In this document: in pieces, positions 1-64,000 of the stretch | Position numbering within the stretch: the first letter of the stretch is position 1 | How the letters are laid out: each line of letters starts with the position of its first letter | Assembly (NCBI GenBank): GCA_035280265.1 | Contig: DATEGE010000031.1 | Span: 3,995 to 67,994 of the forward strand | Reading direction: 5' to 3' | Length of the DNA: 64,000 nucleotides | Source: Gemmatimonadales bacterium | Lineage (GTDB): Bacteria > Gemmatimonadota > Gemmatimonadetes > Gemmatimonadales > GWC2-71-9 | Position numbers and translations under genes: made by a program | The notes under the pieces: generated by a model | What the model was told of the DNA's origin: nothing | What the model saw: only the letters and a program-made list of their open reading frames with translations | The model's database searches: none

Positions 1-2862
1 GAGTACGGGCTCGATTTCACGGGCCTCTCCACTCAGGCGCTGTTCTTCGATTACGACGGGGACGGCGATCTCGACATGTACCTCCTGACCCACTCGCCCC
101 ACCCCGAGCGCGCGGCTGGAGGGTTGGGTGGCGACCGAGGGAGGAAAACCGGGGATCGCCTCTACCGAAACGACGGGGGCCATTTTGTGGACGTGAGCGA
201 CCACGCCGGCCTCCGCCGCGGCGAGGCGCGGTACGGGCTCGGCGTGGTCGCGAGCGACTTGAACGGGGACGGGTGCCCCGACCTCTACGTCGCCAACGAC
301 TTCCAGGAAGACGACTTCCTCTATATCAACAACTGCAACGGCACGTTCACGGAATCGATCGCGACCGCGGTCGGGCACACGAGCCACGCGTCGATGGGCG
401 TGGACGCCGCCGACGTGAACAACGACGGGCGGCCGGACGTGATGGAGCTCGACATGCTCCCGGAGCAGGAGAAGATCCTCAAGACTTCCGCTAACGCCGA
501 AAGCTACGACGTCTATCTGGCGAAGCTCGCGGCGGGTTATCACCCGCAATATGCCCGCAACACGCTGCAGCTCAACCGCGGCCACGGACGGTTCAGCGAG
601 ATCGGCTATCTCGCCGGCGTGTACGCGACCGATTGGAGCTGGGCCCCGCTGTTCGCCGACCTCGATAACGACGGCTATAAGGACCTCTTCATTACTACCG
701 GCATTTATCGCCGGCCCAATGACTTGGATTACTTGGCGTACGTGGCTGATCCGGTGGTCCAGGCGTCGCTGCGGCAGGGCACAGCCGAGGTCACGCGCAC
801 TGTCATCAGGAAAATGCCCCAAGTCGCCACCCCGAACTACGCCTATCGCAACAACGGGGACCTGACATTCACGAACCAGGCTCGAGCCTGGGGGCTGGCG
901 CAGCCGGGTTTCTCGAACGGCGCCGCGTACGTGGACCTGAACAATTCAGGCGCGCTCGATCTCGTGGTGAACCGGCTCAACGCGCCGGCGGCGATCTACC
1001 GGAATCGCGCGCGCGAGCTGACCGGGAACCATTACCTGCAGGTCGTGCTGAAGGGCTCCGGGACCAATACCGGCGGCATCGGCGCGAAAGTGATCGTCAA
1101 ACAGGGCGGCACAGGCGGCACCGGCGGCAAGGACGGCAACGTACAGATGCTCGAGCAGTTCCCGACGCGCGGTTTCCAATCCTCCGTTGATCCGCGACTG
1201 CATTTCGGGCTGGGATCTGCCCAGCAAGTCGACTCGCTGATCGTGATGTGGCCCGATCGGCGTCGGCAGGTGTTGACCGGCGTGGCCGCCGATCGCACGG
1301 TCACGCTCTCGCAGCGGGATGCCACGTTGCCGTCCCCAATCCCTACCCCCCATTCCCTAACCCCCTTTTTCACCGACGTCACCGATCAGCTGCGCGTCGA
1401 CTTCAAGCATCACGAGAACGCCTTCTACGACTTCCACCGCGAGCCCCTGATTCCTCATCTCGTGTCGGCCGAGGGACCCGCCCTGGCGATCGCGGACGTG
1501 AACGGCGATGGATTGGACGACATCTACGTCGGGGGCGCCAAGTGGCAGGGTGGGCGACTCTTTATTCAGCGCCGGGACGGCACCTTCGAGGCGACCGCCC
1601 AACCCGCTTTCCAGGCGGACAGCCTCAGCGAAGACGTGGACGCGGTCTTCTTCGACGCCAACGGGGACGGGTATCCCGATCTCTACGTGGTGAGTGGCGG
1701 CAACGAGTTCTCGAAGGAAGACGAGCCGCTCCAGGACCGGCTTTACCTGAATGACGGGCACGGGCGATTCCACCGCGACTCGCTCGCGTTACCGCGCTTC
1801 GCCGAGAGCGGCGCGTGTGTGGTGCCGGGCGATTTCAACGGCGACGGCCACGTCGATCTCTTCGTGGGGCGGCGGGTGGTGGCGCGGGCGTACGGGGTCA
1901 CGCCGCGCAGCTATCTGCTGGAGAACGACGGACGCGGGCACTTCCGGGACGTGACGGCCGAGAAGGCCCCGGCCCTGGCCGACGCGGGGATGGTGACGGC
2001 GGCGGCGTGGGTCGATTACGACCACGACGGCAAGCTCGATCTCATCGTCACCGGGGAATGGATGCCGGTGCGCGTGTTCCATCAGGAAAACGGTCGCTTC
2101 GTCGATCGGACGCGCGAGGCGGGGCTGGCGGGAACGGAAGGGTGGTGGAACAGCATCACCGTCGCGGACGTGAACGGCGACGGGCGCCCCGACCTCGTCC
2201 TCGGCAATCTCGGGCTGAACTCCTACCTTCGGGCCACGCCGGCGGAGCCCGCGCGCTTGTACGTCGCCGATTTCGGGCACACCCGTGGGCTCGAGCAGCT
2301 CCTCACGTTCTACAAGCACGGGGTCAGCTATCCCGTCGCCGGCCGGGACGAGCTGCTCAGTCTGATCCCGAGCCTGCGGAAACGCTACACCACCTACGCC
2401 GACTTCGGCGCGAGCCGCGTCGAGGACATCTTCAGCTCGCAAGACCTCGCCCACGCGACGGTTCGCGAGGCCCGCGTGCTCGCGAGCGCGGTCGCGTTGA
2501 ACAACGGGAACGGAACGTTCACGCTTGAGTCGCTGCCCGTGGAGGCCCAGTTCGCCCCGATCCGCGCGGTGTTAGCGGGGGACTTCGACGGCGATGGGCG
2601 GACGGATCTGCTCGTCGCGGGAAACGACTTCGGCGTCCCCCCCGTGTTCGGGCGATATGATGCCAGCTATGGCTTATTGCTGCGCGGGACGGGAGGCGGG
2701 CGTTTCGAGGCGGTCGATATGGAACGCACCAACGTCGTGATCGACGGACAGGTGCGCCACATGGCATGGCTCCGGCAGGCGGGTGGCGGGCGGCTGGTGG
2801 TCGTGGCGCGGAACAACGACAGGCTGCAGATCCTGCGGGGCAATCGGCCTAGACGTCGCTGA
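1..2862 (+). CDS. FG-GAP/VCBS-repeat protein with ASPIC/UnbV domain (CRTAC1-like), 5' partial
   Basis: Many DxNxDGxxD repeats; RGFQSSVDPRLHFGLG ASPIC/UnbV motif. Frame is open from base 1 (EYGLDFTGLSTQALFFDYDGDGDLD), so the gene starts upstream of the window. Confidence 0.85.
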   Translation, partial: EYGLDFTGLSTQALFFDYDGDGDLDMYLLTHSPHPERAAGGLGGDRGRKTGDRLYRNDGGHFVDVSDHAGLRRGEARYGLGVVASDLNGDGCPDLYVANDFQEDDFLYINNCNGTFTESIATAVGHTSHASMGVDAADVNNDGRPDVMELDMLPEQEKILKTSANAESYDVYLAKLAAGYHPQYARNTLQLNRGHGRFSEIGYLAGVYATDWSWAPLFADLDNDGYKDLFITTGIYRRPNDLDYLAYVADPVVQASLRQGTAEVTRTVIRKMPQVATPNYAYRNNGDLTFTNQARAWGLAQPGFSNGAAYVDLNNSGALDLVVNRLNAPAAIYRNRARELTGNHYLQVVLKGSGTNTGGIGAKVIVKQGGTGGTGGKDGNVQMLEQFPTRGFQSSVDPRLHFGLGSAQQVDSLIVMWPDRRRQVLTGVAADRTVTLSQRDATLPSPIPTPHSLTPFFTDVTDQLRVDFKHHENAFYDFHREPLIPHLVSAEGPALAIADVNGDGLDDIYVGGAKWQGGRLFIQRRDGTFEATAQPAFQADSLSEDVDAVFFDANGDGYPDLYVVSGGNEFSKEDEPLQDRLYLNDGHGRFHRDSLALPRFAESGACVVPGDFNGDGHVDLFVGRRVVARAYGVTPRSYLLENDGRGHFRDVTAEKAPALADAGMVTAAAWVDYDHDGKLDLIVTGEWMPVRVFHQENGRFVDRTREAGLAGTEGWWNSITVADVNGDGRPDLVLGNLGLNSYLRATPAEPARLYVADFGHTRGLEQLLTFYKHGVSYPVAGRDELLSLIPSLRKRYTTYADFGASRVEDIFSSQDLAHATVREARVLASAVALNNGNGTFTLESLPVEAQFAPIRAVLAGDFDGDGRTDLLVAGNDFGVPPVFGRYDASYGLLLRGTGGGRFEAVDMERTNVVIDGQVRHMAWLRQAGGGRLVVVARNNDRLQILRGNRPRRR
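1334..1365 (+). repeat. C-rich heptamer-period repeat inside the CDS linker
   Basis: CCCCAAT CCCTACC CCCCATT CCCTAAC CCCC, encoding part of the PSPIPTPHSLTP linker. Confidence 0.6.
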
Positions 2863-2889
2863 GCGAAGGCCTGACGTGCCGGCATCGGT

Positions 2890-3759
2890 TCATGCGGGAG
2901 GAGGCGGGATAACGCGGGTCTTGCGCAGGTCGATCGCCATCGCCAGCGGGCCCACGATCGCAAGTGCGAGGATCGGCGGGGCGGGGTAGAGCGCCCGGAA
3001 TGCCGCCACATGATAATCGCCGGCCAAGCGGATGCCCGCCTCCGCCACGGCTACCAGGGCAGCCACGATGGTGCGCCCTCGCATCGTGCTCACCGTGGTC
3101 TTCGGATCTGTGACCATGAAGAAGATGAAGAGCTGGTACATCGGGCCGGTGATCGGCGCGATCTCCGCGAGCAGCGGGCCACCCACGATCCAGTGGCGCA
3201 GGGTGGCCAGGGCGATGAAACTGGCCACATACGTCAGCGTCACGTGCAGCATGCGGACGCGCGAAACGATGAGGAGCCCGAAGCCCCAGATCACCGCGTT
3301 CGTCGCCAGTTCGTTGCCAAACTGGTGGCTCAAAATGGCGACGCTCCCCGGCGCCGCGACCAGCAGTAAGCTGATCGCGAAGTTGCTCGGATTCCAGAGA
3401 TGCCGGCCGCGGTATTGCAGCACGTACTTCGAGGCGATGCCGAGAAACCCTCCGAGCGCGAAGGGCCACAGCAGATCGGCCCGCGGCTTGATCAGGAGCG
3501 CGAGGCTGATCCCCGTGATGTACGCGCTCGCCACGTTGGCGAAGCGCCCGCGCAGCCAGCGCGACAGGACCAGCTCCGTCGCCACGCAGGTGCCGAGCGC
3601 CGTGGCGAGCCGCGGGTAGCCGCCGAGGATCCCGTAGCGTGCCTCGCCCAGCACCAGGATGAGCGTAATAAGGAAGGAGACCGGATAGCGGGGATCCATC
3701 CGGGCCAGGCGCGCCCAGAGCCCGACGCTAGCTGGTTGGGCGAGGCTCGGTGATGACAT
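2890..3759 (-). CDS. UnbU-like / NQR2-RnfD-RnfE family integral membrane protein
   Basis: Multi-TM protein with SAYITGISLALL, KYVL..RGRHLWNPSNF and FFMVTDPKT motifs of the RnfD/NqrB-like family; overlaps the 3' end of the upstream UnbV-domain gene; no other rnf/nqr genes. Confidence 0.7.
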   Translation of the reverse strand: MSSPSLAQPASVGLWARLARMDPRYPVSFLITLILVLGEARYGILGGYPRLATALGTCVATELVLSRWLRGRFANVASAYITGISLALLIKPRADLLWPFALGGFLGIASKYVLQYRGRHLWNPSNFAISLLLVAAPGSVAILSHQFGNELATNAVIWGFGLLIVSRVRMLHVTLTYVASFIALATLRHWIVGGPLLAEIAPITGPMYQLFIFFMVTDPKTTVSTMRGRTIVAALVAVAEAGIRLAGDYHVAAFRALYPAPPILALAIVGPLAMAIDLRKTRVIPPPPA

Positions 3760-5491
3760 GCATCTGGTCGGCCGCCGGGTGGCCGATTGTCTGCACCGTC
3801 CCCGACGGCCAGCGAATCACGGCGCTATCGACGGACGCCGCCGGACCCAGCCCGAAGTGAAGCCGGCGGTCGTTCTGGCTCGCGAACCCCATCCCGCCTT
3901 CCACAACCCTGAGCTGACGGCTCTGCCCTGTCACGACGGTCACCTCGGCGCCGATCGCGCTCCGGTTCGAGCGCGTGCCCACCAGCTTGAACCCGATCCA
4001 GTGATTGCCAGGTGTGACGGTGTTCTTGTAGACCAGGGCCGGCTGGTTCTGGTTCGCGACGACGACGTCGAGCACACCCCGGTTGAACAGGTCCACAAAT
4101 GCCACGGCGCGTCCGTCGTACTCGTCGGTCACGCCGGCCGCTTCCGCGACGTCCTTCCAGCCGGCCAATCCACGGCTCACGAGCACGCGCGATCGCTCGT
4201 ACCCCGACAGGCTGGCGGTGCCGATCGCCGGCCACGTCTTCGCGTCCTCGAACACATTGCCATTCGCCCCCGCGATCTTCGACATCGCGTACCAGTAGCT
4301 GCGGTTGCGATCGGCGGAGACGTAGCCGTTGACGATGAACAGCTCGTTGCGTCCGTCGTTGTCCAGGTCACCGAGCTGCGCGCCCCAGGCCCAGCCTGCG
4401 TCTACGAGCGCTCCTTCCGCCCCCTGCTGGAACCGCCCCAGCTCGGGGAGGAAGTTGAGACGCAGGTTGTTCCCTTGAAACAGGTAGCCGGGCTCCGAGA
4501 TGTTCGTCACGAACGCATCCAGCCGGCCGCGGTTCATCACGTCGCCGAGCGTCGCCGACATGCCGCTCTTGGAGTCGTTCTCGAGCCCCACCCGGCTCAG
4601 CACGAAGCGCCGGCCGTGGTCGTTCAGGTACAGCTCCTCCGGTCCGTAATCGTTCGCCAGGAACAGATCCGGCCAGCCGTCGCCGTTGAAGTCTCCCGCG
4701 GAGACGGCGAGGGTCCAGCGCTTACTCCCGACGCCCATCTTGTCGGTGACATCCTCGAAGCGACCATTCCCGAGGTTGTGGAACAGGCGGTGCCCACCGC
4801 CGTTGTTCGCGAACTCGAAGCTGTTCTCCATGATGCGCGTCGTCTTCAAATGCCACAGGTCGATGTCGGAGCGGAAGTAGCTGGTGACGTAGAGATCGAG
4901 CAGTCCGTCCCGATCGTAGTCGAACCAGACCGCCCCGTTCGAGTTCATCCAGCGGCGCAGCCCGGCCGCCTCGGTCACGTCCTTGAAGTGCAGGTTCCCC
5001 ATGTTCTTGAAGAGCTGGAGATAGCCCCACTTGTAGATCAGCAGGTCTTCGAGTCCGTCGTTGTCATAGTCTCCCCACACCGCCCCCATCGAGACGCCCT
5101 CGCCCGGGCGGTTCACGTCGGCGACTCCGGCAGCGCGGGCGGTATCGACGAACGTGCCGTCGCCGCGATTGATATACAGCGCGTTGGGTTGTCCGAATCG
5201 GCTGTTCGTCAGGTAGAGGTCGGGCCAGCCGTCGTTGTTGGCGTCCACGACCGACACGGAGGCGCCCAGCGATCCCACGAGCGGGGCGATGTTGTCGAGC
5301 CTGCGGTCGAGGGTCGGCCCGTGGTGCACGAAGTCGATCCCCATCTGGTGGGCGACTTCGGTGAAGTGAAACCCGGGCGCGTCGCGGTCACCGCTCCCGC
5401 GATCGGCGCGGCCGTTGAGAGCGATGACGAGGGCAATGGCGACGAGAAACGACGCCACGACGGCGCCGCGGCGCCACGACTGGAGGGTCAC
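3728..5491 (-). CDS. CRTAC1-family FG-GAP/ASPIC-UnbV protein
   Basis: N-terminal TM/signal, FG-GAP repeats, GWAWG motif, C-terminal GFASQNDRRLHFGLG; GTG start. Confidence 0.85.
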   Translation of the reverse strand: MTLQSWRRGAVVASFLVAIALVIALNGRADRGSGDRDAPGFHFTEVAHQMGIDFVHHGPTLDRRLDNIAPLVGSLGASVSVVDANNDGWPDLYLTNSRFGQPNALYINRGDGTFVDTARAAGVADVNRPGEGVSMGAVWGDYDNDGLEDLLIYKWGYLQLFKNMGNLHFKDVTEAAGLRRWMNSNGAVWFDYDRDGLLDLYVTSYFRSDIDLWHLKTTRIMENSFEFANNGGGHRLFHNLGNGRFEDVTDKMGVGSKRWTLAVSAGDFNGDGWPDLFLANDYGPEELYLNDHGRRFVLSRVGLENDSKSGMSATLGDVMNRGRLDAFVTNISEPGYLFQGNNLRLNFLPELGRFQQGAEGALVDAGWAWGAQLGDLDNDGRNELFIVNGYVSADRNRSYWYAMSKIAGANGNVFEDAKTWPAIGTASLSGYERSRVLVSRGLAGWKDVAEAAGVTDEYDGRAVAFVDLFNRGVLDVVVANQNQPALVYKNTVTPGNHWIGFKLVGTRSNRSAIGAEVTVVTGQSRQLRVVEGGMGFASQNDRRLHFGLGPAASVDSAVIRWPSGTVQTIGHPAADQMHVITEPRPTS

Positions 5492-5547
5492 GGCCTGAAC
5501 GATACCAAGACTTGTCCGACCGCGCGACGCGGGCGATCTTGCGGCCC

Positions 5548-8500
5548 ATGTCCGCGTTCCGACTTCCGCGTTCCGCGTTCGGGCCGTGCCTGGCGCTCGC
5601 GATCGGTTGCCGGGGCGCCGTTCCCGGGGACTCCGTCGCCCGCAGTGATTCTGCCGTCACCGCCCGCACCTGGGGACTGGCCTATCTGCAGCAGAACCAG
5701 CTGCCCAAAGCCGAGGCGGAGTTCCGCAAGGTCGTCGGGCTCGCGCCCGATCAGGCGCTCGGCTACGCGAATCTCGGCCTCGTCTACTTGCGGGAGGGGC
5801 GCTACCGCGATGCCGAATCGCAGCTCGCCAAGGCGCGCGCGCTCGATTCCACCAACGCGGATGTCGGGATGATGCTGGCGCGAGTGTACGCCGAGACCGG
5901 CAGAGAAGCCGCTGCACGGCGCGAGATCGAGCGGGTGCTGCAGCGCGACTCGACCGACATCCGGGCGCTGTACGCCCTGGCGCAGCTCCCCGGGGAGCCG
6001 CGCGAAGGTTTGCTCCGCCGTATTCTCGCTCGCGCTCCGGTGAACCTGGTGACGCGGCTCGATCTGATCGACTTGCTGCTCGCGCGCGGGGCCGCCGACG
6101 CCGCGGCCGCGGAGCTCGAAACGCTGCAACGCCAGCTCCCGCAGTTGCCGCGCGAGGCGGCGCGGTACTTCGACGCGAGCCTCCGCGCGGCGCGCGCGGG
6201 GGCGGGGGTGGGAGCGGGGCGGGTGTCCGAGGCGGCAGTTCAGGCGGCGCGGTTTCATCGCGCGATGGAAGTCACCGCCGCGTATCAGGTCAGCCTGCAG
6301 CACTTGGGCGGGGCGGGCGGGGCGGGCGGCGCGCTCGTGGGATATCCGGTCCTGACGTTCAGCCCCAACTTGGCCGTGCCAACGGAAGACGCGCGGGCCG
6401 TCGCCGCGGGGATCCGCTTCACCGACGTCACGGAGGGCAGCGGGCTCGAGGGTGTGGAGGCCCTCCCCGACAGCGTGGCGGCATCGCTCGAGCGCGCGGT
6501 GGCGCTCGCGGCGGGCGACTACGACGACGACGAGGCCGAGGACCTGTACGTCGGCGGTCATCTGTTCCGGGGGACTTTGGGACGGTTCGTGGAGACCACG
6601 GACGGTGCAGGCGTTGAACTGCGGGATCGCGCCACGGCGGCGGCATTCGGTGACTTCGACAACGACGGGCGGCTCGACCTGTACGTCGCTCGTCGTGGCG
6701 GCGCCAGCTTGTTTCGCAATCTGGGCGACGGCAAGTTTCGCGACGTGGCCGCCTCGGCCGGCCTCGCCGACTCGGGTGCGGCCACCGCCGCGCGGTTCGT
6801 GGACCTGGACCACGACGGTGACCTCGACCTCCTGCTCGCGACCCCCGCGGGAACCCGCGCCTACCGCAATAACCTCGACGGCACGTTTCGCGAGATGGCC
6901 ACCCAGATGGGCCTGGCCGTGGAGCACAGCCGCGACGCCACGTTCGGCGATTTCGACGGCGATGGCCGCGTCGACATCGTCGTCGTTGGCACCGACGGGC
7001 GCCTCCGGCTCTTCCACAACCTCGGCCAGGGGCACTTCGAGGATGTGACGGCCGCGAGCGGCCTCGCCGGCGCCGAGCACGCCGCCGCCGTCGCGGTCGG
7101 CGACTACGACAACGATGGGTTCCTCGATCTGTTCGTCACGTCGCTCGCCGGGCCAGGGCCGGTCCTGTACCACAATCGGGGCGACGGGACGTTCGAGATC
7201 GACGCTCGGACGCGTGCGCTGCGGCGGGCGCTGTCCGGCGTGGCGGGCCTCGACGCCGTCTTCTTCGACTTCGACAATGATGGCTGGCTGGATCTGTTGG
7301 TGGTGGGCAGGCCCGGACCGGCTCGGCTGACCCCGGGCCGGCGGCCCGGGGGCGTTTTCCTCTTCCGCAATGACCGCACACGCGGCTTCGAGGACGTGTC
7401 GTCGATCCTCCCGACCGACCTCCGGGCCGGCCGGGCGGTCGCCGTCGCCGACTTCGATCAGGACGGGGATCTCGATCTGATCGTGGTCGGCTCGGACGGC
7501 AAGCCCCGTCTGCTCCGCAACGACGGTGGCAATGTGAGCCAGTACGTGGACGTCCGGCTCGCCGCGCTGCGCCAGGGAAGTGGCAAGAACAACACCTTCG
7601 GGTACGGCGCCACCCTGGAGCTGCGGGCGCGCGATCTGTACCAGCTGCGGCTGGTGACCGACCGCGTGACGCACTTCGGCCTGGGGCGCCGGCTCAAAGC
7701 CGACGTGTTGCGCGTAGGCTGGCCCAACGGCGTGTCGCAAACCGTCTACTACCCGGGGACGGAAGAAGATGTGCTGGAGCAGCAGCTCCTCAAGGGATCA
7801 TGCCCGTTCCTGTACGTGTGGGGGGGGGACGGCCGCGGCTTCACCTTCGCGACGGACGTGATGTGGAACAGCGCGCTGGGGATGCCCTTGGGCATCATGA
7901 CGCGGGAGGGCGGTATCATGTCCGCCTCGCCACGCGCGTCCCAGGAGTACCTGCGCATCCCGAGCGGACTGCTGCAGCCGCGCGATGGTCGCTACGAGCT
8001 GCGGCTCACCGAGGAGCTGTGGGAGACAGGCTATCTCGACGAGGTGCGGCTGCTCGCCGTCGACCATCCGGACTCGGTGCAGATGTATCTGAATGAGCGC
8101 TTTACGCCGGCGGGGGTGTCCGCGCTGCGCCTCTATCCGGTCGCGCGCCCGCGGCCGCCCGTGGCGGCGACCGACGAACGGGGGAACGATCTGCTGCCCG
8201 CTCTCCGCGCGCAAGATTTCGTCTTTGCCGCGACGCTCGTCCCCGCACGCTATCAGGGCCTGACCGAGCCGCACGATCTCGTGCTCGACTTCGGCGCCCT
8301 CGCCGGGATGGACAGCGTGTTCCTCTTCTTGACCGGCTGGATCTACCCCACCGACGCGAGCATCAACTTCGCGCTGGCCCAGTCCCAGGCGCTGCACGTC
8401 GTGCCGCTCCAGCTCCAGGTGCGGGACGTCGCCGGCGAATGGCGCACGGTGATTCCCGATCTCGGGTTTCCGGCGGGCAAGAACAAGACCATCATCGTGG

Positions 8501-9093
8501 ATCTCACCGGGAAGTTCTTGAGCAATGACACGCGGGTACGAATCCGCACCAACATGGAGATCTATTGGGATCGGGCGTTTGTCGCGGCGACGGCCTCGGC
8601 GAGCCCGGTGGCGGTGACGAGGTTGCCCCTGATCACCGCCGATCTCCGGTATCGCGGATTCTCCCGCATGTACCGGAAGGGGGGGCGCTATGGGCCGCAG
8701 TGGTACGACTACAACGACGTCTCGCGCGACGCGGCGTGGGCGCCGATCCCTGGCGCGCTCACCCGCTATGGCGACGTGTTGCCGCTGCTCCGCTCCTCCG
8801 ACGACATGTACGCGATCTTCGGGCCCGGCGACGAGATCGCACTGCAGTTCGACACCGCTGGGGCGCCGCCACTCCCCACGGGGTGGACGCGCGATTTCGT
8901 GCTGTATTCCGATGCATGGCTGAAGGACGCCGATTTGAACACGTCCGGTGGAGGCACGGTGGAGCCGCTGCCGTTCCACGCCATGTCGCGCTACCCCTAC
9001 GGCGGCGACGAAGCGTTTCCGACGGACGCCGGGCATCGGCGCTTCGTGGAGACGTACAACACGCGGCGGGTGGGGCGGGGTCGAGGCCGCTAA
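5548..9093 (+). CDS. TPR + FG-GAP + ASPIC/UnbV protein with a large C-terminal domain (SCPFLY motif)
   Basis: TPR helices (GLAYLQQNQLPKAEAEF..), FG-GAP repeats, VTHFGLG, KGSCPFLY. ATG 5548 preferred over TTG 5512; LAIGC lipobox-like sequence. Confidence 0.85.
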   Translation: MSAFRLPRSAFGPCLALAIGCRGAVPGDSVARSDSAVTARTWGLAYLQQNQLPKAEAEFRKVVGLAPDQALGYANLGLVYLREGRYRDAESQLAKARALDSTNADVGMMLARVYAETGREAAARREIERVLQRDSTDIRALYALAQLPGEPREGLLRRILARAPVNLVTRLDLIDLLLARGAADAAAAELETLQRQLPQLPREAARYFDASLRAARAGAGVGAGRVSEAAVQAARFHRAMEVTAAYQVSLQHLGGAGGAGGALVGYPVLTFSPNLAVPTEDARAVAAGIRFTDVTEGSGLEGVEALPDSVAASLERAVALAAGDYDDDEAEDLYVGGHLFRGTLGRFVETTDGAGVELRDRATAAAFGDFDNDGRLDLYVARRGGASLFRNLGDGKFRDVAASAGLADSGAATAARFVDLDHDGDLDLLLATPAGTRAYRNNLDGTFREMATQMGLAVEHSRDATFGDFDGDGRVDIVVVGTDGRLRLFHNLGQGHFEDVTAASGLAGAEHAAAVAVGDYDNDGFLDLFVTSLAGPGPVLYHNRGDGTFEIDARTRALRRALSGVAGLDAVFFDFDNDGWLDLLVVGRPGPARLTPGRRPGGVFLFRNDRTRGFEDVSSILPTDLRAGRAVAVADFDQDGDLDLIVVGSDGKPRLLRNDGGNVSQYVDVRLAALRQGSGKNNTFGYGATLELRARDLYQLRLVTDRVTHFGLGRRLKADVLRVGWPNGVSQTVYYPGTEEDVLEQQLLKGSCPFLYVWGGDGRGFTFATDVMWNSALGMPLGIMTREGGIMSASPRASQEYLRIPSGLLQPRDGRYELRLTEELWETGYLDEVRLLAVDHPDSVQMYLNERFTPAGVSALRLYPVARPRPPVAATDERGNDLLPALRAQDFVFAATLVPARYQGLTEPHDLVLDFGALAGMDSVFLFLTGWIYPTDASINFALAQSQALHVVPLQLQVRDVAGEWRTVIPDLGFPAGKNKTIIVDLTGKFLSNDTRVRIRTNMEIYWDRAFVAATASASPVAVTRLPLITADLRYRGFSRMYRKGGRYGPQWYDYNDVSRDAAWAPIPGALTRYGDVLPLLRSSDDMYAIFGPGDEIALQFDTAGAPPLPTGWTRDFVLYSDAWLKDADLNTSGGGTVEPLPFHAMSRYPYGGDEAFPTDAGHRRFVETYNTRRVGRGRGR
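5551..5578 (+). repeat. 4 x 7-bp tandem repeat (TCCGCGT)
   Basis: TCCGCGT TCCGACT TCCGCGT TCCGCGT immediately after the ATG. Confidence 0.7.
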
Positions 9094-9121
9094 AGAGTTC
9101 TGTACAGGAGAGGGTGACGCT

Positions 9122-9166
9122 GGGGTGGGGGCGCCAAGGCGCGCGTTGCGCGTTAGCCCCCACCCC
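9122..9166. terminator. GC-rich inverted repeat between convergent genes (terminator or REP-like)
   Basis: GGGGTGGGGGC ... GCCCCCACCCC arms in the 9094-9196 gap; no clear U-tract. Confidence 0.4.
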
Positions 9167-9196
9167 CACGCTGCGCATGGCTCCTGCTGACTTGCC

Positions 9197-9796
9197 TTAG
9201 ATGAGGTAGCCCCGCCTCATGAGGTTGCGCCCTGACGCCGCGTAGCCGTCGGGACCGGGCAGATACCAGCTCATGGCATCGGCGAGCCGGTCGTAGATGT
9301 TGAAGACCGCGCAGACCTGAATTGCGTCCTCGATGGCTTCATCATTCAAGCCGACGGTGCGGAGCGGCGCCACGTCGGCGGGGCGGACCTCAGTGGGCTC
9401 AAGCGTGAGCTTCTCTAGGAAGCCGAGCGTGGCCCGCAGCTTCGGGTCGAGCGGGGCGGTGCGCCAGTTCGCGAGCACCGCCGCGACCAGCGTGTCATCC
9501 TTCCCTTCGTGTTTGAGCGCCAGCGACGCGACCGCGCCGTGCGACTCCGTTCAGAAGACGCACTGATTCAGGCGGGAGGTGAAGGCGGCGAATAATTCCC
9601 GTTCGCCGACACTCCACGGGGAGGGCCCGCGCATCACCGCCTGGGTCCAGTCGCTCATCGGCCGGCCGAAGAACTCGGGGCGATACAGCAGCGTCTTGAC
9701 GACGTCGGGGACCCGGCGCCCGCCCACCAGCCTGATCAGCAGCAGCTTGAGGCGCTGCGGCAGGCGGTGACGGTGATCGACTGCGGCTAGCCGCAT
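9197..9796 (-). CDS. AhpD/carboxymuconolactone decarboxylase-like peroxidase, probable selenoprotein (C-V-F-U, UGA at 9553-9551)
   Basis: ORF-track pieces 9551..9826 and 9197..9478 are in the same frame, separated only by TGA at the second Cys position of CxxC ([13 protein letters not shown]). The joined 199-aa protein resembles the AhpD family throughout. Confidence 0.78.
9515..9550 (-). promoter_or_regulatory. candidate bacterial SECIS element
   Basis: 3' of the UGA: ACGGAGTCGCA-CGGCGC-GGTC-GCGTCG-CTGGCGCTC. A 6-bp upper stem with a G-initial 4-nt loop 17 nt after the UGA, plus a possible lower stem GAG..CTC. Confidence 0.55.
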
Positions 9797-9801
9797 CGAT
9801 A

Positions 9802-10197
9802 CTAGTCCTGCGTCGCCCCGCTCCACTCGATCGCGGCGAGGGGAACATTGGGTGAGGACTCGCCCCGCAGCGCGCGGAGCCCGCGCTCCAGCCGTCCCAG
9901 CGCCGCTCCGAGCGCCGCCGAGACCGTGAGCTCGAAGAGGGCGTCGTCGGAATGGCCCGCCCGCTGCAGCGCGGCGACGTCATCGTCGCTCACCCGATGG
10001 GCGTGCCGGGCGACCTTGTCGACGTAGGCCGCGAGCGCCGGAGACAAGGCTGGGGAGAGGGGGCCCGGGGCTGAGGACCGCGCCGCTCGGACCACGACCG
10101 CGCGTCGCAGCTGCTCCGTCGTAGCGCCGGGGGTGGCGAGCACTGCGGCCACCAGTCGCGTGCTGTAGGCGCCGGAGCGGCCGCCGAGCTCGCTCAT
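9802..10197 (-). CDS. small AhpD-like/CMD-fold protein lacking cysteines
   Basis: [42 protein letters not shown] resembles the AhpD-like C-terminal helices; stop lies 5 nt upstream of the selenoprotein ATG. Confidence 0.65.
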
Positions 10198-10434
10198 GAG
10201 GTCGTTGTCGGGTCGGGAGCCCGGTAGAATGGCGGCACTGGTCCGGGTCGTCAAGTAGAGGCGTTCGCTTTCGCAACCACTCGAATGGCTGGGCCAGTAC
10301 CCCCCCGACCTTGCGGGGTTCCCGTCCAGGGCGTATTTCAAAGCCGCTGCCAATTCCCTAGCTCCGCTGGTGACCCGTTACGCTGGTCGGAGGGCAGGCG
10401 TATGGTGCGAGGCCATCACCTCGTTGCCGTGCAG

Positions 10435-11340
10435 ATGCGACGTGTCGGGTGGAGTGTCTCCCTACTCCTGGCCACCGCGCCACTCGGCGCGGGCGGCCAG
10501 ACGGCCGCCTCCAAGTCCCCGACGGCTTCCGAGCCGGTCTCCCTAATCATCCGCACCGACGATGCGGGGATGAGTCACAGCGTCAACATGGCGTTGCAGC
10601 GGCTCATCGAGAGCGGACTACCGGTCTCGGTCTCCGTGATGTTCGCGTGCCCCTGGTATCAGGAGACGGTGGAGATCCTGAAGCGGCATCCCGCCGTGTC
10701 CGTCGGGATTCATCTCACGCTCAATGCGGAGTGGAAGAATTATCGCTGGGGGCCGGTCCTCGGCCGTGAGGCGGTGCCGACGTTAGTCGATGCCGACGGC
10801 TACTTCTTCCAATCGTCGGAGGCGCTGTACAAGAATCATCCCGCCGTGCCCGAGATCGAACGGGAGCTGCGCGCGCAGATCCAACGGGCGCTCAAGTCCG
10901 GCCTCAAGATCGATTACGTCGATTACCACATGGGCACGGCGGTGCGCTACCCCGAATTCCGCGAGCTCACCGAGCGGCTGGCGCGCGAGTTCGGGTTGGG
11001 GATGTCGGGATACTTCGGAGAGACGATGGATAACCCGCAGTACTGGGCGGCCCCGCCGAACAAGGCGGACAGCCTGGTCGCGTTCGTCGATCGACTGCGG
11101 CCGGGGCTGAATGTCGTGGTCACCCACGTCGGGATAGACGATGCGGAGCTGGGCGCGTTGTTGGACATGAACACCGACCAGCCCCTGCCGGACATGAGCA
11201 AGAATCGGCAGGGCGAGCTGGACGCGGTCACGTCGACTCGGTTTGCCGCGTCGCTGAAAGCGCGCCATGTCGTGCTGCTGACGTATCGAGATGTCATAGC
11301 GAAGGAAGGCCTGCAGTCCATGCGTCGACCCGTAGACTGA
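10435..11340 (+). CDS. ChbG/HpnK (YdjC) family carbohydrate deacetylase, exported
   Basis: IIRTDDAGMSHSVN, GIHLTL and DYHMG motifs; signal peptide; start estimated. Confidence 0.8.
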   Translation: MRRVGWSVSLLLATAPLGAGGQTAASKSPTASEPVSLIIRTDDAGMSHSVNMALQRLIESGLPVSVSVMFACPWYQETVEILKRHPAVSVGIHLTLNAEWKNYRWGPVLGREAVPTLVDADGYFFQSSEALYKNHPAVPEIERELRAQIQRALKSGLKIDYVDYHMGTAVRYPEFRELTERLAREFGLGMSGYFGETMDNPQYWAAPPNKADSLVAFVDRLRPGLNVVVTHVGIDDAELGALLDMNTDQPLPDMSKNRQGELDAVTSTRFAASLKARHVVLLTYRDVIAKEGLQSMRRPVD

Positions 11341-11353
11341 GGAGAAGGGTTCC

Positions 11354-14300
11354 ATGGAAAACCTGCTACAGCGTAGTGCGATTCGGGCAATCGCCGTGAG
11401 TGGATTGCTCGCGCTCTGTCTGGCCGGCGCGGCGTGGAGCCAGGGGCAACAGGTCTCGGGCACCGTCACGGCGGCCGCAACGGGCGAGAAGCTCTGGGGC
11501 GTGACAGTGCGGGTGAAGGGCACCCAGACCCAGACGGTCACCGATAAACAGGGGCGCTACGCCCTGATCGCCCTGGGCGACGCCGTGCTGTCGTACGCGC
11601 TTATCGGCTACCGGGCGACCGAGCGACCGGTGAGCGGGCAAGGCACCGTCGACGCCACGATGGAGCAAGCGCCAACGGTCCTGCAAGAGATAGTGGTCAC
11701 CGGGTACACGACCCAGCGGCGCCAGGACATCACGGGCGCCGTCGCGAGCGTCAATCTCCAGGACGCGAACAAAGCGACCACCACGAGCGTGCTGCAACGC
11801 ATCGAAGGACAGGTGGCGGGCGTGACGGTGAACTCGAGCGGCTCGCCGGGCTCGCGCTCGACGGTCCGCGTCCGCGGCGTCGGCTCGTTCCAGAATAATG
11901 ATCCGCTCTACATCATCGATGGGACGCCGGTCGAGGACTCGTACCTCAACTTTCTCAATCCCAGTGACATCGCCGAAATCCAGGTCCTGAAGGACGCGTC
12001 CGCCGCCTCGATCTATGGATCGCGGGCGTCGAACGGCGTCGTCATCATCGAGACCCGCAGGGGGCGGCCGGGCGGCAAATCGGCGACGCTCGACGTGCGC
12101 ACCGGCGTTTCGTCCGCGACCAAGGGCCTGGACGACATCGTGATGACCGATCCGCTGCAGTATTTCGAGGTTATTCGGCGGTCCTATCACAACGCCGGAC
12201 AGACCCTCCCGCCGGAAGTAATAGCGCTGTACGGCCATGGCGCTGATACCGCAACTAAGGTGACGATTCCGAAGTACACCTACATCGGTCCTGGGGTGAC
12301 GGTGATCGACACAGACGCGGTGGGTCGTCCGAACAACATCGACCGGTCGGCGTACTCCTATCCCAACACGCTGATCATGCCGGCGAGCGCCGGTACCGAC
12401 TGGTGGAAAGCGGTGTTCGGCACCGGAAACTACACGGACGCCAACCTGGCGCTCACGGGCGGCGGGCTGGATAACGGGTACAACGTGTCGTTCAACTACC
12501 TCCGGCAGGATGGCACCGCGGCCTACAACCGCCTGCAGCGTGGCACGGTGCGTGTCAACACGTCGTTCAATACCAGCTCGAAGCTCACCCTGGGCGAAAA
12601 CATCGCCGTATCGCGCGAGCAAGGCTACGGCGGACTCGATGATTTCTCGCTCGGCGAGGACAACATCGTCGGTAAGAACATCCTGATGCAACCGATCGTT
12701 CCCATCTACGACATCGGCGGGAATTTCGCATCCGGAAAATCCACGGGGTTGGGGAATAACACCAATCCGCTCAAGATTGCCTGGGCGGGTCGCTTCGACC
12801 GCACCACCACCGACCGGGCCCTCGGCAATGCGTTCGCTAAGTTCGCCATTTGGCCGGAACTGTCGGCGCGCAGCCAGTTCTCCTTCAACCTGTTCCAGCA
12901 GGAGCAAACGGTCTTCAACCCGACGACCTTCGAGAACTCGGAGGCCAACGCCACGAATAGCATCACCCAGACCGACAACCGAATCACCGGCTGGACGTGG
13001 ACGAACACGCTGACGTACGGGCGGGCGTTCGGGCCGCACAACCTCGCCGTGTTGGTCGGGCAGGAAGCGATTTCCAGCACCGGCCGCCTGCTGTACGGCG
13101 GCATCTCGGGGCTCGTCAATGACAGTCCCGACGACCGCTACATCAACGATGCGCTGGGACTGGCGTCCACCAAGGTCGACAGCAGCTCGGGGGCCTTCGA
13201 CCGGCTGCTCTCCGTGTTCGGCAAGGCCGACTACAACTACGGCGAGAAGTACTACGCCAGCGTGACGGTGCGGCGCGACGGCTCCTCGAAGTTCGCGCCC
13301 GGAAACCAGTGGGGCACGTTCCCGGCGTTCAACGTCGGCTGGCGGCTCTCGCGCGAGTCGTTCTTCCCCCAGGGCGGCTTCTTCGCGAACGTGCTGCTGC
13401 GGTTCGGCTACGGCACGACCGGCAACCAGCAGATCCCCGGGGGACGCATCTTGTCCCAGTTCGGCGGGGGCAGCGGCGACACGTTCTACGACATCGGGAA
13501 CACCGGTACCGGCATCGTCACCGGATACCGGCAGACGAAGTTGGGGAACGCGAAGCTGAAGTGGGAAGAGAACAAGTCTACCAACGTCGGCGCCGACCTC
13601 GACTTTCTCCAGGGGCGGGGCAATTTCACGATGGATTGGTATTCGCGCACCAGTGATAATCTGCTGTTCCCGCCCGCGGCCCCCGCGACGGCGGGCGCGG
13701 CGGCCCCGGCCATTCAGAACATCGGCAAGGTCAGCAACAAAGGGGTGGACTTCGCTGTCTCCTACAACGGCACCATCGGGACCGACAAGGTGTGGAGCGT
13801 GGCCTTCAACGGCAGCCACTACAAGAACGAGGTCCTGCGGATCGATGGACAGCTCAACAGCTTTGTCGATGCCGCGATCGGCCCACAGATCACGCGCATC
13901 GGGAACCCGATCATCAACGAAGTGGGCCAGCCGATCGGCTCCTTCTTTGGCAAGGTGACGAACGGCTACTTCCCCGACGCGGCGACCGCGGCGGCGCATA
14001 AGCCCGACCCCGCCACCGGCACGTGCGCGACGCCGCCCTGCCAGCCGGGCGCCATCGTGGGTGGGCTGCGGTATGTCGACATAAACAAGGATGGGAAGAT
14101 CGACGGCAGCGACCGGGCCATCATCGGGAGTCCGCATCCCGATTTCACGGCCGGCATCAATCTGGGATTCCGCACGGGTCGGTGGGACTTCAGCGCGACG
14201 ATGTTCGGGTCGTTCGGCGGCCAGATTTACGACGCCCAGAAGGACTTCTATGTGTTCCGGGATTTCTCGACCAACGTCGTCAAGGACCGGCTCACCAACT

Positions 14301-14683
14301 CGTTCTGCATCGCCGGGGACGCGGGCTGCACCCATCCGGGCGACCAGAGCGCGAAGTATCCGCGCATCAATCAGAACGACAATGGCAGCGACGACATCAG
14401 CAGCTTCTTTATCGAAAGCGCCACCTATGTCCGGCTGCGCGCGCTCCAGATCGGATACGCCGTGCCCGCGTCGCTGATCAGCTGGCTTCCCTCGGGGGGG
14501 CGCATCTACGTACAAGCGGAGAACGTGTTCACGCTCACGGGCTACCCCGGACTCGATCCGTCATTGCCGGCGAGGGCCTTCACCGGAGCCTCGGGCGACG
14601 TTCGTGACCAGTTCCGCAATGTCGATGTGGGTGTGTATCCCAGCAACCGCACGTTCACGGTCGGGATCAGCACCACGTTCTAA
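11354..14683 (+). CDS. SusC/RagA family TonB-dependent receptor
   Basis: CarboxypepD_reg-like N-terminus, plug motifs NDPLYIIDG and VLKDASAASIYGSRASNGVVIIET, C-terminal Phe. Confidence 0.93.
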   Translation: MENLLQRSAIRAIAVSGLLALCLAGAAWSQGQQVSGTVTAAATGEKLWGVTVRVKGTQTQTVTDKQGRYALIALGDAVLSYALIGYRATERPVSGQGTVDATMEQAPTVLQEIVVTGYTTQRRQDITGAVASVNLQDANKATTTSVLQRIEGQVAGVTVNSSGSPGSRSTVRVRGVGSFQNNDPLYIIDGTPVEDSYLNFLNPSDIAEIQVLKDASAASIYGSRASNGVVIIETRRGRPGGKSATLDVRTGVSSATKGLDDIVMTDPLQYFEVIRRSYHNAGQTLPPEVIALYGHGADTATKVTIPKYTYIGPGVTVIDTDAVGRPNNIDRSAYSYPNTLIMPASAGTDWWKAVFGTGNYTDANLALTGGGLDNGYNVSFNYLRQDGTAAYNRLQRGTVRVNTSFNTSSKLTLGENIAVSREQGYGGLDDFSLGEDNIVGKNILMQPIVPIYDIGGNFASGKSTGLGNNTNPLKIAWAGRFDRTTTDRALGNAFAKFAIWPELSARSQFSFNLFQQEQTVFNPTTFENSEANATNSITQTDNRITGWTWTNTLTYGRAFGPHNLAVLVGQEAISSTGRLLYGGISGLVNDSPDDRYINDALGLASTKVDSSSGAFDRLLSVFGKADYNYGEKYYASVTVRRDGSSKFAPGNQWGTFPAFNVGWRLSRESFFPQGGFFANVLLRFGYGTTGNQQIPGGRILSQFGGGSGDTFYDIGNTGTGIVTGYRQTKLGNAKLKWEENKSTNVGADLDFLQGRGNFTMDWYSRTSDNLLFPPAAPATAGAAAPAIQNIGKVSNKGVDFAVSYNGTIGTDKVWSVAFNGSHYKNEVLRIDGQLNSFVDAAIGPQITRIGNPIINEVGQPIGSFFGKVTNGYFPDAATAAAHKPDPATGTCATPPCQPGAIVGGLRYVDINKDGKIDGSDRAIIGSPHPDFTAGINLGFRTGRWDFSATMFGSFGGQIYDAQKDFYVFRDFSTNVVKDRLTNSFCIAGDAGCTHPGDQSAKYPRINQNDNGSDDISSFFIESATYVRLRALQIGYAVPASLISWLPSGGRIYVQAENVFTLTGYPGLDPSLPARAFTGASGDVRDQFRNVDVGVYPSNRTFTVGISTTF

Positions 14684-14715
14684 TGCGATCGCCTTCACCT
14701 AAGGGACGGACGACG

Positions 14716-16578
14716 ATGACAAACTCATGGCGTTTCAAAATGCTGGTCGGAACGGCATGCCTCCTGTTCGGCCTGGCGATCACGTGGGCCTGCTCGGACT
14801 TCCTCAATACGCCTGCGCAGGGCACCCTGGACGTGAACGCCTTGTCCACCAAGGCGGGCGTCGAGGGCTCGCTGGTCGCCGCCTACCGGTCGCTCGACTG
14901 CAACAATGCCACCAACGGCAACTGGGGCTGCGCGGCCAGTAACTGGCCGTTCGGGAGCATCACCAGTGACGACGCGTATAAGGGCTCGGAGGCCACGGAC
15001 CAGCCGCAGGCGACCAAGCTCGAGCTGTACGCGTGGAGCGCCGACCAGGCGCAGGACTATCTGGACCGCAAGTGGGCCAGCATGTACGAGGGGGTGGTGC
15101 GCGCCAACGCCACCATTCGACTGCTGCAGGCCGTGAGCCAGTCGAAACCGGGGGAGATCTCGCACGCCGATTCGATGGGCATCGTCGGAGAGGCGCTATT
15201 CCTGCGCGCGCACTACCACTTCGAGCTGTGGCGCATGTGGGGCAACATTCCCTACTACTTCGAGACCGACAACGACTTTCGGAAGCCCAACGACACCAAC
15301 GCGGCCCGCGGCGCGGATTCCGTCGCCAAGCTGGTCCTCGCCGATCTCCAGGCCGCCGCTGCCCTGCTGCCGACCGCGCCGAGGAATGGGGAGGCGGGGA
15401 GAGCCACCTCGTGGACCGCACGGGCCTATAAGGGTCGCGTGCTGGCGTACACGCACCAGTATGCGGCCGCCGTCGCCACGTTCGATAGCGTGATCGCGTC
15501 CGGCCCGTACGCGCTCGAAGCCAGCTTCAATCGTGTCTGGACCGGCTTCCACCAATTTGCCGACGGGCCGGAAACGATCCTCGCCTATCAGGCGTCGGTG
15601 AACGACGGCGAGCCGAACGGCAACAACTCGAACTACGGCGAGCGGCTCAACCTGCCGCATTCCGGCAGTCCGTTCAAGTGCTGCGGCTTCCACCAGCCAT
15701 CCCAGAACCTCGCGAACTTCTTCGCGGTGGATGCGGTCACTGGACTTCCCAAGATGTTTGTGGACTCCGTCAACTGGAACAACCGCGACTCCATCTGGTA
15801 TGCCTCAGCCACCGATACGGTCGATCCCCGGATGGACTGGACGATCGGCCGGTACAATGTGCCTTACAAGGACTGGGGCTTGGAAACGCCCTGTTTCCCG
15901 CCGGCCTGCACGTCCGGGTGGATCCGCGCTCCCGGCTACGGGGGCCCGTACAGCCCCAAGAAGAACGCGCAGGAGAAGGCGAGCGGCGCCGTCAGCAAAG
16001 TCGGTTGGCAGCCCGAGCAGGAGAACGGCGTCCACATCCACATTTTCCGCTACGCCGATTTGCTGCTGCTCGACGCCGAGGCAAAGGTGGAGACCAATGA
16101 CCTGATAGGTTCTTTCAACATCGTGAACCAGATCAGGACGCGCGCCGGCGTGGCTGCTCAAGGCTGCGGGGATGCGTCGGTTGCCGCGACGTACGCCAGC
16201 TGTGTCGGCCACAGCGAGCTTGCGGTGCCGATCAGCGACCCCACGATCTCCTGGGCGACCTACAAGGTCTCGCCCTACCCGGGCGCAGCGTTCCCGGACC
16301 AGGCCACCGCCAGACGCGCGGTACGAATCGAGCGTCGGTTGGAGCTGGCCATGGAAGGCCAGCGGCTGTTTGACCTGCGGCGCTATGGCGGTGCCTACGC
16401 TGCCTCCGTGATGAGCGCGTACCTGGCGAAGGAGGACACGCCCCTACGCCGGCCGTACAAGCTGGCGCAGACACCGTATGCGACACCGCTCAACGATCTC
16501 TACCCGATTCCCACGGTCGAGATCGACTTGAGCATCGTGGGAGGAGTAAAGCGGCTCACCCAGAACCCGATGTGGTAA
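14716..16578 (+). CDS. RagB/SusD family nutrient uptake lipoprotein
   Basis: WAC lipobox, GEALFLRAHYHF, FRYADLLLLDAEA, ERRLELAMEGQRLFDLRR; alternative start 14683. Confidence 0.92.
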   Translation: MTNSWRFKMLVGTACLLFGLAITWACSDFLNTPAQGTLDVNALSTKAGVEGSLVAAYRSLDCNNATNGNWGCAASNWPFGSITSDDAYKGSEATDQPQATKLELYAWSADQAQDYLDRKWASMYEGVVRANATIRLLQAVSQSKPGEISHADSMGIVGEALFLRAHYHFELWRMWGNIPYYFETDNDFRKPNDTNAARGADSVAKLVLADLQAAAALLPTAPRNGEAGRATSWTARAYKGRVLAYTHQYAAAVATFDSVIASGPYALEASFNRVWTGFHQFADGPETILAYQASVNDGEPNGNNSNYGERLNLPHSGSPFKCCGFHQPSQNLANFFAVDAVTGLPKMFVDSVNWNNRDSIWYASATDTVDPRMDWTIGRYNVPYKDWGLETPCFPPACTSGWIRAPGYGGPYSPKKNAQEKASGAVSKVGWQPEQENGVHIHIFRYADLLLLDAEAKVETNDLIGSFNIVNQIRTRAGVAAQGCGDASVAATYASCVGHSELAVPISDPTISWATYKVSPYPGAAFPDQATARRAVRIERRLELAMEGQRLFDLRRYGGAYAASVMSAYLAKEDTPLRRPYKLAQTPYATPLNDLYPIPTVEIDLSIVGGVKRLTQNPMW

Positions 16579-16593
16579 TAGATCGGACGCGCC

Positions 16594-19500
16594 TTACCGG
16601 CGCCTGACGACGAAGGCCTGCAGGGAGTCGCCGTGATTCGCAACCAGCACGGCGCTCCCTGCAGGCGTTTTCACGAGGGCCAGTCCCGTCACGTGGCGGG
16701 GCGCCAGAAAGCCGCTCTCCACCGGGGGGATCGCCGTGAAATGGCCCTGGCCGTCGCCCCGCAGCCAGAGGCCGTTGCCGGCGTCAGCCGGCGCCGTGTT
16801 CGGCTCCGTATCGTCGAGGTTGCCGGCCACGATCAGGTCGAGGTTCCCGTCACCGTCCACGTCGTCCGCGAGGATCCCTCGGATGGGGGCGGTCTGCGCC
16901 AGCGTGGGCAACGCCGACACGCTGAACGTCCCGTTGCCGTTGTTTTGTAGATAGACGCTGGCAAACGTGTCCACCTGGTAATGCAGCGCCTGCTGTAGCT
17001 GGGACGGGCCGAACATCTGCGGAATCGACGCCTCTGAGAACGCCGCGTAGGTCGGGAATCTCACCGCCAGGGGATAAATCGCCGGACCGACTGTCGCCAG
17101 GCCGTAGAAGGGATATTCCGTCCCGTTGACATCCTGGGTGAAAACGACGTCCGTGGTTCGGTTCCCGGTGAAATCGAGCGCATACACCCCGAACCTGCTG
17201 TGCGACGACGTCGTGTAGCTGTAATTCAGCCCGAGGTTCCCGGCCACGAGGTCAGGGCGACCGTCGTGGTTGAAGTCTCCACTGGCCAGGCTGTACCACC
17301 ACCCCCGCAGCGGCGGCAGCCCCATGGACGCGGTCACATCACGCAGTCGCTTCCCGTCGTTCTTGTAAAAGTGCAGGGGCATCCATTCGCCGGCCGTCAC
17401 CAGATCCAGTCGCCCGTCGCCGTCGAAATCGATCCACACCGCGGCGGTGATCATTCCGCCCGGGTGAATCAGTTCGGGTGCCACCTCCTCTGTGACATCG
17501 GTGAAATGGCCACCGTCGTTTCGTAACAGATAGCTACGGGTCGGGTAGGGGTAGTTCCTCGGGGTGAGGCGCCCGCCCACGAACAGGTCCAGTCGGCCAT
17601 CCCCATTGAAGTCCCCGGCCGCCACCGTCGCCGTGCAGGTCCGCATCTCTGGCAACGCTCGCGTGTCTTTCACAAACCGACCGCCTCCCCGGTTGAGATA
17701 CAGGCGGTCCTGCAACAGCGGCGAGCCCGGCGCCAGCTGATACCGGCAGCTCGCGACGTACAGGTCCGGAAGGCCGTCGCCGTTGGCGTCGAAGAAGAAG
17801 GCTCCCCAGTCATCATACTGGCTGTCCGCCGCCCATGGTTGCCCTTGGGTGGACTGCACGAAGCTGCCGTCCCTGCGTTGCATGAACAGCTTACCCGGAA
17901 CACCGGCCGCGCCTCCGATGAAGACATCCTCCAGGCCATCGCCGTTGACGTCGGCGACGGCAAGGGCAGGACCCTGTTTGGACACCATGTAGGGCAAGAG
18001 GGGCTGCACGTTGTAATCGACGAAGCTCCCGGAGTTGTGCTGGTACCGAATCGATCGGCTGGGCTCGAACAGCCGAGACGCGGGATGGGGGAAAGCGGAG
18101 GGGGAGGGGGAGCCCGCATCCCGTACCTTGGTCGCGTCTCGCTGCTTCACGAGCAACAGCCGATCCACGTCCAGCCCAGTAAAGAGCTGATACCGTCCAT
18201 CCGGCCAGATCACTTCCAGGCTGTCTACGCGCCACGCGGGTCCGAGCCCGAAATGCTCGCGGTCGTCCATCGTGGACATGTAGCCGCGCGTGGGCGAATG
18301 GTAGAGGTACTGCTTCTGCCCGCCGGCGGTGAGGATCAACCTTGCTCCGATCCCCCGTCGGTTAGGAGGGTCTCCATCCAGTTGGATCTGCAGGTAATGA
18401 TGCCTGTCGTCGTGTGGCTGGATATTCTCGTAGATGGAGGCCGGCGCATCGATGTTATTGACCACCAGATCGAGCTTGCCGTCGTTATTCAGGTCGGCGT
18501 ACGCCGTGCCGTACGCATAGCCCGGCTGGCCCAGCCCCCATTCGTTGGTCTTGTCGGAGAACGTCAGATCACCGTTGTTGCGGAAGACATGGCTCGGCAC
18601 CCGATAACTGCGCAGCTCCTTCAGGAGCGTCAGCGCACGTCGTGTGTCGCCCGCGCGGCGGGCCCTGAACGCGTTTCCCTGGTACTCGAGATCGTTCACC
18701 GCCTTGGGATACCCGCTCGTAATCAGGATGTCCTTGTAGCCGTCATTGTCGAAGTCTGCGAACAGGGGGCTCCAGCTCCAATCGGTGTATGCCACGCCCG
18801 CGAAGCGGGCGATTTCACTGAACACGAGATCGCCGTTGACGGTGACTCCATTGTTCAATTGCAACGCGTTGACGTCGTAATCGTCGCGAAACCCTCTGCT
18901 GCGCAGCTCCGACTGGCTTTCGTACGTGACGAACCCGCTCATCCGCTTACGGGCGCCCAACGCCGCAGGCATCATGTCGACCTGAAGGATGTCGGGACGG
19001 CCGTCGTTGTTGAAATCCGCGATATCGACGCCCATGCCCGCGAAGCTCGTGTGCTTGAGCCACGCGCCAGCCTTGTCGGTGAACGTTCCGTCTCCATTGT
19101 TGACGTAGAGCACGTCATTGGGTGCGACGTCGTTGGAGATGTAGATGTCGGGCCACCCATCTCCATTGACGTCGGCCACGACCACGCCGAGCCCATACCC
19201 CAGCTGCCGGAGTATCCCTGCTTCGCGGGATACGTCCGTAAAGGTCCCGTCGCCGTTGTTGCGATACAGCTTATTCCAGCTCGCTGGGCTGTTACTCCGG
19301 ACGCCGAGGGGGTGCGTGTCTGCCGCTCCCCGTGCGAAGTCCTGGGGTGAATTGTTGAGCAAGAAGAGATCGAGGTATCCGTCACCGTTGTAATCGAAGA
19401 ACACCGCCTGCGTCGTGTAACCGGTGTCGGCAATGCCGTATCGTGCCGCGGCCTCGGTGAAGGTGCCGTCCCCATTGTTGATGAACAGCAGATTGGCACG

Positions 19501-19917
19501 GTCTTTCCCTTTGGATCCCTGCAGGCCCGAGACGGAGACGTAGATGTCCAGATAACCGTCGTTATTGATGTCCACCATCGTAGCGCCAGTGGCCCATGTG
19601 TGCGTCGTGACGCCGGCCGACTGCGTGATGTCTTGGAACCGCATGTTCCCCTTGTTCACGTAGAGGCGGCTCGAGACCATGTTGCCCGTGAGGAAGATGT
19701 CCGGCAATCCGTCGTTATCGATGTCTCCGATGGCCACTCCGCCGCCGTTGTACACGTAGGGGTCGGTCTGCACGTTCACCGAATCGGTGGTGGTGATGGT
19801 GTTGGCGAACGTGACGCCGGTCTGGGACGGGCTCAGGAGCTTAAATAGCGGCTGATGCGGCTGCTCCGGACTGCAGCTAATGACGAGCAGAAGCAGTGAA
19901 AGGAGGGGGGAGCGCAT
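16594..19917 (-). CDS. FG-GAP/VCBS-repeat protein with ASPIC/UnbV domain (lipoprotein)
   Basis: VISC lipobox, YNGGGVAIGDIDNDG, RGYMSTMDDREHFGLG; full-length paralogue of the gene at 1-2862. Confidence 0.87.
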   Translation of the reverse strand: MRSPLLSLLLLVISCSPEQPHQPLFKLLSPSQTGVTFANTITTTDSVNVQTDPYVYNGGGVAIGDIDNDGLPDIFLTGNMVSSRLYVNKGNMRFQDITQSAGVTTHTWATGATMVDINNDGYLDIYVSVSGLQGSKGKDRANLLFINNGDGTFTEAAARYGIADTGYTTQAVFFDYNGDGYLDLFLLNNSPQDFARGAADTHPLGVRSNSPASWNKLYRNNGDGTFTDVSREAGILRQLGYGLGVVVADVNGDGWPDIYISNDVAPNDVLYVNNGDGTFTDKAGAWLKHTSFAGMGVDIADFNNDGRPDILQVDMMPAALGARKRMSGFVTYESQSELRSRGFRDDYDVNALQLNNGVTVNGDLVFSEIARFAGVAYTDWSWSPLFADFDNDGYKDILITSGYPKAVNDLEYQGNAFRARRAGDTRRALTLLKELRSYRVPSHVFRNNGDLTFSDKTNEWGLGQPGYAYGTAYADLNNDGKLDLVVNNIDAPASIYENIQPHDDRHHYLQIQLDGDPPNRRGIGARLILTAGGQKQYLYHSPTRGYMSTMDDREHFGLGPAWRVDSLEVIWPDGRYQLFTGLDVDRLLLVKQRDATKVRDAGSPSPSAFPHPASRLFEPSRSIRYQHNSGSFVDYNVQPLLPYMVSKQGPALAVADVNGDGLEDVFIGGAAGVPGKLFMQRRDGSFVQSTQGQPWAADSQYDDWGAFFFDANGDGLPDLYVASCRYQLAPGSPLLQDRLYLNRGGGRFVKDTRALPEMRTCTATVAAGDFNGDGRLDLFVGGRLTPRNYPYPTRSYLLRNDGGHFTDVTEEVAPELIHPGGMITAAVWIDFDGDGRLDLVTAGEWMPLHFYKNDGKRLRDVTASMGLPPLRGWWYSLASGDFNHDGRPDLVAGNLGLNYSYTTSSHSRFGVYALDFTGNRTTDVVFTQDVNGTEYPFYGLATVGPAIYPLAVRFPTYAAFSEASIPQMFGPSQLQQALHYQVDTFASVYLQNNGNGTFSVSALPTLAQTAPIRGILADDVDGDGNLDLIVAGNLDDTEPNTAPADAGNGLWLRGDGQGHFTAIPPVESGFLAPRHVTGLALVKTPAGSAVLVANHGDSLQAFVVRRR

Positions 19918-20018
19918 GAGGGCGGCTAGAATCGCCGTGGCGCTCAGGCCCGTCAAGAGGTAGCGCGCGCGGCCCGGGTGGCGAAACGGCGCGTCATGCC
20001 GTACGATTTCCGCCGCCT

Positions 20019-22325
20019 ATGACCATTCTTGCGATCCTCCTCGCCATGGGGACCGCTGCCACGTCCCCCCTCTCCGGAACGGAGAGGGGGCCAGGGGGTG
20101 AGGGCGACTCCGTCGCGCCCTATCTCTCCTTCCCGGAGCCCGGGCTCGACGACCCCGCGGCCTACGAAGGCTACCAGACGCGAGTGTACCGCGACGCGCG
20201 GCACAACGCGTTTCAGGTCTACTTGAAGGGCAGCACGGGGCGTGTCGTCAACCTCTGGGCCGACGCGGCCGACGAGAGCGTCGGGTTCACCGTCCGCGAC
20301 TCGAGCGGCCGGCCCGCCGAGCTCGCCTGGGGATCGGCGCAGGCGGCGGTGGATGAAGCGCGGGGCACGCGGTCGCTGTCCTTTGGCCTCGAGCTCCCCT
20401 CCCACGTTTCGATCGGCCAGTTTCTGCTCGGCTCGATGCGGGTCGAGCGCGATCTTCAGTATGCGGGTCGCGACACCCTGGCGCTGGACGCCCCGGCGTT
20501 CCCGCAGCGCGAGCTGCTCGAGCTGATCGACCAAATGGCGCGGTTGCGGCCGGCCGAACGGGCGCGCCACCTGGCGCTGCTGGGCGTGAAGACCCTCGAC
20601 GCGCTGCGCGCCCGGCTGGCCCCGACGATCGCGGCCACCGTGGGCGACACCGCCTGGAGCGTCCGTGTGGAGCAGGTGAGCTTCGACGGCAAGAGCCGGC
20701 TCACGCTCGCGCTCGAAGGCGACGCACGGGAGACAGTTCCCAAGGTGGTGGCCAACACCGTCACGATCCGCCGCCCCGCCGGCGGTCCAGTGCGGGTGAG
20801 TGTGCGGGTGACCACCGACGCGCCGGCGCTCACGCCCCTCGTGCGCAGCGAGATCTTCAACGACGACTTCCGCCGCTTCTACGACGCCGTGCGAGCGGAC
20901 ACGGCGCATCCCGAGCGGTTGCGGCGGTTGGAGCGCGAGGTGCGGGGCGTGGAGCTGTTGTGCTACGGCGAGAAGCTCATGGCCGGCCTCCCGAACTTCG
21001 CGACGTATTTCGGGCGGGACATGCTCATGGCCGCGCTGTTGATGCAGCCGATTTGGGCGCCCGAGATGTCGGAGCACGTCATCGCGAGCGCGTTGCGGAA
21101 GCTCGCGCCCGACGGCGACGTGAGTCACGAGGAGGCACTGGGGGGCCAGGCGATCCGCGAGCACGCCGCGGAATACACTCGTCTGGTCCGGAGCGGCCGA
21201 CTGGCACAGGCCCGCGCCGTGCTCGCCCAGCTCGACGCCACGCGCGAGAACTACATCATGGTGGACGACGACTTCCAGCTTCCGGTCGTGGCGGCCCGCT
21301 ATCTCGCCGACGTCCGGGTGCCCGCGGAGCGCAAACGTCGCTTCCTGACGGCGGAAGGTCGCCTCGGGCGCCTGGTGTCGAACCTCGCGTTCGTGGCACG
21401 CCGGGCCGCACCGTACGCCCACCATCCGGTCGCGACCAACCTCGTCTCCTTCCCGCGCGCCTCGGATGGGAGCTGGATCTCGGCGAGCTGGAGGGACAGC
21501 CACGCGGGATACGGCGGCGGTCGATTCGCGATGGACGTGAACGTCATCTGGGTGCCGCACGCGCTCGAGAGCATGGCGACGATCCTCGATGCGCTCAAGG
21601 AGGTCGGCCTATCGCCTCCCCTCCGCGATGAGCCGCTCGCCACGTTCGCGCGGGATCGGGCAGCGCTGCAGCGCGCTATCGCCGCGTGGCGCGGAGCCGA
21701 GCGGCACTTCCGGGTAGCCCTGGCGCCTGCCGAAGCGTCGCGGCGGATCGCCGCCCGGCTCGCGTGGCTGCCTCCGCAGGGGCGGGACTACTGGCAAGGC
21801 GTGCTGCGCCGCGCCCCACTCCCGGGAGACACTCTCCGCTTTCTCGCCCTCTCACTCGACGGCGCGGGGCGCCCGATCCCGATCGTGAACACGGATCCCG
21901 CCATGCTGCTGCTCGTCGACTCGCTGCCACTAGAGCGGATGCACGAGCTGATCGCGCCGATTCTCAAAACTTATCTGGTCGGTCTATTCGTCGACGACCT
22001 CGGGCCCGTCACGGCGAACGACGCCTACGCCCAGGCGAACGTGTGGGAGCAGTTTCGCAAGGATGCGTACCACTCTCCTACGGTGGTCTGGGGCCGGGAC
22101 GTGAACATCTTGCTCGCCGGCTTGGCGCAGCAGACGAAGTCTGAAGCGCTCCACCGGATCCTCGCCGCCGTCGATCGCTCCGGGCTGCGGCACGCCGAGC
22201 TGTGGAGCTATCGCGTCGAAGACGGGCGATTGGTCCCGACGCGGTACGGGACCAGCTCCGACGTGCAGCTGTGGAGTCTGACCGACCTCGCCGTTCAATA
22301 TCTCCTCGAACCCACACGGCCATGA
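20019..22325 (+). CDS. exported six-hairpin (alpha/alpha)6 glycosidase-like protein, uncharacterised
   Basis: Signal peptide; KLMAGLPNFATYFGRDMLM and SHEE motifs resemble amylo-alpha-1,6-glucosidase/GH63-like folds; ATGA-coupled to the SSS gene. Confidence 0.55.
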   Translation: MTILAILLAMGTAATSPLSGTERGPGGEGDSVAPYLSFPEPGLDDPAAYEGYQTRVYRDARHNAFQVYLKGSTGRVVNLWADAADESVGFTVRDSSGRPAELAWGSAQAAVDEARGTRSLSFGLELPSHVSIGQFLLGSMRVERDLQYAGRDTLALDAPAFPQRELLELIDQMARLRPAERARHLALLGVKTLDALRARLAPTIAATVGDTAWSVRVEQVSFDGKSRLTLALEGDARETVPKVVANTVTIRRPAGGPVRVSVRVTTDAPALTPLVRSEIFNDDFRRFYDAVRADTAHPERLRRLEREVRGVELLCYGEKLMAGLPNFATYFGRDMLMAALLMQPIWAPEMSEHVIASALRKLAPDGDVSHEEALGGQAIREHAAEYTRLVRSGRLAQARAVLAQLDATRENYIMVDDDFQLPVVAARYLADVRVPAERKRRFLTAEGRLGRLVSNLAFVARRAAPYAHHPVATNLVSFPRASDGSWISASWRDSHAGYGGGRFAMDVNVIWVPHALESMATILDALKEVGLSPPLRDEPLATFARDRAALQRAIAAWRGAERHFRVALAPAEASRRIAARLAWLPPQGRDYWQGVLRRAPLPGDTLRFLALSLDGAGRPIPIVNTDPAMLLLVDSLPLERMHELIAPILKTYLVGLFVDDLGPVTANDAYAQANVWEQFRKDAYHSPTVVWGRDVNILLAGLAQQTKSEALHRILAAVDRSGLRHAELWSYRVEDGRLVPTRYGTSSDVQLWSLTDLAVQYLLEPTRP
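20066..20103. repeat. REP-like palindrome inserted in frame
   Basis: CCCCCTCTCCG-GAA-CGGAGAGGGGG followed by CCAGGGGGTGAGG. Confidence 0.65.
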
Positions 22326-23941
22326 CATCCCTCCACCTGTTCGACCTGTTGGTGATCGCCGGCTATTTCCTGGTGCTGCTGGGGATCGGGTACTGGGCGG
22401 CGCGGCGCGAAAAGAACGTGAGCGCGGACTATTTCCTCGCGAGCCGCGACGTGGGTTGGTTCGCCGTCGGAGCGAGCCTCTTCGCCTCGAACATCGGCAG
22501 CGAGCATCTGGTGGGCCTGGCGGGAACGGGCGCGGCAAGCGGGCTCGCGGTGGGGCACTTCGAGTGGCTCGCCTGTCTCATCCTGCTGCTCCTGGGCTGG
22601 CTGTTCGTGCCGTTCTATCTGCGCAGCGGCGTGTACACGATGCCGGAGTTCCTGGAGAAGCGGTACAACTCGGCGGCGCGGTCGTATTTCACGTGGGTCT
22701 CGGTGATCGGCTACGTCCTCACGAAGATCAGCGTGACGTTGTACGCTGGCGGCGTCGTCATCGGGGCCGTGACTGGCTGGAATTTCACGACGGCAGCGAT
22801 CATCCTCATCGTCGTGACGGGGCTGTATACCATCTTCGGTGGACTGCGCGCCGTGGTATACACGGAAGTGCTGCAGGCGATCGTGCTCATTCTCGGTTCC
22901 GCGACGCTCATGGCGATCGGGCTGTCGGAAGTGGGTGGATTCGCGGGGCTCGAGGCGAAAGTCCCAGCAGGTTTCTTCTCCATGTGGAAGCCGATCCACG
23001 ACCCGGACTTCCCGTGGACCGGCATCATCTTTGGAGCCCCGATCCTCGGCATCTGGTATTGGTGCACCGACCAACACATCGTGCAGCGCGTGCTCGCCGC
23101 CAAGAACATTACCGAAGCCCGCACCGGCACGATCTTCGCCGGGTATTTGAAGATTCTTCCCGTCTTCATCTTCGTGTTGCCGGGCATCGTCGCCGCGGCG
23201 CTGTTCGCGGACGTGCATAGCAACCCCGACTCCGCCTATCCTACGCTGGTGACGCGACTCCTGCCCGACGGCATCAAGGGCCTCGTGCTCGCGGGCATGC
23301 TCGCCGCGCTGATGAGCTCTCTCGCGTCCGCGTTCAACGCATGCTCCACACTCCTGACCTGGGACGTCTATCGCAAGATGCGTCCGACCGCAACCGAGCA
23401 GCAGCTCGTCTTGGTAGGCCGCGTTTCCGCCGGCGTCATGGTGTTCCTGGGTCTGGTGTGGATTCCATTCATGAAATACATCTCGTCGCAGATCTACATC
23501 TATTTGCAGAGCGTCCAAGCGTACATCGCGCCGCCGATCGCCGCGTGTTTCTTACTCGGCCTCTTCTACCGCCGGTTGAACGGCGCCGGAGCAGTGGCTT
23601 CGTTGGTTACCGGCCTCGTCCTCGGCGTGCTGCGCCTGGTGCTCGAGCTGTGGAACAAGGCGGAGGGTGGGACCGCGCTCGCGGCCGGCTCGCTCTTCCA
23701 CTGGATCGCGACGATCAACTTCCTGCACTACGCGGTGCTGCTGTTTGTGATCTGCACCGCCGTGCTCTTCGTCGTCAGCATGGCGACGCCGCCGCCGCCG
23801 GCGGTCAAGACGGCGGGGTTGACCTACGGCGCCCAGGAGATCACGGCCGTCCCCACTGCCGCGGGTCCCCGCACTCGCAACATTGTGCTCTCGGTGATCC
23901 TCGCCTGCACGATCGGGGTCCTGTGGTACGTGTTCAGATGA
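22322..23941 (+). CDS. sodium:solute symporter (SGLT-like sugar transporter)
   Basis: GASLFASNIGSEHLVGLAG, WYWCTDQHIVQRVLAA; about 14 TM segments. Confidence 0.92.
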   Translation: MTSLHLFDLLVIAGYFLVLLGIGYWAARREKNVSADYFLASRDVGWFAVGASLFASNIGSEHLVGLAGTGAASGLAVGHFEWLACLILLLLGWLFVPFYLRSGVYTMPEFLEKRYNSAARSYFTWVSVIGYVLTKISVTLYAGGVVIGAVTGWNFTTAAIILIVVTGLYTIFGGLRAVVYTEVLQAIVLILGSATLMAIGLSEVGGFAGLEAKVPAGFFSMWKPIHDPDFPWTGIIFGAPILGIWYWCTDQHIVQRVLAAKNITEARTGTIFAGYLKILPVFIFVLPGIVAAALFADVHSNPDSAYPTLVTRLLPDGIKGLVLAGMLAALMSSLASAFNACSTLLTWDVYRKMRPTATEQQLVLVGRVSAGVMVFLGLVWIPFMKYISSQIYIYLQSVQAYIAPPIAACFLLGLFYRRLNGAGAVASLVTGLVLGVLRLVLELWNKAEGGTALAAGSLFHWIATINFLHYAVLLFVICTAVLFVVSMATPPPPAVKTAGLTYGAQEITAVPTAAGPRTRNIVLSVILACTIGVLWYVFR

Positions 23942-23950
23942 GCCGGCAGG

Positions 23951-24000
23951 GAGGTTGGTGGAGGATGGTGGAGGTTGGTGGAGGTTGGTGGAGGTTGATG
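23951..24000 (+). repeat. 5 x 10-bp tandem repeat (GAGGTTGGTG)
   Basis: gaggttggtg gaggatggtg gaggttggtg gaggttggtg gaggttgatg. Confidence 0.9.
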
Positions 24001-25620
24001 CGGGTTGTCACGCCTCTCCTCGTGGCAGCTTGCACCTCCAGAACGTCCACGACCTCCACCAACCTCCACCAACCTGCTTCTCAGTCCACCAACCTCTCCC
24101 AACCTCCCGCGGCGCTGTACGAACCCTCCCGTGATCTGGAAGCTCTCTTCGCCGCGGTTCAGCTGTCCGACCTCTTCCCCGACTCGAAGACGTTCGTCGA
24201 CGCGCGTCTCCGCCTCGCACCGGCGGACATCGTCGCACGTTATGCCACGGAGCGCCGCGCCCCGGGGTTCAGCCTGCGGGCGTTCGTGGAGCAGCAGTTC
24301 GAGTTGCCGCGGCCCGTGGGAGAGGGGTTCCGCACCGATCCCACGCAGACGATGGAGCAGCACATCCGCGCGTTGTGGCCCGTGCTCACTCGCCCACCGG
24401 ATCCTGTGGACCCCCGCTCGTCGCTGATCCCGCTTCCCGACTCGTACGTCGTTCCCGGCGGCCGCTTCCGCGAAGTGTACTACTGGGATTCCTACTTCAC
24501 GATGCTGGGGCTCATCGAGAGCGGCCGGACCGAGCTGGTCGGCCACATGCTCGAGAACTTCGCCCACCTGATCAAGACGGTCGGGCACATCCCCAATGGC
24601 AACCGCTCCTACTATCTGAGCCGCAGCCAGCCCCCATTCTTCGGCGCCATGGTCGCGTTGTACGCCACCGCGACCGATACCGCGAGCGCGCTCCCGTACC
24701 TCGACGCCCTCGAGGCGGAGCACGCCTTCTGGATGGACGGCGCGGAGCGTCTCGCGCCAGGTGAGGCGTCCCGCCGCGTCGTCAGGTTGCGCGACGGGGC
24801 CGTGCTCAACCGCTATTGGGACGACCGGTCGGATCCCCGCCCGGAGTCGTTCCGGCCGGACTACGCGCTGGGGCAAACCCTCCCCGCATCGCGCCGCGAG
24901 GGCTTCTATCGAAACGTCCGGGCCACGGCGGAGAGCGGCTGGGATTTCTCGAGTCGCTGGCTGCGCGACCCGAAAGACCTGCGGACGCTCGAGACCACGG
25001 AGCTCGTGCCGGTGGACTTGAACAGTCTGCTCTATCGCGCCGAGCAAGTGATCGCCGAGCTGCGGAGGGCCCGCGACCGGACGGGGGATGTGGACGTGGC
25101 GAAGCGCTTCGAGGCGATCGCGGCGGACCGTCGACGGGCCCTGCTCGCGGCGGCATACGATTCCGCCGACGGCTTCTTCTATGACGTCCGCTGGCGTAGC
25201 GGCGAGCGCGTGAGGGATCGCCCCACGTTAGCCGCCGCGGCACCGCTCTACTTCGGGCTCGCCACTCCGGAGCAGGGTCGCACCGTGGCCGCGCGCCTGG
25301 CGCGCGACTTCCTGAAGCCCGGCGGGTTCGTCACCACCCTCATCGCGTCCGGACAGCAATGGGACGCGCCCAATGGCTGGCCACCGCTCGAGTGGCTGAC
25401 GATCGATGGCGTGCGCCGCTACGGCGCGGCCGACCTGGCGGCCACGGCGCGCGATCGCTGGCTGGCGTTGAATCGGCACACGTACCGCGCGACCGGCAAG
25501 ATGACGGAGAAGTACGACGTCGTCGATCTCGAGCGCCGGGCGGGCGGGGGAGAGTACCCGACGCAGGACGGGTTCGGCTGGACCAACGGGGTGGCGCTGG
25601 CGCTGGCGGCGCACAAGTAA
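23998..25620 (+). CDS. treA: alpha,alpha-trehalase (GH37), lipoprotein
   Basis: PGGRFREVYYWDSY, NGNRSYYLSRSQPP, ESGWDFSSRW, QWDAPNGWPP, GGGEY..QDGFGWTNG; MRVVTPLLVAAC lipobox; alternative ATGs at 23938 and 23965. Confidence 0.9.
   Translation: MRVVTPLLVAACTSRTSTTSTNLHQPASQSTNLSQPPAALYEPSRDLEALFAAVQLSDLFPDSKTFVDARLRLAPADIVARYATERRAPGFSLRAFVEQQFELPRPVGEGFRTDPTQTMEQHIRALWPVLTRPPDPVDPRSSLIPLPDSYVVPGGRFREVYYWDSYFTMLGLIESGRTELVGHMLENFAHLIKTVGHIPNGNRSYYLSRSQPPFFGAMVALYATATDTASALPYLDALEAEHAFWMDGAERLAPGEASRRVVRLRDGAVLNRYWDDRSDPRPESFRPDYALGQTLPASRREGFYRNVRATAESGWDFSSRWLRDPKDLRTLETTELVPVDLNSLLYRAEQVIAELRRARDRTGDVDVAKRFEAIAADRRRALLAAAYDSADGFFYDVRWRSGERVRDRPTLAAAAPLYFGLATPEQGRTVAARLARDFLKPGGFVTTLIASGQQWDAPNGWPPLEWLTIDGVRRYGAADLAATARDRWLALNRHTYRATGKMTEKYDVVDLERRAGGGEYPTQDGFGWTNGVALALAAHK
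24047..24108 (-). repeat. inverted copies of the 10-bp repeat (CCACCAACCT)
   Basis: ccacgacctccaccaacctccaccaacct..ccaccaacct..cccaacctccc, encoding the TSTTSTNLHQPASQSTNLSQPP linker. Confidence 0.8.
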
Positions 25621-25659
25621 CAGCGGATCGACACCGCCTTCGGGCGGGTATTCTCACCC

Positions 25660-26559
25660 ATGCCGGCCGTCCTACCGTGTCTCCTCGCATTTGCGCTCCA
25701 AGCCGGAGCGCCTGCTTCCCAACGACCCTCCGAGATCACGTGGCGTCCGCGCGTGCCACTCGAGGGATCACTCGTGATTCTCGTGGTTCGCTCTCCCGGC
25801 GGCGACGACAGTCTCGTCGGCATACGGGGGGGGACGCTGGCCGGCGAGGCGCTGCATTTCGAGCGCACGGCGGCTGGGTTCCACGCGTTGGGAGCGGTTC
25901 CGCTCGCCGGACCCGACAGCGTGACCGCTCAGGTCGTTGAGGAGCGTTCCGGGGGCGTCGCGGACACGATGACGGTGCCCATCCCTGTGCGCCGGCGGCG
26001 CGTGGCTGGGGAACGACTCCGGGTCGCACAGGAGTTCGCGGAGCCGCCCGACTCGCTGGTGGATCGCATCCGCACCGAACGAAACCTGCTCGATGACGTA
26101 CGGCAGCGGGCGCATGACACTCCGCGGCTGTGGCACGAGGCGTTCGTGCGGCCGCGACCCAGCCCGATCACGAGTGTGTTTGGAGTGCCGCGTATCCTGA
26201 ATGGAACGGTGCGGAGCCGTCATTACGGCGTGGACTTCGCGGGTCAAATGGGGGCGCCGGTTCGTGCGGCCAACCGCGGCGTGGTCGCGCTCGTCGCCGA
26301 TCTGTACTACAGCGGCACGACCGTCATCATCGATCACGGCGGCGGCCTCCTCACGGGGTACTTTCACCTGAGCAGTGTGCTCGTTGCGCGGGGCGACACG
26401 ATCGAGCGCGGTCAGCTGCTCGGTCGCGTGGGAGCATCGGGGAGGGTCACGCGACCGCACCTGCACTGGTTTGGAGCGTACGGAGGGGTGACGGTCGATC
26501 CGCTCGATCTTCTGAAGCTGGAACCGAGGCTCGAGTGGCGGAGGAAAGGCAAAGGCTAG
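25660..26559 (+). CDS. M23 family metallopeptidase
   Basis: HYGVD and HLH zinc motifs; signal peptide. Confidence 0.87.
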   Translation: MPAVLPCLLAFALQAGAPASQRPSEITWRPRVPLEGSLVILVVRSPGGDDSLVGIRGGTLAGEALHFERTAAGFHALGAVPLAGPDSVTAQVVEERSGGVADTMTVPIPVRRRRVAGERLRVAQEFAEPPDSLVDRIRTERNLLDDVRQRAHDTPRLWHEAFVRPRPSPITSVFGVPRILNGTVRSRHYGVDFAGQMGAPVRAANRGVVALVADLYYSGTTVIIDHGGGLLTGYFHLSSVLVARGDTIERGQLLGRVGASGRVTRPHLHWFGAYGGVTVDPLDLLKLEPRLEWRRKGKG

Positions 26560-26574
26560 TTGTGGCCTCCGCTG

Positions 26575-27564
26575 CTAGCCGAGGTACTCCTCTCTATACA
26601 TCTTGATGAGCTCAAAGAAGTACGACAGGGCGAGCGGTCCAATCAGCAATCCGAGAATGCCGAAGTACGGCACGCCTGCCAGCGCACCCAGGAGCGTGAC
26701 CAGCGGATGGATGTGCGCCCAGCGCTTGAAGATCCTCGGCCGGATCACGTAGTCGACGTTGCCGACCACCGCGGCGCCCCACAGGGCCAGCAGCAGGCCG
26801 GGAGCCGTGCGGCCCCCCAGCACGAGCGCGAGCGCACCGGGCCCCCAGACCAGGCCGCTCCCCACCACGGGGAGGATCGCGAACACCACGGTCACGACAC
26901 CCCAGAACACCGCATTCGGCAGGCCCGTCACCCAGAAGCCCAGCCCTACGAGGAATCCCTGAATCGCCGCGGTGAGGCCGGTGCCGATGATCGTCGCGCT
27001 GGTGACGTCGCGAAACCGCTGCCGCAGCTTTTCGGTGTTCTTGCCGGAAAACGGGATGTAGGGTTGTACCGCCGCCCACGTCTCGTGGGGCTGGAGCAGC
27101 AGATAGAAGAGCCCGAACAGCGAAATCGTCAGGTTGAGGGCGAGCCGGGTGGCGGTGCCCACCAGCCCGAACGCGGAGGAGCCGATCCATCCTACCAGCT
27201 GGGCGCCCAGGTCGGCGAGGCGGGGCCCCAGATCCACGCCGCCGATCCGCAGCTCCCGGAGCCGGCCGAGCACCGGATTCCGCACCACGCTCCCGGCGAT
27301 TTCCTGGGCCTGCCCGACGATGAGACCCGCGAAGGAGACGCCCGGCACGACGATCAGAAACAGCGCGAGCACAACGACGAAGGCCGCGGCGAAGCGGGGA
27401 CGCATCCGCATCTCCAGCCAGTCGTGTACTGGAGCGAAGATCGCGTACAACACCGGGATGCCGATGATGCCGGTGGCGTACGGCGTCAGGGCGATGACCA
27501 GCGCGGCTCCGAGCAGCAGCAGGAGAATCGCGGCCCGCTGGTGATTCGTGTCGATCAGCGCCAT
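26575..27564 (-). CDS. AI-2E family transporter
   Basis: Hydrophobic; LPVVGSGLVW, NVDYVIRP, HPLVTLLGALAG..FGILGLLIGP. True start MALIDTN at 27564; the 592-aa ORF call is over-extended. Confidence 0.88.
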   Translation of the reverse strand: MALIDTNHQRAAILLLLLGAALVIALTPYATGIIGIPVLYAIFAPVHDWLEMRMRPRFAAAFVVVLALFLIVVPGVSFAGLIVGQAQEIAGSVVRNPVLGRLRELRIGGVDLGPRLADLGAQLVGWIGSSAFGLVGTATRLALNLTISLFGLFYLLLQPHETWAAVQPYIPFSGKNTEKLRQRFRDVTSATIIGTGLTAAIQGFLVGLGFWVTGLPNAVFWGVVTVVFAILPVVGSGLVWGPGALALVLGGRTAPGLLLALWGAAVVGNVDYVIRPRIFKRWAHIHPLVTLLGALAGVPYFGILGLLIGPLALSYFFELIKMYREEYLG

Positions 27565-28949
27565 AGCTTGTACGTCTCCTTGGCGAGGTCGTAGGCGAGC
27601 GCCCGCGCCATGCGGCGCGCGTCCTCCAGCATGATCACGTGTCGCGCGACGAGCCCCGCGAGATAGTTCGCATCCACCCGCCGCGCCAGGTCGTGGCGCG
27701 CGGGAATGGAGCAGAATGCTCGTGTGTCGTCGGTGAAGCCGGCGGTCTTGTAGATGCTCGCGGTCTCCGTCGTGCGCTGCCGGAACCGCATCATCCCCTC
27801 GAGCGAATCGTGGAACCACCACGGCGCGCCGAGCCGCACCGCGGGATAGTGACCGGCGAGCGGCGCCAGCTCGCGACTGTACGTCGACTCGTCGAGCGTG
27901 AACAGTACCACCGTGAACTGGGGATCGTTGCCGTAGGCGTTGAGCAGCGCCCGCAGATTGCGCGTGAACTCCGTGGCGACGGGAATGTCGCCGCCGCGAT
28001 CGGGCCCGAACCGCTCGAACAGCGGCGCGTTGTGGTTGCGGAACGCCCCCGCGTGGATCTGCATGACCAGGCCGTCCGCCAGCGACATCCGAGCCATCTC
28101 CATCAAGAGATGGCCCTCGAAGCGGCGTTCGTCCGCTGCCGTCACCTTCCGTTGGCGCGCGAGCTGAAACAGCGTCTCGGCCTCCTCCGGTCGTAGCGCG
28201 TTGGTGTACGGCTCGAGTACCGCGTGATCGGTGGCGCTGGCCCCCAGCTCCTTGAAGCAGACGCGCCGATCCTCCAGCGCCGCCACGAACTCGGCGTAGT
28301 CGACGAGGGGGGCGCCGTGCTCGCGTCCCAGCGCCTCGAGCTCCGCGGGCCACCCCGGAGCGGCGATCTTGAACAGGCCATCGGGGCGGAAGCTCGGGAT
28401 CACCCGACCCCGCCAGCCCGACTCGCGGATGGCGCGGTGATGCTCCAACCGGTCGCTCGGCTTGTCGGTCGTGGCGAGCACCTCGATCCCGAAGCGCTCG
28501 AACAGTGTGCGGGGCCGGAATTCGGGTGAACGTAGCCGCTCGGCGATGGTGTCGTAAGTGCGGGCGGCCGTCTCGCCGTTGAGCCGCTCACGGATCCCGA
28601 ACACTTCGTGGAGCTCGTAGTCGAGCCACGCCCCGGTCGGCGTGCCCTGGAACAGGTCGTAGTGATCGGCGAACAGGCGCCACGCCGTGCGCGGTTCGGC
28701 GTCGAGCAGCGACTCCAGCTTGACTCCGCGCGCGTACAGCAGCCGCAGGATGTAGTGGTCGGGAAGCACGATCAGGGACGTGGGCTCGGGAAAAGGCGCG
28801 TCTTCGGCGAGCACGCGGGCATCGACGTGGCCGTGCGGCGAGACGATCGCGAGCCGGCATGTCTCATCGTACAGCGTCCGCGCCACGCGCCGAACGCTCG
28901 GATCGGGATCGAAAAACCGGTCCTCGTGGAGGACGAGCCGGTCCGCCAC
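27555..28949 (-). CDS. uxaC: glucuronate/uronate isomerase
   Basis: IVSPHGH, PDHY, GAPWWFHDS, GFTDDTRAFCSIPARHDLARR; GTG start overlaps the upstream stop. Confidence 0.92.
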   Translation of the reverse strand: MADRLVLHEDRFFDPDPSVRRVARTLYDETCRLAIVSPHGHVDARVLAEDAPFPEPTSLIVLPDHYILRLLYARGVKLESLLDAEPRTAWRLFADHYDLFQGTPTGAWLDYELHEVFGIRERLNGETAARTYDTIAERLRSPEFRPRTLFERFGIEVLATTDKPSDRLEHHRAIRESGWRGRVIPSFRPDGLFKIAAPGWPAELEALGREHGAPLVDYAEFVAALEDRRVCFKELGASATDHAVLEPYTNALRPEEAETLFQLARQRKVTAADERRFEGHLLMEMARMSLADGLVMQIHAGAFRNHNAPLFERFGPDRGGDIPVATEFTRNLRALLNAYGNDPQFTVVLFTLDESTYSRELAPLAGHYPAVRLGAPWWFHDSLEGMMRFRQRTTETASIYKTAGFTDDTRAFCSIPARHDLARRVDANYLAGLVARHVIMLEDARRMARALAYDLAKETYKLWR

Positions 28950-30259
28950 TACACGACGGGCGTCCAGCCCGGGGCGTATTCGCGCTGCCACAGCTTCATC
29001 GCGCCTCCGTCATCCACGATGCGACCCGAGGCGGGATCGATCCGCAGCGCGCGCCCGGTGGCTTGCGCGATGTTGCCGAGGTGGCAGAGCAGTACGCTCT
29101 TCACCCCTTCGGCGATCGGCTGGCGGAGCGCGATACCGGTACGGATCGCGTCGACGAAGTTCGCGATGTGCAGGCCGGTCATGTCGTCGTCGGCGGTGGT
29201 GTTGAGGCCGTCGCCGGCCGTGGCCGCGAGCGACTGTTTCACCTGCTTGTCCTTGAGGTCATACACGGCATAGCCGTCGCGATCGAACACCACACTCCCC
29301 GTGGTCCCGAGAATCGCCGTGCCGCGCGGACGGCCGTAGGTCGTCAGGCCGTTGCAGCTCTGCCCTTGCCAGATGATCGTCGTGCGGTTCGGGAACTCGA
29401 AGCACGCCTCCTGCGTGTCGGGGAACTCCCAGTCGTCGTCGAAGTGATACCGTCCCCCCGTCGATGTGACGCGCACGCAGGTGTCCACGCCCAACGCCCA
29501 GCGGCACACGTCGATCTCGTGCGTGCCGTTGTTGCAGATCTCGCCCGTGCCCCAGCGCCGGAACCAATGCCAGTTATAGTGAATGACGTTGTCGCGGTAC
29601 GGCGTGCGGGGTGCGGGACCCTGCCACAGTTCGTAGTCGAGACGGGTCGGAACGGGCGCAGGCTTGCCGCGCCCGATCGTGCCGCGGGTGTTGTCGTACC
29701 ACGCGCGCGCCAGGTACGGGCGCCCGATGAGGCCCTCCCTGATGGCCTGCACGACCTCGATCGAGAGCGGCGCCGACCGCTGCTGGGTGCCCATCTGCAC
29801 CACCCGTTGATGCCGGCGTTGCGCCTCCACGAGCAGCTCGCCCTCGCGCGGATTGTGGCCGCACGGCTTCTCGAGGTACACGTGCTTCCCGGCCTGCATC
29901 GCGAGGATCGCCGCGGGCGCGTGCCAGTGGTCCGGGGCCGCGATCACGAGCGCGTCCACGGCTTTGTCCTCGAGCGCCCGCCGGAAATCCGCGAGCGCCT
30001 TCGGGGCCTTCCTTTGAACGTCGGTGACGGCCGTGGCCGCCTTCGCGAGCACCTGCGCGTCCACGTCGCAGACGTACGCCACGGTGGCGTTGGCGGTCCG
30101 TGCGAACGCGCGGGCCAGCACGGTGCCCCGCGAGTTCAACCCCATCACCGCCACCGCGACCGTTTCGTTGGGTGAGCCAAACCACGAGGCGAGACGCGGG
30201 GATGCCGCGAGACCGAGTCCCGCGGCAGAGGTGGTCTGCAAGAAATGACGACGCTTCAT
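28949..30259 (-). CDS. Gfo/Idh/MocA family oxidoreductase, Tat-exported
   Basis: MKRRHFLQ Tat motif, APDHWH, HVYLEKP, GEICNNGTHEID. Confidence 0.9.
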   Translation of the reverse strand: MKRRHFLQTTSAAGLGLAASPRLASWFGSPNETVAVAVMGLNSRGTVLARAFARTANATVAYVCDVDAQVLAKAATAVTDVQRKAPKALADFRRALEDKAVDALVIAAPDHWHAPAAILAMQAGKHVYLEKPCGHNPREGELLVEAQRRHQRVVQMGTQQRSAPLSIEVVQAIREGLIGRPYLARAWYDNTRGTIGRGKPAPVPTRLDYELWQGPAPRTPYRDNVIHYNWHWFRRWGTGEICNNGTHEIDVCRWALGVDTCVRVTSTGGRYHFDDDWEFPDTQEACFEFPNRTTIIWQGQSCNGLTTYGRPRGTAILGTTGSVVFDRDGYAVYDLKDKQVKQSLAATAGDGLNTTADDDMTGLHIANFVDAIRTGIALRQPIAEGVKSVLLCHLGNIAQATGRALRIDPASGRIVDDGGAMKLWQREYAPGWTPVV

Positions 30260-31035
30260 AGGGCACGCACCTTGATGTTGCGGAAGTAGACCTCATCACC
30301 ATGATCCTGGAGCACCAGATGGCCGCGTCGCCGCTCGCCGAACCACGGGATCGACCGAAACTTGCTCTTGGCGAGCGCCGAATCCATGGCGGGGCTGCCG
30401 AGGTCGAACTCGAGCAGCTTCTCGCCGTTGAGCCAGTGCTCTCCGTGTTTGCCGCGAAAGATCACCCTGGACTGGTTCCACTCGCCCACCGGATGCACGT
30501 GCGTGGGCCGGGTTGGCGCGATGAGATCGTACAGCGCCCCGGCGCGATGGCTCGGCAGCTTTCCGTCCACGTGCCGGTCGTCGTCGAGGATCTGATACTC
30601 GAATCCCAGCGCGGCGTGGTTCGGGGCGGTCTTGACCGACAGCTCCTCGGAGACGTTGTACTTGAGGCCGCTGTTGGCGCCCGGGGTGACCTTCCACTCC
30701 CACGTCGCCTCGAAGTCGCCGAAGGTGTCCACGGTCATCAAGTCGCCGCCGTTGAGCGGTTGGCCGTCCGGCAGCTTCGGGACGGCTCCGCTCGCGATCT
30801 TCTTGATGGTGCCGTTCACGACCACCCAATGCGCCGTGGGAACGGTGTCGTAGCCGAGCCCGCGCCACCCCGCGAGTGTGCGCCCGTCGAACAACAGGCG
30901 CCAGCCCGTGGCGCGCTCTGCGTCCGTCAGCGTGTTGGCGGCATCCGCCGGAGCGCGGGTCTGCGCGTATCCCGCCCCGCCGACCGCACACGCCACGAGC
31001 AACACGCCGATTGTTCCGCTCTTCCTGTCCATCAT
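30256..31035 (-). CDS. DUF1080 (3-keto-disaccharide hydrolase family) protein
   Basis: WRLLFDG, ANSGLKY, EYQILDD, GEWN, HWLNG, LQDHG..VYFRNIK; signal peptide. Confidence 0.9.
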   Translation of the reverse strand: MMDRKSGTIGVLLVACAVGGAGYAQTRAPADAANTLTDAERATGWRLLFDGRTLAGWRGLGYDTVPTAHWVVVNGTIKKIASGAVPKLPDGQPLNGGDLMTVDTFGDFEATWEWKVTPGANSGLKYNVSEELSVKTAPNHAALGFEYQILDDDRHVDGKLPSHRAGALYDLIAPTRPTHVHPVGEWNQSRVIFRGKHGEHWLNGEKLLEFDLGSPAMDSALAKSKFRSIPWFGERRRGHLVLQDHGDEVYFRNIKVRAL

Positions 31036-31108
31036 GGCCCCCCCTCCCCACGGTAACCGGGTTTGTCGTCCTTGGCGAGCGTCCGTCTTACCGTGCTAAG
31101 TTGTCTGC

Positions 31109-32035
31109 GTGACCACGCGCCGTGAATTCCTCCAGACCGCGAGTGCGATCCTCGCCGCTGGCCGGGCGCACCCGAACCGAGCCGGACGACTTCCGCTCGG
31201 CTTCTCGACCCTGGGTTGTCCCCAATGGGACTGGAGCCGCATCCTCGACTTCGCTGCCGCGCATGAGTTCGCCGCCGTCGAGCTGCGCGGGCTGCAGGCC
31301 AGCATGGACCTCACCGAGCGTCCGGAGTTCGAGCCGGCTCACATCGCCCAGACCAAACGGCAGCTCGCCGCGCACGCGCTCGTCGTGTCGTGTCTCGGCA
31401 GCTCGGCGAACATGCACGAGATGGATGAGGGCGTACGCGCCAAGCAGCTCGCCGAGGCACGCCGCTTCATCGATCTGGCCCAGGCGCTGGGCGCGCCGTA
31501 CGTGCGCGTGTTCGGCAACAAGTTCGTGGCGGGCGTTCCGCGCCAGAAGATGCTCGCCCACATCGCCGCCGGGCTGCACCAGCTCGGCGCCTACGCGCGG
31601 GGCAAAGGCGTCACCGTCCTGATCGAGTCGCACGGCGACTTCACCGACTCGCCGACCCTGCTCGAGATTCTCCACCTGGCTGACTCCCCCGCCGTGGGGC
31701 TGCTGTGGGACGCGCACCACACGTACGTCTCGGGCAAGGAGCAGCCGGAGGACACCATCCGGCAGGTCGGCGGCTACGTCCGACACACGCACCTGAAGGA
31801 CTCGGTGCCGGCGGGCGGCGATCGGCGCTACGTGCTCACGGGGACCGGCGACGTACCGGTGGAGCGTCAGGTCGCGGCGCTCGCCAAGACCGGGTACCGC
31901 GGCTGCTACAGCTTCGAGTGGGAGAAGCGCTGGCATCCGGAGATCGAGGAGCCTGAAGTCGCCTTCGCCCAGTTCGCGACCGTGGCCCGTGGCTACCTGG
32001 CCCGCGCGGGCGTGAGCGCGGCGCCGGCACGGTGA
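31109..32035 (+). CDS. xylose isomerase-like TIM barrel (sugar phosphate isomerase/epimerase family), Tat-exported
   Basis: TRREFLQ, FSTLGCP, IESHGDF, WDAHH, HTHLKDS, SFEWEK. Confidence 0.87.
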   Translation: MTTRREFLQTASAILAAGRAHPNRAGRLPLGFSTLGCPQWDWSRILDFAAAHEFAAVELRGLQASMDLTERPEFEPAHIAQTKRQLAAHALVVSCLGSSANMHEMDEGVRAKQLAEARRFIDLAQALGAPYVRVFGNKFVAGVPRQKMLAHIAAGLHQLGAYARGKGVTVLIESHGDFTDSPTLLEILHLADSPAVGLLWDAHHTYVSGKEQPEDTIRQVGGYVRHTHLKDSVPAGGDRRYVLTGTGDVPVERQVAALAKTGYRGCYSFEWEKRWHPEIEEPEVAFAQFATVARGYLARAGVSAAPAR

Positions 32036-32040
32036 CCCCC

Positions 32041-34188
32041 CTACGGCTGATCGAGCGCGAACGCCACGTACCGCGCCGGCGTCCTGGCTTTCGACTTCCC
32101 GCTGCTCGTCGCAATCACGACGAACTGGCGGCCGGCGACCTCGTAGACCGCGGGCGTCGCGTTCCCCGCAGCCGGGAGCGTCGTTTCCCATAGCAGGTCG
32201 CCCGTGGCCTTGTCGAACGCGCGGAACTTGTCGTCGTAGTTGGTCGCCCCAATGAACAACAAGCCGCCAGCCGTGACGACGGGACCGCCGTAGTTCTCGC
32301 AGCCGGTTCCCGCCGTCCCCTGAGCGGCGAGCGCGCGATATTCGCCTAGCGGCACCTTCCAAATGTACTTGCCGGTGTTCAGGTCGATCGCGCTGAGCGT
32401 ACCCCACGGTGGTTTCACCGCCGGATAGCCATCGGGGTCCAGAAACCGCTCGTACTGGACGTGGTATCGCTGCTCGGTCCACACCCCCTGTCTCCCTCTC
32501 CCCTTCGCTAAGCTCTGGGCAGGCTCTTCGGGAGCGGGGAAACCCACAGCGGGTGAGGACGTCACGTAGCGCTCGATCGCCCCGAGCGCATCCGCGCCCA
32601 GGCGCGCGAACCCCGGCATCCGCCCGCCACCGTCCGCGATGGCCGCCCGGATCTCAGGAATCGTGAGCCGGTTGGTCACGTCCACCACGGAAGGGATGGT
32701 GGGTGGCGACCCCGTGCGATCCTTCCCGTGACAGCCGGCGCATTCCCGCATGTACAGCTCGCGGCCGCCCGTCCCGGCCGTCACTGGTGCACGTTCCACG
32801 AGGCTGACGATCCACGGCATCTCGTTCGCGTTGACGTACAGCATCGCCGTTTCGGGGTCGAAAGCGGCGCCGCCCCATTCCGCGCCGCCGTCCAAGCCCG
32901 GAAACACGATGGTGCCCTGGAGACTCACCGGGATGAACTGGCCGCCGCTCCGCACCTTCCGGAAGCGCTCGAGCACGGCGCGGTGCGCCTCCGGCGTCCG
33001 GTCGGTGAGCATGTCTTCAGTCAGCTGCTGGCGCGCGAACGGTTCGGGCACGAGGGGCAGTGGCTGCGAGTCGGCGGTAACCTCGCCTTCTACGTCCGAC
33101 GATGGGTACTTCCGAAACTGGATCGGGAAGAGCGGCCGTCCGGTCTCGCGCTCGAACACGAACACGTGGCCGGACTTGGTGACCTGCGCGACTGCGTCGA
33201 TGCGGCGGCCGCCGCGACGCACGGTGACGAGATTGGGCGGCGCGGGGAGATCGCGATCCCAGGTGTCGTGCCGCACCACCTGGAAATGCCAGACGCGCTC
33301 GCCGGTCGCCGCGTTGAGAGCGATGAGCGCGTCGGCGTACAAGTCGTCGCCCACGCGATTGGCGCCGTAAAAGTCGTCTGCCGCGGAGCCCGTGGGCACG
33401 AACACGAGGCCGCGTTGCACGTCGAGCGACATCCCGGTCCAATTGTTCGCCGCGCCGGTGTAGGTCCACGCGTCCTTCGGCCACGTCTCGTACCCTGGCT
33501 CGCCGGGGTGGGGCACGGTATGGTACGTCCACCGCAACGCGCCCGTTCTGACGTCGTACGCGCGGATGTCACCAGGCGGCGTGGGGAGGGCCTCCGCCGT
33601 GCGGCTCCCGATGATGAGCAGGTCCTTGTAGACGATCCCGGGCGTGCCGAGATCGATCATCAGCTTCTCTCCCGCCCGGAGCCCGTCCCGCATGTCGACG
33701 CGCCCGCCGTCGCCGAAGCTCGCGAGCGGGCGCCCGGTCTTCGCGTCAAGGGCGTACAGGAACTGATGCACCCCGACGAAGATTCGCTCGTCTCCCCGAC
33801 CGTCGCTCCAATAGGTCACACCCCGAGTCCGACCGCCCCCTCCACGGACCGCACGCCCACGATACGGGTCGAAGCGCCACACCAGGGTGCCGGTAGCGGC
33901 GTTGAGGGCGACGACGTAGAGACTCACCGTCGTCGTATATAGAATGCCATTCACCACGATGGGATTGACTTCGAGCTCCGAGGTCTCGACGCCATCACTG
34001 GCGTCGAACGTCCACGCGACCTTCAGGTGCTTCACGTTCGCGCGGTTGATTTGGGTGAGCGACGAGTAACGAATGCTTTCCGGACCGCCGCCGTACACTG
34101 GCCATTCGACGGCCTGGTAGGGGAGTCCCCGGGGTGACGCGGCCAGCGTCCCCGCCGCGAGGGGCAGCACCCAGAACGGGAGTCGCAT
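32041..34188 (-). CDS. PQQ-dependent sugar dehydrogenase with inserted cytochrome c domain
   Basis: [41 protein letters not shown] heme motif, [16 protein letters not shown]. Confidence 0.87.
32493..32540. repeat. REP-like palindrome inserted in frame
   Basis: TCCCTCTCCC ... GGGAGCGGGGA arms flanking CTTCGCTAAGCTCTGGGCAGGCTCTTC. Confidence 0.5.
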
Positions 34189-34192
34189 CAGG

Positions 34193-35896
34193 TCACAGGT
34201 TGCCGCGCTTCAACCCCTCCACCGCGTGTTCGCAGGCGCGCGCCGTCAGCGCCATGTAGGTGATCGATGGGTTCACGCACGACGAGCTGGCCATACAAGC
34301 GCCGTCCGTCACGAACAGGTTGGGCACGTCGTGCGCCTGGTTGTGCGCATTGAGCACGGATGTCTGGGGGTCGAGCCCCATGCGTGCGGTGCCCATCTCG
34401 TGGATCGCGAACCCGGGCTCCGCGCCCAGCTGGTCGCCGCCCTTGTAGGCATCGTACGTGTGGACGTCCTTGCACCCCGCCGCCTCGAGCATCTCCGCGG
34501 CCGATGCGGCCATGTCCTTGCGCATCGCCAGCTCGTTATCGCCCCACGTACAATGGATCTTCAGCAACGGGATGCCGAAGTCGTCGGTCTTATCGTCGAG
34601 CGTGACGTAATTGTCCTGGCGCGGGAGGCACTCGCCGAACCCGGTGATGCCCATCGACCAGCCGCCGGGATCGTGCAGCCGCCGTTTCAGCTCCACCCCC
34701 AACCCGCGTCCGCTGCCCCCGCGCCCCCAACCCTGGCGGCTGGCTCCACCCTGGTAGCCGAACCCCCGCACGTACTCCCGGCGCGACGCCTCGTCCCCCA
34801 GGTTGCGGAACCGCGGGATGTAGATGCCGTTCGGGCGATTGCCTTGGTAGTAGTGCTCGAGCAGCCCGTCGATCTCTCCCCTCGCGCCAGCCAGGAAATG
34901 ATGGTCCATCAAATACCGCCCCAACACACCGCTCGAGTTGCCGAGGCCGTTCGGGAATCGCGGCGACGTCGAGTTGAGCAGGATTCGCGTGGTCGCGAGC
35001 GTGGACGCGCACAGGAACACCATACGCGCCTGGTACTCGCGGGTCGCCTTCGTGACGGTGTCCAGGACTCTGACGCCAGTGACGCGGTTCTTGTTCGCGT
35101 CATACAGCACCGAATGCACCACACTGTTCGGCAGCAGGGTGAGCCGTCCGGTGGCGCGCGCCGCGGGCAACGTGGACGACTGGCTCGAGAAATACGAACC
35201 CGTGGAGCAGCCGCGCTCGCACGGCCCGCAGTAGTGGCAGGGGAGCCGGCCGTTCACGGGCTGCGTGAGGATCGCCACCCGCCCGATGGTCACATGGCGG
35301 CCGGGAAACGCCTTCTCGATCCCGGCCTTCACGAGCACCTCGCCCGCGTTCATCTCCATGGGAGGCTGGAACTCGCCGTCGGGCAGCTGTGGCAGTCCCA
35401 ACCGTTCTCCGCTCACACCGATGAACCGCTCCACGTAGCTGTACCATGGCGCGATGTCGGCGTAGCGGATCGGCCAGTCCACGCCGTGGCCGTCGCGCAG
35501 GTTCGCCTCGAAGTCCAGGTCGCTCCACCGGTACACCTGCCGTCCCCAGATCAACGACTTGCCGCCCACCTGGTCGCCCTGGATCCAGGTGAACGGCTTG
35601 TCCTCGACGTAGGGGCTTCTCGCGTCCTTCATGAAGAAGTGCTTGTTCGATTCGCGGAATTGCCCGGTACGGGCCTGGACGGGGTACTCTTCAGCCCCCT
35701 TGGTGCCCACGCTGAGCCGGGCGTCGTGCAGCGGGAGCTCCCAGCTCGGCTTGTGCTCGGTGACGTAATCCTTGCGGTGCTCCACCTGGCGGCCGCGTTC
35801 GACGACCAGCGTGCGGAGGCCTTTCTCGGTCAGCTCCTTTGCCGCCCACCCTCCGCTGATGCCGGACCCGACGACGATGGCGTCGTAGGTGATCAT
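34193..35896 (-). CDS. GMC family flavoprotein (glycoside 3-dehydrogenase catalytic subunit-like)
   Basis: [38 protein letters not shown] Fe-S motif, [23 protein letters not shown]. Confidence 0.9.
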
Positions 35897-36489
35897 GCCC
35901 AGGCCTTCCCCACCGAGCTGTACGGAATGTCGCCGCGGTACGCGCCGAACGGCGTGAGGTGCAGCTCCTGGGTGGCGCCGACCTGCGATGTGTAGTAGCC
36001 GACCAGCGTCAGCTCTTTGAGTCGGCGGAAGAACCAGCTGTCGGGTGTCGCCTCGCCCCCGCCCTCCGGGTACGCGGCCTCATCCATCTCGGTGAGCAGC
36101 GCCACCCGCTGCTCTGGCGTGCACTCGACGAACGCTTTGTCGTACCGAGACCGCGATCGCGCATCGACGTCCGCCAGGCTGGCAAGGAAGCGATCGCGCT
36201 CGGAGGCCGGGTAGTGATCGCTGAGTAGAGTGTCGGTAAAGCGATGCACGCCGGCGCTCCGGGCGCCCGGCGTCTCGGTTTCGGGAATGATGTGGTCGGC
36301 CATCACGGCGACGAGCTCGAGCTGGGTGGGGCTCAGGGCCCGCGGCGCCCATCCTTGGGCGATGGTCCACCTGCCGTGCGTGGCCGCGTCGAGCACGCCC
36401 GCGAGCGTGGGGGCCGAGATCGCGCCACCGAGCAGCAGCGCGACCCTGCCGAGCGCTTCGCGTCGAGTGATCTGGTCAGCACGCTCCAT
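35893..36489 (-). CDS. gluconate 2-dehydrogenase subunit 3 family (Tat partner of the GMC)
   Basis: ITRREAL Tat motif, IIPETETPGA, LTLVGYYTS. Confidence 0.88.
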   Translation of the reverse strand: MERADQITRREALGRVALLLGGAISAPTLAGVLDAATHGRWTIAQGWAPRALSPTQLELVAVMADHIIPETETPGARSAGVHRFTDTLLSDHYPASERDRFLASLADVDARSRSRYDKAFVECTPEQRVALLTEMDEAAYPEGGGEATPDSWFFRRLKELTLVGYYTSQVGATQELHLTPFGAYRGDIPYSSVGKAWA

Positions 36490-36495
36490 CGGGCC

Positions 36496-37725
36496 TCACA
36501 TGCTGTCGGGAGGGAGTTCGGCGACGATCGCCGGTTGGAGCCGGGGCGCCAGAAGATGAATGATACACCAGGCGGAGATGTAGGCGAGCCCGCATACGAT
36601 GAAGATCGGTGTGTAGTCGCTGCCGTTGGCTTCGAGAATACGGCCCGTCGCCCGCTGGAACAACCAGCCTCCCATCGCGCCCGCGAACGCCCCGATGCCG
36701 ACCACCGAGCCTACCGCGGCCCGTGGAAACATGTCGCTCGCCAGCGTATACACATTCGCCGACCAGGCCTGATGCGCCGCCGCAGCAACGCTCACGATCG
36801 CCACGGCGGTCCACACGCTGCCCGCCAACGGTGCGAGGGCGGTGGGCACGATCAGGCACGCCATGACGAGCAGCGCCGTCTTGCGCGCCCGGTTGACGGT
36901 CCAGCCACGCTTGATCAGGCTGCTGGAGAGCCATCCGCCGGTCACCGATCCGACGTCGGCCACGAGGTAGACGACGATGAGGGGCCGGGCCAGCTGCGTG
37001 AGGTGGATGCCGTATTTCGTATCCAGGAATTTCGGGAGCCAGTACAGATAGAACCACCAGATCGGGTCGGCCATCAGCTTCCCGACCGCGAATGCCCACG
37101 TCTGCCGATACCCGAGTAATTGGATCCACGGCACCGCGACCGTCGCCACTTCGGCCTGACGCGTGTCCGGATCTCGGTACAGCACGAGCCACAGCCCTAG
37201 CCACGCAAAGCCGAGTGCTCCCGTGGCGATGAACGCCCACGGCCAGCCCCACCGTAGGGCGATCCATGGCACGAGCAACGGCGCGACGATGGCTCCGGTG
37301 TTGGTGCCGGCGTTGAAGATGCCGGTGGCGAGGGCCCGCTCGCGCGGCGGGAACCACTCGGCCACCGCTTTGATGGCGCCGGGGAAGTTGGCGGACTCGC
37401 CGAGGCCGAGCAGCGCGCGGGCGGCGGAGAAACCGGCCGCGGTGCGCGCGAGCGCATGGCCGATCGCCGCGACGCTCCACACCACGATCGCGACCGCGAA
37501 GCCGCGCCGCACGCCGATGCGGTCGAGCCAGCGCCCGACGGCGAGGAACCCGAAGGCGTAGACCAGGGTGAACCACGAGACCACGCTGCCGTATTGCGAC
37601 TCCGACCAATGCAACTCCCGCTGCAACGTCGGCGCGAGGATGCTCAGGACTTGGCGATCGATGTAGTTGATCGTCGTCACGACGAACAACAGCGCACACA
37701 CCGTCCAGCGGTACCGCCCCGTCAC
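36496..37725 (-). CDS. exuT: MFS transporter, hexuronate (ExuT-like)
   Basis: [50 protein letters not shown]; located in a uronate operon. Confidence 0.75.
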
Positions 37726-38762
37726 GCGTCACTGCGGGCCATAGCTTCCCATAGCCCCTGCAAGTACATCACGCCAAGGGCGCGATCGTACAGGCCGTAT
37801 CCGGGGCGTCCGGTCTCACCCCAGATCATACGGCCGTGGTCCGGACGCATCGGGCCCGCAAAGCCCACGTCCTGGAGCGCGCGCAGCACGCTCCACAGGT
37901 CCACGCTCCCGCAAGCCGACGGATGTGCCGTCTCGTGGAACGATCGCGGGCCCGTGAGGCGGACGTTGCGGCAATGGGCGAAGTGGATCCGGTTGCCGAG
38001 GCGGCGCACCATGCTCGGCAAGTCGTTGTCGGGGTTGGCGCCGAGCGAGCCGGTGCAGAACGTCACGCCGTTGGCGGGGTGGTCCACGAGGGCCGTGAGC
38101 CGGTCGAGCGCGGCGGCATTGGTGATGATGCGGGGCAGCCCGAAGATCGGCCACGGCGGGTCGTCCGGGTGGATCGCCATCCGCACGCCCGCTTGCGCCG
38201 CTACCGGCACGACCCGCTCGAGGAAGTACGCGAGGTTCGCCCACAGGCGCTCCGCGTCCACGTCGCGGTACGCCGCGAGCAGCGCCCCCACCTCCTCGGC
38301 CCGGTATGCGGTGGCCCACCCGGGGAGCTGTCCCGTCCCGCGCGACAGATCGATCGCGGCGAGTGCGCGGTCATCGTACGCCAGCGCCGTCGAGCCGTCG
38401 GGCAATCGGTGCAGGAGGTCGGTGCGCGTCCAGTCGAACACCGGCATGAAGTTGTAGCACAACACCGGCACACCGAGCTCGCCGATGCGCTGCACGCTGG
38501 CGCAATAGCCGTCGATGAGCCGGTCCCGGGTCGGTCGGCCCAGCTTGATGTCTTCGTGGACGGGGACGCTCTCGACCACGGCGAAGTGGAGCCCGGCGTC
38601 TTCGATCTCCGCCTTCAGCGTGCGGAGCCGGTCGCGCCCCCAGGCCTCACCGACGGGGATTTCGTATAGGGCCGTGACGACGCCGGTCACACCGGGGATC
38701 TGGCGGATGTGCGAGAGCGAGACGGCGTCGGCGGGGCCGAACCAGCGAAAGCTCGGGATCAC
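37722..38762 (-). CDS. uxuA: mannonate dehydratase
   Basis: [52 protein letters not shown]. Confidence 0.93.
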
Positions 38763-39763
38763 GCCTGCAGTCGCGCCTCGACGTCGCGCGCGCTGGCGCG
38801 GCTGAAGTCCCCGGGCACGGTCAGCTTCAACGCGCTCGCGGCCACCGCGAACTCGAGCGCGCGAGCCGGCGTCTCCCGCGCGAGCAGCTGAGCGATGAGC
38901 GCTGCGGCAAAGCTGTCGCCACCGCCCACGCGGTCGACGACCTGCACATCGTGGCGCCGGCTCTGGGCAAAGGCACGCTCGCCGGTGTCATACAGCATCG
39001 CGCTCCAGCCGTGCTCGCGCGGCCCGAAGATCTCACGCCGGGTGAGCGCCACGCGCCGGGCGCCCACGCGCTGCGCGACCTCCTCGGCCAGCTCCCGAGC
39101 CGCTGCCGCGGTCGCGAGTGGATCGCCCTCGGCGTGAACGGCGAGCATCGCGCGCAGCGCCGCGACATTGCCGATCAGCACCGCCACTCCCCGGAGTAGC
39201 GGTTCGATGACGTGCCGCGGGTCCCGGCCCCGCCACAACGCCTCGCGATAGTTCAGGTCGAAGCTCACGGGCGTGCCCTGGGCGTGCGCGCACGCGAGGG
39301 CGGCGGCAAGGGCCGCGGCCGGTCCCGCCCCCAGCGCGGGCGTGATCCCCGACGCATGGAACCACACGGCCCCCGCCAGGATGCGGCCCCAATCCAGGTC
39401 ACTCGGCTCGACACGCGCGAACGCCGAGCCGGCGCGGTCGTATACCACCTGCATGTCGCGCAGATCGGCGGTTGGCTCGACGAAGTAGATCCCGAGGCGG
39501 TCGCCGCGTTCGGCCCGCACGATCCACTCGGTCCCGACGCCCTCCCGCTTGAGCGCCGCGATCCCCGCCTCGCCGATGGGGTTGTCCGGGACGCGCGTGA
39601 CGTAATCACACCGCACCCCGAAATGGCTGAGCGCGACCGCCACGTTCGCCTCCGCCCCACCGAAGTAGCTCACGAGCTGGCCCGACGCGAACAGGCGCTC
39701 CTCGCCGGGCGGGCTGAGCCGCAGCAGCAGCTCACCGAAGGTCACGACCCTCGCGTCGCTCAC
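38759..39763 (-). CDS. kdgK: 2-keto-3-deoxygluconate kinase (PfkB family)
   Basis: [37 protein letters not shown]; GTG start overlaps the eda stop. Confidence 0.85.
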
Positions 39764-40416
39764 CCGCGCGCCTCCGCGACGCGGGTGACGAGCGCCCACG
39801 CCCTCGCCGTCAGCTCCGCGGTCCGATCCGGTTGGAGGAGCGCGGCGGTCACGAGCGCGCTCCCCACGCTCACCGCCGCGGCGCCGGCGCGGATCCAGTC
39901 GCCGGCGTTCTCGAGCGACACGCCGCCCGACGGCGCGAGCCGCAGGAAGGGCAGGGGAGCGAGCACGTCACGCACGTAGCCGGGACCGACCGCCGAGGCG
40001 GGGAACAGCTTCACGAGCTCCGCCCCGCCACGCCACGCCTCGACCAGCTCCGTCGGCGTGAACGCGCCCGGGATGCACGGGACGTCCCGGTCGCGGCACG
40101 CGCGCATCACGGCCAGGTCGAGGGTCGGGCTCACCACAAAGCGCGCCCCGGCGTCCATGACCGAACGGGCGGCGGACACGTCCAGCACCGTGCCCGCGCC
40201 CACCAGGCAGCCGAGCGCCTGGTCCGCCGCGAGGTCGGCGATCGTATCGATGGCGCCTGGCGTCGTCAGCGTTACCTCCACGGCTCGCACGCCTCCCGCG
40301 GCGAGCGCCCGGGCGACGCCGCGCAGCGGGTGACTCGCGGAGAGACGGACGACCGCGATCACGCCGCTCTCGAGCACCGGTCCTAAGCCGGGACGCGCTG
40401 CCGTCGTGGTCGACAT
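39760..40416 (-). CDS. eda: KDPG/KHG aldolase
   Basis: IAVVR, EVTLTTP, GAGTVL, FVVSP, PGAFTPTE, VKLFPA, PSGGV. Confidence 0.9.
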   Translation of the reverse strand: MSTTTAARPGLGPVLESGVIAVVRLSASHPLRGVARALAAGGVRAVEVTLTTPGAIDTIADLAADQALGCLVGAGTVLDVSAARSVMDAGARFVVSPTLDLAVMRACRDRDVPCIPGAFTPTELVEAWRGGAELVKLFPASAVGPGYVRDVLAPLPFLRLAPSGGVSLENAGDWIRAGAAAVSVGSALVTAALLQPDRTAELTARAWALVTRVAEARG

Positions 40417-40418
40417 GC

Positions 40419-41879
40419 TCAGGGCAGGCCGGAGGTCATGTGGTCGGGCGCTCGTTGCAACGCGGCGAGCGCCCCATCCACGCCGTCGCGCTCGAGCGTC
40501 AGCAGCCAGTAGCTCGTGGCGTCGAGAAACCCTGGGAGGCGCGCGAGACTCACGCCCCACAGCTCCGCGTCGGCAAGGGCGCGCGCGGCGAGTTCCTCCC
40601 ATGTGGTCACGGCGCGCCAATGGCGCTCGACCAGCGATCGATCGGCATCCTGTCCCCGGGCGCCCCCGGCACCCCCGAGGCGCGCCCACCGCAGGTACGC
40701 CGCGCACGCGAGGGAGAGTCCCCGCGGAACGGACGCGCGCTTGCGGTCAAATGCCACGATCGCCGGCACGATCCGCAGCCGCCACTTCGCCGTCTCATTC
40801 GTGGCGATCACCCGCCACTCGTGATCGAGCCAGGGGTTGCGAAACCGGTCGAGCACGTCACGCGCGAAGGCGAGCCCCGAGTCCCGGGGCACGTCGATCG
40901 CGGGCACGATCTCCTCGAACAGGATGTGCTGAAGGAACATGCTCAGCCGCGGGTGGTCGGTCGCCTCCCGCACCGTCCGTACGCCGGCCAGGAGCGCGAG
41001 TGGCGCCATCGCGGTGTGCGCACCGTTCAACAGTCGCAACTTGCGCTCCCGATAGAACGTGATGTCGGGCTGGAAGATCACCGACTCGGGTGACACGTCG
41101 ATCGGGAACGCCGGCCGCAGCGCCGCCGGATCCGCCTCGATCGCCCAGAGGAGGTGGGGCTCCGCGACGGTGAGGAGCGAGTCATGATAGCCGAGCTGGT
41201 GCTCGAGCGTCGCGAGCCCGGCTGGAGCAGGGGTGCCCGTCGTGATCCGGTCGACCAGCGAGGAGCAGAACCGCACCTGCCGCGCCAGCCACGCGCGGAA
41301 CTGCGGGCCGGGGTCGTGCTCGCGCGCCAGGCGCTCGACCATGGCAGCCAAGCGGGGTCCGTTCTCGTCGACCAGCTCGGTGGGGATCACGAACAGCGGA
41401 GGACCGTCGGGGAGGTGTGTGAAGCGGGTGTGCAGGAGATCCGTCAGGCGAGCGGGAAAAGTGCCCTCGGGGCGAAAGCCTGCCTCCGTCACGTTGCTCA
41501 CGATCACCCGCAGCTCGGGCCCGGCCGCCACGGCGCACACGGCGTCCCACTCCGCGTCCGCGACGAGCGCTCGGGAAATCGAGCCGATGAGCCGGGTGCG
41601 CTCGACCGGACGCCCGTGCTCGAGGCCACGCTCCACCAGCGTGAACAGACCATCCTGGGCGTTGATCGCACTCGCCCGGCCCCGGCCCTCGGGGGTGCTC
41701 TGCACGACGACGATGCGACCGCCGAAGGCGCCGGCGCGGTTCGCGGCATCCACCGCGGTCGCGCACACCGCGCGGAGCAGCATTCCGCTGCCGAATTGGA
41801 GCACGCGCTCCGGGAGCGCGGATCGTGGGTAGGCTTTGGTCGGCCAGCGCGTGTCGCTCAGGCGCTCGAGATCGCGCAT
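40419..41879 (-). CDS. tagaturonate reductase-like mannitol dehydrogenase family oxidoreductase (UxaB-like)
   Basis: ERVLQFG.G.LLRA, INAQDGLFTL, PTELVDENG, SLVDRI, YRERKLRLLNGAHT, RFRNPWLDH. Confidence 0.78.
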   Translation of the reverse strand: MRDLERLSDTRWPTKAYPRSALPERVLQFGSGMLLRAVCATAVDAANRAGAFGGRIVVVQSTPEGRGRASAINAQDGLFTLVERGLEHGRPVERTRLIGSISRALVADAEWDAVCAVAAGPELRVIVSNVTEAGFRPEGTFPARLTDLLHTRFTHLPDGPPLFVIPTELVDENGPRLAAMVERLAREHDPGPQFRAWLARQVRFCSSLVDRITTGTPAPAGLATLEHQLGYHDSLLTVAEPHLLWAIEADPAALRPAFPIDVSPESVIFQPDITFYRERKLRLLNGAHTAMAPLALLAGVRTVREATDHPRLSMFLQHILFEEIVPAIDVPRDSGLAFARDVLDRFRNPWLDHEWRVIATNETAKWRLRIVPAIVAFDRKRASVPRGLSLACAAYLRWARLGGAGGARGQDADRSLVERHWRAVTTWEELAARALADAELWGVSLARLPGFLDATSYWLLTLERDGVDGALAALQRAPDHMTSGLP

Positions 41880-41927
41880 GGCGACAAAGTGATCTCCAGG
41901 CGGGGAGCGCGCTACCTCCCCGTCCGA

Positions 41928-43784
41928 TTACAAGCGCGCGGGGGGCGTCAGCGGAGGCGCGATGACGGGCCCTTCCGGCTCCGGCGTGAAGTCCTCCCCG
42001 GGATTCACGAACAGGTCCTGCTCGAAGCGGTACTGCTTGTCGTACAACTGACGGTACCGGCCGTGCTTCGCCAGCAGCTCGGCGTGCGTGCCGCGCTCCA
42101 CGATCTCGCCGCCTTCCAGCACCAGGATCTGGTCCGCGCTGCGGATGGTCGACAGGCGGTGGGCGATCACGAACGTAGTGCGGCCACGGCGTAGCGTGCG
42201 CAGTCCGTCTTGAATCGCCGCCTCGCTTTCCGAGTCGAGGCTCGACGTCGCCTCGTCGAGGATGAGGATGCGCGGATCGGCGAGGATCGCCCGGGCGATG
42301 GAGACCCGCTGCCGCTCTCCCCCGGATAGCTTCACCCCGCGCTCGCCTACGATCGTGTCGTAGCCCTGCTCGAAGCGCCGCACGAACTCGTCGCAATGCG
42401 CGATGCGCGCCGCCTCCTGGATTTCCGCTCGGGTCGCGTGTGGCCGGGCGAACGCGATGTTCTCCGCGATCGTGCCGTCGAACAGAAAGTTGTCCTGCAG
42501 CACGACACCCAGCCGGTGGCGATAGTCGGCCAGCCGCAGCGTGGCGAGATCACGGCCGTCCACCACGATCCGGCCCGCCTTCGGCCGGTTGAACGTGAGC
42601 ACGAGGTTGATCAGCGTGCTCTTGCCCGCTCCCGACGACCCCACCAGGGCCGTGGTCGAGCCGGTGGGCGCGTGAAACGAGATGTGCTTCAGCACCTCTC
42701 GGCCGGCCACGTATTCGAAGCTCACGTCCTCGAACGCGACGTCCCCGGCCACGTCGAGGAGCGGCACGCGCTTCCCGTCCTCCGAATCTTCGGTGACGAG
42801 GCGACGGATCTCGCGGATGCGGTCCAGTCCCGCGAACGCCTCGGTGATCTGCGTGCCGATGGACGCGATGTTGATGAGCGGTAGCGCGACCAAGCCGATG
42901 AACACGCCGTACATGAAGAAGTCGCCCAGCGTCATCTGGCCCGAGAGAATGGCGTGCCCGCCCTCGAGGATCATCAGGATGCCGATGGCGCCGATGATGA
43001 GCGTCGCGAACGCGCCGACACCAGAGATCCCCGTCATGGTCGTGGCGATGTTGCGGAACAGGGCGTTCGCCCCGCGGGTGAACACCAGTCGCTCGCTCCG
43101 CTCCGCTCGGTAGGCCTTCACGATGCGGATGCCGCCCAGCGTCTCGCCCAGCCGGCCGGTGACGTCGGCGTTGAGCTTGCCGCGCTCCCGGAACAGCGGC
43201 CGCAGCTTGGCGAACGCGAACGCCATCCCCCCGCCGAAGCACCCCAGGATCAAGATCGCGAATACCGTCAGCCGCCAGTTGAGGTAGAACAGGACGCCCA
43301 GGGCGATCGCCGCGGTGACCAGTCCGCCCACGAGCTGCACCAGTCCCGTCCCCACCAGGTTTCGGATGCCTTCGGCATCGGTCATGATGCGCGAGATCAA
43401 AATCCCGCTCTTGGTCGAGTCGAAGTAGCTGATGGGGAGTCGCAACACGTAGGCCTGTACCATGCGCCGCATGTCGGTGATCGCGCGCTGCGCGGCGACG
43501 CCAAGCACTTGGGAGAGCCCGAAGCCGGTGATTGCCTGGAGCAGGGTGGCGCCCCCCGCGGCGAGGGCGAGGGGCATGAGCAGCTCTGGGTGATGCTGAT
43601 TGATCACCCGGTCGATCACCCACTTGGAGGAGGACGGCAGGACCAGGCCGGCGAGCCGATTGATGAGCATCAACGCCAGGCCCACCGCCAGCCGCCCGCG
43701 GTGCTGGTAGACGAGCGCCCGCGCCTCCTGCCAGGCGCCAGGGGTGATGGTCTTTTTGGGGGGTCGCGTGGAGGCGTCAGCCAT
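41928..43784 (-). CDS. ABC exporter, fused permease/ATPase
   Basis: 6-TM domain, GSSGAGKST, LSGGERQR, ILDEATSSLD. Confidence 0.93.
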   Translation of the reverse strand: MADASTRPPKKTITPGAWQEARALVYQHRGRLAVGLALMLINRLAGLVLPSSSKWVIDRVINQHHPELLMPLALAAGGATLLQAITGFGLSQVLGVAAQRAITDMRRMVQAYVLRLPISYFDSTKSGILISRIMTDAEGIRNLVGTGLVQLVGGLVTAAIALGVLFYLNWRLTVFAILILGCFGGGMAFAFAKLRPLFRERGKLNADVTGRLGETLGGIRIVKAYRAERSERLVFTRGANALFRNIATTMTGISGVGAFATLIIGAIGILMILEGGHAILSGQMTLGDFFMYGVFIGLVALPLINIASIGTQITEAFAGLDRIREIRRLVTEDSEDGKRVPLLDVAGDVAFEDVSFEYVAGREVLKHISFHAPTGSTTALVGSSGAGKSTLINLVLTFNRPKAGRIVVDGRDLATLRLADYRHRLGVVLQDNFLFDGTIAENIAFARPHATRAEIQEAARIAHCDEFVRRFEQGYDTIVGERGVKLSGGERQRVSIARAILADPRILILDEATSSLDSESEAAIQDGLRTLRRGRTTFVIAHRLSTIRSADQILVLEGGEIVERGTHAELLAKHGRYRQLYDKQYRFEQDLFVNPGEDFTPEPEGPVIAPPLTPPARL

Positions 43785-43821
43785 GCGTGTCCGGAATCTA
43801 GCAGCGCCCGGGCGGGAGAAG

Positions 43822-43840
43822 TACTTGACATAGTCAAGTA
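43822..43840. promoter_or_regulatory. palindromic operator (probable MarR site) overlapping TTGACA
   Basis: TACTTGAC-ATA-GTCAAGTA perfect 8-bp arms in the 74-bp divergent gap upstream of the MarR-GNAT gene. Confidence 0.7.
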
Positions 43841-43858
43841 TCTGGCAAGATTCCCCGC

Positions 43859-44788
43859 ATGGCGCCGCGCGGGCTGGAACAGCGGGTCGAAGCGGCGCGC
43901 CGGTTCAACCGGTTCTATACGCGGAAGATCGGCGTGCTGCACGCGGGGGCGTACGACAGCCCGTTCTCGCTGACCGCGGTGCGGGTGTTGTACGAGCTGG
44001 CACATCGCGATCGCCCCACGGCGACGGAGCTGGGCCGCGAGCTGGGGCTCGATGCCGGCTATCTGAGCCGCCTGCTCCGCGCCTTCGAGAAGCGTGGCCT
44101 GGTCTCGAAAACCCGCTCCACCACCGATGGTCGGCAGAGCCACCTCGCGCTCACCGCCCAGGGGCGCAAGGTGTTCGCGCCGCTCAATGCCCGCTCGCAC
44201 GACGATGTCGCCGCCATGCTGTCCGCCCTGTCCGCGAGCGAGCAGGACGACGTGATCGCTTCGATGCTGACGATCGAGCGGCTGCTGGGCGATCGTGAGC
44301 GGCCGGAACGATCGCTCCTGCTGCGGCCGCCGCAGCCGGGCGACCTGGGGTGGGTGGTGCAGCGGCACGGCGCGGTCTACGCCCAGGAGTACGGCTATAA
44401 CGCAGACTTCGAAGCACTCGTGGCCGGGATCGTGGCCCACTTCGTTCAGCACAACGACGTCAAGCGGGAGCGCTGCTGGATCTCGGAGCTGGACGGCGAG
44501 CTCGTCGGCTGTGCATTTCTCGTCAAGCAGTCGGCGACCGTCGCGAAGCTGCGTCTACTCCTGGTGGAGCCCGCGGCGCGCGGCGCGGGCCTCGGCACCC
44601 GCCTGGTCGATGAGTGCGTTCGCTTCGCCCGCCAGGCCGGCTACCGCAAGCTCACCCTGTGGACGCAGAGCGAGCTCACCGCGGCCCGGCGCCTCTACGA
44701 GAAGGCCGGCTTCCGGCTGACCCGCGAGGAGCGTCACCACAGCTTCGGGAAGGACCTGGTGGCCGAGACGTGGGACCTGGCGCTGTGA
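43859..44788 (+). CDS. bifunctional MarR HTH regulator / GNAT acetyltransferase
   Basis: RRFNRFYT, LDAGYLSR wHTH, then GDLGWVVQRHG..Y, LRLLLVEP..RG.GLG. Confidence 0.92.
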   Translation: MAPRGLEQRVEAARRFNRFYTRKIGVLHAGAYDSPFSLTAVRVLYELAHRDRPTATELGRELGLDAGYLSRLLRAFEKRGLVSKTRSTTDGRQSHLALTAQGRKVFAPLNARSHDDVAAMLSALSASEQDDVIASMLTIERLLGDRERPERSLLLRPPQPGDLGWVVQRHGAVYAQEYGYNADFEALVAGIVAHFVQHNDVKRERCWISELDGELVGCAFLVKQSATVAKLRLLLVEPAARGAGLGTRLVDECVRFARQAGYRKLTLWTQSELTAARRLYEKAGFRLTREERHHSFGKDLVAETWDLAL

Positions 44789-45540
44789 TCGAGTCCCGTC
44801 CCTTCAAGGATCACTTCTCCCAGATCGCCGTCGCGTATGCAGCGCATCGCCCGTCGTATCCGCAGGCGTTGGTCGATTTCCTGGCGCGACTCGCCCCGGC
44901 GCGACGCTGCGCGTGGGACGCGGGCTGCGGCTCGGGGCAGCTCACGGTGCTGCTCGCCCGTGCCTTCGAGCGCGTGATCGGGACCGACCCGAGCGCGGAG
45001 CAGATCGCCCAGGCCACCACGCACTCGCGGGTCGAGTACCACCGGGCGTCGGCGGAGGCCAGCGGACTCGCGGCCGGCGTCGTCGATTTGGCGACAGCGG
45101 CACAGGCAGCCCACTGGTTCGACCTCCCCGCCTACTGCGCCGAGGTGCGGCGTGTCGCGCGGCCCGGTGCGATCGTCGCCTTGATCAGTTACGGCGTCGT
45201 CGCGGCGGGCGCCGATCTGGACGACGTCATTCGACCGTTCTATCGCGATGTCCTGGGTCGATACTGGCCTCCCGAGCGGTGGCACGTCGACGACGGCTAC
45301 CGGTCTCTGCCGTTCCCGTTCGAGGAGCTCGACACTCCCGCGCTCGAAATTCGCTGCGAATGGCGCCTGGTGGAGCTGATCGGCTACATCGGGACTTGGT
45401 CGGCGGTCTGGGCTCTGGAGCGGGCGGCCGGGCCAGAGAGCTTCGCGACGTTTCGGCGAGACCTCGCGACCGCGTGGGGGCCGCCGGAGACGGTCCGTAC
45501 GGTCCGCTGGCCGCTGGCCCTGCGCGTGGGTCGCGTGTGA
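44785..45540 (+). CDS. class I SAM-dependent methyltransferase
   Basis: FKDHFS..A..YA.HRP.YP, WDAGCGSGQ, AQAAHWFD; GTGA overlap. Confidence 0.88.
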   Translation: MIESRPFKDHFSQIAVAYAAHRPSYPQALVDFLARLAPARRCAWDAGCGSGQLTVLLARAFERVIGTDPSAEQIAQATTHSRVEYHRASAEASGLAAGVVDLATAAQAAHWFDLPAYCAEVRRVARPGAIVALISYGVVAAGADLDDVIRPFYRDVLGRYWPPERWHVDDGYRSLPFPFEELDTPALEIRCEWRLVELIGYIGTWSAVWALERAAGPESFATFRRDLATAWGPPETVRTVRWPLALRVGRV

Positions 45541-45555
45541 TGGGGGCGGGGGCTG

Positions 45556-46125
45556 TTACTTGTGTGTCGCTCCCTTTGCCGAGTTGGCCTGGAACAGCGG
45601 CAGGTACTGCCCGTACCCCTCCTGCTCGAGCCGCTCCACCGGGATGAATCGCAGCGCCGCCGAGTTCATGCAGTAGCGCTGGCCCGTGGGCGCGGGTCCA
45701 TCGTCGAACACGTGGCCGAGGTGCGAGTCCGCGTGGGCGGAGCGGACCTCGGTGCGCACCATGAACAATGAGCGGTCGGTATGCTCGCGCACGTTATCCG
45801 GCTCCAGCGGCTTGGTGAAGCTGGGCCAGCCCGTGCCCGAGTCGTACTTGTCGAGCGAGCTGAACAGCGGCTCGCCTGAGACGACGTCGACGTAGATCCC
45901 GGGACGGTGGTTGTCCCAGTATTCGTTACGGAATGCCGGCTCGGTAGCCTCGTGCTGTGTCACCTCGTACTGCAAGGGGGAAAGAGAGCGCTGCAGCTCC
46001 GCGTCCCCCAGCTTCTTGAAATGCATCGGGTTCCATCCTTTCGCGCTCGTTTGCGCGAGTCCAGCGTGCGTGGCGCCGGCGAGGAGCAGCGCGGCGCAGG
46101 TCAGGCGAAGTAATGAGTGGCGCAT
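45556..46125 (-). CDS. msrB: peptide-methionine (R)-S-oxide reductase, with signal peptide
   Basis: [26 protein letters not shown]; N-terminal signal peptide. Confidence 0.92.
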
Positions 46126-46226
46126 AAGCTCAATGTGTCGAGACGACCGGTGTGAGGGAAGGTAGGCTCCGCACAAGGTACGTCGCGAACCAGGGGGATG
46201 GATGTATTCGGAGAAGGGGAGGAGCC

Positions 46227-46733
46227 ATGGCTGACTTGGTCGCAGTGTTGGCGCTCGCGGTGTGCGGCCTCGCAGGACTGTTCCTCATCCCCCTCGGCCT
46301 GCCCGGGCTCTGGGTGATGGCGGCCGGCTACCTCACGTATGGTTGGCTGACGGCGTTTCGCTCCGTCACCGTGGCGACCATCGCGATCGTCGTGGGGTTG
46401 GCCTTCCTGGGCGAGATCGTCGACACCTGGCTGGGCTTTCGGTTTGCGCGCCGCTACGGGGGGTCGAGGCGTTCGGGGTGGGGGGCCCTTCTGGGTGGAT
46501 TGGTCGGGGCGGCGGTCGGCGTCCCCGTGCCGGTCGTGGGCAGCATCATCGGGGCCTTCGTGGGGTCGTTTGGCGGCGCGGCGCTCTTCGAGTACTCCTG
46601 GTCCCGTCGGGCGGACGTCGCGGTCGGGGCGGGTTGGGGTGCCGTGGTGGGGCGCGCCGCCGCGGCCGCGGCGAAGATCGCGCTCGGCGTCGTGATCGCC
46701 GTCGTCAGCCTGGTTGCGGTGCTTCGCCGGTGA
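46227..46733 (+). CDS. DUF456 family membrane protein
   Basis: [29 protein letters not shown]; GGAG RBS. Confidence 0.8.
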
Positions 46734-47094
46734 GCGGCGATCGCGGCCCGATCGCCTGCCGGAACGCCACGAACACGGCCTCGGACCACCACTGACGGCA
46801 CTCCGCGATCTGTTCGAGCGCCTCCGCGGGTGTGAGGGGCGGCTCCTCGAATCGACCGGTGATCAGGGTGTCGTAAGCGTCCACGATGCCGACGACCTGG
46901 GCCGCGACCGGGATCTCGTCTCCCTTGAGGCCGTCGGGATAGCCGGTCCGATCGTAGCGCTCGTGATGCCAGCGGATGACCGCGAAGCGGTCGCCTCCGA
47001 GGGCGCTCGCAAACCACTGCTCTCTCGAGACAGCGATCAGGATGACGGGCGACAGCGTGAGGGTCGGGGCCACCGTGTGTCGGGCGGGCAACAA
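46705..47094 (-). pseudogene. HD-GYP C-terminal fragment (truncated gene or stand-alone mini-protein)
   Basis: IRWHHERYDRTGYPDGLKGDEIPVAAQVVGIVDAYD is present, but no upstream HD/HDIGK part; in-frame TAG at 47130-47128 precludes extension. Confidence 0.55.
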
Positions 47095-47312
47095 TCGGGC
47101 CGAGGAACGTTCACTGTGACCTGCTTGCTAACTCCAAGTTGCACAAAGTGATCAGGCCACGTCATCGGACCTTTGGCGATGTCCGCTGTTGCGTCCGCAC
47201 CGGGTGGCGCGTCGGTGGGGCACTCCCCTATTTGCCGCATTCCGGCCCGTCGGTGCCGCAAAAACGCCCTATCAGCGCCCGCCGACGCGTCATAACCTTA
47301 GGCGTCGCGTTC

Positions 47313-48464
47313 GTGTCTTCCCTTCTGTTGGAGATCGCTACGGCTCCGGATTCGGTGCAACAGCGTCGCAGCGAGGTGCTCCGTCAGGCGAGCATCGCCC
47401 TGCAGGGGCGTACGGTTACGCTGTGGGAGGTCTCTGCCAAGGCGGAGGTGACGCCCGTTCTCGCGAGCGTCCTCAACCCGAGTGCCACGGACACGGCCCT
47501 CGACGTCGATACCACACTGCACTATTGGGGCGCTCCCATCATCCAGGGCAGTAGTTGGGTGGGCTGCCGTCTCAACGATGGTGGGGCCTGGTGTGTCGCC
47601 CCGGTGCGGAAGCAACCCGCGGCACCGCCTCCCGGAGGCGTGGAGCGGCGCAGCCGCGAGCGCATCACGCTCGAGCTGGCGGGTCTGTGTCTCGGCCTCG
47701 TGGACCAACCCCAGGCAGCGCCCCGGCCACGCTTGCCAGAGTCCGACGCCCTCGCCGAGCTGGTGCGGCAGCCGAGCGTGATCGCCCACGAAGTCGCCAA
47801 TCCGCTGACCGCCGCGCTCGCGGGCCTCGATCTCGCGGTGGATCTAGTGCGCTCGACGGAGACACTGGAATCCGCCTTCAGGGAGGAGCTGCTCGAGGAG
47901 TTGGCGGGCGTGGGGGAGGGAATGGATCAGGCGATCGCGTTCCTGCGCTCCGTGCAGGATCGCGCCCGGGGGGGACTGGCACGCTCCGAGCGATTCGATG
48001 CGGGTCAGGTCGTCCGGTCCTGCGTGGCCCTTGAGCGGCCCTTGGCCCTGAAGCGCGCCATCGCGCTGCAAGGGGTCATCGCCGTGAGCGGCGTGTTCCT
48101 CCAGGGGGATCCCAACGCCCTGTATCAGGTGCTCACCAACCTGATTCGTAATGCCGTCGCGGCCTCCCAGGAGCGTCGCACCCCCGTGGTGGTCACCATG
48201 GGGCAGGTGGACGATACCTTGCGCGTGGCCGTGCAGGACAACGGCGTCGGCATCGCCGCCGAGCATCTCGACCGAATTTTTGAACCGGGGTTCACCACTC
48301 AGGAGTTCGGCTCGGGTTCCGGCACCGGTTTGACCGTGGTGCGCCAGATTACGGAGGGGATGTTCGGCGGCCGGGTCGAGGTGGCGTCCACGGTGCGTCG
48401 TGGCACCACGTTCAAGCTGATCCTACCGATCCCCCCACAGCGCACGCCGCGCGAACGCCGATAA
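47313..48464 (+). CDS. cytoplasmic sensor histidine kinase
   Basis: HEVANPL H-box, QVLTNLIRNA, DNGVGI, IFEPGFTT, GTGLTVV; start uncertain (47139-47313). Confidence 0.85.
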   Translation: MSSLLLEIATAPDSVQQRRSEVLRQASIALQGRTVTLWEVSAKAEVTPVLASVLNPSATDTALDVDTTLHYWGAPIIQGSSWVGCRLNDGGAWCVAPVRKQPAAPPPGGVERRSRERITLELAGLCLGLVDQPQAAPRPRLPESDALAELVRQPSVIAHEVANPLTAALAGLDLAVDLVRSTETLESAFREELLEELAGVGEGMDQAIAFLRSVQDRARGGLARSERFDAGQVVRSCVALERPLALKRAIALQGVIAVSGVFLQGDPNALYQVLTNLIRNAVAASQERRTPVVVTMGQVDDTLRVAVQDNGVGIAAEHLDRIFEPGFTTQEFGSGSGTGLTVVRQITEGMFGGRVEVASTVRRGTTFKLILPIPPQRTPRERR

Positions 48465-48657
48465 GGCGTCCGGGAGGCTGCCGCCCGTCCACGGCCGCCT
48501 TGTTCTGCGTCCCGCTCCCCCGCACCCGCCCCTTCATGTATTGCTCTCCGTCGCGCCCGTCGCATATAGTGTGCGTCCTCCACCCGCCCAAACCCCCGGC
48601 GAGTGAGCCGGCGCACCCTTGCCGCAGGAGTGGGATCGTGAATCTTGCTGTGGTGCG

Positions 48658-48711
48658 GCGGAAAGACTCCGTATGACCGACTGGGCGGAAAGACTCCGTA
48701 CGACCGACTGG
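48658..48711 (+). repeat. 2 x 27-bp tandem duplication
   Basis: GCGGAAAGACTCCGTA(T/C)GACCGACTGG twice, 1 mismatch. Confidence 0.85.
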
Positions 48712-50340
48712 AAAGAAACGATCGGTCGCCGGCTGCACGCGCTCCACCTCGACAGTATCAGGAGCCAGATCCTGGTCTTCGCAGTGGTGGCGACGCTGGT
48801 GCCCACGGTGGCGCTGACGATCGCATCGTCCCGGCAAACCCGGCGGGCGGAGACGGAGCGGGCCGAAGCGGAGCTGCGGCGCGCCAGCGCAGAGACCGCC
48901 TGGGACGTGAGCTTGTGGCTCACCGACCGCCAGCGTGATTTGCGGGTGGCGGCGAGCTCGTACGCGGTGTCGGACAATCTGAACGGCGGCAGCCAGGCGT
49001 CGACTCGGCTGCGTGACTACCTCACCTCGGTGCGCGAGCGCTGCACCGAGTGTGAGGGGCTGCTCGTGAGCGACGGGCACGGGCGCCCCGTGTCGAGCAG
49101 CGGCGGGCGGATGAGCGGCGTGGCGCTCTCCGCTGAGCGGCTGAACGCCCTGCGAACGGGCGACGTCGTCATGGGCGAGCCCTACTGGGACAGCGGCATC
49201 GGGAAAGCCGCGATCACGCTCGCCGTCCCGATCCGCAAGGAGGACGGCAAGCTCCAAGGCGCGCTCACCGCCAAGATCAACCTCCGCTCCCTCACCGACG
49301 CCCTACAGCGTCTCGCTCCCGCCGAAGGAGGTGACGTGACGCTGATGACGGACCAGGGGCGCCTCATTCTCCGGGGGCGCGTCAGCTCCGCGGAGCTCCT
49401 GCGGACCAAGCTCCCGCAGCCGCTGATGCAGACGTTGTTCGATCAGGAAGGGTCGATCGTTTCATACAAGCGCGCCGACGGGCAAGACGTGCTCGGCATT
49501 CTGCGGCGCCTTCCCCAGCTCCGTTGGGCGACCGCGGTGGAGCTGCCTGAGGCCGCGGTGGGTAGCGGAGTCGGCGCCGTTACGCCGGTGGTGTTGGGGA
49601 CGCTGGTTGTGGGTGTGGGGCTCGTCGCCTACTTGTTGGGACTGCTCATCGTGCGGCCGCTCGCGCGGCTCACCAGCGCCGCGGCCAAGGTGGCGGCTGG
49701 TGATCTGGCGGTGGAGCTCCCCAGCGGTGGAGGCGGCGAGGTCGGATACCTGACGCAGGTCTTCAAGAATCTCGTGACCCGCGTGCGGGAGCGTGAAGGG
49801 CAGGGAGAGCTCGAGCGCCTCTCCGTCACCGACGCGCTCACCGGCCTGTACAACCGGCGTCACCTCACGGGGACCCTCGCCAACGAGGTGCAGCGGTCCC
49901 GCCGCTTGCGGCGCACCTTCGCGGTGTTGCTGATCGACGTCGATCGCTTCAAGCAATACAACGACACGCACGGGCATCTCGCGGGTGACGCGGCGCTCGT
50001 CAAAATCGCGGAGATCCTGCGCAAGACGACGCGGGCGGTCGATTCCGTGGCGCGCTACGGCGGCGAGGAGTTCCTGGTGCTCTTGCTCGAGACGACGCTC
50101 GCGACGGCGGCCTCGGTGGCGGAGCGCATTCGGACTCGTGTTGCGTCGGAAACGTTCGAGGGCGGGAAGGTGACGGTGAGTATCGGCGCGGCAGAGTATC
50201 CTGCCCACGGCGACACGCCGGAAGAGCTCATCGCGAGCGCTGACGCCGCCATGTACAAGGCAAAGGAGGCCGGTCGCGACCGCGTGGCGGTGGCCGGCGC
50301 TCCGGAGGGGAAAAAACGGCGCCGCAAGGGCGACGAGTGA
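48673..50340 (+). CDS. diguanylate cyclase (Cache-like sensor, HAMP, GGEEF)
   Basis: Two TM segments, PLARL..AA.KVAAGDL HAMP, DALTGLYNRR, DVDRFKQYNDTHGH, RYGGEEF. Confidence 0.9.
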   Translation: MTDWAERLRTTDWKETIGRRLHALHLDSIRSQILVFAVVATLVPTVALTIASSRQTRRAETERAEAELRRASAETAWDVSLWLTDRQRDLRVAASSYAVSDNLNGGSQASTRLRDYLTSVRERCTECEGLLVSDGHGRPVSSSGGRMSGVALSAERLNALRTGDVVMGEPYWDSGIGKAAITLAVPIRKEDGKLQGALTAKINLRSLTDALQRLAPAEGGDVTLMTDQGRLILRGRVSSAELLRTKLPQPLMQTLFDQEGSIVSYKRADGQDVLGILRRLPQLRWATAVELPEAAVGSGVGAVTPVVLGTLVVGVGLVAYLLGLLIVRPLARLTSAAAKVAAGDLAVELPSGGGGEVGYLTQVFKNLVTRVREREGQGELERLSVTDALTGLYNRRHLTGTLANEVQRSRRLRRTFAVLLIDVDRFKQYNDTHGHLAGDAALVKIAEILRKTTRAVDSVARYGGEEFLVLLLETTLATAASVAERIRTRVASETFEGGKVTVSIGAAEYPAHGDTPEELIASADAAMYKAKEAGRDRVAVAGAPEGKKRRRKGDE

Positions 50341-50346
50341 TCCGCC

Positions 50347-51249
50347 TCAGCGGTGCTTGATGAAGGTCCCATCCTGGAGCTCGGCGTACGCGCGCCGCAG
50401 CTCCTCCGGCGTGTTCATCACGATCGGCCCCCGCCAGGCCACAGGCTCCGCAATGGGACGCCCGGAAACCAGCAGGAAGCGGATTCCGGCGTCCCCTGCC
50501 TCAACCGTGATCTCGTCGCCCGAGTCGAACAGCACGAGCGAGCGGTTGCCGACCAGCTCCGGCGTGCCGCTCGCCTCACCTACCCACTCGGTCCGCACGG
50601 CCTGGGGCGCCGACGCGTCCCGGAACGTCCCGCTGCCCTCGAACACGTACGCGAAGGCGTGGCGCGAGGACTCGACGGGGAGGGTCTTGCGAATCCGGGG
50701 TGGGATCGTGACGTCCAGGTAACGGGGATCGGCCGCCACGCCGACCACCGGCCCCGTCTTGCCCCAGAAGGTGCCGCAGACGACGCGCACCCGCGTCCCG
50801 TCGTCGTCCACGACTTCGGGGATGTCCTTGGCGAGAATATCCTGATAGCGCGGGTCGGTCATCTTGAGCGAAGCGGGGAGGTTGGCCCACAGCTGAAATC
50901 CGTGCATCCGGCCGCGCGGATCGCCTCGCGGCATCTCCTGATGCAGGATGCCGCTCCCGGCGGTCATCCACTGCACGTCCCCGGCGCCGAGCGCGCCGCG
51001 GTTGCCGAGGCTGTCGCCGTGCTGCACCGTGCCGCTGAGGACGTAGGTGATCGTCTCGATGCCGCGATGCGGGTGCCAGGGAAATCCGGCGAGGTAGTCT
51101 TGCGGGTTCTCGTTGCGGAAGTCGTCCAGCAGGAGGAACGGGTCGAACTCGCGAGTGTCCCCGAACCCGAACGCGCGCCGCAGCTTTACGCCCGCCCCCT
51201 CGATGGTAGGCTGTGCTCGCGTGATCGTCTTCACTGGCCGGATCGACAT
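50347..51249 (-). CDS. pirin family protein
   Basis: DPFLLLDDF, FPWHPHRGIETITY, QWMTAGSGILHQE, FQLWANLP, GPIVMNT. Confidence 0.93.
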   Translation of the reverse strand: MSIRPVKTITRAQPTIEGAGVKLRRAFGFGDTREFDPFLLLDDFRNENPQDYLAGFPWHPHRGIETITYVLSGTVQHGDSLGNRGALGAGDVQWMTAGSGILHQEMPRGDPRGRMHGFQLWANLPASLKMTDPRYQDILAKDIPEVVDDDGTRVRVVCGTFWGKTGPVVGVAADPRYLDVTIPPRIRKTLPVESSRHAFAYVFEGSGTFRDASAPQAVRTEWVGEASGTPELVGNRSLVLFDSGDEITVEAGDAGIRFLLVSGRPIAEPVAWRGPIVMNTPEELRRAYAELQDGTFIKHR

Positions 51250-51304
51250 GTGTCCTCCCCTCCTCGCGCCGTGCGGTGATTATAAACATACTTCCTCCCG
51301 CGCC

Positions 51305-52555
51305 ATGACAGCGTCGACACCGGGAAAGCACGCGCTCGTCTTCATCGCGACCGCGGTGCTGATCGACATCATCGGCTTCGGGCTGATCCTGCCCGTGTTG
51401 CCGGCCCTGCTGGTCCGACTCACCGGCGAAGGCGTGAGCACGGCCGCCATCTACGGCGGCTGGCTGGCCTTCGTGTACGCGGTGATGCAGTTCCTGTGTG
51501 CACCCATCCTCGGCAATCTGTCCGACCGATTCGGCCGGCGTCCCGTGCTGCTCTTCGCCATCGGCGCGCTCGGCGTGGATTACCTGATCATGGGCTCCGC
51601 GCCGACGTTGGGATGGCTGTTCCTGGGCCGCACCATCTCGGGGATCGCGGGCGCGTCCTTCACCCCGGCGTATGCCTACGTCGCCGACGTCAGCCCGCCC
51701 GAGAAACGCGCGCAGAGTTTCGGCTTGATCAGCGCCGCCTTCGGCACCGGGTTCATCCTGGGACCGGCGCTGGGCGGCCTGCTGGGTGGGTTCGGGCCGC
51801 GCACGCCGTTCTTCGCAGCCGCGGGTCTGAGCCTCCTCAATTTCGTGTACGGCCTATTTGTGCTCCCCGAGTCGCTGCCGCCGGAGCGGCGTCGCGCCTT
51901 TACCTGGAAGCGCGCCAACCCGCTCGGCATGCTCGGCCAAATGCGCCGCCGCCCGCTCGTCTCCGGCTTACTGATGGCTCTGTTTCTGTGGATGTTGGGA
52001 CACCAGGTGATGCCCTCGACATGGGCGTATTACACGAAGTTCCGATTCGGCTGGACCGAGGCGATGATCGGCGCATCACTCGCCTTGGCTGGGGCGGTGA
52101 TGGCCGTGAGTCAGGCGAGCCTGGTCCGCGTGCTGGTGCCGCGGCTGGGCGAGCGCCGGGTGGCACTCACGGGCATCGCGATCGCGGCGGTCGGGTATCT
52201 GGGCTACGGCACCGCCACCGCCGGTTGGATGATGTTCGCGTGGCTCGGGACGTGGCTGTTCGGCGCGATGGTCATGCCCACCACCAACGCCCTGATGTCG
52301 CATCGCGTGCCGGCCGACGCGCAGGGCGAGCTGCAGGGGGCGGTGGCGAGCCTTTACTCGCTCAGCACGATCGTCGGGCCCCCCATCATGACGCAGCTGT
52401 TCGGGCACTTCTCATCGCCTGCGGCGCCCGTCTACTTTCCCGGCGCGGCCTTCCTCGCCTCCACGGTGCTCGCGACGACGGCCTTCGTGATCTACTGGTC
52501 TGTGACCCGGGAACGGGCCCCCCGGACCGCCGAGGCGCAGGCGGTCGGCTCGTAA
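51305..52555 (+). CDS. MFS efflux transporter, TCR/Tet (DHA1) family
   Basis: [14 protein letters not shown] motif [14 protein letters not shown] motif C; 12 TM. Confidence 0.88.
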
Positions 52556-52556
52556 G

Positions 52557-54155
52557 TCAGCGCAGCCGGGGCGGCGACGGCGGCTGCGCGAGGGGCGATT
52601 CCACGGCGAGCTCCTGTGCGAGCACCGCCAAGCGGTCCGCCAGCGCCTCAAGCTCCGTCAGCCGGCGCCGGCTCTTGTATCGATAGGTCGTCCGAGCGGT
52701 CACATAGGTCGTCGCCATCCACAAGGGGATGATCGCTCCGATTGCGCCCGCGGGGGCGTGCAACGCGCCGACCACTAGTCCGATCACCGGCCACACGCCG
52801 CCCCCACCCATGCCCCCGCCGATGCCGCCAAAGATCGCGCCGATCAGCTGGGCGAGACTCTCCTGAATCGTGATGCGCGTCCTGCCCGCGCGCACCGTCA
52901 CCACGATTTCCAGCTTGCGTTGCGATACGCCGGGTGACGCGGTCCAAGAAAACGACCGCCCCAGCTGGCTGACCTGCCCCACGTTCTTGAGGATGCGCCG
53001 CGTCTCATCCACCATGACCGAGTAGTCGCTCTCGGGCACCTCGCCGTCCACGATGCGCTCGATCGAGATCACCGTCGGTCCCCCTACCCAGGGATTGTTG
53101 CCGGTCGGAATCTCCACGACGGGCAGCGACGTGGCGCTCGGCGCGCGCATCGAATTCGCCGCGGCGCGCACGTTCGTGGCCGCAATGCCCACCTCGGCGG
53201 CGAGCGCTTCGACGCCGCCGATGGTCATGGCGCCGCTCGCCGTTGGCGTGCTCGCTTCGAGCTCGCTGGCCCGCTTGACGATCTCTTGGACTTCGCTGCC
53301 GCTATAGCGCCGGCGCACCGGCGTCGTCGCGGAGAGCTCCCCGATCAGCGCCGCGGTGGTTGGGGTGCGCTGGTCGTGCCGGATCGCGAGTCCCCGCACC
53401 AGCGCCGCTTCGACTGCCGGGCCCGCCTCCGTCAGCCGGGTGCGGTGCGCCGGCGCCGCTTCGAGGAAACGGCCGGCGCGCACCGCATCCTCCGTCGGCC
53501 AGCGGCCCGGCGGCTCGCCCACCAGCATCTCGTAGATCACCACCGCGAGGCTGTAGACGTCGGTCTTCTGGTCGAGGTCGGTGAGCCCGGCTGCTTGCTC
53601 GGGGCTCATGTAGCCCGGCGTGCCGACCGGGAACCCGGTGCGGGTCAGGTTCGCGCCCCCCGCAGTGCTGATCGCCTTGGCGATCCCGAAGTCGGCGACG
53701 ATCGGGTGCCCCTGCGAGAACAGCACGTTCTCGGGCTTGATGTCGCGGTGAAAGACGCCCATGCGGTGCGCATACGAGAGGGCGTCGGCCACCGGCGCGG
53801 CGATCGCCAGCGCGTCGACGGTGCGCAAGCGCCGTCCGCCCTCGAGCCGTTGGCGCAAGGAGCCGCCCTCGAGGTACGGCATGACGTAGTACAGGAATCC
53901 CGCCGCTTCTCCGGAGTCGTACAGGGCGAGGATGTGCGGGTGGGTGAGACCCGCCGCGATCTGGATCTCCTTGAGGAAGCGCTCGACGCCGAGGAACGCC
54001 GCGAGGCCGGGAAGCAACACCTTGAGCGCGACGTCGCGCCGGTGCTTCGGGTCCGCCGCTAGGTAGACGGTCGCCATGCCGCCACGTCCCAGCACGCGGC
54101 GCAACTGGTAGCGCCCGTCGAGCGCGGCCTGGAGATCGCTGGGGAGGTCGGTCAC
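52557..54155 (-). CDS. Hanks-type Ser/Thr protein kinase with C-terminal membrane domain
   Basis: LGRGGMATVY, VALK, HRDIKPEN, DFGIA, GTPGYMSPEQ, DVYSL. Confidence 0.92.
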   Translation of the reverse strand: MTDLPSDLQAALDGRYQLRRVLGRGGMATVYLAADPKHRRDVALKVLLPGLAAFLGVERFLKEIQIAAGLTHPHILALYDSGEAAGFLYYVMPYLEGGSLRQRLEGGRRLRTVDALAIAAPVADALSYAHRMGVFHRDIKPENVLFSQGHPIVADFGIAKAISTAGGANLTRTGFPVGTPGYMSPEQAAGLTDLDQKTDVYSLAVVIYEMLVGEPPGRWPTEDAVRAGRFLEAAPAHRTRLTEAGPAVEAALVRGLAIRHDQRTPTTAALIGELSATTPVRRRYSGSEVQEIVKRASELEASTPTASGAMTIGGVEALAAEVGIAATNVRAAANSMRAPSATSLPVVEIPTGNNPWVGGPTVISIERIVDGEVPESDYSVMVDETRRILKNVGQVSQLGRSFSWTASPGVSQRKLEIVVTVRAGRTRITIQESLAQLIGAIFGGIGGGMGGGGVWPVIGLVVGALHAPAGAIGAIIPLWMATTYVTARTTYRYKSRRRLTELEALADRLAVLAQELAVESPLAQPPSPPRLR

Positions 54156-55120
54156 GGCGGAGCTGTGGCGGGGCGCTCCAAGGCTGGACGGTCCCAGCCG
54201 GCGAGGTTCGCGCCGGCGGTGTAGGTGCTTTCCAGGAAGGCGAGCAGCAGATCGTCGGGCCGCTCTGCCGCGCGGACCGCGTCGTACGGGAGAATGTATT
54301 CACCCAAGTCGGAGCTGAAGAACGCGGGAGCCGGGACAGCCGCCTGACCGTAACCGGGCGGCGTGGGATAGCTGTACGCATAGAATGCCGGCTCAGCGAC
54401 GGCCGTGCTCAACCCCCTGCCAGGCCAGAAGCCGCAACTGGCGCACTCGTGTGAATACGCTTCCACCATCACGTAATCGGGGCAATTGGGAACACCGCCA
54501 CCGTGCCGCGGCGCCGTCCGACCGGAGAAGCGGGTGCAGGCGAGGTCGAACCCGCCCCACCAAAAGTGCGACGGACTCGACTTGCCGAGGAACCGGCCAC
54601 GGAACCGCTTCAAAACCTGGTCGACGTGGCTCAGGATGCGCCACCAGCGCTGCGCGTAGTCCGGATCGTACGCCGCGTGCTCGCGGTCGTCGGCGAACGG
54701 AATCGCCCGCGGCACCTCGACCGGCACCGGCCAGAGCTTCAGCGTGATGCCCAGCTCGGCGAGCGTCGCCAGGTACTGGCGGTAGAAGTCGGCGACCGGT
54801 TGCGCGACGAGCGGAAGGAAGCGCGTCGTCCCTTCGCTGGTGCGCACCACGAGCCGGTGCTCCACGAAGTCGAAGGCGACATCGAACGTCAGTGGACCGG
54901 CGACGAGCGGGCTGGTCGTCAGCCCTCGAGCGGTGAGCTGCAGCGCGACGTGCCACCAGTGGTTCTGCGGGGGCGCGAAGGCCAGGCTCGTCTTGCCGAC
55001 GATCTGCGTCCACATGTGGAGGGTCGCGTACGTGTCCTGCCAGGCGGGGAGTGGCAACGCCGCCCATGCGCCCGTTACCGCGCCCACGCGGGACAGGTCA
55101 GACCTCCATGTCGTCGACAA
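54152..55120 (-). CDS. DUF5996 family protein
   Basis: W.DTYATLHMWTQIVGK, NHWW, FLGKSSP.HFWWG.FDLA.TRFSGR, EAYSHEC.S.GFWPG, FYAYSYP. Confidence 0.8.
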   Translation of the reverse strand: MSTTWRSDLSRVGAVTGAWAALPLPAWQDTYATLHMWTQIVGKTSLAFAPPQNHWWHVALQLTARGLTTSPLVAGPLTFDVAFDFVEHRLVVRTSEGTTRFLPLVAQPVADFYRQYLATLAELGITLKLWPVPVEVPRAIPFADDREHAAYDPDYAQRWWRILSHVDQVLKRFRGRFLGKSSPSHFWWGGFDLACTRFSGRTAPRHGGGVPNCPDYVMVEAYSHECASCGFWPGRGLSTAVAEPAFYAYSYPTPPGYGQAAVPAPAFFSSDLGEYILPYDAVRAAERPDDLLLAFLESTYTAGANLAGWDRPALERPATAPP

Positions 55121-55358
55121 AGCAGTACCGCCAGTCTTCGCCCGGCTCGAACGAGCGGACGATGGCGTGTGCCGACGTGTGGGCGTGCTTGCGCGCGTGA
55201 CGGTTGGGCGAGGAATCGCAACAGCCGACGTGCCCGCAGCTGAGACACAGTCGGAGATGCACCCACTGGCTCCCGCTCGCTAGGCATTCCTCGCACCCGT
55301 TCGGCGTACGAGCCCGCACGTTACGGATCTGATCGAGATGTGTGCACCGAGTGGTCAT
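55098..55358 (-). CDS. stand-alone UBP-type zinc finger protein
   Basis: C.H..CEEC..WVHLRLCLSCGHVGCCDSS.NRHA..H. Confidence 0.88.
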   Translation of the reverse strand: MTTRCTHLDQIRNVRARTPNGCEECLASGSQWVHLRLCLSCGHVGCCDSSPNRHARKHAHTSAHAIVRSFEPGEDWRYCFVDDMEV

Positions 55359-55478
55359 ACCTAAAAGGTACTGCCAGTTAGCCCTCCTTCAAGAACAGCC
55401 GCAACTCCTCAGCGCGACCGGGAGCGAGGTGACAACAGTCACACGCCTGGCGTCGGGAGAATGTGTAATAGTGTTGCC

Positions 55479-56534
55479 GTGACCATTGCCCGCCGCGCGC
55501 TCCTCACGGTCGCGCTCGCCGCGTGCCGCAATCCTGCCGCTCACCCAGGAGGCCCGCCGCCGACTGGGGCGCCAGCTGTGCACGTGCAGGGCAGCCGGCT
55601 CGTGGATGACGCAGGGCATGCGGTTCGGTTGCGCGGGGTCAACCGCTCGGGGACGGAATACGCCTGCGCCCAGGGGTGGGGCATCTTCGATGGCCCGTCG
55701 GATTCGGCGTCGGTGCGGGCGATCGCGTCCTGGCATGCGAACGCCGTCCGCGTGCCGCTCAACGAGACCTGCTGGCTCGGCATCAACGGGGTGGCGCCGG
55801 CGTACTCGGGCGACAATTACCGCCGCGCGATCGCCGATTACGTCGCCCTGCTCAACGGGACCGGGTTGGTCGCCATTCTGGACCTGCATTGGAGCGCGGC
55901 TGGGACGGCCGTAGCGCTCGGTCAGGCGCCGATGCCGGACCGCGACCACGCGGCGGAATTCTGGCGCCAGGTCGCCGCCGCCTACAAGGGCAACGACCGC
56001 GTGATCTTCGATCTCTTCAACGAGCCGTTTCCGGACAACAACAGCGATACGCCGGAGGCGTGGCGCTGCTGGCGTGACGGTGGGACCTGCAGCGGCTTGA
56101 GCTTCCAGGCGGCGGGGATGCAGGAGCTGGTCGCCGCGGTGCGCGGCACGGGCGCCACCAACGTGGTAATGCTCGGCGGGGTCCAGTATGCCGCCACGCT
56201 CTCGAGCTGGCTGGCGTCCAAGCCCACCGACTCCCTGAACAACCTCGCGGCCTCATGGCACGTCTACAATTTCAGCTGGTGCAGTACGGCGACGTGCTGG
56301 GACAGCGATGCGGCCCCCGTCGCGCAGCAAGTCCCGCTGGTGCTCGGTGAGCTGGGGCAGGACGATCGCGGCAGCGCATTCGTCACTGCGCTGATGGATT
56401 GGATGGACGCCCGCCAGGGAAGCTATCTCGCCTGGTCGTGGGACGTGTGGGGTCAGTCCCTCGATCTCATCGCCGGCTATGATGGAACGCCTACCCCGTA
56501 CGGTCAGACCTTCAAGACGAGGTTCGGGTCCTAG
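55479..56534 (+). CDS. glycoside hydrolase family 5 (cellulase family), lipoprotein
   Basis: LRGVNRSG.EYAC, VRVPLNE, FDLFNEP (acid/base), PLVLGELG (nucleophile); LAAC lipobox. Confidence 0.87.
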   Translation: MTIARRALLTVALAACRNPAAHPGGPPPTGAPAVHVQGSRLVDDAGHAVRLRGVNRSGTEYACAQGWGIFDGPSDSASVRAIASWHANAVRVPLNETCWLGINGVAPAYSGDNYRRAIADYVALLNGTGLVAILDLHWSAAGTAVALGQAPMPDRDHAAEFWRQVAAAYKGNDRVIFDLFNEPFPDNNSDTPEAWRCWRDGGTCSGLSFQAAGMQELVAAVRGTGATNVVMLGGVQYAATLSSWLASKPTDSLNNLAASWHVYNFSWCSTATCWDSDAAPVAQQVPLVLGELGQDDRGSAFVTALMDWMDARQGSYLAWSWDVWGQSLDLIAGYDGTPTPYGQTFKTRFGS

Positions 56535-56550
56535 CGCCGAGGGCCTCGTC

Positions 56551-57588
56551 TCACTGCAGGACCAGCACCGCTACCATCCCGCCCAACCCGTCGGGGACCG
56601 TTGCCACGCCCTTCGGCACCACCCAATCCCGACCGTCCACCTGCAGGTTAAAATGGTAGAGCCCGGGCTTCAGAGACAGGGTTCCCTCCCACACCTCGCC
56701 CCCGACCGCGCGCAACAGGTACGGCTGCCAGGCGTTCCAGTCGCCGGCGATGGCAACCATGCGGACGCCGCTGAACCGGAACCGGACGACGACGCTGTCG
56801 CCGCGCCGAGTGAGCACGAGCGGCGCCAGCTTCCTGGCCGCCGCGGCCCGCCCGGCGCGGGTCGAACCGATCCGCACCCCGAGCGTGAAGAATCCGCCGC
56901 GGGGAAAGCCCTGGTAAGGGTCCCGCAGGTAGCTACCGCCACCCACTTCCACCGATACTGAGGGCGCAACCGCCAGCTGCAGGAAGGCGCTTCCCGCGCT
57001 GTAAGAGCCGTATACCGGCGACACACGGGCCTCGGGCGAGATGGACAGCACTGCCGGTCCGCGCTCGACCGTTGCAACGGCGCTAACGTCGGTGAACCAC
57101 GCCCCGACAAAGTGAGTGGGCTCCACGATCACCTGCCACTCTGTGCCGGAGGCGCGGCCGCCCGGCCGCCACCAGGCGCGTGCCCGGGTATGGAGCGCCA
57201 CCACCGACGAGTCGTTGGCGATCCACCCCGCGGAAGGCCCCGCGCCGAGACCGAACCCCCACTGTGGCGCGGACCAGAGCACCTCGCCCAACCCGTGCAC
57301 CGCCGCTGTCCAAGCGCCCCCCGTCCAGGACGTGCCGGCCAGGTTACCCTCTGCTGCGAGCCGCCAGCGACCCGCGATACGCGGCGTGCTTCCCCAAGCA
57401 TAGAGGCGACCATGGCTTGCCCAGACTCCTGCAGGCAGCGAAGCAAAGAAAGTGGAAGCCGACACCACCAAGGACGGGGCAGCGTACCGCAGTTCGGGGG
57501 CGAGGCTGGCCGAGCTGAAGCTCGAGCCGCTTTCGGTGCGCACGGTACCGATGCCGGCGCCCAGTGACCCGCGCACCTGGCCGGCCAT
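56551..57588 (-). CDS. exported beta-rich protein with C-terminal glycogen-binding (AMPK1_CBM/CBM48-like) domain
   Basis: C-terminal VAIAGDWNAW..GEVWEGTLSLKPGLYHFNLQVDGRDWVVP..DGLGG; amphipathic beta-strand N-terminal region. Start unresolved: a signal-like segment is encoded upstream of ATG 57588. Confidence 0.72.
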   Translation of the reverse strand: MAGQVRGSLGAGIGTVRTESGSSFSSASLAPELRYAAPSLVVSASTFFASLPAGVWASHGRLYAWGSTPRIAGRWRLAAEGNLAGTSWTGGAWTAAVHGLGEVLWSAPQWGFGLGAGPSAGWIANDSSVVALHTRARAWWRPGGRASGTEWQVIVEPTHFVGAWFTDVSAVATVERGPAVLSISPEARVSPVYGSYSAGSAFLQLAVAPSVSVEVGGGSYLRDPYQGFPRGGFFTLGVRIGSTRAGRAAAARKLAPLVLTRRGDSVVVRFRFSGVRMVAIAGDWNAWQPYLLRAVGGEVWEGTLSLKPGLYHFNLQVDGRDWVVPKGVATVPDGLGGMVAVLVLQ

Positions 57589-57684
57589 GGGGGCGGGCGC
57601 ACCCGCGAGGCTCGACGCGAGCAGCAGCCCGACGGAGAGGAGCGTCGGGAGGGCGGGTGCTGAACGCTGAGAGTGGGAAACACA

Positions 57685-57714
57685 TGTAGGGGCGCAGCTC
57701 GCTGCGCCCCTACA
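57685..57714. repeat. GTAG-type REP palindrome
   Basis: TGTAGGGGCGCAGC-TC-GCTGCGCCCCTACA, perfect 14-bp arms. Confidence 0.85.
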
Positions 57715-57739
57715 CTGCTGTGCGACGCCTACCGTGTCG

Positions 57740-58165
57740 TTATGGCCTATGACGACCGACCCGGTTCTTGCTTGGAGCAGGAGGGGGGTTATCCTGCCCG
57801 TTGTTGTCTTCCTTATCACCTTCACCTTGCGCCTGCGCAGCGTCCTTGGAACCCTCGTCCACGTCAGGCCCCTCATTCACGTCGGGACCGTCGTTTACGT
57901 CGGTGCCCTCGTTCGAGTTCGGACCCTCATCAACGTCTGGGCCCTCCTGGGCATCCTTCTGGTCCTCGGCCTTGTCGCCGTCGGACTGGTTGTGATCGAC
58001 GTCGCCAGCGGTACGAACGGCATCGGCGGCTGGGCGGACCACCTCGCCCTGGAACTGCATGGCCTTGCCGTGTGCCACCGCCGCTTTGGTTCTGGGCGCC
58101 TGCGCCGCCAGCAACACCGGTACGGCGAGCCAGGCCACCGCGAACCCGAGAAGTCTGCAAAGCAT
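57740..58165 (-). CDS. exported acidic low-complexity protein with 5 x hexapeptide EGPDV(N/D) repeats
   Basis: GGAGG RBS, signal peptide, 18-bp repeats at 57852-57941 varying mostly at codon third positions. Confidence 0.65.
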   Translation of the reverse strand: MLCRLLGFAVAWLAVPVLLAAQAPRTKAAVAHGKAMQFQGEVVRPAADAVRTAGDVDHNQSDGDKAEDQKDAQEGPDVDEGPNSNEGTDVNDGPDVNEGPDVDEGSKDAAQAQGEGDKEDNNGQDNPPPAPSKNRVGRHRP

Positions 58166-58367
58166 GCTGCCTCCATTTTCACGGGGGAGTCCCGTATCGC
58201 CCGTAAAGATGGCTGCCGGCGCCTCCAGGTAACCAGCCGACGGGGAAGTCCCGCTAGGCCAGCGCGTTACCAATATCACCCGTACCACTCTTTAAGGGTA
58301 GCACCGGTTGCCGGTGACGCGCGTCACGTCTACCATCCTGGGCACACAGCCGGGCGAGAGGACAGGG

Positions 58368-58919
58368 GTGGAGTCCAGGGACACGCTCACGGACGCTGAA
58401 GTCATCCGAGCCGTGCTCGCGGGAGACGTGGAGCGCTATGCGGTGCTGGTCGAGCGGTACCGTGATCGCTACGCGCGCTATGCGACGCGAATGTTGGGAT
58501 CGCGCGACGCGGCCGAAGACGCGGTACAGGACGCGCTGGTGCGGGCGTTCGACCGGCTGGCGGATTGCCGGGACCCCGACAAGTTCGCCGGGTGGCTGTT
58601 CCTGATTCTCCGGAACCGCTGCTTCGCGGACCAGCGACGACGCCAGCGCGAGGGGCGCATGCCGGAGGAGGCCGGCGCCAACGTCGCGACGCCGGAGCGG
58701 TCTGAGGACGCGGTCGAACAGCGGGAGAGGAGTCAGGCGCTGGAGCGGGCCGTGGGGCAGCTGACGTCGGAGCAGCGTGAGGCGTTCGTGTTGAAGCACG
58801 TGGCGGGACTGCCGTACGAGGAGATCTCGCAGCTCACCGGAGCGACGGTCGCCTCGCTGAAGATGCGGATGCACCGCGCGTATGATCGATTGCGAGAACT
58901 CATGAAGGAGCATCTCTGA
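58368..58919 (+). CDS. ECF RNA polymerase sigma factor
   Basis: AEDAVQDALVRAF (region 2), QREAFVLKHVAGLPYEEI..VASLKMRMHRA (region 4); GTG start estimated. Confidence 0.92.
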   Translation: MESRDTLTDAEVIRAVLAGDVERYAVLVERYRDRYARYATRMLGSRDAAEDAVQDALVRAFDRLADCRDPDKFAGWLFLILRNRCFADQRRRQREGRMPEEAGANVATPERSEDAVEQRERSQALERAVGQLTSEQREAFVLKHVAGLPYEEISQLTGATVASLKMRMHRAYDRLRELMKEHL

Positions 58920-59542
58920 TGGCGACGTATCATCCGTTGGTCAAACGCCTGCTGGACGGCGAACTCTCGCTGGCCGACCTGCCGGCCAAGCTCCGAGCCG
59001 AGGGCGAGGAGGCGTTGCGCCTGGTCGCGGCCGTCGATCGCGCGCCGGTCGCGCTCTCGCCCGCCCTCGACACACGCGTGATGGAGACCGTGCGTCGGCA
59101 CGCCAAGTCCCTGGCGCGCCGGGCCTGGCGCTGGCTCGCCGCCCCCCGGGAGGTGGCGGTCCGGGTGCGCGTGCGTCCCTGGGCCGTGTGGGGCGGGGCG
59201 CTGGCTGCCGCTGCAGCGATCGCCCTGCTCCTGGCTCGCCCCTCCTCGCCTGCGCCAAGCGTCGTGTACGTGCGGTTTGTACTGTACGCGCCCGGCGCGA
59301 AGCAAGTCGCCGTGGCCGGTACCTTCAACCAGTGGGATCAGCAGGCCACGCCACTCGTGCCGGCAGGGATGGACGGCGTGTGGTCGACCACCGTCGCGCT
59401 CCCCGTCGGTCAGCATCAGTATGCGTTCGTGGTCGATGGCCGGCGCTGGGTCGCGGACCCGGCCGCACCCGGAGTGGACGACGGGTTCGGTCGCCGCAAC
59501 AGCGTGGTAGCGGTGACACCTCAAGGAGCCCGGACGCTGTGA
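58919..59542 (+). CDS. predicted single-pass anti-sigma factor with glycogen-binding (AMPK1_CBM/CBM48-like) domain
   Basis: TGATG overlap with sigma; N-terminal cytosolic part, one TM, then VAVAGTFNQW..GVW..YAFVVDGRRWVADP..DDGFGRRNSV. Confidence 0.75.
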   Translation: MATYHPLVKRLLDGELSLADLPAKLRAEGEEALRLVAAVDRAPVALSPALDTRVMETVRRHAKSLARRAWRWLAAPREVAVRVRVRPWAVWGGALAAAAAIALLLARPSSPAPSVVYVRFVLYAPGAKQVAVAGTFNQWDQQATPLVPAGMDGVWSTTVALPVGQHQYAFVVDGRRWVADPAAPGVDDGFGRRNSVVAVTPQGARTL

Positions 59543-60207
59543 GAGCTTTCTCGCTCGCCCTCGGGATGGTGATGGGCGCGCTGGCGTCGTTACTCCCGTG
59601 TGGGCTTGCGGCGCAGGATGTGGCGGCGCGCCTGAACGGGCGCGTTCCGGCGGCCGTCGCGCAGGCCGTGCAGGAGATCGCCACGGACGCGCGAGCCCGA
59701 GGCCTGCCGGTCGAGCCGCTGCTCCAAAAGGCGCTCGAGGGAGGGGCCAAGGGCGTTCCGGCCGACCGTGTGATCGCGGCTGTGCGGGTCTTGGCTGGAC
59801 GACTCGGTGACGCGCAAGGCGCCCTGCAGGGCGGCGGTCTTCGCTCCCCGAGCCCGGAAGCGCTGGAGACCGGAGCATATGCGCTCAACGCGGGACTCAG
59901 CTCGCGTCAGGTGCGCGAGCTGGCGAGCGTGAGCCGGGAGCCGTACGATCCCGTCCTGACGCTGCGTATCGCGGCGACCCTGACCGCGCTGGGTGTGCCA
60001 TCGGGGCAGGGCGTGGACCTGGTGGAGCACATGATTCGAGACCACCGCGGCCCCGGCGAGCTGCTCGACCTGCCGAACGAAGTGCAGCAGGGTATGGCGC
60101 GAGGCGCAACTGCCGCGGAGGCCGCCGAGGGACTCGACGGGAGAGACGAGCACCGCGGCGAGCGTCACCAGGAGGATGAGCAGCGCCGCCCCCCGCACAA
60201 GCCCTGA
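59539..60207 (+). CDS. exported helical hypothetical protein
   Basis: GTGA overlap with the anti-sigma; signal peptide ending LAA-QD; Ala/Leu-rich helical body. Confidence 0.7.
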   Translation: MRAFSLALGMVMGALASLLPCGLAAQDVAARLNGRVPAAVAQAVQEIATDARARGLPVEPLLQKALEGGAKGVPADRVIAAVRVLAGRLGDAQGALQGGGLRSPSPEALETGAYALNAGLSSRQVRELASVSREPYDPVLTLRIAATLTALGVPSGQGVDLVEHMIRDHRGPGELLDLPNEVQQGMARGATAAEAAEGLDGRDEHRGERHQEDEQRRPPHKP

Positions 60208-60228
60208 CCGCCCCGCTGTTCCGTCGTT

Positions 60229-61113
60229 CTACCCCTTCTTGACGTTCATTCTCTCCAATGCAGCGCGCAGTCCATGCGCGAGGTCCAGCGCGTCCTTGTC
60301 TCCCCAAAAGTGCATGAAGAAAAGCCGCGGAGTCTCCCCCAACATGTGACTATGGAGAGCCGTCACGTCGATGCCATTCGACCTGAGGGCTCGAATGACG
60401 GGATTCACCTCGCTTTCGATCAGGACGAAATCACCCGTCACCGCCGCCTTGCCGCCGGCCGTTGGTTGAAAGTTGATGGCCGTTGCCACGCCCATCCCCG
60501 GCGGTACGTCCATGCCGCCCACGGTGACCGGCTCGGCACGAGCAACGGCCACCTGGTAGACGCCGCCATTCATCCTCCCGTGGTACCCGAGGGTTTGAGC
60601 GATCAGCGCGGTGTCGAGGGACGTCGAGGCCGGCGCTGACGGGGCCGTCGGTGGTGCGAGCGGAGTGTTCGTGACCGCGAGGGCCGCACGCACCGACGCC
60701 GCGAGCTTGGCCGGCGCGCCGCCGCCGGCGATGTGCATGTAGAGGACGTGCGGTGACTCGTGCCGCAGGTGGTTATGCACGGCCGTCTGCTCGATCCCTG
60801 ACTCCTGGAGCTTATCGATCACGCGCTCGATCTCGCTCTCGAGCAGCACGAGATCGCCCATCAGCATCGCCTCATCGTCGCCCGTCTGTTTGAGGGCCAC
60901 CCAGGAGCCCAACGCCAACGCTGGCAGCACGACGACGCCGTTCACCGTCACATGGAGATCAGCACGCGGGAACGCCACGCGATACACGTCTCCCGGGAGC
61001 ATCGCACCCGTCCTTCCGAATGCCTGCTCGACTTGCTTCCAGTCGACCTGCGCCGCGAGTCCCGTCGGCACGAGGGTGAGGGCGATGACGACGAGCGGTT
61101 TCCACGATGCCAT
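60229..61113 (-). CDS. DUF1259 domain protein (tandem domains), exported
   Basis: YRVAFPRADL, LMGDLVLLESE, TAVHNHL, MGVATAINFQ, TALHSHM..PRLFFMHFW. Confidence 0.82.
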   Translation of the reverse strand: MASWKPLVVIALTLVPTGLAAQVDWKQVEQAFGRTGAMLPGDVYRVAFPRADLHVTVNGVVVLPALALGSWVALKQTGDDEAMLMGDLVLLESEIERVIDKLQESGIEQTAVHNHLRHESPHVLYMHIAGGGAPAKLAASVRAALAVTNTPLAPPTAPSAPASTSLDTALIAQTLGYHGRMNGGVYQVAVARAEPVTVGGMDVPPGMGVATAINFQPTAGGKAAVTGDFVLIESEVNPVIRALRSNGIDVTALHSHMLGETPRLFFMHFWGDKDALDLAHGLRAALERMNVKKG

Positions 61114-61181
61114 ACGACCTCCTGGCGAGCGGGCATTGCCTTGATGGGCGCAAAGTGCTCCCGTACACTTGTGACCGTCAA

Positions 61182-62384
61182 TTGACCGACTTGAAACGCC
61201 TCCTCCCAGCCGACGGGCGGCTGTTGTTCCTCACGCGAACCACGCGCCTGTTTGCCTACGGCGCGCTCTCCGTCGTCTTGGTCTTTTATCTCACCAGCCT
61301 CGGCCTGACCACATCGCAAACCGGCGCGTTGCTGACCCTCACGCTCGCCGGGGATACCGTGGTCTCACTTTGGCTCACCACGCGCGCCGATCGGATCGGG
61401 CGGAGGCGGACACTCGTCATCGGCGCCGTGTTGATGGGCGCCGCGGGCCTCGCGTTCGCGAGCACGCGTAATCTGACGCTCCTGATCCTGGCCGCAACGG
61501 TTGGGGTGATCAGCCCCAGCGGTAACGAAGTGGGGCCCTTCCTCTCCATCGAGCAGGCGGCATTGTCTCAAGTCGTCCCCGATTACACCCGGACCGCCGT
61601 GTTTGCCTGGTACACCCTGGCCGGCTCGTTCGCGACCGCCGTCGGTTCGCTGTGTGGCGGGGCGCTGTCACACGCGCTGGGGAGCTACCGGGTCGTCGTG
61701 TTGCTGTACGCCGGTTTGGGCGTTGTGTTGGCTGTAGTTTTCACCCGCTTGTCGTCGAACGTTGAAGTCAGGACGCGAGTGCAGCGGACGTCGTGGGGCC
61801 TCGGCCGCTCGCGGAATGTCGTGCTCAAGCTGTCCGCGCTTTTCGCCCTCGATTCGTTTGCAGGCGGCTTCATGGTGCAGAGCTTCGCCGCGTATTGGTT
61901 CTACCTCCGGTTTCGAGTCAATCCGGAGACGCTCGGCGCGATCTTCTTCGGGGCGAACCTCCTGGCGGGAGCCTCCGCGTTGCTGGCCTCCCGATTGGCC
62001 GGGCGCTTCGGACTCGTCCGCACCATGGTGTTCACGCATCTGCCCTCGAACGTCCTGCTGATTCTGGTGCCGCTGATGCCGACCCTGCCGCTCGCCGTGC
62101 TGGTCCTGTTTGCGCGCTTCAGCATCAGTCAGATGGATGTGCCCACGAGGCAGTCCTACATCATGGCGGTCGTGGGTCCGGAAGAACGCTCCGCGGCCGC
62201 CGGCGTTACAGGCGTGGCCCGCACGACTGGCGCCGCGATCGCGCCCGCGTTCGCGGGGCTGCTATTCGGTCAGCCGGCGCTGATCAACGTGCCGTTCTTC
62301 ATCGCCGGCACGCTGAAGGTGATCTACGATGTCTTGCTGTACCGAGGGTTCGTTGCAGTTCGTCCCCCGGAGGAAGCGAAGTAG
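61182..62384 (+). CDS. MFS transporter
   Basis: 12 TM; GVISPSGNEVGPFLSIEQA, SQMDVPTRQSY; start estimated. Confidence 0.85.
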   Translation: MTDLKRLLPADGRLLFLTRTTRLFAYGALSVVLVFYLTSLGLTTSQTGALLTLTLAGDTVVSLWLTTRADRIGRRRTLVIGAVLMGAAGLAFASTRNLTLLILAATVGVISPSGNEVGPFLSIEQAALSQVVPDYTRTAVFAWYTLAGSFATAVGSLCGGALSHALGSYRVVVLLYAGLGVVLAVVFTRLSSNVEVRTRVQRTSWGLGRSRNVVLKLSALFALDSFAGGFMVQSFAAYWFYLRFRVNPETLGAIFFGANLLAGASALLASRLAGRFGLVRTMVFTHLPSNVLLILVPLMPTLPLAVLVLFARFSISQMDVPTRQSYIMAVVGPEERSAAAGVTGVARTTGAAIAPAFAGLLFGQPALINVPFFIAGTLKVIYDVLLYRGFVAVRPPEEAK

Positions 62385-62390
62385 CGGCGA

Positions 62391-63023
62391 TCATTTAGCT
62401 TGCGCTCCCGGCCTCGGCGGCGCGAGCGGCGGCAAGGACCGCGCCGGTCCGATCCGACGAGCCTCGATGGTCAGGAAGTTCGTGACCCACGTCTTGCCGC
62501 CATCCGTAGACCGGTCGCCGTTCCACGAGAACCGATCCGGCTGAATGTTGTAATAGCGGATCCGCCAGCGCGAGGGATTGCCGCGCGCCACACCGAACGT
62601 CTGCTCGATGTGCATCTCCTCGCCGACGCGTCGTCCCGTCCCGAAGTCCTGCAATCCCGATCCCGCATCCGCCCCCACTAGCTCCCAGCGATCGGCCACG
62701 CCGTTGAAGTTCCGCAGCGTGGTCGTCACGTAGTAGGTCTGGCCGCTGTCGCCCACGACACGATACTCGTCCAGTATCTGCCCCTCGGCCAGACGTACCG
62801 CGCTCCAGTATCCGCGTCCCGGCCCGAATTCGTGGCTCACCGAGGTGAACTCCCAGTCGCCCAGCAGGTAATCGAACTCGCTCTTATGGGCGTCGAACGA
62901 CGCGCGGATCTGCTCCGGCGTGCGCCGACCGGAGGTTTGCGGGGAAACGGGTGCGGCGATCGCGATCATCGCTGCCAGCAACAGGGCTGCGCACGGCGGA
63001 CGCGGGCGGCGGGCGTCGGACAT
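62391..63023 (-). CDS. exported hypothetical protein (DUF1579-like beta-barrel)
   Basis: Signal peptide; FDYLLGDW, YNIQPDRFSW.G.RS.DGGKTW. Confidence 0.6.
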   Translation of the reverse strand: MSDARRPRPPCAALLLAAMIAIAAPVSPQTSGRRTPEQIRASFDAHKSEFDYLLGDWEFTSVSHEFGPGRGYWSAVRLAEGQILDEYRVVGDSGQTYYVTTTLRNFNGVADRWELVGADAGSGLQDFGTGRRVGEEMHIEQTFGVARGNPSRWRIRYYNIQPDRFSWNGDRSTDGGKTWVTNFLTIEARRIGPARSLPPLAPPRPGAQAK

Positions 63024-63172
63024 GATAGCCTCGCAGTCGGGGAGGGTCTCGAAACCTGACCTGGGAACGTGGTCCTCGTGGGTGGCGAGGTCAAGACTCT
63101 TGCGCGTCAGGGCGGCATGGGGGGATATGGGGCCGTCCGAACGCCGTCCGCAGCCCTTACAGGGGGATCGCC

Positions 63173-64000
63173 ATGGCCGTCCGCTCCGCCCGTTCTGTGC
63201 TTCTGACGCTCGCGCTCATCGCCGTGATGCGCACGGCCGCCTCCTCTCAGGGCGCCGCGCCCGCCACCCCGGGCCCCGCCGGCGCCGCGGCGGCATGGAC
63301 CCTCAAGCTGAACGGAGACATCCGCTGGCAGCAGGTGACGTCCGCCGGTGAGCTGCTCGTCTCGACCGACGCGGCGCTCGCCGGCATCGACGTGGAGAGC
63401 GGACAGATCACGTGGCAGAAGCCCGAGCTCGGGGGCCTGCCGGCCGACAGCGTGCGCGCGGTGGAGGGCTCCCTCTTGATGGAGGCGGCACGCCCGGGCC
63501 TGCTGGTGATCTTCGACCCGGTGACGGGCGCGGTGCTGTTCGATTCGCGGAAACTTGGGCTGACGCAGGTCGTCACCCGCCGCGTGCTACCGCAGACCGG
63601 CACGCTGCTGGTTCACGGCCGTCGCGCCAGCGGCCCGGCCGTGGTGGCGCTGTATGATCTCTCCACCGGCGATCAGCGCTGGGCCAACGAAACGCTGTTC
63701 GAGCAGGGCGAGCCAAAGAAGAAAGGGCTCGGAGGCCTGATGCAGGGCCTGGTCCACATGGCCTCTGAAGCCACTGCGCTGGAGGTGCTTCAGGCGGGCC
63801 CCGAGGTCATCGTGGTGAACACCCTGACGGGTCTGCGAGCATTGGACGCGCACACCGGCGCCGCCCGCTGGTCGGCGACACTCCCCACCGCTCGCGCCGG
63901 CACCTTCGCCCGGCACGTGCGCCTGTTTCCGTCGCTCGACAAGCCCGACCGGATCTATGTGGGGTTCGACGACCGGCTGATGGCGTACCGCCTCGCCGAC
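63173..64000 (+). CDS. exported PQQ-like/BamB-like beta-propeller protein, 3' partial
   Basis: Not in the ORF track because it runs off the end. MAVRSARSVLLTLALIAV signal; repeated GIDVESGQITW, FDPVTGAVLF, YDLSTGDQRW, LDAHTGAARW blades. Confidence 0.75.
   Translation, partial: MAVRSARSVLLTLALIAVMRTAASSQGAAPATPGPAGAAAAWTLKLNGDIRWQQVTSAGELLVSTDAALAGIDVESGQITWQKPELGGLPADSVRAVEGSLLMEAARPGLLVIFDPVTGAVLFDSRKLGLTQVVTRRVLPQTGTLLVHGRRASGPAVVALYDLSTGDQRWANETLFEQGEPKKKGLGGLMQGLVHMASEATALEVLQAGPEVIVVNTLTGLRALDAHTGAARWSATLPTARAGTFARHVRLFPSLDKPDRIYVGFDDRLMAYRLAD

Follow-up and report, generated by a model that had tools for sequence, protein, structure and literature searches.

A TGA-interrupted AhpD-like gene in a Gemmatimonadales genome is very probably an intact, mis-annotated selenoprotein gene

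An AhpD-like gene in a metagenome-assembled genome (MAG) of the Gemmatimonadales is broken by an in-frame TGA, which raises the question of whether the locus holds a decayed gene, two small genes or one gene in which UGA encodes selenocysteine (Sec). The window analysed is a stretch of 64,000 nucleotides (assembly GCA_035280265.1, contig DATEGE010000031.1, positions 3,995 to 67,994 of the forward strand), and the coordinates below are positions within it unless another contig is named. A preliminary description, made from the sequence alone, had read the locus as a selenoenzyme gene and had taken this to imply Sec use in the lineage. Both parts of that reading are supported here, and none of the tests that it had named as able to refute it, each of which was run, spoke against it. 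Our results suggest that the locus is almost certainly one intact gene for an AhpD-like thiol/selenol oxidoreductase of 199 residues (TIGR01926/COG2128), in which the UGA at codon 82 stands for Sec, because (i) the Sec decoding machinery is present in the genome and (ii) the UGA, a hairpin behind it and the coding sequence further downstream are conserved in the lineage.

With translation table 11, the locus is listed as two ORFs on the reverse strand that share one frame (9551..9826(-) and 9197..9478(-)). Translation with TGA as U confirms that the two halves are in the same frame, as had been proposed, and that a single codon, the TGA at 9553..9551, interrupts the frame 9826..9197(-). The coding sequence of the AhpD-like (peroxidase-related) selenoprotein is placed at 9197..9796(-), from ATG at 9796 to TAA at 9199-9197, which agrees with the product of 199 aa given in the preliminary description. 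The ATG at 9796 is the likely start codon, as it aligns with the MRL... start of homologues, and 5 nt separate it from the TAG (9804-9802) that ends the upstream gene. The UGA codon (9551..9553, reverse strand) corresponds to residue U82, the second position of a C79-x-x-U82 redox motif, in the context N-Q-C-V-F-U-T-E-S-H. Standard pipelines had been predicted to split the gene, and they do: NCBI/ENA has separate, unnamed protein records that match its N-terminal (81 aa) and C-terminal (93 aa) fragments exactly.

Logan contigs from two different rhizosphere metagenome samples cover positions 9543-9650 and have zero differences at 9551-9553. Over the segment with the CxxU motif and the hairpin (9543-9575), where short contigs end, the contig depth summed for either metagenome run rises ~4- to 7-fold, as might be expected if several strains or species that occur together share a nearly invariant stretch of 30 nt. 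A different trace of the same codon is found in JGI metagenome gene calls, three of which (P0002, P0003 and P0021) come from close relatives and are full-length with W at the Sec position (CVFWT or CPFWT). The W in these calls is TGA translated as Trp by the gene caller, and the three are not true Trp homologues. Database searches therefore return false 'Trp' variants of the AhpD-like selenoprotein.

The full-length product matches TIGR01926 ('peroxidase-related enzyme') with 107.9 bits against a cut-off of 81.8, its residues 19-186 lying on profile positions 8-172 of 178, and the Pfam CMD profile with 29.5 bits. Membership in two neighbouring families was considered and rejected. NF041238 (AhpD_rel_CFYUT), which is a related but different family, has a profile of ~357 positions and scores 40.4 against 175 bits in a match to the C-terminal domain only, and TIGR04030 (perox_Avi_7169) scores 54.6 bits against a cut-off of 233.15. 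The best sequence matches in the PDB include 6K40 (E 1.7e-26) and 2OYO (E 4e-22), at 33-34% identity. An AF2 model computed from 12 sequences is all-helical (pLDDT 91.8, pTM 0.88), and a Foldseek search of the PDB with this model returned 6K40, 2PRR, 2OYO, 3C1L and 2PFX with probability 1.00 and TM 0.72-0.80. The modelled selenoprotein thus has the all-helical AhpD/CMD fold. Like it, the five structures, among them Deinococcus radiodurans DR1765 (6K40), are AhpD folds of ~190 aa that carry CxxCxxxH on the same helix pair, but they contain Cys rather than Sec and their first ~60 residues align weakly by sequence.

The active-site signature of AhpD is present as E67-x11-C79-x-x-U82-x-x-x-H86 (9539..9598, reverse strand) on the model helices H63-76 and H80-96, and E67, C79, C82(U) and H86 are invariant in an alignment with 11 Cys homologues. 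The pattern E-x11-C-x-x-C-x-x-x-H represents the proton-relay residues described for AhpD and PA0269 (PMC3141380). It is shared with Mycobacterium tuberculosis AhpD (Rv2429; 1KNC, 1GU9), which nevertheless differs in chain topology and has very low similarity to the selenoprotein (Foldseek TM 0.3-0.4, E about 0.1). The mycobacterial enzyme is also Cys-based and encoded in an ahpC-ahpD operon, whereas there is no such operon at the Gemmatimonadales locus. Outside the signature, a third Cys (C162, codon 9311-9313, reverse strand; IQV-C-AVFN) is invariant in 12 of 12 aligned Sec- and Cys-type homologues.

One assignment of the preliminary description has to be revised. It had placed the UGA at the resolving Cys, but the residue of M. 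tuberculosis AhpD with which the Sec aligns is Cys133, which is exposed and attacks. In that enzyme, the second Cys (Cys133) cross-links Cys61 of AhpC, and Cys130 is buried in part; for B. thailandensis AhpD, the same study gives more weight to the first Cys than to the second (PMC6626918). Because of this reverse weighting, the assignment of Sec to the attacking rather than the resolving position is made by analogy only.

We then compared the TGA codon among relatives. A six-frame search of 40 of them yielded an orthologue in 12 further species from the genus (77-85% identity), each with the in-frame TGA, and more distant paralogues in the order (33-43% identity) that also carry a TGA. Among 401 genomes sampled from the phylum, 171 have an AhpD-like match at E <= 1e-10, and nearly all of the matches listed, including most of the weaker ones, have one TGA. 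The TGA occupies an identical column (N-x-C-x-x-U-T-x-x-H) in ~36 of ~36 orthologues examined, which come from other Gemmatimonadota and one Actinomycetota MAG and have about 50-86% identity; the paralogue groups have it within C-x-x-U. Behind the TGA, 117 codons are open and conserved, with a mean identity to the window protein of 69% versus 79% for the 81 codons that precede it. At the site of the TGA, CxxC is found in full-length Cys homologues from metagenomes and Mycobacterium (49-61% identity) and in several Gemmatimonadota copies; Cys fills this column in P0005, P0010, P0028, P0046 and others, and at loci L066-L070 and L086-L091. These Cys homologues are single chains of 190-200 aa. An alternation of Cys and UGA among homologues, for which the preliminary description had suggested looking, is therefore seen at exactly codon 82.

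The genome, a 3.0-Mb MAG of 238 contigs that is 94.6% complete, was searched for the machinery that Sec decoding needs. It contains selA (520.6 bits), selB (301.1 bits, or 328.3 with a C-terminal piece) and selD (396.8 bits), all above the curated cut-offs, and one tRNA-Sec with anticodon UCA (ARAGORN; Rfam RF01852, 80.3 bits, above the cut-off), which is the only tRNA with this anticodon that ARAGORN finds in the genome. The check for Sec machinery that had been proposed earlier thus comes out positive for selA, selB, selD and tRNA-Sec(UCA) alike. The selD gene (contig C147:39445-40371, forward strand; locus L010) has an in-frame TGA of its own at the catalytic position (YSHGAG-U-ACKLG), which makes selenophosphate synthetase a further selenoprotein of this genome. 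Of 598 long coding-like ORFs, 372 end in TGA, which is also the commonest stop codon of the genome and hence not reassigned genome-wide. A crude whole-genome scan returned 123 candidate in-frame TGAs with coding-like sequence around them, many of which, judged by this context, look like consecutive genes in the same frame or wrong-frame ORFs. Three of the TGAs (C126:+2550, C143:-46248 and C82:+4989) stand beside a Cys (ACQ-U, CTV-U and CGR-U, respectively) with long coding-like flanks on both sides, and they may mark adjacent genes in the same frame.

Downstream of the UGA lies a predicted hairpin that corresponds to the upper stem-loop of a bacterial SECIS (bSECIS; 9524..9539, reverse strand). 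Its 6-bp helix pairs nt 15-20 with nt 25-30, counted from the U of UGA: the arms CGGCGC (9539-9534) and GCGUCG (9529-9524) enclose the loop GGUC (9533-9530, nt 21-24). The helix sets in 11 nt past the UGA, and 17 nt separate the UGA from the first G of the loop, which is where the preliminary description had located a hairpin CGGCGC-GGTC-GCGTCG with a G-initial loop. The folding energy of the 60-nt segment is -18.7 kcal/mol (z = -0.35), and 66 of 200 shuffled sequences fold equally well. As the sequence is GC-rich (70% GC), thermodynamic stability is no usable argument for the hairpin and comparative evidence was used instead. An Rfam search of 9100-9900 at E <= 10 gave only chance matches of the miRNA/snoRNA type and no SECIS family; for so short a hairpin this search is uninformative, with 0 of 4227 models matched.

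The comparative evidence is as follows. From 18 distinct sequences, RNAalifold predicts exactly the helix 15-20/25-30, in which 98.1% of cells pair. There are compensatory double changes at pair 17-28 (G-U to C-G in seven sequences) and at pair 16-29 (G-C to U-A in one), and none of 500 column shuffles attained the observed covariation score or paired fraction. Covariation is limited to these two pairs, as the helix hardly varies from one orthologue to another. At the protein level, the pair switches appear as linked substitutions (H-G-AVA-S, H-A-AVA-A and H-S-AVA-E). Synonymous change is almost zero over codons +4 to +10 in 26 orthologues: GCG-GTC-GCG does not vary in any of the 26, TCG is the sole codon for Ser and CTG the sole codon for Leu, and His is encoded by CAC in 25 and by CAT in one. 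Conserved residues that flank these codons use three to five synonymous codons. Cys-type genes have no helix at this offset, even where they keep the H-x-A-V-A motif, and in other Sec subfamilies the helix found there is a different one (e.g. ACGGAG/CUCCGU). Conservation, covariation and suppressed synonymous change place the hairpin beyond chance and, together with its absence from the Cys forms, argue at the sequence level that it is kept by selection.

A longer lower stem, which RNAfold draws for the window sequence (nt 7-13 with 33-39), was considered and rejected: it is not kept elsewhere and is dropped by RNAalifold, which leaves the 6-bp helix alone. Further pairs are possible at C13-G33 and A14-U32 (C31 bulged), though only within the genus and family. 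In a C-F-Y-U subfamily of AhpD-like genes from the same class (loci L083-L085, in genomes G353, G094 and G347), there is no helix at nt 15-30, and a hairpin of 6-7 bp (GACCUC-CGGGAA-GAGGUU) is found ~6 nt further downstream. This shift implies that SECIS geometry differs between paralogue groups.

A stem-loop ~11 nt 3' of the UGA with a G in the apical loop, which is how a bSECIS is recognized (PMC8659212), is what is found here. In Escherichia coli, the upper stem-loop of the SECIS lies 11 nt from the UGA, spans nt 15-31 and has an essential G23/U24 in its loop (PMC8659212). The present hairpin resembles the E. coli fdhF element in that its helix starts at nt 15, 11 nt past the UGA, and its loop contains G-U (here G22/U23). 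It differs in that its 5' arm has no bulged U, a feature on which E. coli SelB depends, and is thereby one nt shorter, in a 6-bp stem that is nearly pure G-C and in a lower stem that is not conserved. The loop of the E. coli fdhF SECIS is also GGUC.

Other explanations of the TGA have to be weighed against these data. A nonsense mutation could have inactivated a Cys-type AhpD-like gene, the downstream part of which is now decaying; table 11 does stop the frame at 9551-9553, and the public annotation does consist of two fragments. We consider this very improbable, since the same TGA stands in every orthologue examined from other species, down to 50% identity, and exactly on the column of the catalytic Cys, since the 117 codons behind it have stayed open and conserved, and since the genome has the full Sec machinery. 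A recent nonsense mutation, which the preliminary description had named as a possible refutation, does not agree with a TGA found in all ~36 orthologues examined. It is no more probable that two separate small genes exist, the products of which assemble without any read-through. Possible start codons are present in both halves, with a GTG at 9478 for the downstream ORF, but a product started there, 25 codons past the TGA, would lack H86 together with the entire second active-site helix. The 25 codons skipped in this way rank with the best-conserved ones of the gene, synonymous sites included. Moreover, the Cys homologues are undivided chains, and the AF2 model forms one compact domain across the junction.

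Decoding of the TGA as one of the standard amino acids (Trp or Gly), whether through reassignment across the genome or through near-cognate read-through, is still less probable. The W printed in the three JGI calls (CVFWT) would agree with it, but TGA works as an ordinary stop in most of the long ORFs, the column aligns with an invariant catalytic Cys that is never Trp or Gly in the homologues examined, the genome has tRNA-Sec and SelB, and the conserved SECIS-type hairpin accompanies only the TGA forms. The source is a MAG in 238 contigs, where an assembly or sequencing error might have created the TGA. This has a negligible probability: the Logan contigs of both rhizosphere samples are identical at the codon, and orthologues in other assemblies have the same codon. 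The reading of codon 82 as Sec is the one that we follow below.

If codon 82 is Sec, SelB with GTP and Sec-tRNA(Sec) would bind the hairpin and bring Sec to the ribosome at the UGA. In the modelled protein, U82, as part of the E67-x11-C79-x-x-U82-x-x-x-H86 signature, would then open the second active-site helix, and the analogy with Cys133 in M. tuberculosis AhpD suggests that it may serve as the exposed nucleophile. It could attack an oxidised partner (i.e. the sulfenate or selenenate of a peroxiredoxin) or a peroxide, after which C79 would resolve the adduct to give an intramolecular selenenylsulfide. The most likely role, by analogy with the nearest solved relative, is defence against peroxide and oxidative stress: a D. 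radiodurans mutant of DR1765 is sensitive to H2O2, and its complementation depends on the Cys residues of CxxC (PMC8945050). The proteins of AhpD fold also include the debrominase Bmp8 and CMD decarboxylases, so other substrates are conceivable. To our knowledge, no member of the TIGR01926/COG2128 subfamily has an enzymatic activity or a substrate that has been defined biochemically.

The gene directly upstream (9802..10197, reverse strand) encodes a partner of 131 aa, a truncated CMD/AhpD-like paralogue without the CxxC/U motif. A Pfam search of this protein gave no family. It has a weak match to TIGR01926 at profile positions 94-168, and hhalign aligns it as a homologue of residues 114-176 of the AhpD-like protein with a probability of 90%; the helix pair that bears CxxC/U is missing from it. 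Membership in TIGR04029 was rejected at 14.8 bits against a cut-off of 100.75. Searches with tblastn place the partner directly upstream in every orthologous locus with enough flanking sequence, at 35 loci with E <= 1e-3 and weakly at locus L066 (E = 0.059); locus L048, the flank of which is cut by a contig end, was left out of the count. The loci that bear a partner include both Sec forms (Gemmatimonadota and one Actinomycetota MAG) and Cys forms (Gemmatimonadota, Mycobacterium marinum and another metagenome). Beside the Cys-type genes of M. marinum and that metagenome, the partner is a gene of 103-112 aa that abuts or overlaps the start. The distant paralogue groups have no partner gene.

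The selenoprotein is probably co-translated with this small, catalytically dead paralogue, the gene of which ends 5 nt before its start codon and, in other species, overlaps it. The conserved two-gene module is the only element at this locus for which no described family was found, and the only lead to something undescribed. We tentatively suggest, from the sequences, that the pair could form a hetero-oligomeric AhpD-like redox enzyme that has not been described, in which the dead subunit shapes the active site or docks a partner, although we would not yet favour this view. The NCBIfam families TIGR04030 and TIGR04029 (CMD_Avi_7170) are presumably encoded by adjacent genes. Such a pair would parallel the present locus, where an AhpD-like CxxC-type protein also stands beside a motif-less CMD-like protein; the two cases are analogous, and the proteins studied here are not members of those families.

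The Sec-type orthologue found outside the phylum (locus L042, Actinomycetota MAG JBKPCT010000139) has 49% identity, the motif CPFUTNAH and the partner gene. Its hairpin has the same GGUC loop, with a G-G mismatch at pair 17-28. The module may have reached this lineage by horizontal transfer.

Selenoproteins of this kind have been described before. An 'AhpD-like protein' (COG2128, CxxU) was a new selenoprotein family in the 2005 Sargasso Sea study, with 27 sequences (PMC1088965), and 'AhpD-like 1' (COG2128, CxxU) comprised 299 selenoprotein sequences in the GOS data in 2008 (PMC2398784). A 2026 review explicitly names 'AhpD-like protein, TIGR01926, CxxU' (PMC13188914), and BSepDB has a family page for the AhpD-like selenoprotein (PMC13326102). 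The statement that AhpD-like proteins are among the known prokaryotic selenoprotein families is thus borne out, by the review and by the TIGR01926 score above the cut-off. The label 'hidden selenoprotein' is apt only for the annotation, which missed the gene, and not for the CxxU family of TIGR01926/COG2128, which was already established (PMC1088965, PMC2398784, PMC13188914). The present gene agrees with that family in all the defining traits examined, and the shared points are these: (i) it belongs to the same HMM family; (ii) it has CxxU with Sec in the second position; (iii) Cys homologues are widespread; and (iv) a bSECIS with G in the apical loop follows just downstream of the UGA. In contrast to the AhpD-like selenoproteins of marine plankton, this copy comes from a soil/rhizosphere Gemmatimonadales MAG, and there is no essential difference otherwise. 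No mention of Gemmatimonadota was found in the selenoprotein literature searched.

In brief, the gene is a genuine but mis-annotated member of a selenoprotein family known since 2005, and it is no discovery in itself. Its value lies mainly in annotation, because public databases list a selenoprotein gene as a pair of hypothetical fragments. Many Gemmatimonadota genomes probably contain this error, since most of the AhpD-like matches listed for the 171 genomes of the phylum sample carry an in-frame TGA. Together with the Sec-containing SelD, this indicates that the Gemmatimonadota, an abundant soil phylum, use Sec routinely. No concept is changed by these results: family, motif and decoding mechanism are textbook knowledge, and Sec use throughout the phylum extends known biology without being a surprise.

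A consensus scan of 9000-10500 for promoters and terminators found neither. In the same region, a long GC-rich palindrome (CTGGGGTGGGGGCGCC … GCCCCCACCCCCACG) occupies 9104-9190, where Rfam gives chance matches to miRNA models on both strands. It lies between the ends of two convergent genes, i.e. an FG-GAP/TPR gene that ends at 9093 and the selenoprotein gene that ends at 9197. Though unflagged by the terminator scan, this palindrome may act as a bidirectional transcription stop of a type without a T-run.

Follow-up and report, generated by a model that had tools for sequence, protein, structure and literature searches.

A conserved association of hexuronate catabolism genes with a predicted exported 3-keto-glycoside module in Gemmatimonadales

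Several bacterial systems cleave glycosides by oxidation and elimination at the sugar ring. In these pathways, DUF1080 proteins act as 3-keto-glucoside lyases/hydratases and TIM barrel proteins as 1,2-lyases, while a Gfo-type enzyme serves as both oxidant and reductant (bioRxiv 10.1101/2024.03.25.586180). Dehydrogenases of the LacABC type were reported to function together with DUF1080 (PMC9007349). Moreover, alpha- and beta-glucuronides are cleaved via a 3-keto intermediate by a four-gene cluster, and AL3 oxidises glucuronides (bioRxiv 10.1101/2024.03.25.586180). Hence, 3-keto cleavage of glucuronides is already known, from a cluster unrelated to the one considered here.

Here we describe a locus of a soil Gemmatimonadales bacterium that is predicted to serve hexuronate utilisation. 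Its putative Ashwell-type pathway comprises UxaC, a Mannitol_dh-family reductase, UxuA, KdgK and Eda, all predicted to be cytoplasmic. This pathway and a sugar-acid importer of the MFS type are probably fused transcriptionally to an exported set that would cleave glycosides by oxidation followed by elimination. The initial annotation had proposed that this chemistry releases uronic acids from glucuronides or uronic oligosaccharides, an interpretation that our analysis partly supports.

Gene content and layout of the locus

The 12 genes at positions 27555-41879 of the window (the whole stretch of 64,000 nucleotides that was analysed) form two runs on the minus strand and one divergent gene on the plus strand. 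Run A consists, in order, of the genes for the reductase, Eda, KdgK, UxuA, the MFS transporter, Gluconate_2-dh3, GMC and PQQ-cytochrome c, and run B of those for DUF1080, Gfo/Idh/MocA and UxaC. All genes named in the initial annotation were recovered in place by Pfam and NCBIfam profiles. Within the runs, every junction is either a 4-nt overlap (GTGA/ATGA) or a gap of 2-6 nt, and both runs are translationally coupled; a search for a common operator of runs A and B found none. The arrangement is not due to chance because the families are small in this genome (three GMC, two DUF1080 and one TIM gene, and one copy of each hexuronate gene) and the linkage recurs in relatives. Export signals of the Tat or Sec type were found for every module protein, with GMC predicted to travel via its Tat small subunit, and for none of the pathway enzymes, a division that fits the model of periplasmic release.

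Run A opens with the Mannitol_dh-family reductase (40419..41879, minus strand; PF01232/PF08125), which also always stands at the operon head in relatives with UxuA. It is UxaB-type by score, with 422 bits against the NCBIfam tagaturonate reductase subfamily (cut-off 359), although UxaA is missing from the genome and only the mannonate branch (UxuA) is represented. Its role would be that of a fructuronate/tagaturonate reductase. The KDPG/KHG aldolase gene eda (39760..40416, minus; PF01081, 139 bits) starts with an ATG 2 nt past the reductase stop. The reading frame of the KdgK-like PfkB kinase (38759..39763, minus; PF00294, 125 bits) is open to 39799, and the GTG at 39763, overlapping the eda stop (GTGA), is its likely start. 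The mannonate dehydratase UxuA (37722..38762, minus; PF03786, 482 bits), again with a GTGA overlap at its junction, matched the NCBIfam uxuA equivalog at 405 bits (cut-off 200). For the transporter of the anion:cation symporter (galactonate/hexuronate) type (36496..37725, minus; MFS_1, 181 bits), the earlier label exuT holds as far as an ACS-family MFS protein is present, but the score falls under the NCBIfam cut-offs (TIGR00893, 239 bits, cut-off 395). In relatives, this gene lies immediately upstream of the DUF1080 or dehydrogenase genes. Glucuronate isomerase UxaC (27555..28952, minus; NCBIfam equivalog, 511 bits, cut-off 387) is encoded once in the genome. Its frame is open to 28991 and relatives align from residue ~18; the GTG at 28952, overlapping the Gfo stop (GTGA), is the likely start.

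The Sec-exported DUF1080 protein of the 3-keto-glycoside lyase/hydratase family (30256..31035, minus; PF06439, 154 bits) gave 192 bits against PDB 4jqt and 131 bits against 8tda. Its gene overlaps by ATGA with that of the Tat-exported Gfo/Idh/MocA oxidoreductase (28949..30259, minus; PF01408 plus C-terminal domains), in which a KRRxFLK motif is shared by all orthologues (18 of 18). The top NCBIfam match of the latter was the BT_2158 glycoside 3-dehydrogenase, with 124 bits far under the cut-off of 750; PDB entries 8tdf/8tdh scored 72-74 bits, and the alignment to AL3/BT3-like chains covers the N-terminal half only. The Tat-exported xylose-isomerase-like TIM barrel (31109..32035, plus strand; PF01261, 122 bits; TTRREFLQ motif) is encoded convergently to the PQQ gene and divergently from DUF1080, with a spacer of 73 nt. 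Its AlphaFold model (pLDDT 85.7) retrieved only generic family members by Foldseek (TM 0.70-0.73). No match to a specific lyase family was obtained, and the structural likeness to epimerases/isomerases was no weaker than that to any lyase.

Two respiratory-type dehydrogenases complete run A. The Gluconate 2-dehydrogenase subunit 3 family protein (35893..36489, minus; PF13618, 115 bits) has a twin-arginine signal, with the ITRREAL motif kept in orthologues, and is the predicted Tat hitch-hiker carrier of the GMC subunit. This FAD-dependent large subunit (34193..35896, minus; GMC_oxred_N/C) lacks a signal peptide, and its gene overlaps subunit 3 by ATGA. Among solved structures, it came closest to the large subunit of fructose dehydrogenase and the alpha subunit of FAD-glucose dehydrogenase (~126 bits); no cytochrome c subunit partner was found for the pair. 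The Sec-exported PQQ beta-propeller dehydrogenase (32041..34188, minus; TIGR03074, 461 bits) is mGDH-like and has one c-type haem domain. The presence of a PQQ-cytochrome c gene was thus confirmed, but the cytochrome domain sits inside the propeller and not at the C-terminus: the Pfam PQQ match (647 bits) falls into two stretches flanking Cytochrome_CBB3 at 473-542, with CAGCH at residue 483. An N-terminal DUF1080 fusion occurs in 14 of the best 120 PQQ homologue clusters, and one DUF1080::PQQ fusion was found in a locus holding two Alginate_lyase genes.

Conservation of the linkage in relatives

We analysed 61 related genomes and a sample of 401 genomes of the phylum with 29 Gfo orthologues. 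Among the 61 relatives, the Tat-exported Gfo orthologue is located immediately upstream of UxaC in 16 of 16 cases, and UxaC is present in 16/16 Gfo-positive versus 4/45 Gfo-negative genomes (p = 2e-11 in a Fisher test without phylogenetic correction). Gfo and UxaC are an obligate pair among close relatives. In the phylum sample, DUF1080 adjoins Gfo in 26 of the 29 genomes and UxaC does so in 19; six more have UxaC elsewhere, so that 25/29 possess it. The other ten Gfo orthologues have no linkage to hexuronate genes, and four of these occur in genomes without UxaC. No residues were found that distinguish the linked from the unlinked orthologues, and therefore no specificity switch is visible.

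In most UxaC-bearing Gemmatimonadales genomes, DUF1080-Gfo lies between the sugar-acid MFS gene and UxaC, and the conserved unit is MFS-(TIM)-DUF1080-Gfo/Idh/MocA-UxaC. The same parts reappear in changed orders: Mdh-Eda-KdgK-UxuA-MFS-TIM2-DUF1080-Gfo-UxaC on a single strand (G009), UxuA-MFS-DUF1080-Gfo-UxaC in a second family (G043/G047), SusC-SusD-TIM2-Gfo2-DUF6807-MFS-DUF1080-Gfo-UxaC (G022) and UxaA-sub3-GMC (L055, L057). Several minimal MFS-DUF1080-Gfo-UxaC operons lack a TIM gene. Sister loci also hold GH51, GH2, GH127, fucosidase and fucose-catabolic genes.

The proposed synteny of the module with uxu/uxa genes is clearly conserved, but its core is narrower and excludes GMC/subunit 3 and PQQ. 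These had been counted as core parts, yet the dehydrogenase slot varies, from sub3-GMC-PQQ in the window to sub3-GMC (G007), PQQ only (L140) or neither (G009, G043, G047). GMC with subunit 3 and PQQ-cytochrome c are interchangeable, variable accessories. GMC orthologues of at least 74% identity and with usable context adjoin uronic-acid genes in 15/15 cases, 12 beside hexuronate genes and three in SusC-SusD-sub3-GMC-Hepar_II_III_C loci of sister genomes, where the neighbour is a heparinase II/III-like lyase. Beyond this order (Acidobacteria, Rhodothermales, Bacteroidota), members of the GMC clade have TIM and Gfo neighbours and no hexuronate genes.

A candidate release route and its alternatives

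The conserved linkage suggests a hydrolase-free release of uronic acids. The noted absence of a classical beta-glucuronidase extends from the window to the genome (94.6% complete), in which no GH2_C, GH28, GH67, GH88/105 or GH115 catalytic domain was found. We give an even chance to a periplasmic 3-keto route that would free hexuronate from uronides for import and catabolism by the isomerase pathway. A uronic-acid glycoside or oligosaccharide would enter the periplasm, where C3 of the non-reducing uronosyl residue would be oxidised by the Tat-exported Gfo/Idh/MocA enzyme with its bound nicotinamide cofactor or, alternatively, by the GMC flavoprotein (exported via the Tat small subunit) or PQQ-cytochrome c, passing electrons to the respiratory chain. 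DUF1080 and the Tat-exported TIM barrel may then eliminate the aglycone and hydrate the glycal, and Gfo would reduce the 3-keto-uronate to free hexuronate. Following import by the MFS transporter, UxaC and the downstream enzymes would yield pyruvate and glyceraldehyde 3-phosphate. Regiochemistry, substrate and step order are those that we infer; with UxuA encoded and UxaA lacking, a glucuronide-type substrate appears most likely. Several observations weigh against this route: the low family score of Gfo and its half-length alignment, the epimerase-like features of the TIM barrel, the unlinked Gfo orthologues and the want of residues that set them apart, the GMC clade members of other groups, the missing cytochrome c partner of the GMC pair, the UxaB-type reductase beside UxuA, and the negative search for a common operator.

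It is possible, if rather unlikely, that the module acts on neutral sugars only. It would then use the ordinary 3-keto route to strip residues such as glucosyl or galactosyl from mixed glycans of plants or microbes that also contain uronic acids, and would merely be co-regulated with hexuronate catabolism, as both serve one polymer; free uronates would arise by other means or be scavenged from the environment. All characterised DUF1080, LacABC and AL/BT systems bar one act on neutral glycosides, the wider GMC clade lacks hexuronate neighbours, the ten unlinked Gfo orthologues show no diagnostic substitutions, and the glycosidase and fucose genes of sister loci suggest complex heteroglycans. 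However, in two families DUF1080-Gfo is wedged by 4-nt overlaps between a sugar-acid transporter and the sole uxaC, closer than co-location in one regulon requires. Moreover, runs A and B contain no neutral-sugar transporter or kinase, and no recognisable enzyme that would free uronates was found in the genome.

We consider it improbable that free or terminal uronates are interconverted in the periplasm without glycosidic cleavage, by C3 oxidation, metal-dependent keto-sugar epimerisation by the TIM barrel and re-reduction, so that mannuronate-, guluronate- or iduronate-type acids unusable by UxaC become glucuronate or galacturonate before import. The structures closest to the TIM barrel are ketose 3-epimerases, UlaE, IolE and an isomerase, Caulobacter requires sugar epimerases and a reductase beside lacABC after 3-oxidation (PMC9007349), and Alginate_lyase and heparinase II/III-like genes adjoin module genes in relatives; yet DUF1080, the best-conserved partner of Gfo, is known as a lyase/hydratase and not as an epimerase, and the minimal operons dispense with the TIM gene.

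A third alternative is that the dehydrogenases oxidise free sugars or sugar acids directly in the periplasm, as in Pseudomonas/Gluconobacter, by means of a PQQ glucose-dehydrogenase-like enzyme and a gluconate-2-dehydrogenase-like flavoprotein, with a keto-acid entering the KDG/KDPG part of the pathway via the MFS protein. This would accord with the naming of the subunit 3 family after gluconate 2-dehydrogenase, the nearness of the PQQ propeller to membrane glucose/quinate dehydrogenases, the coupling of MFS-sub3-GMC-PQQ and the presence of a PfkB kinase and Eda, but is equally improbable, as a multihaem cytochrome c subunit and a 2-ketogluconate reductase or kinase set are lacking, three loci do without any such dehydrogenase, and DUF1080-Gfo-UxaC and the DUF1080::PQQ fusions are left unexplained.

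Comparison with known systems

Among solved structures, the PQQ protein is closest to the type II quinohaemoprotein alcohol dehydrogenases (125-136 bits across the first ~330 residues; PDB 1kb0, 1yiq, 1kv9), which likewise unite a soluble PQQ propeller with a single haem c in one chain. Here, the cytochrome domain lies within the propeller, which is nearer to the membrane glucose/quinate dehydrogenase family and has relatives fused to DUF1080.

The classical E. coli-type uxaCA / uxuAB / exuT / kdgK / eda regulon has in common with this locus UxaC and UxuA (both matched at equivalog level), KdgK, Eda and a transporter of the ACS family, all single-copy here. In contrast, this locus has a UxaB-type reductase, lacks UxaA, UxuB and a UidA-type glucuronidase, and has exported redox and lyase genes inserted in the operon.

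The LacABC / glucoside 3-dehydrogenase clusters with DUF1080 of Caulobacter, Pedobacter and Agrobacterium likewise bring together a GMC-type flavoprotein that lacks a signal, a small subunit with a Tat signal, DUF1080 and a TIM barrel in one neighbourhood, and periplasmic oxidation feeds the respiratory chain, as predicted here (PMC9007349). Unlike these, the present locus has no LacC-type cytochrome c subunit, the PQQ quinohaemoprotein substitutes for the flavoprotein in some genomes, and the neighbours are hexuronate or uronate-polysaccharide lyase-like genes instead of neutral-sugar genes.

The chemistry proposed for this locus corresponds to that of the P2B11 cluster, for which cleavage of alpha- and beta-glucuronides via a 3-keto intermediate was demonstrated experimentally (bioRxiv 10.1101/2024.03.25.586180). 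That cluster, from a Gram-positive source, encodes two oxidoreductases and two isomerase-like proteins and has no DUF1080, transporter or uxaC/uxuA link; no relationship to our locus was detected at the sequence level, and P2B11 was not among the PDB matches at E<=1e-10.

The AL1-AL3 / BT2156-BT2160 pathway of Alistipes and Bacteroides (bioRxiv 10.1101/2024.03.25.586180; PMC8121099) shares the exported Gfo/Idh/MocA enzyme, DUF1080 and a sugar-phosphate-isomerase-like TIM barrel. Homology is clear for DUF1080 (8tda), and 8tdf/8tdh are the closest solved relatives of Gfo, whereas Gfo scores far under the family cut-off and no specific relationship is seen for the TIM barrel. In this locus of the phylum Gemmatimonadota, respiratory dehydrogenases (GMC with subunit 3, PQQ-cytochrome c) are added, and the genes are set inside a hexuronate operon, between a sugar-acid MFS gene and uxaC.

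Gene organization of the locus

The assembly to which the window belongs (contig C31, positions 3995–67994) comprises 3.0 Mb on 238 contigs and is 94.6% complete. Because the GC content is approximately 68%, long spurious open reading frames are abundant, and family support was therefore required before any gene was accepted. All genes named in the initial annotation were recovered in this way by Pfam and NCBIfam. They form two runs on the minus strand and a single gene on the plus strand. Run A starts with a Mannitol_dh/UxaB-type reductase (41879–40419, minus strand; Pfam and NCBIfam) and continues with Eda, a PfkB kinase (KdgK), UxuA, a major facilitator (MFS) protein of the anion:cation symporter type, a Gluconate_2-dh3 subunit (from here: sub3), a GMC oxidoreductase and, as the last gene, a PQQ propeller protein with a c-type haem domain (PQQ-cyt c; 34188–32041, minus strand). 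Convergent with the latter is a Tat-signal TIM-barrel gene (31109–32035, plus strand), which is divergent from run B (31035–27555, minus strand; DUF1080, a Gfo/Idh/MocA oxidoreductase, here Gfo, at 30259–28949, and UxaC) and separated from it by a 73 nt spacer. Reading of the junctions revealed that every boundary within the runs is a GTGA or ATGA overlap or a gap of 2–6 nt, and makes shorter reading frames likely for KdgK (start at 39763), Eda (40416) and UxaC (28952).

Only 48 nt (41880–41927) lie between an MsbA-like ABC exporter and the first gene of run A; this spacer contains the hairpin GGGGAG-N8-CTCCCC, which is kept in the relative G007. A promoter and terminator scan of positions 27000–44500 yielded counts not above shuffle expectation. 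A shared operator was sought in the window and in six relatives by comparing the TIM/DUF1080 spacer with the region upstream of the first gene; outside close relatives, no 9-mer recurred. Several large FG-GAP/ASPIC-UnbV (CRTAC1-like) proteins and a YdjC-like gene surround a SusC/SusD pair situated about 8 kb from uxaC (window 11354–19956 and 76–9093), with no evident tie to the hexuronate locus.

Chance co-location through expanded gene families was considered and rejected, as this genome has few members of each module family (three copies of GMC, two each of sub3 and DUF1080, three to four of Gfo and one of the window-type TIM barrel). Since, in addition, the hexuronate genes are each single copy, the decision between chance and linkage rests on the relatives. 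A second module is located on contig C143 of the same genome (approximately 11400–27000), unlinked to hexuronate genes, and encodes DUF1080 (43% identity), Gfo (28%), GMC (35–39%) and a Tat-signal protein of 282 aa; a further GMC–sub3 pair is located on contig C202.

Conserved linkage to hexuronate genes

The related loci stem from soil metagenome-assembled genomes (MAGs) of the Gemmatimonadetes/Gemmatimonadales. Among 61 genomes of the same order, 20 encode UxaC and 16 a Gfo orthologue (E ≤ 1e-80), and in 16/16 of the latter Gfo is encoded immediately upstream of UxaC. Hence, UxaC occurred in 16/16 Gfo-positive vs. 4/45 Gfo-negative genomes (Fisher p = 2e-11, uncorrected for phylogeny). In an evenly drawn sample of 401 genomes of the phylum, a Gfo orthologue was detected in 29, representing 13 of 147 genera, all in two families; DUF1080 adjoins Gfo in 26 and UxaC does so in 19 of the 29.

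The synteny with uxu/uxa genes that had been proposed as a check in the initial annotation is borne out for the DUF1080–Gfo pair, as the regions fetched from relatives share the core MFS-(TIM2)-DUF1080-Gfo-UxaC, in which TIM2 is a further TIM-barrel protein. In G009, the order Mdh-Eda-KdgK-UxuA-MFS-TIM2-DUF1080-Gfo-UxaC is found on a single strand, while two genomes of the second family (G043, G047) possess UxuA-MFS-DUF1080-Gfo-UxaC. The near-complete assemblies of that family (G043, G047 and G263) point to isolates or genomes of high quality. The version SusC-SusD-TIM2-Gfo2-DUF6807-MFS-DUF1080-Gfo-UxaC occurs in G022, G025 and G017, UxaA-DUF1080-Gfo-UxaC in G030, and a plain operon without the DUF1080–Gfo pair in G026. 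The exported DUF6807 protein regularly accompanies TIM2 and Gfo2 in the SusC/D versions (loci L137 8294–9361, L138 1787–2824 and L204 6–566), and its gene is also situated just upstream of a second uxaC copy in one large genome. Parts of the locus are scattered over approximately 40 kb in G021 (contig C83, 10.8–49 kb; L149, L150, L036), interspersed with genes for GH51, two GH2, a GH109-like Gfo enzyme, an aldose epimerase, SSF transporters and DUF5107, which suggests a larger heteroglycan-utilisation region.

GMC orthologues of at least 74% identity were found in about 20 genomes, 15 of them with usable context. Twelve of these 15 are located by hexuronate genes, either after the MFS gene as in the window, before DUF1080-Gfo-UxaC, or after UxaA; the other three belong to SusC-SusD-sub3-GMC-Hepar_II_III_C loci beside GH127 and a GntR/FCD regulator. 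In a sister genome (L134/L051, 4496–16866), such a locus contains an 89%-identical sub3–GMC pair followed by GH127 and the GntR/FCD regulator, with a fucosidase and fucose-catabolic genes upstream, a layout repeated in G022 and G001.

Enzyme families, export and the dehydrogenase slot

The DUF1080 protein is a clear member of PF06439 (Pfam 154 bits vs. a cut-off of 26.8; PDB 8tda 131 bits, 4jqt 192 bits). The best NCBIfam match of Gfo was BT_2158_fam, at 124 bits vs. a cut-off of 750 and with an alignment confined to the N-terminal 290 residues, and its nearest solved structures, PDB 8tdf/8tdh (72–74 bits, residues 29–250), are distant. Judged by these scores, Gfo would belong to the same superfamily as BT_2158/AL3, as its nearest family, without being an equivalog. 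Judged from the generic names given by the depositors, PDB 8TDF, 8TDA and 8TDH are presumably proteins of the 3-keto-glycoside pathway of Alistipes/Bacteroides; the literature searched contained nothing relevant on these codes. The TIM-barrel fold was assigned by Pfam (122 bits) and a predicted model (pLDDT 85.7); a fold search for placement among 3-keto-glycoside or C-glycoside lyases returned generic family matches, with no lyase standing out.

The set of the isomerase (Ashwell) pathway is present, with equivalog-level matches for UxaC (511 vs. 387 bits) and UxuA (405 vs. 200) and Pfam assignments for PfkB and Eda. The initial annotation had called the reductase UxaB-like, which holds (NCBIfam 422 bits for the UxaB type, 85 bits for the UxuB type), yet a detail differs, as the genome encodes UxuA and, according to tblastn with a relative's UxaA, no UxaA. 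Neither a UxuB/UxuA nor a UxaB/UxaA pair is thus complete, and the UxaB-type reductase is inferred to act on fructuronate. The Thermotoga-type inositol-to-tagaturonate pathway, brought up by weak IolO/IolE/IolG matches, was rejected as the main reading, since these scores were tenfold below the cut-offs and the proteins are exported. The genome contains no Pfam GH2 catalytic, GH28, GH88/105, GH115 or GH67 domains; as far as a 95%-complete MAG can show, there is therefore no recognisable classical route freeing uronic acids. Searches of this genome for UxaA, the heparinase II/III-like protein, GH127, DUF6807 and TIM2 as found in the relatives were likewise negative.

Twin-arginine motifs are conserved on Gfo (18/18 orthologues), the TIM barrel, sub3 and Gfo2, and also on TIM2 after extension of a miscalled start: TIM2 (L053 6189–6944, L143 8030–8782 and others) is annotated at source as a signal-less 251-aa protein, and the starts are considered miscalled because a conserved twin-arginine signal (PRRxFL) is found in the open frame that precedes them. 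Sec-type signals are present on DUF1080, DUF6807 and PQQ-cyt c. GMC is signal-less, as expected if it hitch-hikes on sub3. According to these predictions, all components of the 3-keto module would be extracytoplasmic, as in the 3-keto pathway, while the enzymes of the isomerase pathway have no export signals.

A PQQ-cytochrome c gene had been described before and is present, but its haem domain is placed differently: the cytochrome c domain (residues 473–542, with one CAGCH at residue 483) is inserted between two stretches of the propeller. PQQ-cyt c is the sole haem protein at the locus and is missing from G007, which otherwise has exactly the window arrangement. On a metagenomic contig with Mdh-Eda-KdgK-UxuA-MFS-PQQcyt, the TIM gene and DUF1080-Gfo-UxaC, it replaces sub3–GMC. 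The dehydrogenase slot is modular, with GMC and PQQ enzymes interchangeable. The idea that PQQ-cyt c supplies the cytochrome subunit lacking from the GMC complex was rejected, since this enzyme replaces GMC and sub3 wholly and also occurs alone in unrelated contexts; one close homologue is located among housekeeping genes, so that the family is not always linked to carbohydrates, and another beside GMC, GH5, TIM and GH51 genes. An N-terminal DUF1080 domain follows the signal peptide in 14 of the best 120 homologue clusters (P0020, P0023, P0026, P0028, P0036, P0037, P0041, P0047, P0048, P0054, P0061, P0091, P0099 and P0103); these proteins of 890–960 residues are 68–79% identical to the window enzyme, and one is encoded in a SusC/D locus that also comprises GH97, a TIM barrel and two Alginate_lyase genes. 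The fusion links the quinohaemoprotein to the family of 3-keto-sugar lyases/hydratases. The literature searched contained no mention of PQQ together with DUF1080.

Proposed pathway and relation to known systems

Uronic acids are major building blocks of plant cell walls, gums, the exopolysaccharides of algae and bacteria, and conjugated xenobiotics; glycoside hydrolases and lyases are at present credited with releasing them. The host phylum is abundant in soil and poorly cultivated. The most economical reading of the locus, to which we assign about even chances, is a pipeline from periplasm to cytoplasm: exported enzymes of the 3-keto type would cleave uronic-acid glycosides in the periplasm, the MFS protein would take up the freed hexuronate and the isomerase pathway would degrade it. 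DUF1080 and Gfo would be the minimal cleaving unit, which by analogy could suffice for alpha-linked residues; the TIM barrels may widen the range, and GMC–sub3 and PQQ-cyt c may serve as optional oxidants coupled to respiration. Tentatively, and with lower probability, we extend this to a hydrolase-free hexuronate supply in Gemmatimonadales, in which a dedicated periplasmic 3-keto 'uronidase' (Tat-exported Gfo plus DUF1080, with or without TIM) would be hard-wired in the uxa/uxu operon. Two interchangeable respiratory dehydrogenases could each drive this step, and one of them would belong to an undescribed class of PQQ quinohaemoproteins (internal cytochrome c, in some cases fused to DUF1080) and serve as a glycoside 3-dehydrogenase.

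A module for neutral sugars that is merely co-regulated with uronate catabolism is the strongest rival, although we consider it rather unlikely. The remaining ten of the 29 Gfo orthologues in the phylum sample have no hexuronate genes within 10 kb (six of these ten genomes possess UxaC elsewhere), and no alignment column separates the 19 linked from the ten unlinked sequences. At 55–65% identity (Acidobacteriota, Rhodothermales, Bacteroidota, gammaproteobacteria), the GMC pair has TIM and Gfo neighbours and hexuronate genes are absent. The neighbours in the sister genomes comprise GH51, GH2, GH127, fucosidase, fucose catabolism and alginate-/heparinase-type lyase-like proteins, which suggests complex glycans of plants or microbes that bear uronic acids, without singling one out. 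Epimerisation of uronates in the periplasm through a 3-keto intermediate appears improbable; the neighbours of the TIM-barrel model (TM 0.70–0.73) do include ketose epimerases, together with an isomerase, UlaE, AsbF and IolE. That free sugars or sugar acids are oxidised directly has a similarly slim chance. Among solved structures, GMC is nearest to the fructose dehydrogenase and FAD-glucose dehydrogenase large subunits (its NCBIfam matches are to distant GMC families only). The PQQ propeller is closest, below the cut-off, to the membrane glucose/quinate dehydrogenase family (TIGR03074). The signal-less GMC-type FAD subunit and the adjacent Tat-exported sub3, joined by an ATGA overlap, have the arrangement of the LacABC type of glucoside 3-dehydrogenase.

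If true, periplasmic uronide cleavage by the 3-keto route would provide a hydrolase-independent, operon-encoded way to free uronic acids that is missed by CAZyme-based surveys. The locus supplies defined targets for assays, namely the Gfo–DUF1080 pair and the PQQ-cytochrome c dehydrogenase, which can replace known parts of 3-keto pathways in the gene order and is fused to such parts in some cases.

In the published systems, a Gfo-type enzyme oxidises the glycoside and also reduces 3-keto-glucose, AL3 oxidises glucuronides, and both alpha- and beta-glucuronides are cleaved via the 3-keto route by P2B11, a distinct cluster of four genes (bioRxiv 10.1101/2024.03.25.586180). In Caulobacter and Pedobacter, DUF1080 works together with dehydrogenases of the LacABC type (PMC9007349). 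The chemistry including its use on glucuronides is thus already known, and GMC/DUF1080/TIM loci are common; the advance would be a new variant and a new ecological setting, not a new principle. Three features appear undescribed: the incorporation of DUF1080–Gfo in the uxa/uxu operon within a single bacterial order, a dehydrogenase slot that accepts either GMC or PQQ enzymes, and the DUF1080::PQQ-cytochrome c fusions. The PQQ enzyme differs from type II quinohaemoprotein alcohol dehydrogenases, in which an ethanol-type propeller is followed by a C-terminal cytochrome c. No dedicated multihaem cytochrome c subunit was found in the window cluster or in orthologous loci, and in this respect the locus differs from the LacABC complex, with which it shares the signal-less GMC protein and the Tat-exported small subunit.

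What the first reader, a model, noticed from the sequence alone, without database searches (positions are those of the whole stretch)
56551..60207. Candidate undescribed alpha-glucan-sensing ECF system: sigma + CBM-bearing anti-sigma + second CBM protein + two exported unknowns
Seen: an ECF sigma (58368-58919) is translationally coupled to a single-pass protein whose C-terminal domain has the G.FN.W / W / Y.F.VDG.W / N pattern of AMPK-beta/CBM48 glycogen-binding modules, and then to an exported helical protein. Divergently, an acidic repeat protein and a second protein ending in the same CBM type are encoded. Established: ECF sigmas are usually co-transcribed with single-pass anti-sigmas, and AMPK1_CBM/CBM48 binds glycogen or maltodextrins, normally in the cytosol. 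Inference: an extracytoplasmic glycogen-binding module acting as the anti-sigma sensor, with a matching CBM on an envelope protein, suggests a trans-envelope alpha-glucan signalling circuit I do not recognise from characterised ECF groups.
Basis: partly seen in the sequence, partly recalled or inferred. Interest (0 to 1): 0.8.

Follow-up and report, generated by a model that had tools for sequence, protein, structure and literature searches.

The report
ECF sigma switch with CBM48 sensor
This is a real, widely conserved but unstudied bacterial signalling cassette in which the membrane protein that holds back a stress-type sigma factor carries a glycogen-binding-type domain outside the cytoplasm and always travels with an unknown secreted helical protein; what it senses is still unknown, and alpha-glucan is only one candidate.

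Summary
At 58368-60207 (+) an ECF sigma, a single-pass membrane protein ending in an AMPK-beta/CBM48-type domain, and an exported all-helical protein are joined by overlapping stop and start codons. On the other strand lie an exported acidic repeat protein and a protein that models as a 14-strand outer-membrane barrel with a C-terminal CBM48.

The sigma / CBM48-protein / helical-protein triad is not a one-off:
- The genome holds three old paralogous copies.
- All 72 related Gemmatimonadota loci with enough flank have the triad.
- 187 of 301 sampled genomes of the phylum carry the helical family.
- The triad also occurs in Pontiella, Ca. Thiodiazotropha and Ca. Eisenbacteria.

The barrel-CBM48 protein sits next to the triad in 49 of 80 loci. 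The acidic protein is lineage-specific and not part of the system.

I read it as an uncharacterised ECF envelope-signalling module. The "alpha-glucan" part is weak. The two sugar-platform tryptophans are invariant, but the polar ligand residues are not. The genome has no glycogen branching or debranching enzymes and only one GH13. No glucan genes flank any copy I examined.

The cytoplasmic end matches no known anti-sigma domain by sequence. I found no paper describing this design. I class it as a new variant of a known kind.

The parts
58368..58919 (+). ECF (group IV) sigma factor, 183 aa. An alternative in-frame TTG start lies at 58308.
   Evidence: Pfam Sigma70_r2 and Sigma70_r4_2 match. The nearest solved relatives are SigE, SigW and RpoE. 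In a tree it falls in one clade with 29 other module sigmas, apart from 20 other ECF sigmas of the same genome.
58919..59542 (+). Presumed anti-sigma factor, 207 aa: cytoplasmic N-terminus (residues 1-86), one membrane span (87-108), extracytoplasmic CBM48.
   Evidence: Its start overlaps the sigma stop as TGATG. Hydropathy and the positive-inside rule give the topology. The sigma-to-CBM gene order holds in 72 of 72 loci with enough flank. No anti-sigma Pfam family or solved-structure match was found.
59285..59524 (+). AMPK-beta-type CBM48 domain of the anti-sigma factor (residues 123-202).
   Evidence: AMPK1_CBM matches at 4.6e-15. It aligns to AMPK beta-2 CBM 2f15 at 8.6e-12. The Trp100 and Trp133 equivalents are kept in 78/78 and 76/78 copies.
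59539..60207 (+). Exported helical-repeat protein, 222 aa, with an invariant LP.EPL.Q.ALEG motif.
   Evidence: The GTG start overlaps the TGA stop. The model has pLDDT 92 and 10 helices. No natural PDB fold match was found. No Pfam family matches any of 75 members. The family has 2733 clusters at 50% identity. It follows the CBM48 gene in every locus.
56551..57660 (-). Predicted outer-membrane 14-strand beta-barrel with a C-terminal periplasmic CBM48. The upper end is approximate because the start codon is unresolved.
   Evidence: The model has pLDDT 86. The best PDB matches are OmpG (1.7e-8, TM 0.62-0.69) and CymA. An orthologue is adjacent in 49 of 80 loci. This genome has a paralogue at C5:34508-35662.
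56554..56823 (-). CBM48 domain of the barrel protein.
   Evidence: AMPK1_CBM scores 25-25.6 bits in the window copy and matches 36 of 38 orthologues. Both platform Trp are kept in 49/49 and 48/49 copies, and the Asn150 equivalent is Val.
57740..58165 (-). Exported acidic protein with GPDV(D/N)E repeats. It is a lineage-specific neighbour, not a core part.
   Evidence: It has a signal peptide and an acidic composition and an 18-nt tandem repeat. It is present in L007 but replaced by another gene in L008 and in L207-L211.
57689..57710 (-). 9-bp GC hairpin between the acidic gene and the barrel gene.
   Evidence: Read directly from the sequence. It is conserved in L007, where only the loop is changed. 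The terminator scan did not call it.
58315..58326 (.). Perfect palindrome TGACGCGCGTCA in the divergent intergenic region. It holds the family's GTGAC -35-like word on both strands.
   Evidence: It is shared with L007. The family's promoter-like motif is not found at the right spacing in this copy.

Best explanation
This is one of three paralogous copies of a conserved extracytoplasmic-function signalling module.

The ECF sigma is made together with a single-pass membrane protein. The short cytoplasmic N-terminus of that protein holds the sigma inactive. This step is inferred from gene order, start/stop coupling and topology.

The C-terminal CBM48 domain of the membrane protein lies in the periplasm. 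There it reads a signal through its conserved two-tryptophan platform, most likely an envelope or imported glycan. It probably acts in a complex with the co-translated helical-repeat protein. Where present, it may also act with the periplasmic CBM48 that hangs from a 14-strand outer-membrane barrel. All of this is inferred.

The signal would then lead to removal of the anti-sigma factor, probably by regulated intramembrane proteolysis. The freed sigma would transcribe its own operon, and so more helical and barrel protein. In most copies this would run from a GTGAC-N17/18-GGT(C/A) promoter. The motif is shown; its use is inferred.

Alpha-glucan is a possible ligand but not the favoured one.
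For: - Domains and topology are established.
- Stop and start codons overlap, and independent gene calls on orthologues show the same overlaps.
- The genome has three paralogous modules.
- The sigma / CBM48 / helical order holds in 72 of 72 Gemmatimonadota loci with enough flank. A second CBM48 protein is adjacent in 49 of 80.
- The helical family occurs in 187 of 301 genomes of the phylum.
- The triad also occurs in Ca. Thiodiazotropha, Pontiella sulfatireligans and Ca. Eisenbacteria. hhalign supports homology of their helical proteins at 95% and 86% probability.
- 30 of 31 module sigmas form one clade.
- A bipartite motif lies about 30 nt upstream of the sigma in 61 of 74 loci. GTGAC paired with GGTC occurs in 44 of 74, against at most 10 in shuffles. 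The own C104 and C5 copies have it.
- The platform Trp residues are invariant in 127 CBM copies.
- The barrel model and its OmpG match place the second CBM48 in the periplasm.
- Site-2 protease (Peptidase_M50) genes are present in the genome.
Against: - The cytoplasmic N-terminus matches no anti-sigma Pfam family in any of 63 members. A profile of it finds no solved anti-sigma domain; the best E-value is 0.25.
- No binding, proteolysis or transcription data exist, and no RNA runs hold this sequence.
- The window copy itself lacks the family promoter motif at the right spacing.
- In loci where the barrel gene lies upstream, it has a sigma-70-like TTGCCA-N17-TATATG promoter, not the ECF motif.
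- The polar sugar-binding residues of AMPK beta are not conserved.
- The predicted regulon outside the operons is noisy.
Confidence: 0.6

Rival explanations
1. The CBM48 folds are not glycan sensors. They are protein-protein coupling elements of a trans-envelope relay. In this relay the barrel's periplasmic CBM48, the helical-repeat protein and the anti-sigma CBM48 contact each other. They would report the state of the outer membrane or of barrel assembly.
For: - Lys126 is lost and Asn150 is Val in all barrel CBMs.
- The genome has no glycogen enzymes and no glucan genes lie nearby.
- Three envelope partners are tightly linked across phyla.
- The barrel gene can have its own housekeeping-type promoter, as expected of a constitutive sensor part.
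- Earlier scan notes raise the same idea, but they are leads only.
Against: - The two Trp that form the sugar platform in AMPK beta are invariant in all 127 copies. That is most simply explained by a carbohydrate ligand.
- 31 of 80 loci, including the own C104 copy, have no adjacent barrel.
- No interaction was tested.
Confidence: 0.25
2. One reading: the module senses alpha-glucan (glycogen, starch or maltodextrin) outside the cytoplasm and switches on genes for its use.
For: - The best sequence matches are the AMPK beta CBMs and the CBM48 domains of GlgB and pullulanase.
- The Trp100, Trp133 and Leu146-equivalent positions are conserved.
- The best fold matches of the barrel are OmpG and the cyclodextrin channel CymA.
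- The sample is a rhizosphere metagenome, where plant glucans are available.
Against: - The genome (94.6% complete) has three such modules but only one GH13. It has no other CBM48-bearing enzyme.
- No glycoside hydrolase or sugar transporter is conserved beside the module.
- Candidate regulon members are exported proteins of unknown function.
- Similarity among 14-strand barrels is generic.
Confidence: 0.1
3. The membrane protein is not an anti-sigma factor. The sigma is regulated in another way, and the CBM48, helical and barrel proteins are simply its co-transcribed envelope products.
For: The N-terminus shows no sequence similarity to known anti-sigma domains. In some subtypes it is only about 45 residues long.
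Against: - The gene position directly after the sigma is invariant, with overlapping codons.
- The protein has the N-in single-pass topology typical of anti-sigma factors.
- A cytoplasmic segment (P..LD.RVM) just before the membrane span is conserved across subtypes and phyla.
- Short class II-type anti-sigma domains are also missed by Pfam. This point rests on established knowledge and was not tested here.
Confidence: 0.05

Closest known systems
B. subtilis SigW-RsiW and E. coli RpoE-RseA-RseB (ECF sigma held by a single-pass anti-sigma factor and released by regulated intramembrane proteolysis; RseB is a periplasmic partner of RseA)
   Same: - The sigma is RpoE/SigW-like.
- The next gene is co-translated and encodes an N-in single-pass protein.
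- A third co-transcribed exported protein could play an RseB-like guarding role.
- M50 site-2 proteases are present in the genome.
   Different: - The cytoplasmic domain is not recognisably a class I anti-sigma domain.
- The sensor domain is a CBM48.
- The third protein is an all-helical repeat with no fold relative, unlike RseB.
- An outer-membrane barrel partner is often present.
Clostridium (Acetivibrio) thermocellum SigI-RsgI polysaccharide-sensing pairs (PMC10328401, PMC6582324)
   Same: The anti-sigma factor carries a carbohydrate-binding module outside the membrane. Several paralogous pairs occur in one genome.
   Different: - SigI is not an ECF sigma.
- The RsgI N-domain and its autoproteolytic periplasmic domain are absent here.
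- RsgI works in Gram-positive cells, with no outer-membrane partner.
- RsgI uses CBM3, CBM42 or PA14 modules rather than CBM48.
- RsgI loci are tied to cellulosome genes, whereas no glycan-use genes accompany this module.
FecI-FecR-FecA type cell-surface signalling
   Same: An outer-membrane barrel with a periplasmic domain is paired with an inner-membrane anti-sigma factor and an ECF sigma. The gene arrangements include divergent and co-directional forms.
   Different: - The barrel has 14 strands and is OmpG-like. It is not a 22-strand TonB-dependent transducer.
- There is no FecR domain and no Plug or signalling-extension match.
- The periplasmic domain is at the C-terminus.
AMPK beta-subunit carbohydrate-binding module (CBM48; PDB 2f15, 1z0m)
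   Same: It is the best sequence match. The Trp100, Trp133 and Leu146-equivalent positions are conserved.
   Different: The location is extracytoplasmic. Lys126 is not kept, and Asn150 is kept in only about half of the anti-sigma copies and in none of the barrel copies.

Membership tests
ECF (group IV) sigma-70 factors | Only the sigma-2 and sigma-4 regions are present, in a protein of about 170-200 aa. | tested here: met
   Sigma70_r2 at 1.4e-13 and Sigma70_r4_2 at 1.9e-14. TIGR02937 scores 93 bits, over its 42.9 cut-off. No NCBIfam equivalog reaches its cut-off.
A named ECF group of the 2021 re-classification (PMC7826278) | Assignment by the group HMMs and a conserved genomic context. | not testable with these tools
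   The group HMMs and supplements are not held. The main text does not mention glycogen, CBM or AMPK. The sigmas do form their own clade.
Class I anti-sigma factors (ASDI; zf-HC2 / RsiW-like) | A recognisable N-terminal anti-sigma domain. | tested here: not met
   No anti-sigma Pfam family matches any of 63 members at E<=0.1. A profile of 27 N-termini finds no anti-sigma chain in the PDB; the best E-value is 0.25, to an unrelated protein. Structure and binding were not tested.
Membrane anti-sigma factors in general | The gene lies directly after its sigma and is co-transcribed. The protein is single-pass with a cytoplasmic N-terminus. | tested here: met
   The codons overlap as TGATG. Most of the 72 orthologues also overlap the sigma stop. 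There is one span at residues 87-108, with Arg-rich sequence before it.
CBM48 / AMPK1_CBM | A sequence match over the Pfam gathering score. | tested here: met
   The anti-sigma copy scores 56 bits against a cut-off of 26.8. The window barrel copy is borderline at 25-25.6 bits, but 36 of 38 orthologues match.
CBM48 / AMPK1_CBM | The alpha-glucan-binding residues of AMPK beta-1 (W100, K126, W133, L146, N150; the residue list is from established knowledge). | tested here: inconclusive
   W, W and F/L are conserved. K126 is replaced by M, A, T or N. N150 is kept in 40 of 78 anti-sigma copies and in none of the barrel copies.
SigI/RsgI systems | A SigI-type sigma, the RsgI N-terminal domain and an autoproteolytic periplasmic domain. 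| tested here: not met
   The sigma is ECF-type. The membrane protein has no Pfam match other than CBM families.
TonB-dependent cell-surface signalling (FecIRA) | A FecR domain in the anti-sigma factor and a 22-strand TonB-dependent transducer. | tested here: not met
   No FecR, Plug or TonB_dep_Rec match was found. The barrel models with 14 strands.
OmpG-like 14-strand outer-membrane barrels | A 14-strand barrel fold. | tested here: met
   AF2 gives 14 strands at pLDDT 86. Foldseek matches OmpG 2wvp at 1.7e-8 with TM 0.62-0.69. Identity is about 10%, so this is fold likeness only.

The most novel reading that the evidence does not exclude
The module is a TonB-independent trans-envelope sensing device that has not been described. 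One CBM48 is tethered to the inner membrane on the anti-sigma factor. A second CBM48 hangs from the periplasmic end of an OmpG-like outer-membrane barrel. A helical-repeat periplasmic protein works with both. Together they read a periplasmic or envelope glycan, or the barrel's cargo, and set the activity of a dedicated ECF sigma. The device is ancient, is shared by several phyla, and has been multiplied into paralogous channels within single genomes.
Probability: 0.3. Interest if true: 0.8.

Novelty: new variant of a known kind. Interest (0 to 1): 0.6.

Why it matters
ECF sigma/anti-sigma pairs are a main route by which bacteria sense the envelope, and very few of their input domains have known ligands. 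Here a eukaryote-style glycogen-binding fold is used as the extracytoplasmic input. It comes with two further partner families that have no annotation at all. The helical family alone has about 2,700 clusters at 50% identity and no Pfam model.

The module is abundant in soil and rhizosphere Gemmatimonadota, which are poorly studied. It also exists in cultured strains: Roseisolibacter sp. H3M3-2, Pontiella sulfatireligans and P. desulfatans. So the ligand, the regulon and the role of the barrel can be tested directly.

At present the proteins are annotated only as "glycogen-binding domain-containing" or "glycoside hydrolase family 13". That wording misleads metabolic reconstructions.

Tried and rejected
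- **Anti-sigma homology.** A Pfam scan of 63 members and a profile search of the PDB found nothing. The anti-sigma role therefore stays an inference from context.
- **Fold relatives of the helical protein.** Only designed helical repeats came up, with E>=0.017 and TM<=0.42. I ran no further search on re-ranking them.
- **Promoter of the window copy.** The family motif is absent at the right spacing on either strand. The best position-weight-matrix (PWM) score is 8.8 on the minus strand, against 18-23 for the two paralogues. A weak ATCAC-N16-GGGTA at 58275-58300 is seen by eye only.
- **Regulon prediction by genome-wide PWM scan.** It recovers the two paralogous operons and a divergent lipoprotein gene beside the C5 copy. 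Otherwise it is noisy, and no glucan genes appear.
- **Expression data.** Only two DNA runs of a rhizosphere metagenome hold the sequence, and no RNA runs do.
- **ECF-group assignment.** The supplements of PMC7826278 are not held.
- **Acidic protein as a system part.** I rejected this because it is not conserved beyond the nearest relative.
- **A cytoplasmic CBM.** I rejected this on the charge distribution around the membrane span.
- **Start of the barrel gene.** Neither the ATG at 57685 nor the GTG at 57683 is in frame. A near-cognate CTG or an assembly indel remains possible.

Full report
**What is in the window**

ORF listing and Pfam show five genes.

- ECF sigma, 58368-58919 (+). It matches Sigma70_r2 at 1.4e-13 and Sigma70_r4_2 at 1.9e-14.
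- A 207-aa membrane protein, 58919-59542 (+). Its C-terminal 80 residues match AMPK1_CBM at 4.6e-15 (56 bits, cut-off 26.8) and CBM_48 at 1.1e-11.
- A 222-aa protein, 59539-60207 (+), with no family match.
- A 141-aa acidic protein, 57740-58165 (-).
- A protein of about 345-370 aa ending at 56551 (-). Its last 70 residues give a borderline AMPK1_CBM match of 25 bits.

The sigma stop and the next start overlap as TGATG. The third gene starts at a GTG that overlaps the TGA stop. Independent gene calls on a 73%-identical orthologue show the same 4-nt overlaps.

The membrane protein has one hydrophobic span at residues 87-108. Four Arg lie in the 15 residues before it and one after it, so the CBM48 faces out of the cytoplasm. 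The helical, acidic and barrel proteins all carry signal-peptide-like N-termini.

**It is a conserved module, present three times in this genome**

A scan of the window's own assembly for AMPK1_CBM gave five hits. Reading the other loci showed two more copies of the same gene order.

- C104:17151-15306 has sigma, CBM48 protein and helical protein.
- C5:32816-35662 has the same three genes followed on the same strand by a barrel-like protein ending in CBM48.

The three helical proteins share an invariant LP.EPL.Q.ALEG motif.

Using that motif I fetched 80 loci from one-genome-per-species contigs. All were Gemmatimonadota. With HMMs built from the paralogues, every one of the 72 loci that had upstream sequence showed the order sigma, CBM48 protein, helical protein.

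A second CBM48 protein was adjacent in 49 of the 80 loci:
- downstream in 38;
- upstream on the same strand in 9;
- divergent in 2, which is the window's arrangement.

The helical family is present in 187 of 301 genomes sampled across the phylum, covering 78 of 127 genera. Genomes often hold 2-5 copies.

**It is not confined to the phylum**

Earlier notes of this scan claimed a wide spread, so I tested it independently. I scanned all species genomes for a degenerate DNA pattern encoding FN(D/N)W ... Y.F.VDG. This returned 120 loci from many phyla.

My HMMs found the full triad in about 21 further Gemmatimonadota. These include the isolate Roseisolibacter sp. H3M3-2 and members of the Longimicrobiales. 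Outside the phylum:

- Ca. Thiodiazotropha (Gammaproteobacteria) has the triad.
- Pontiella sulfatireligans F21 (Kiritimatiellota) has the triad.
- Ca. Eisenbacteria has the triad together with the barrel.
- One MAG labelled Thermotogae has the sigma plus CBM48 pair only.

hhalign supports homology of the Thiodiazotropha and Pontiella helical proteins to the Gemmatimonadota family, at 95% and 86% probability. The LP.E...K.EG.AK motif aligns in both.

In a maximum-likelihood tree, 30 of the 31 module sigmas form one clade (support 91/83), including those two outsiders. That clade is separate from the 20 other ECF sigmas of this genome. The three paralogues of this genome sit in three old subclades.

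A profile of the helical family finds 2733 clusters at 50% identity with E<=1e-3, and 1584 with E<=1e-10. None of 75 members has a Pfam match.

**The parts**

- The helical protein models with pLDDT 92 as ten helices. It has no natural fold relative in the PDB. Only designed helical repeats match, with E>=0.017.
- The second CBM48 protein models with pLDDT 86 as 14 beta-strands followed by a beta-sandwich.
  - The best PDB matches are the 14-strand porins OmpG (1.7e-8, TM 0.62-0.69) and CymA.
  - By the usual rule that both ends of an even-stranded outer-membrane barrel lie in the periplasm, its CBM48 is periplasmic. This step is an inference.
- The anti-sigma CBM aligns best to the AMPK beta-2 and beta-1 CBMs. 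I compared 78 anti-sigma and 49 barrel CBMs at the AMPK beta ligand positions.

| AMPK beta position | Anti-sigma CBMs | Barrel CBMs |
|---|---|---|
| Trp100 | kept in 78/78 | kept in 49/49 |
| Trp133 | kept in 76/78 | kept in 48/49 |
| Leu146 | Phe in 71/78 | Phe in 45/49 |
| Lys126 | never kept | never kept |
| Asn150 | Asn in 40/78 | never Asn (Val in 44/49) |

**Regulation**

A bipartite motif, GTGAC-N17/18-GGT(C/A), lies about 30 nt upstream of the sigma in 61 of 74 loci. The words GTGAC and GGTC co-occur in 44 of 74 loci, against at most 10 in shuffles. It has the layout of an ECF promoter.

A matrix built from it recovers the C104 and C5 operons of this genome among the top 13 of 44 hits in 3 Mb. 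It also finds a divergent site beside the C5 copy, in front of a DUF4382/Big_2 lipoprotein gene.

The window copy and its nearest relative L007 do not have the motif at the right spacing. They share instead a 12-bp palindrome, TGACGCGCGTCA, at 58315-58326. It carries GTGAC on both strands.

In loci where the barrel gene lies upstream of the sigma, it has a conserved sigma-70-like TTGCCA-N17-TATATG promoter. So the barrel is not always under the ECF promoter.

**Is it an alpha-glucan sensor?**

The fold and the aromatic platform allow it, and the barrel's best matches include sugar channels. Four observations count against it.

- The 94.6%-complete genome has no CBM_48 hit other than the module's own five copies, so no GlgB, GlgX or TreZ.
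- The genome has a single GH13, about 58 kb away.
- The flanks of orthologous loci hold MetE, NifU, an ATP-grasp enzyme and methyltransferases.
- No glycan-use genes are conserved near any of the 80 loci at the level I examined.

I therefore keep "glycan of unknown kind, possibly envelope-derived" as the likeliest input. A protein-relay reading is the main rival, and alpha-glucan nutrient sensing is a minor one.

**Is it an anti-sigma factor?**

Position, coupling and topology say yes. So does a conserved cytoplasmic segment (P..LD.RVM) just before the span, which is also visible in the Thiodiazotropha and Pontiella proteins.

Sequence searches do not confirm it. In some subtypes the N-terminus is only about 45 residues long. 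From memory, the segment resembles the last helix of RsiW's cytoplasmic domain. That is a lead, not a test.

**Literature**

Full-text searches returned nothing relevant. The terms were:
- anti-sigma with "glycogen-binding domain";
- CBM48 with ECF;
- "glycogen recognition site" with sigma factor;
- AMPK1_CBM alone.

The main text of the ECF re-classification does not mention such a domain, and its supplements are not held. Public annotations call the protein "glycogen-binding domain-containing", "isoamylase early set domain" or "glycoside hydrolase family 13". None calls it an anti-sigma factor.

The nearest described idea is the CBM-bearing RsgI anti-sigma-I factors of C. thermocellum. They differ in sigma family, domains and cell envelope.

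**Verdict**

This is a real, large and unannotated ECF module with a CBM48 input, an obligatory helical partner and a frequent outer-membrane CBM48 partner.

It is a new variant of a known kind of system rather than a new kind. It has already been noticed many times in this scan. The ligand and the mechanism remain open.

Noticed in passing
window 59539-59620; 58090-58165 (-); 61040-61113 (-); whole genome: Predicted signal peptides here end ...AAQ. In the helical family Ala25 and Gln26 are invariant or nearly so in 75 sequences, and the barrel family has a near-invariant Gln. A crude genome-wide count finds Gln after the first AxA in 12.7% of 236 signal-like N-termini, against 3.5% background. 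This looks like the Bacteroidetes 'Q-rule' (PMC5837995), whose text does not mention Gemmatimonadetes.
   Followed up: partly
window 57580-57690 (-): The barrel gene has no in-frame ATG, GTG or TTG ahead of its signal-peptide-like segment. The relative L007 starts at a TTG where the window has CTG (57627 or 57624). Possible causes are a near-cognate start, an assembly indel or a frameshift.
   Followed up: partly
window 57689-57710: A 9-bp GC-rich hairpin lies between the acidic gene and the barrel gene. It is conserved in L007, where the loop is flipped (CGAG versus CTCG). It lacks a clear U-tail, so it could be a partial terminator or an RNA-stability element.
   Followed up: partly
L008:2192-2749 (-); L207:4925-5281 (-): In more distant window-type loci the divergent operon encodes a small protein with only a Sigma70_r2 region, followed by a 109-aa protein, where this window has the acidic protein. 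A sigma-2-only protein beside an ECF module is unusual.
   Followed up: no
own genome, C5:32700-32830: The C5 paralogue has two promoter-like GTGAC...GGT sites back to back on opposite strands. The second faces a 467-aa DUF4382 / CarboxypepD_reg / Big_2 lipoprotein gene, a candidate regulon member.
   Followed up: partly
window 55098-55358 (-): A small 86-aa Cys/His-rich protein (C.H...C..C...C..C...H...H) looks like a UBP-type zinc finger by eye. It lies between a DUF5996 gene and a secreted GH5 gene.
   Followed up: no
window 52557-54155 (-): A 532-aa ORF whose N-terminal half carries protein-kinase-type motifs (HRDIKPEN) by eye and whose tail is Gly-rich and hydrophobic. It was not scanned against Pfam and shows no evident link to the module.
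   Followed up: no
L091, L137, L145, L150, L167, L169, L176, L190, L202 (Bacteroidota and others): The CBM pattern scan also picked up proteins of about 490 aa made of four tandem AMPK-type CBM48 repeats in many Bacteroidota. This is a different and apparently common architecture.
   Followed up: no
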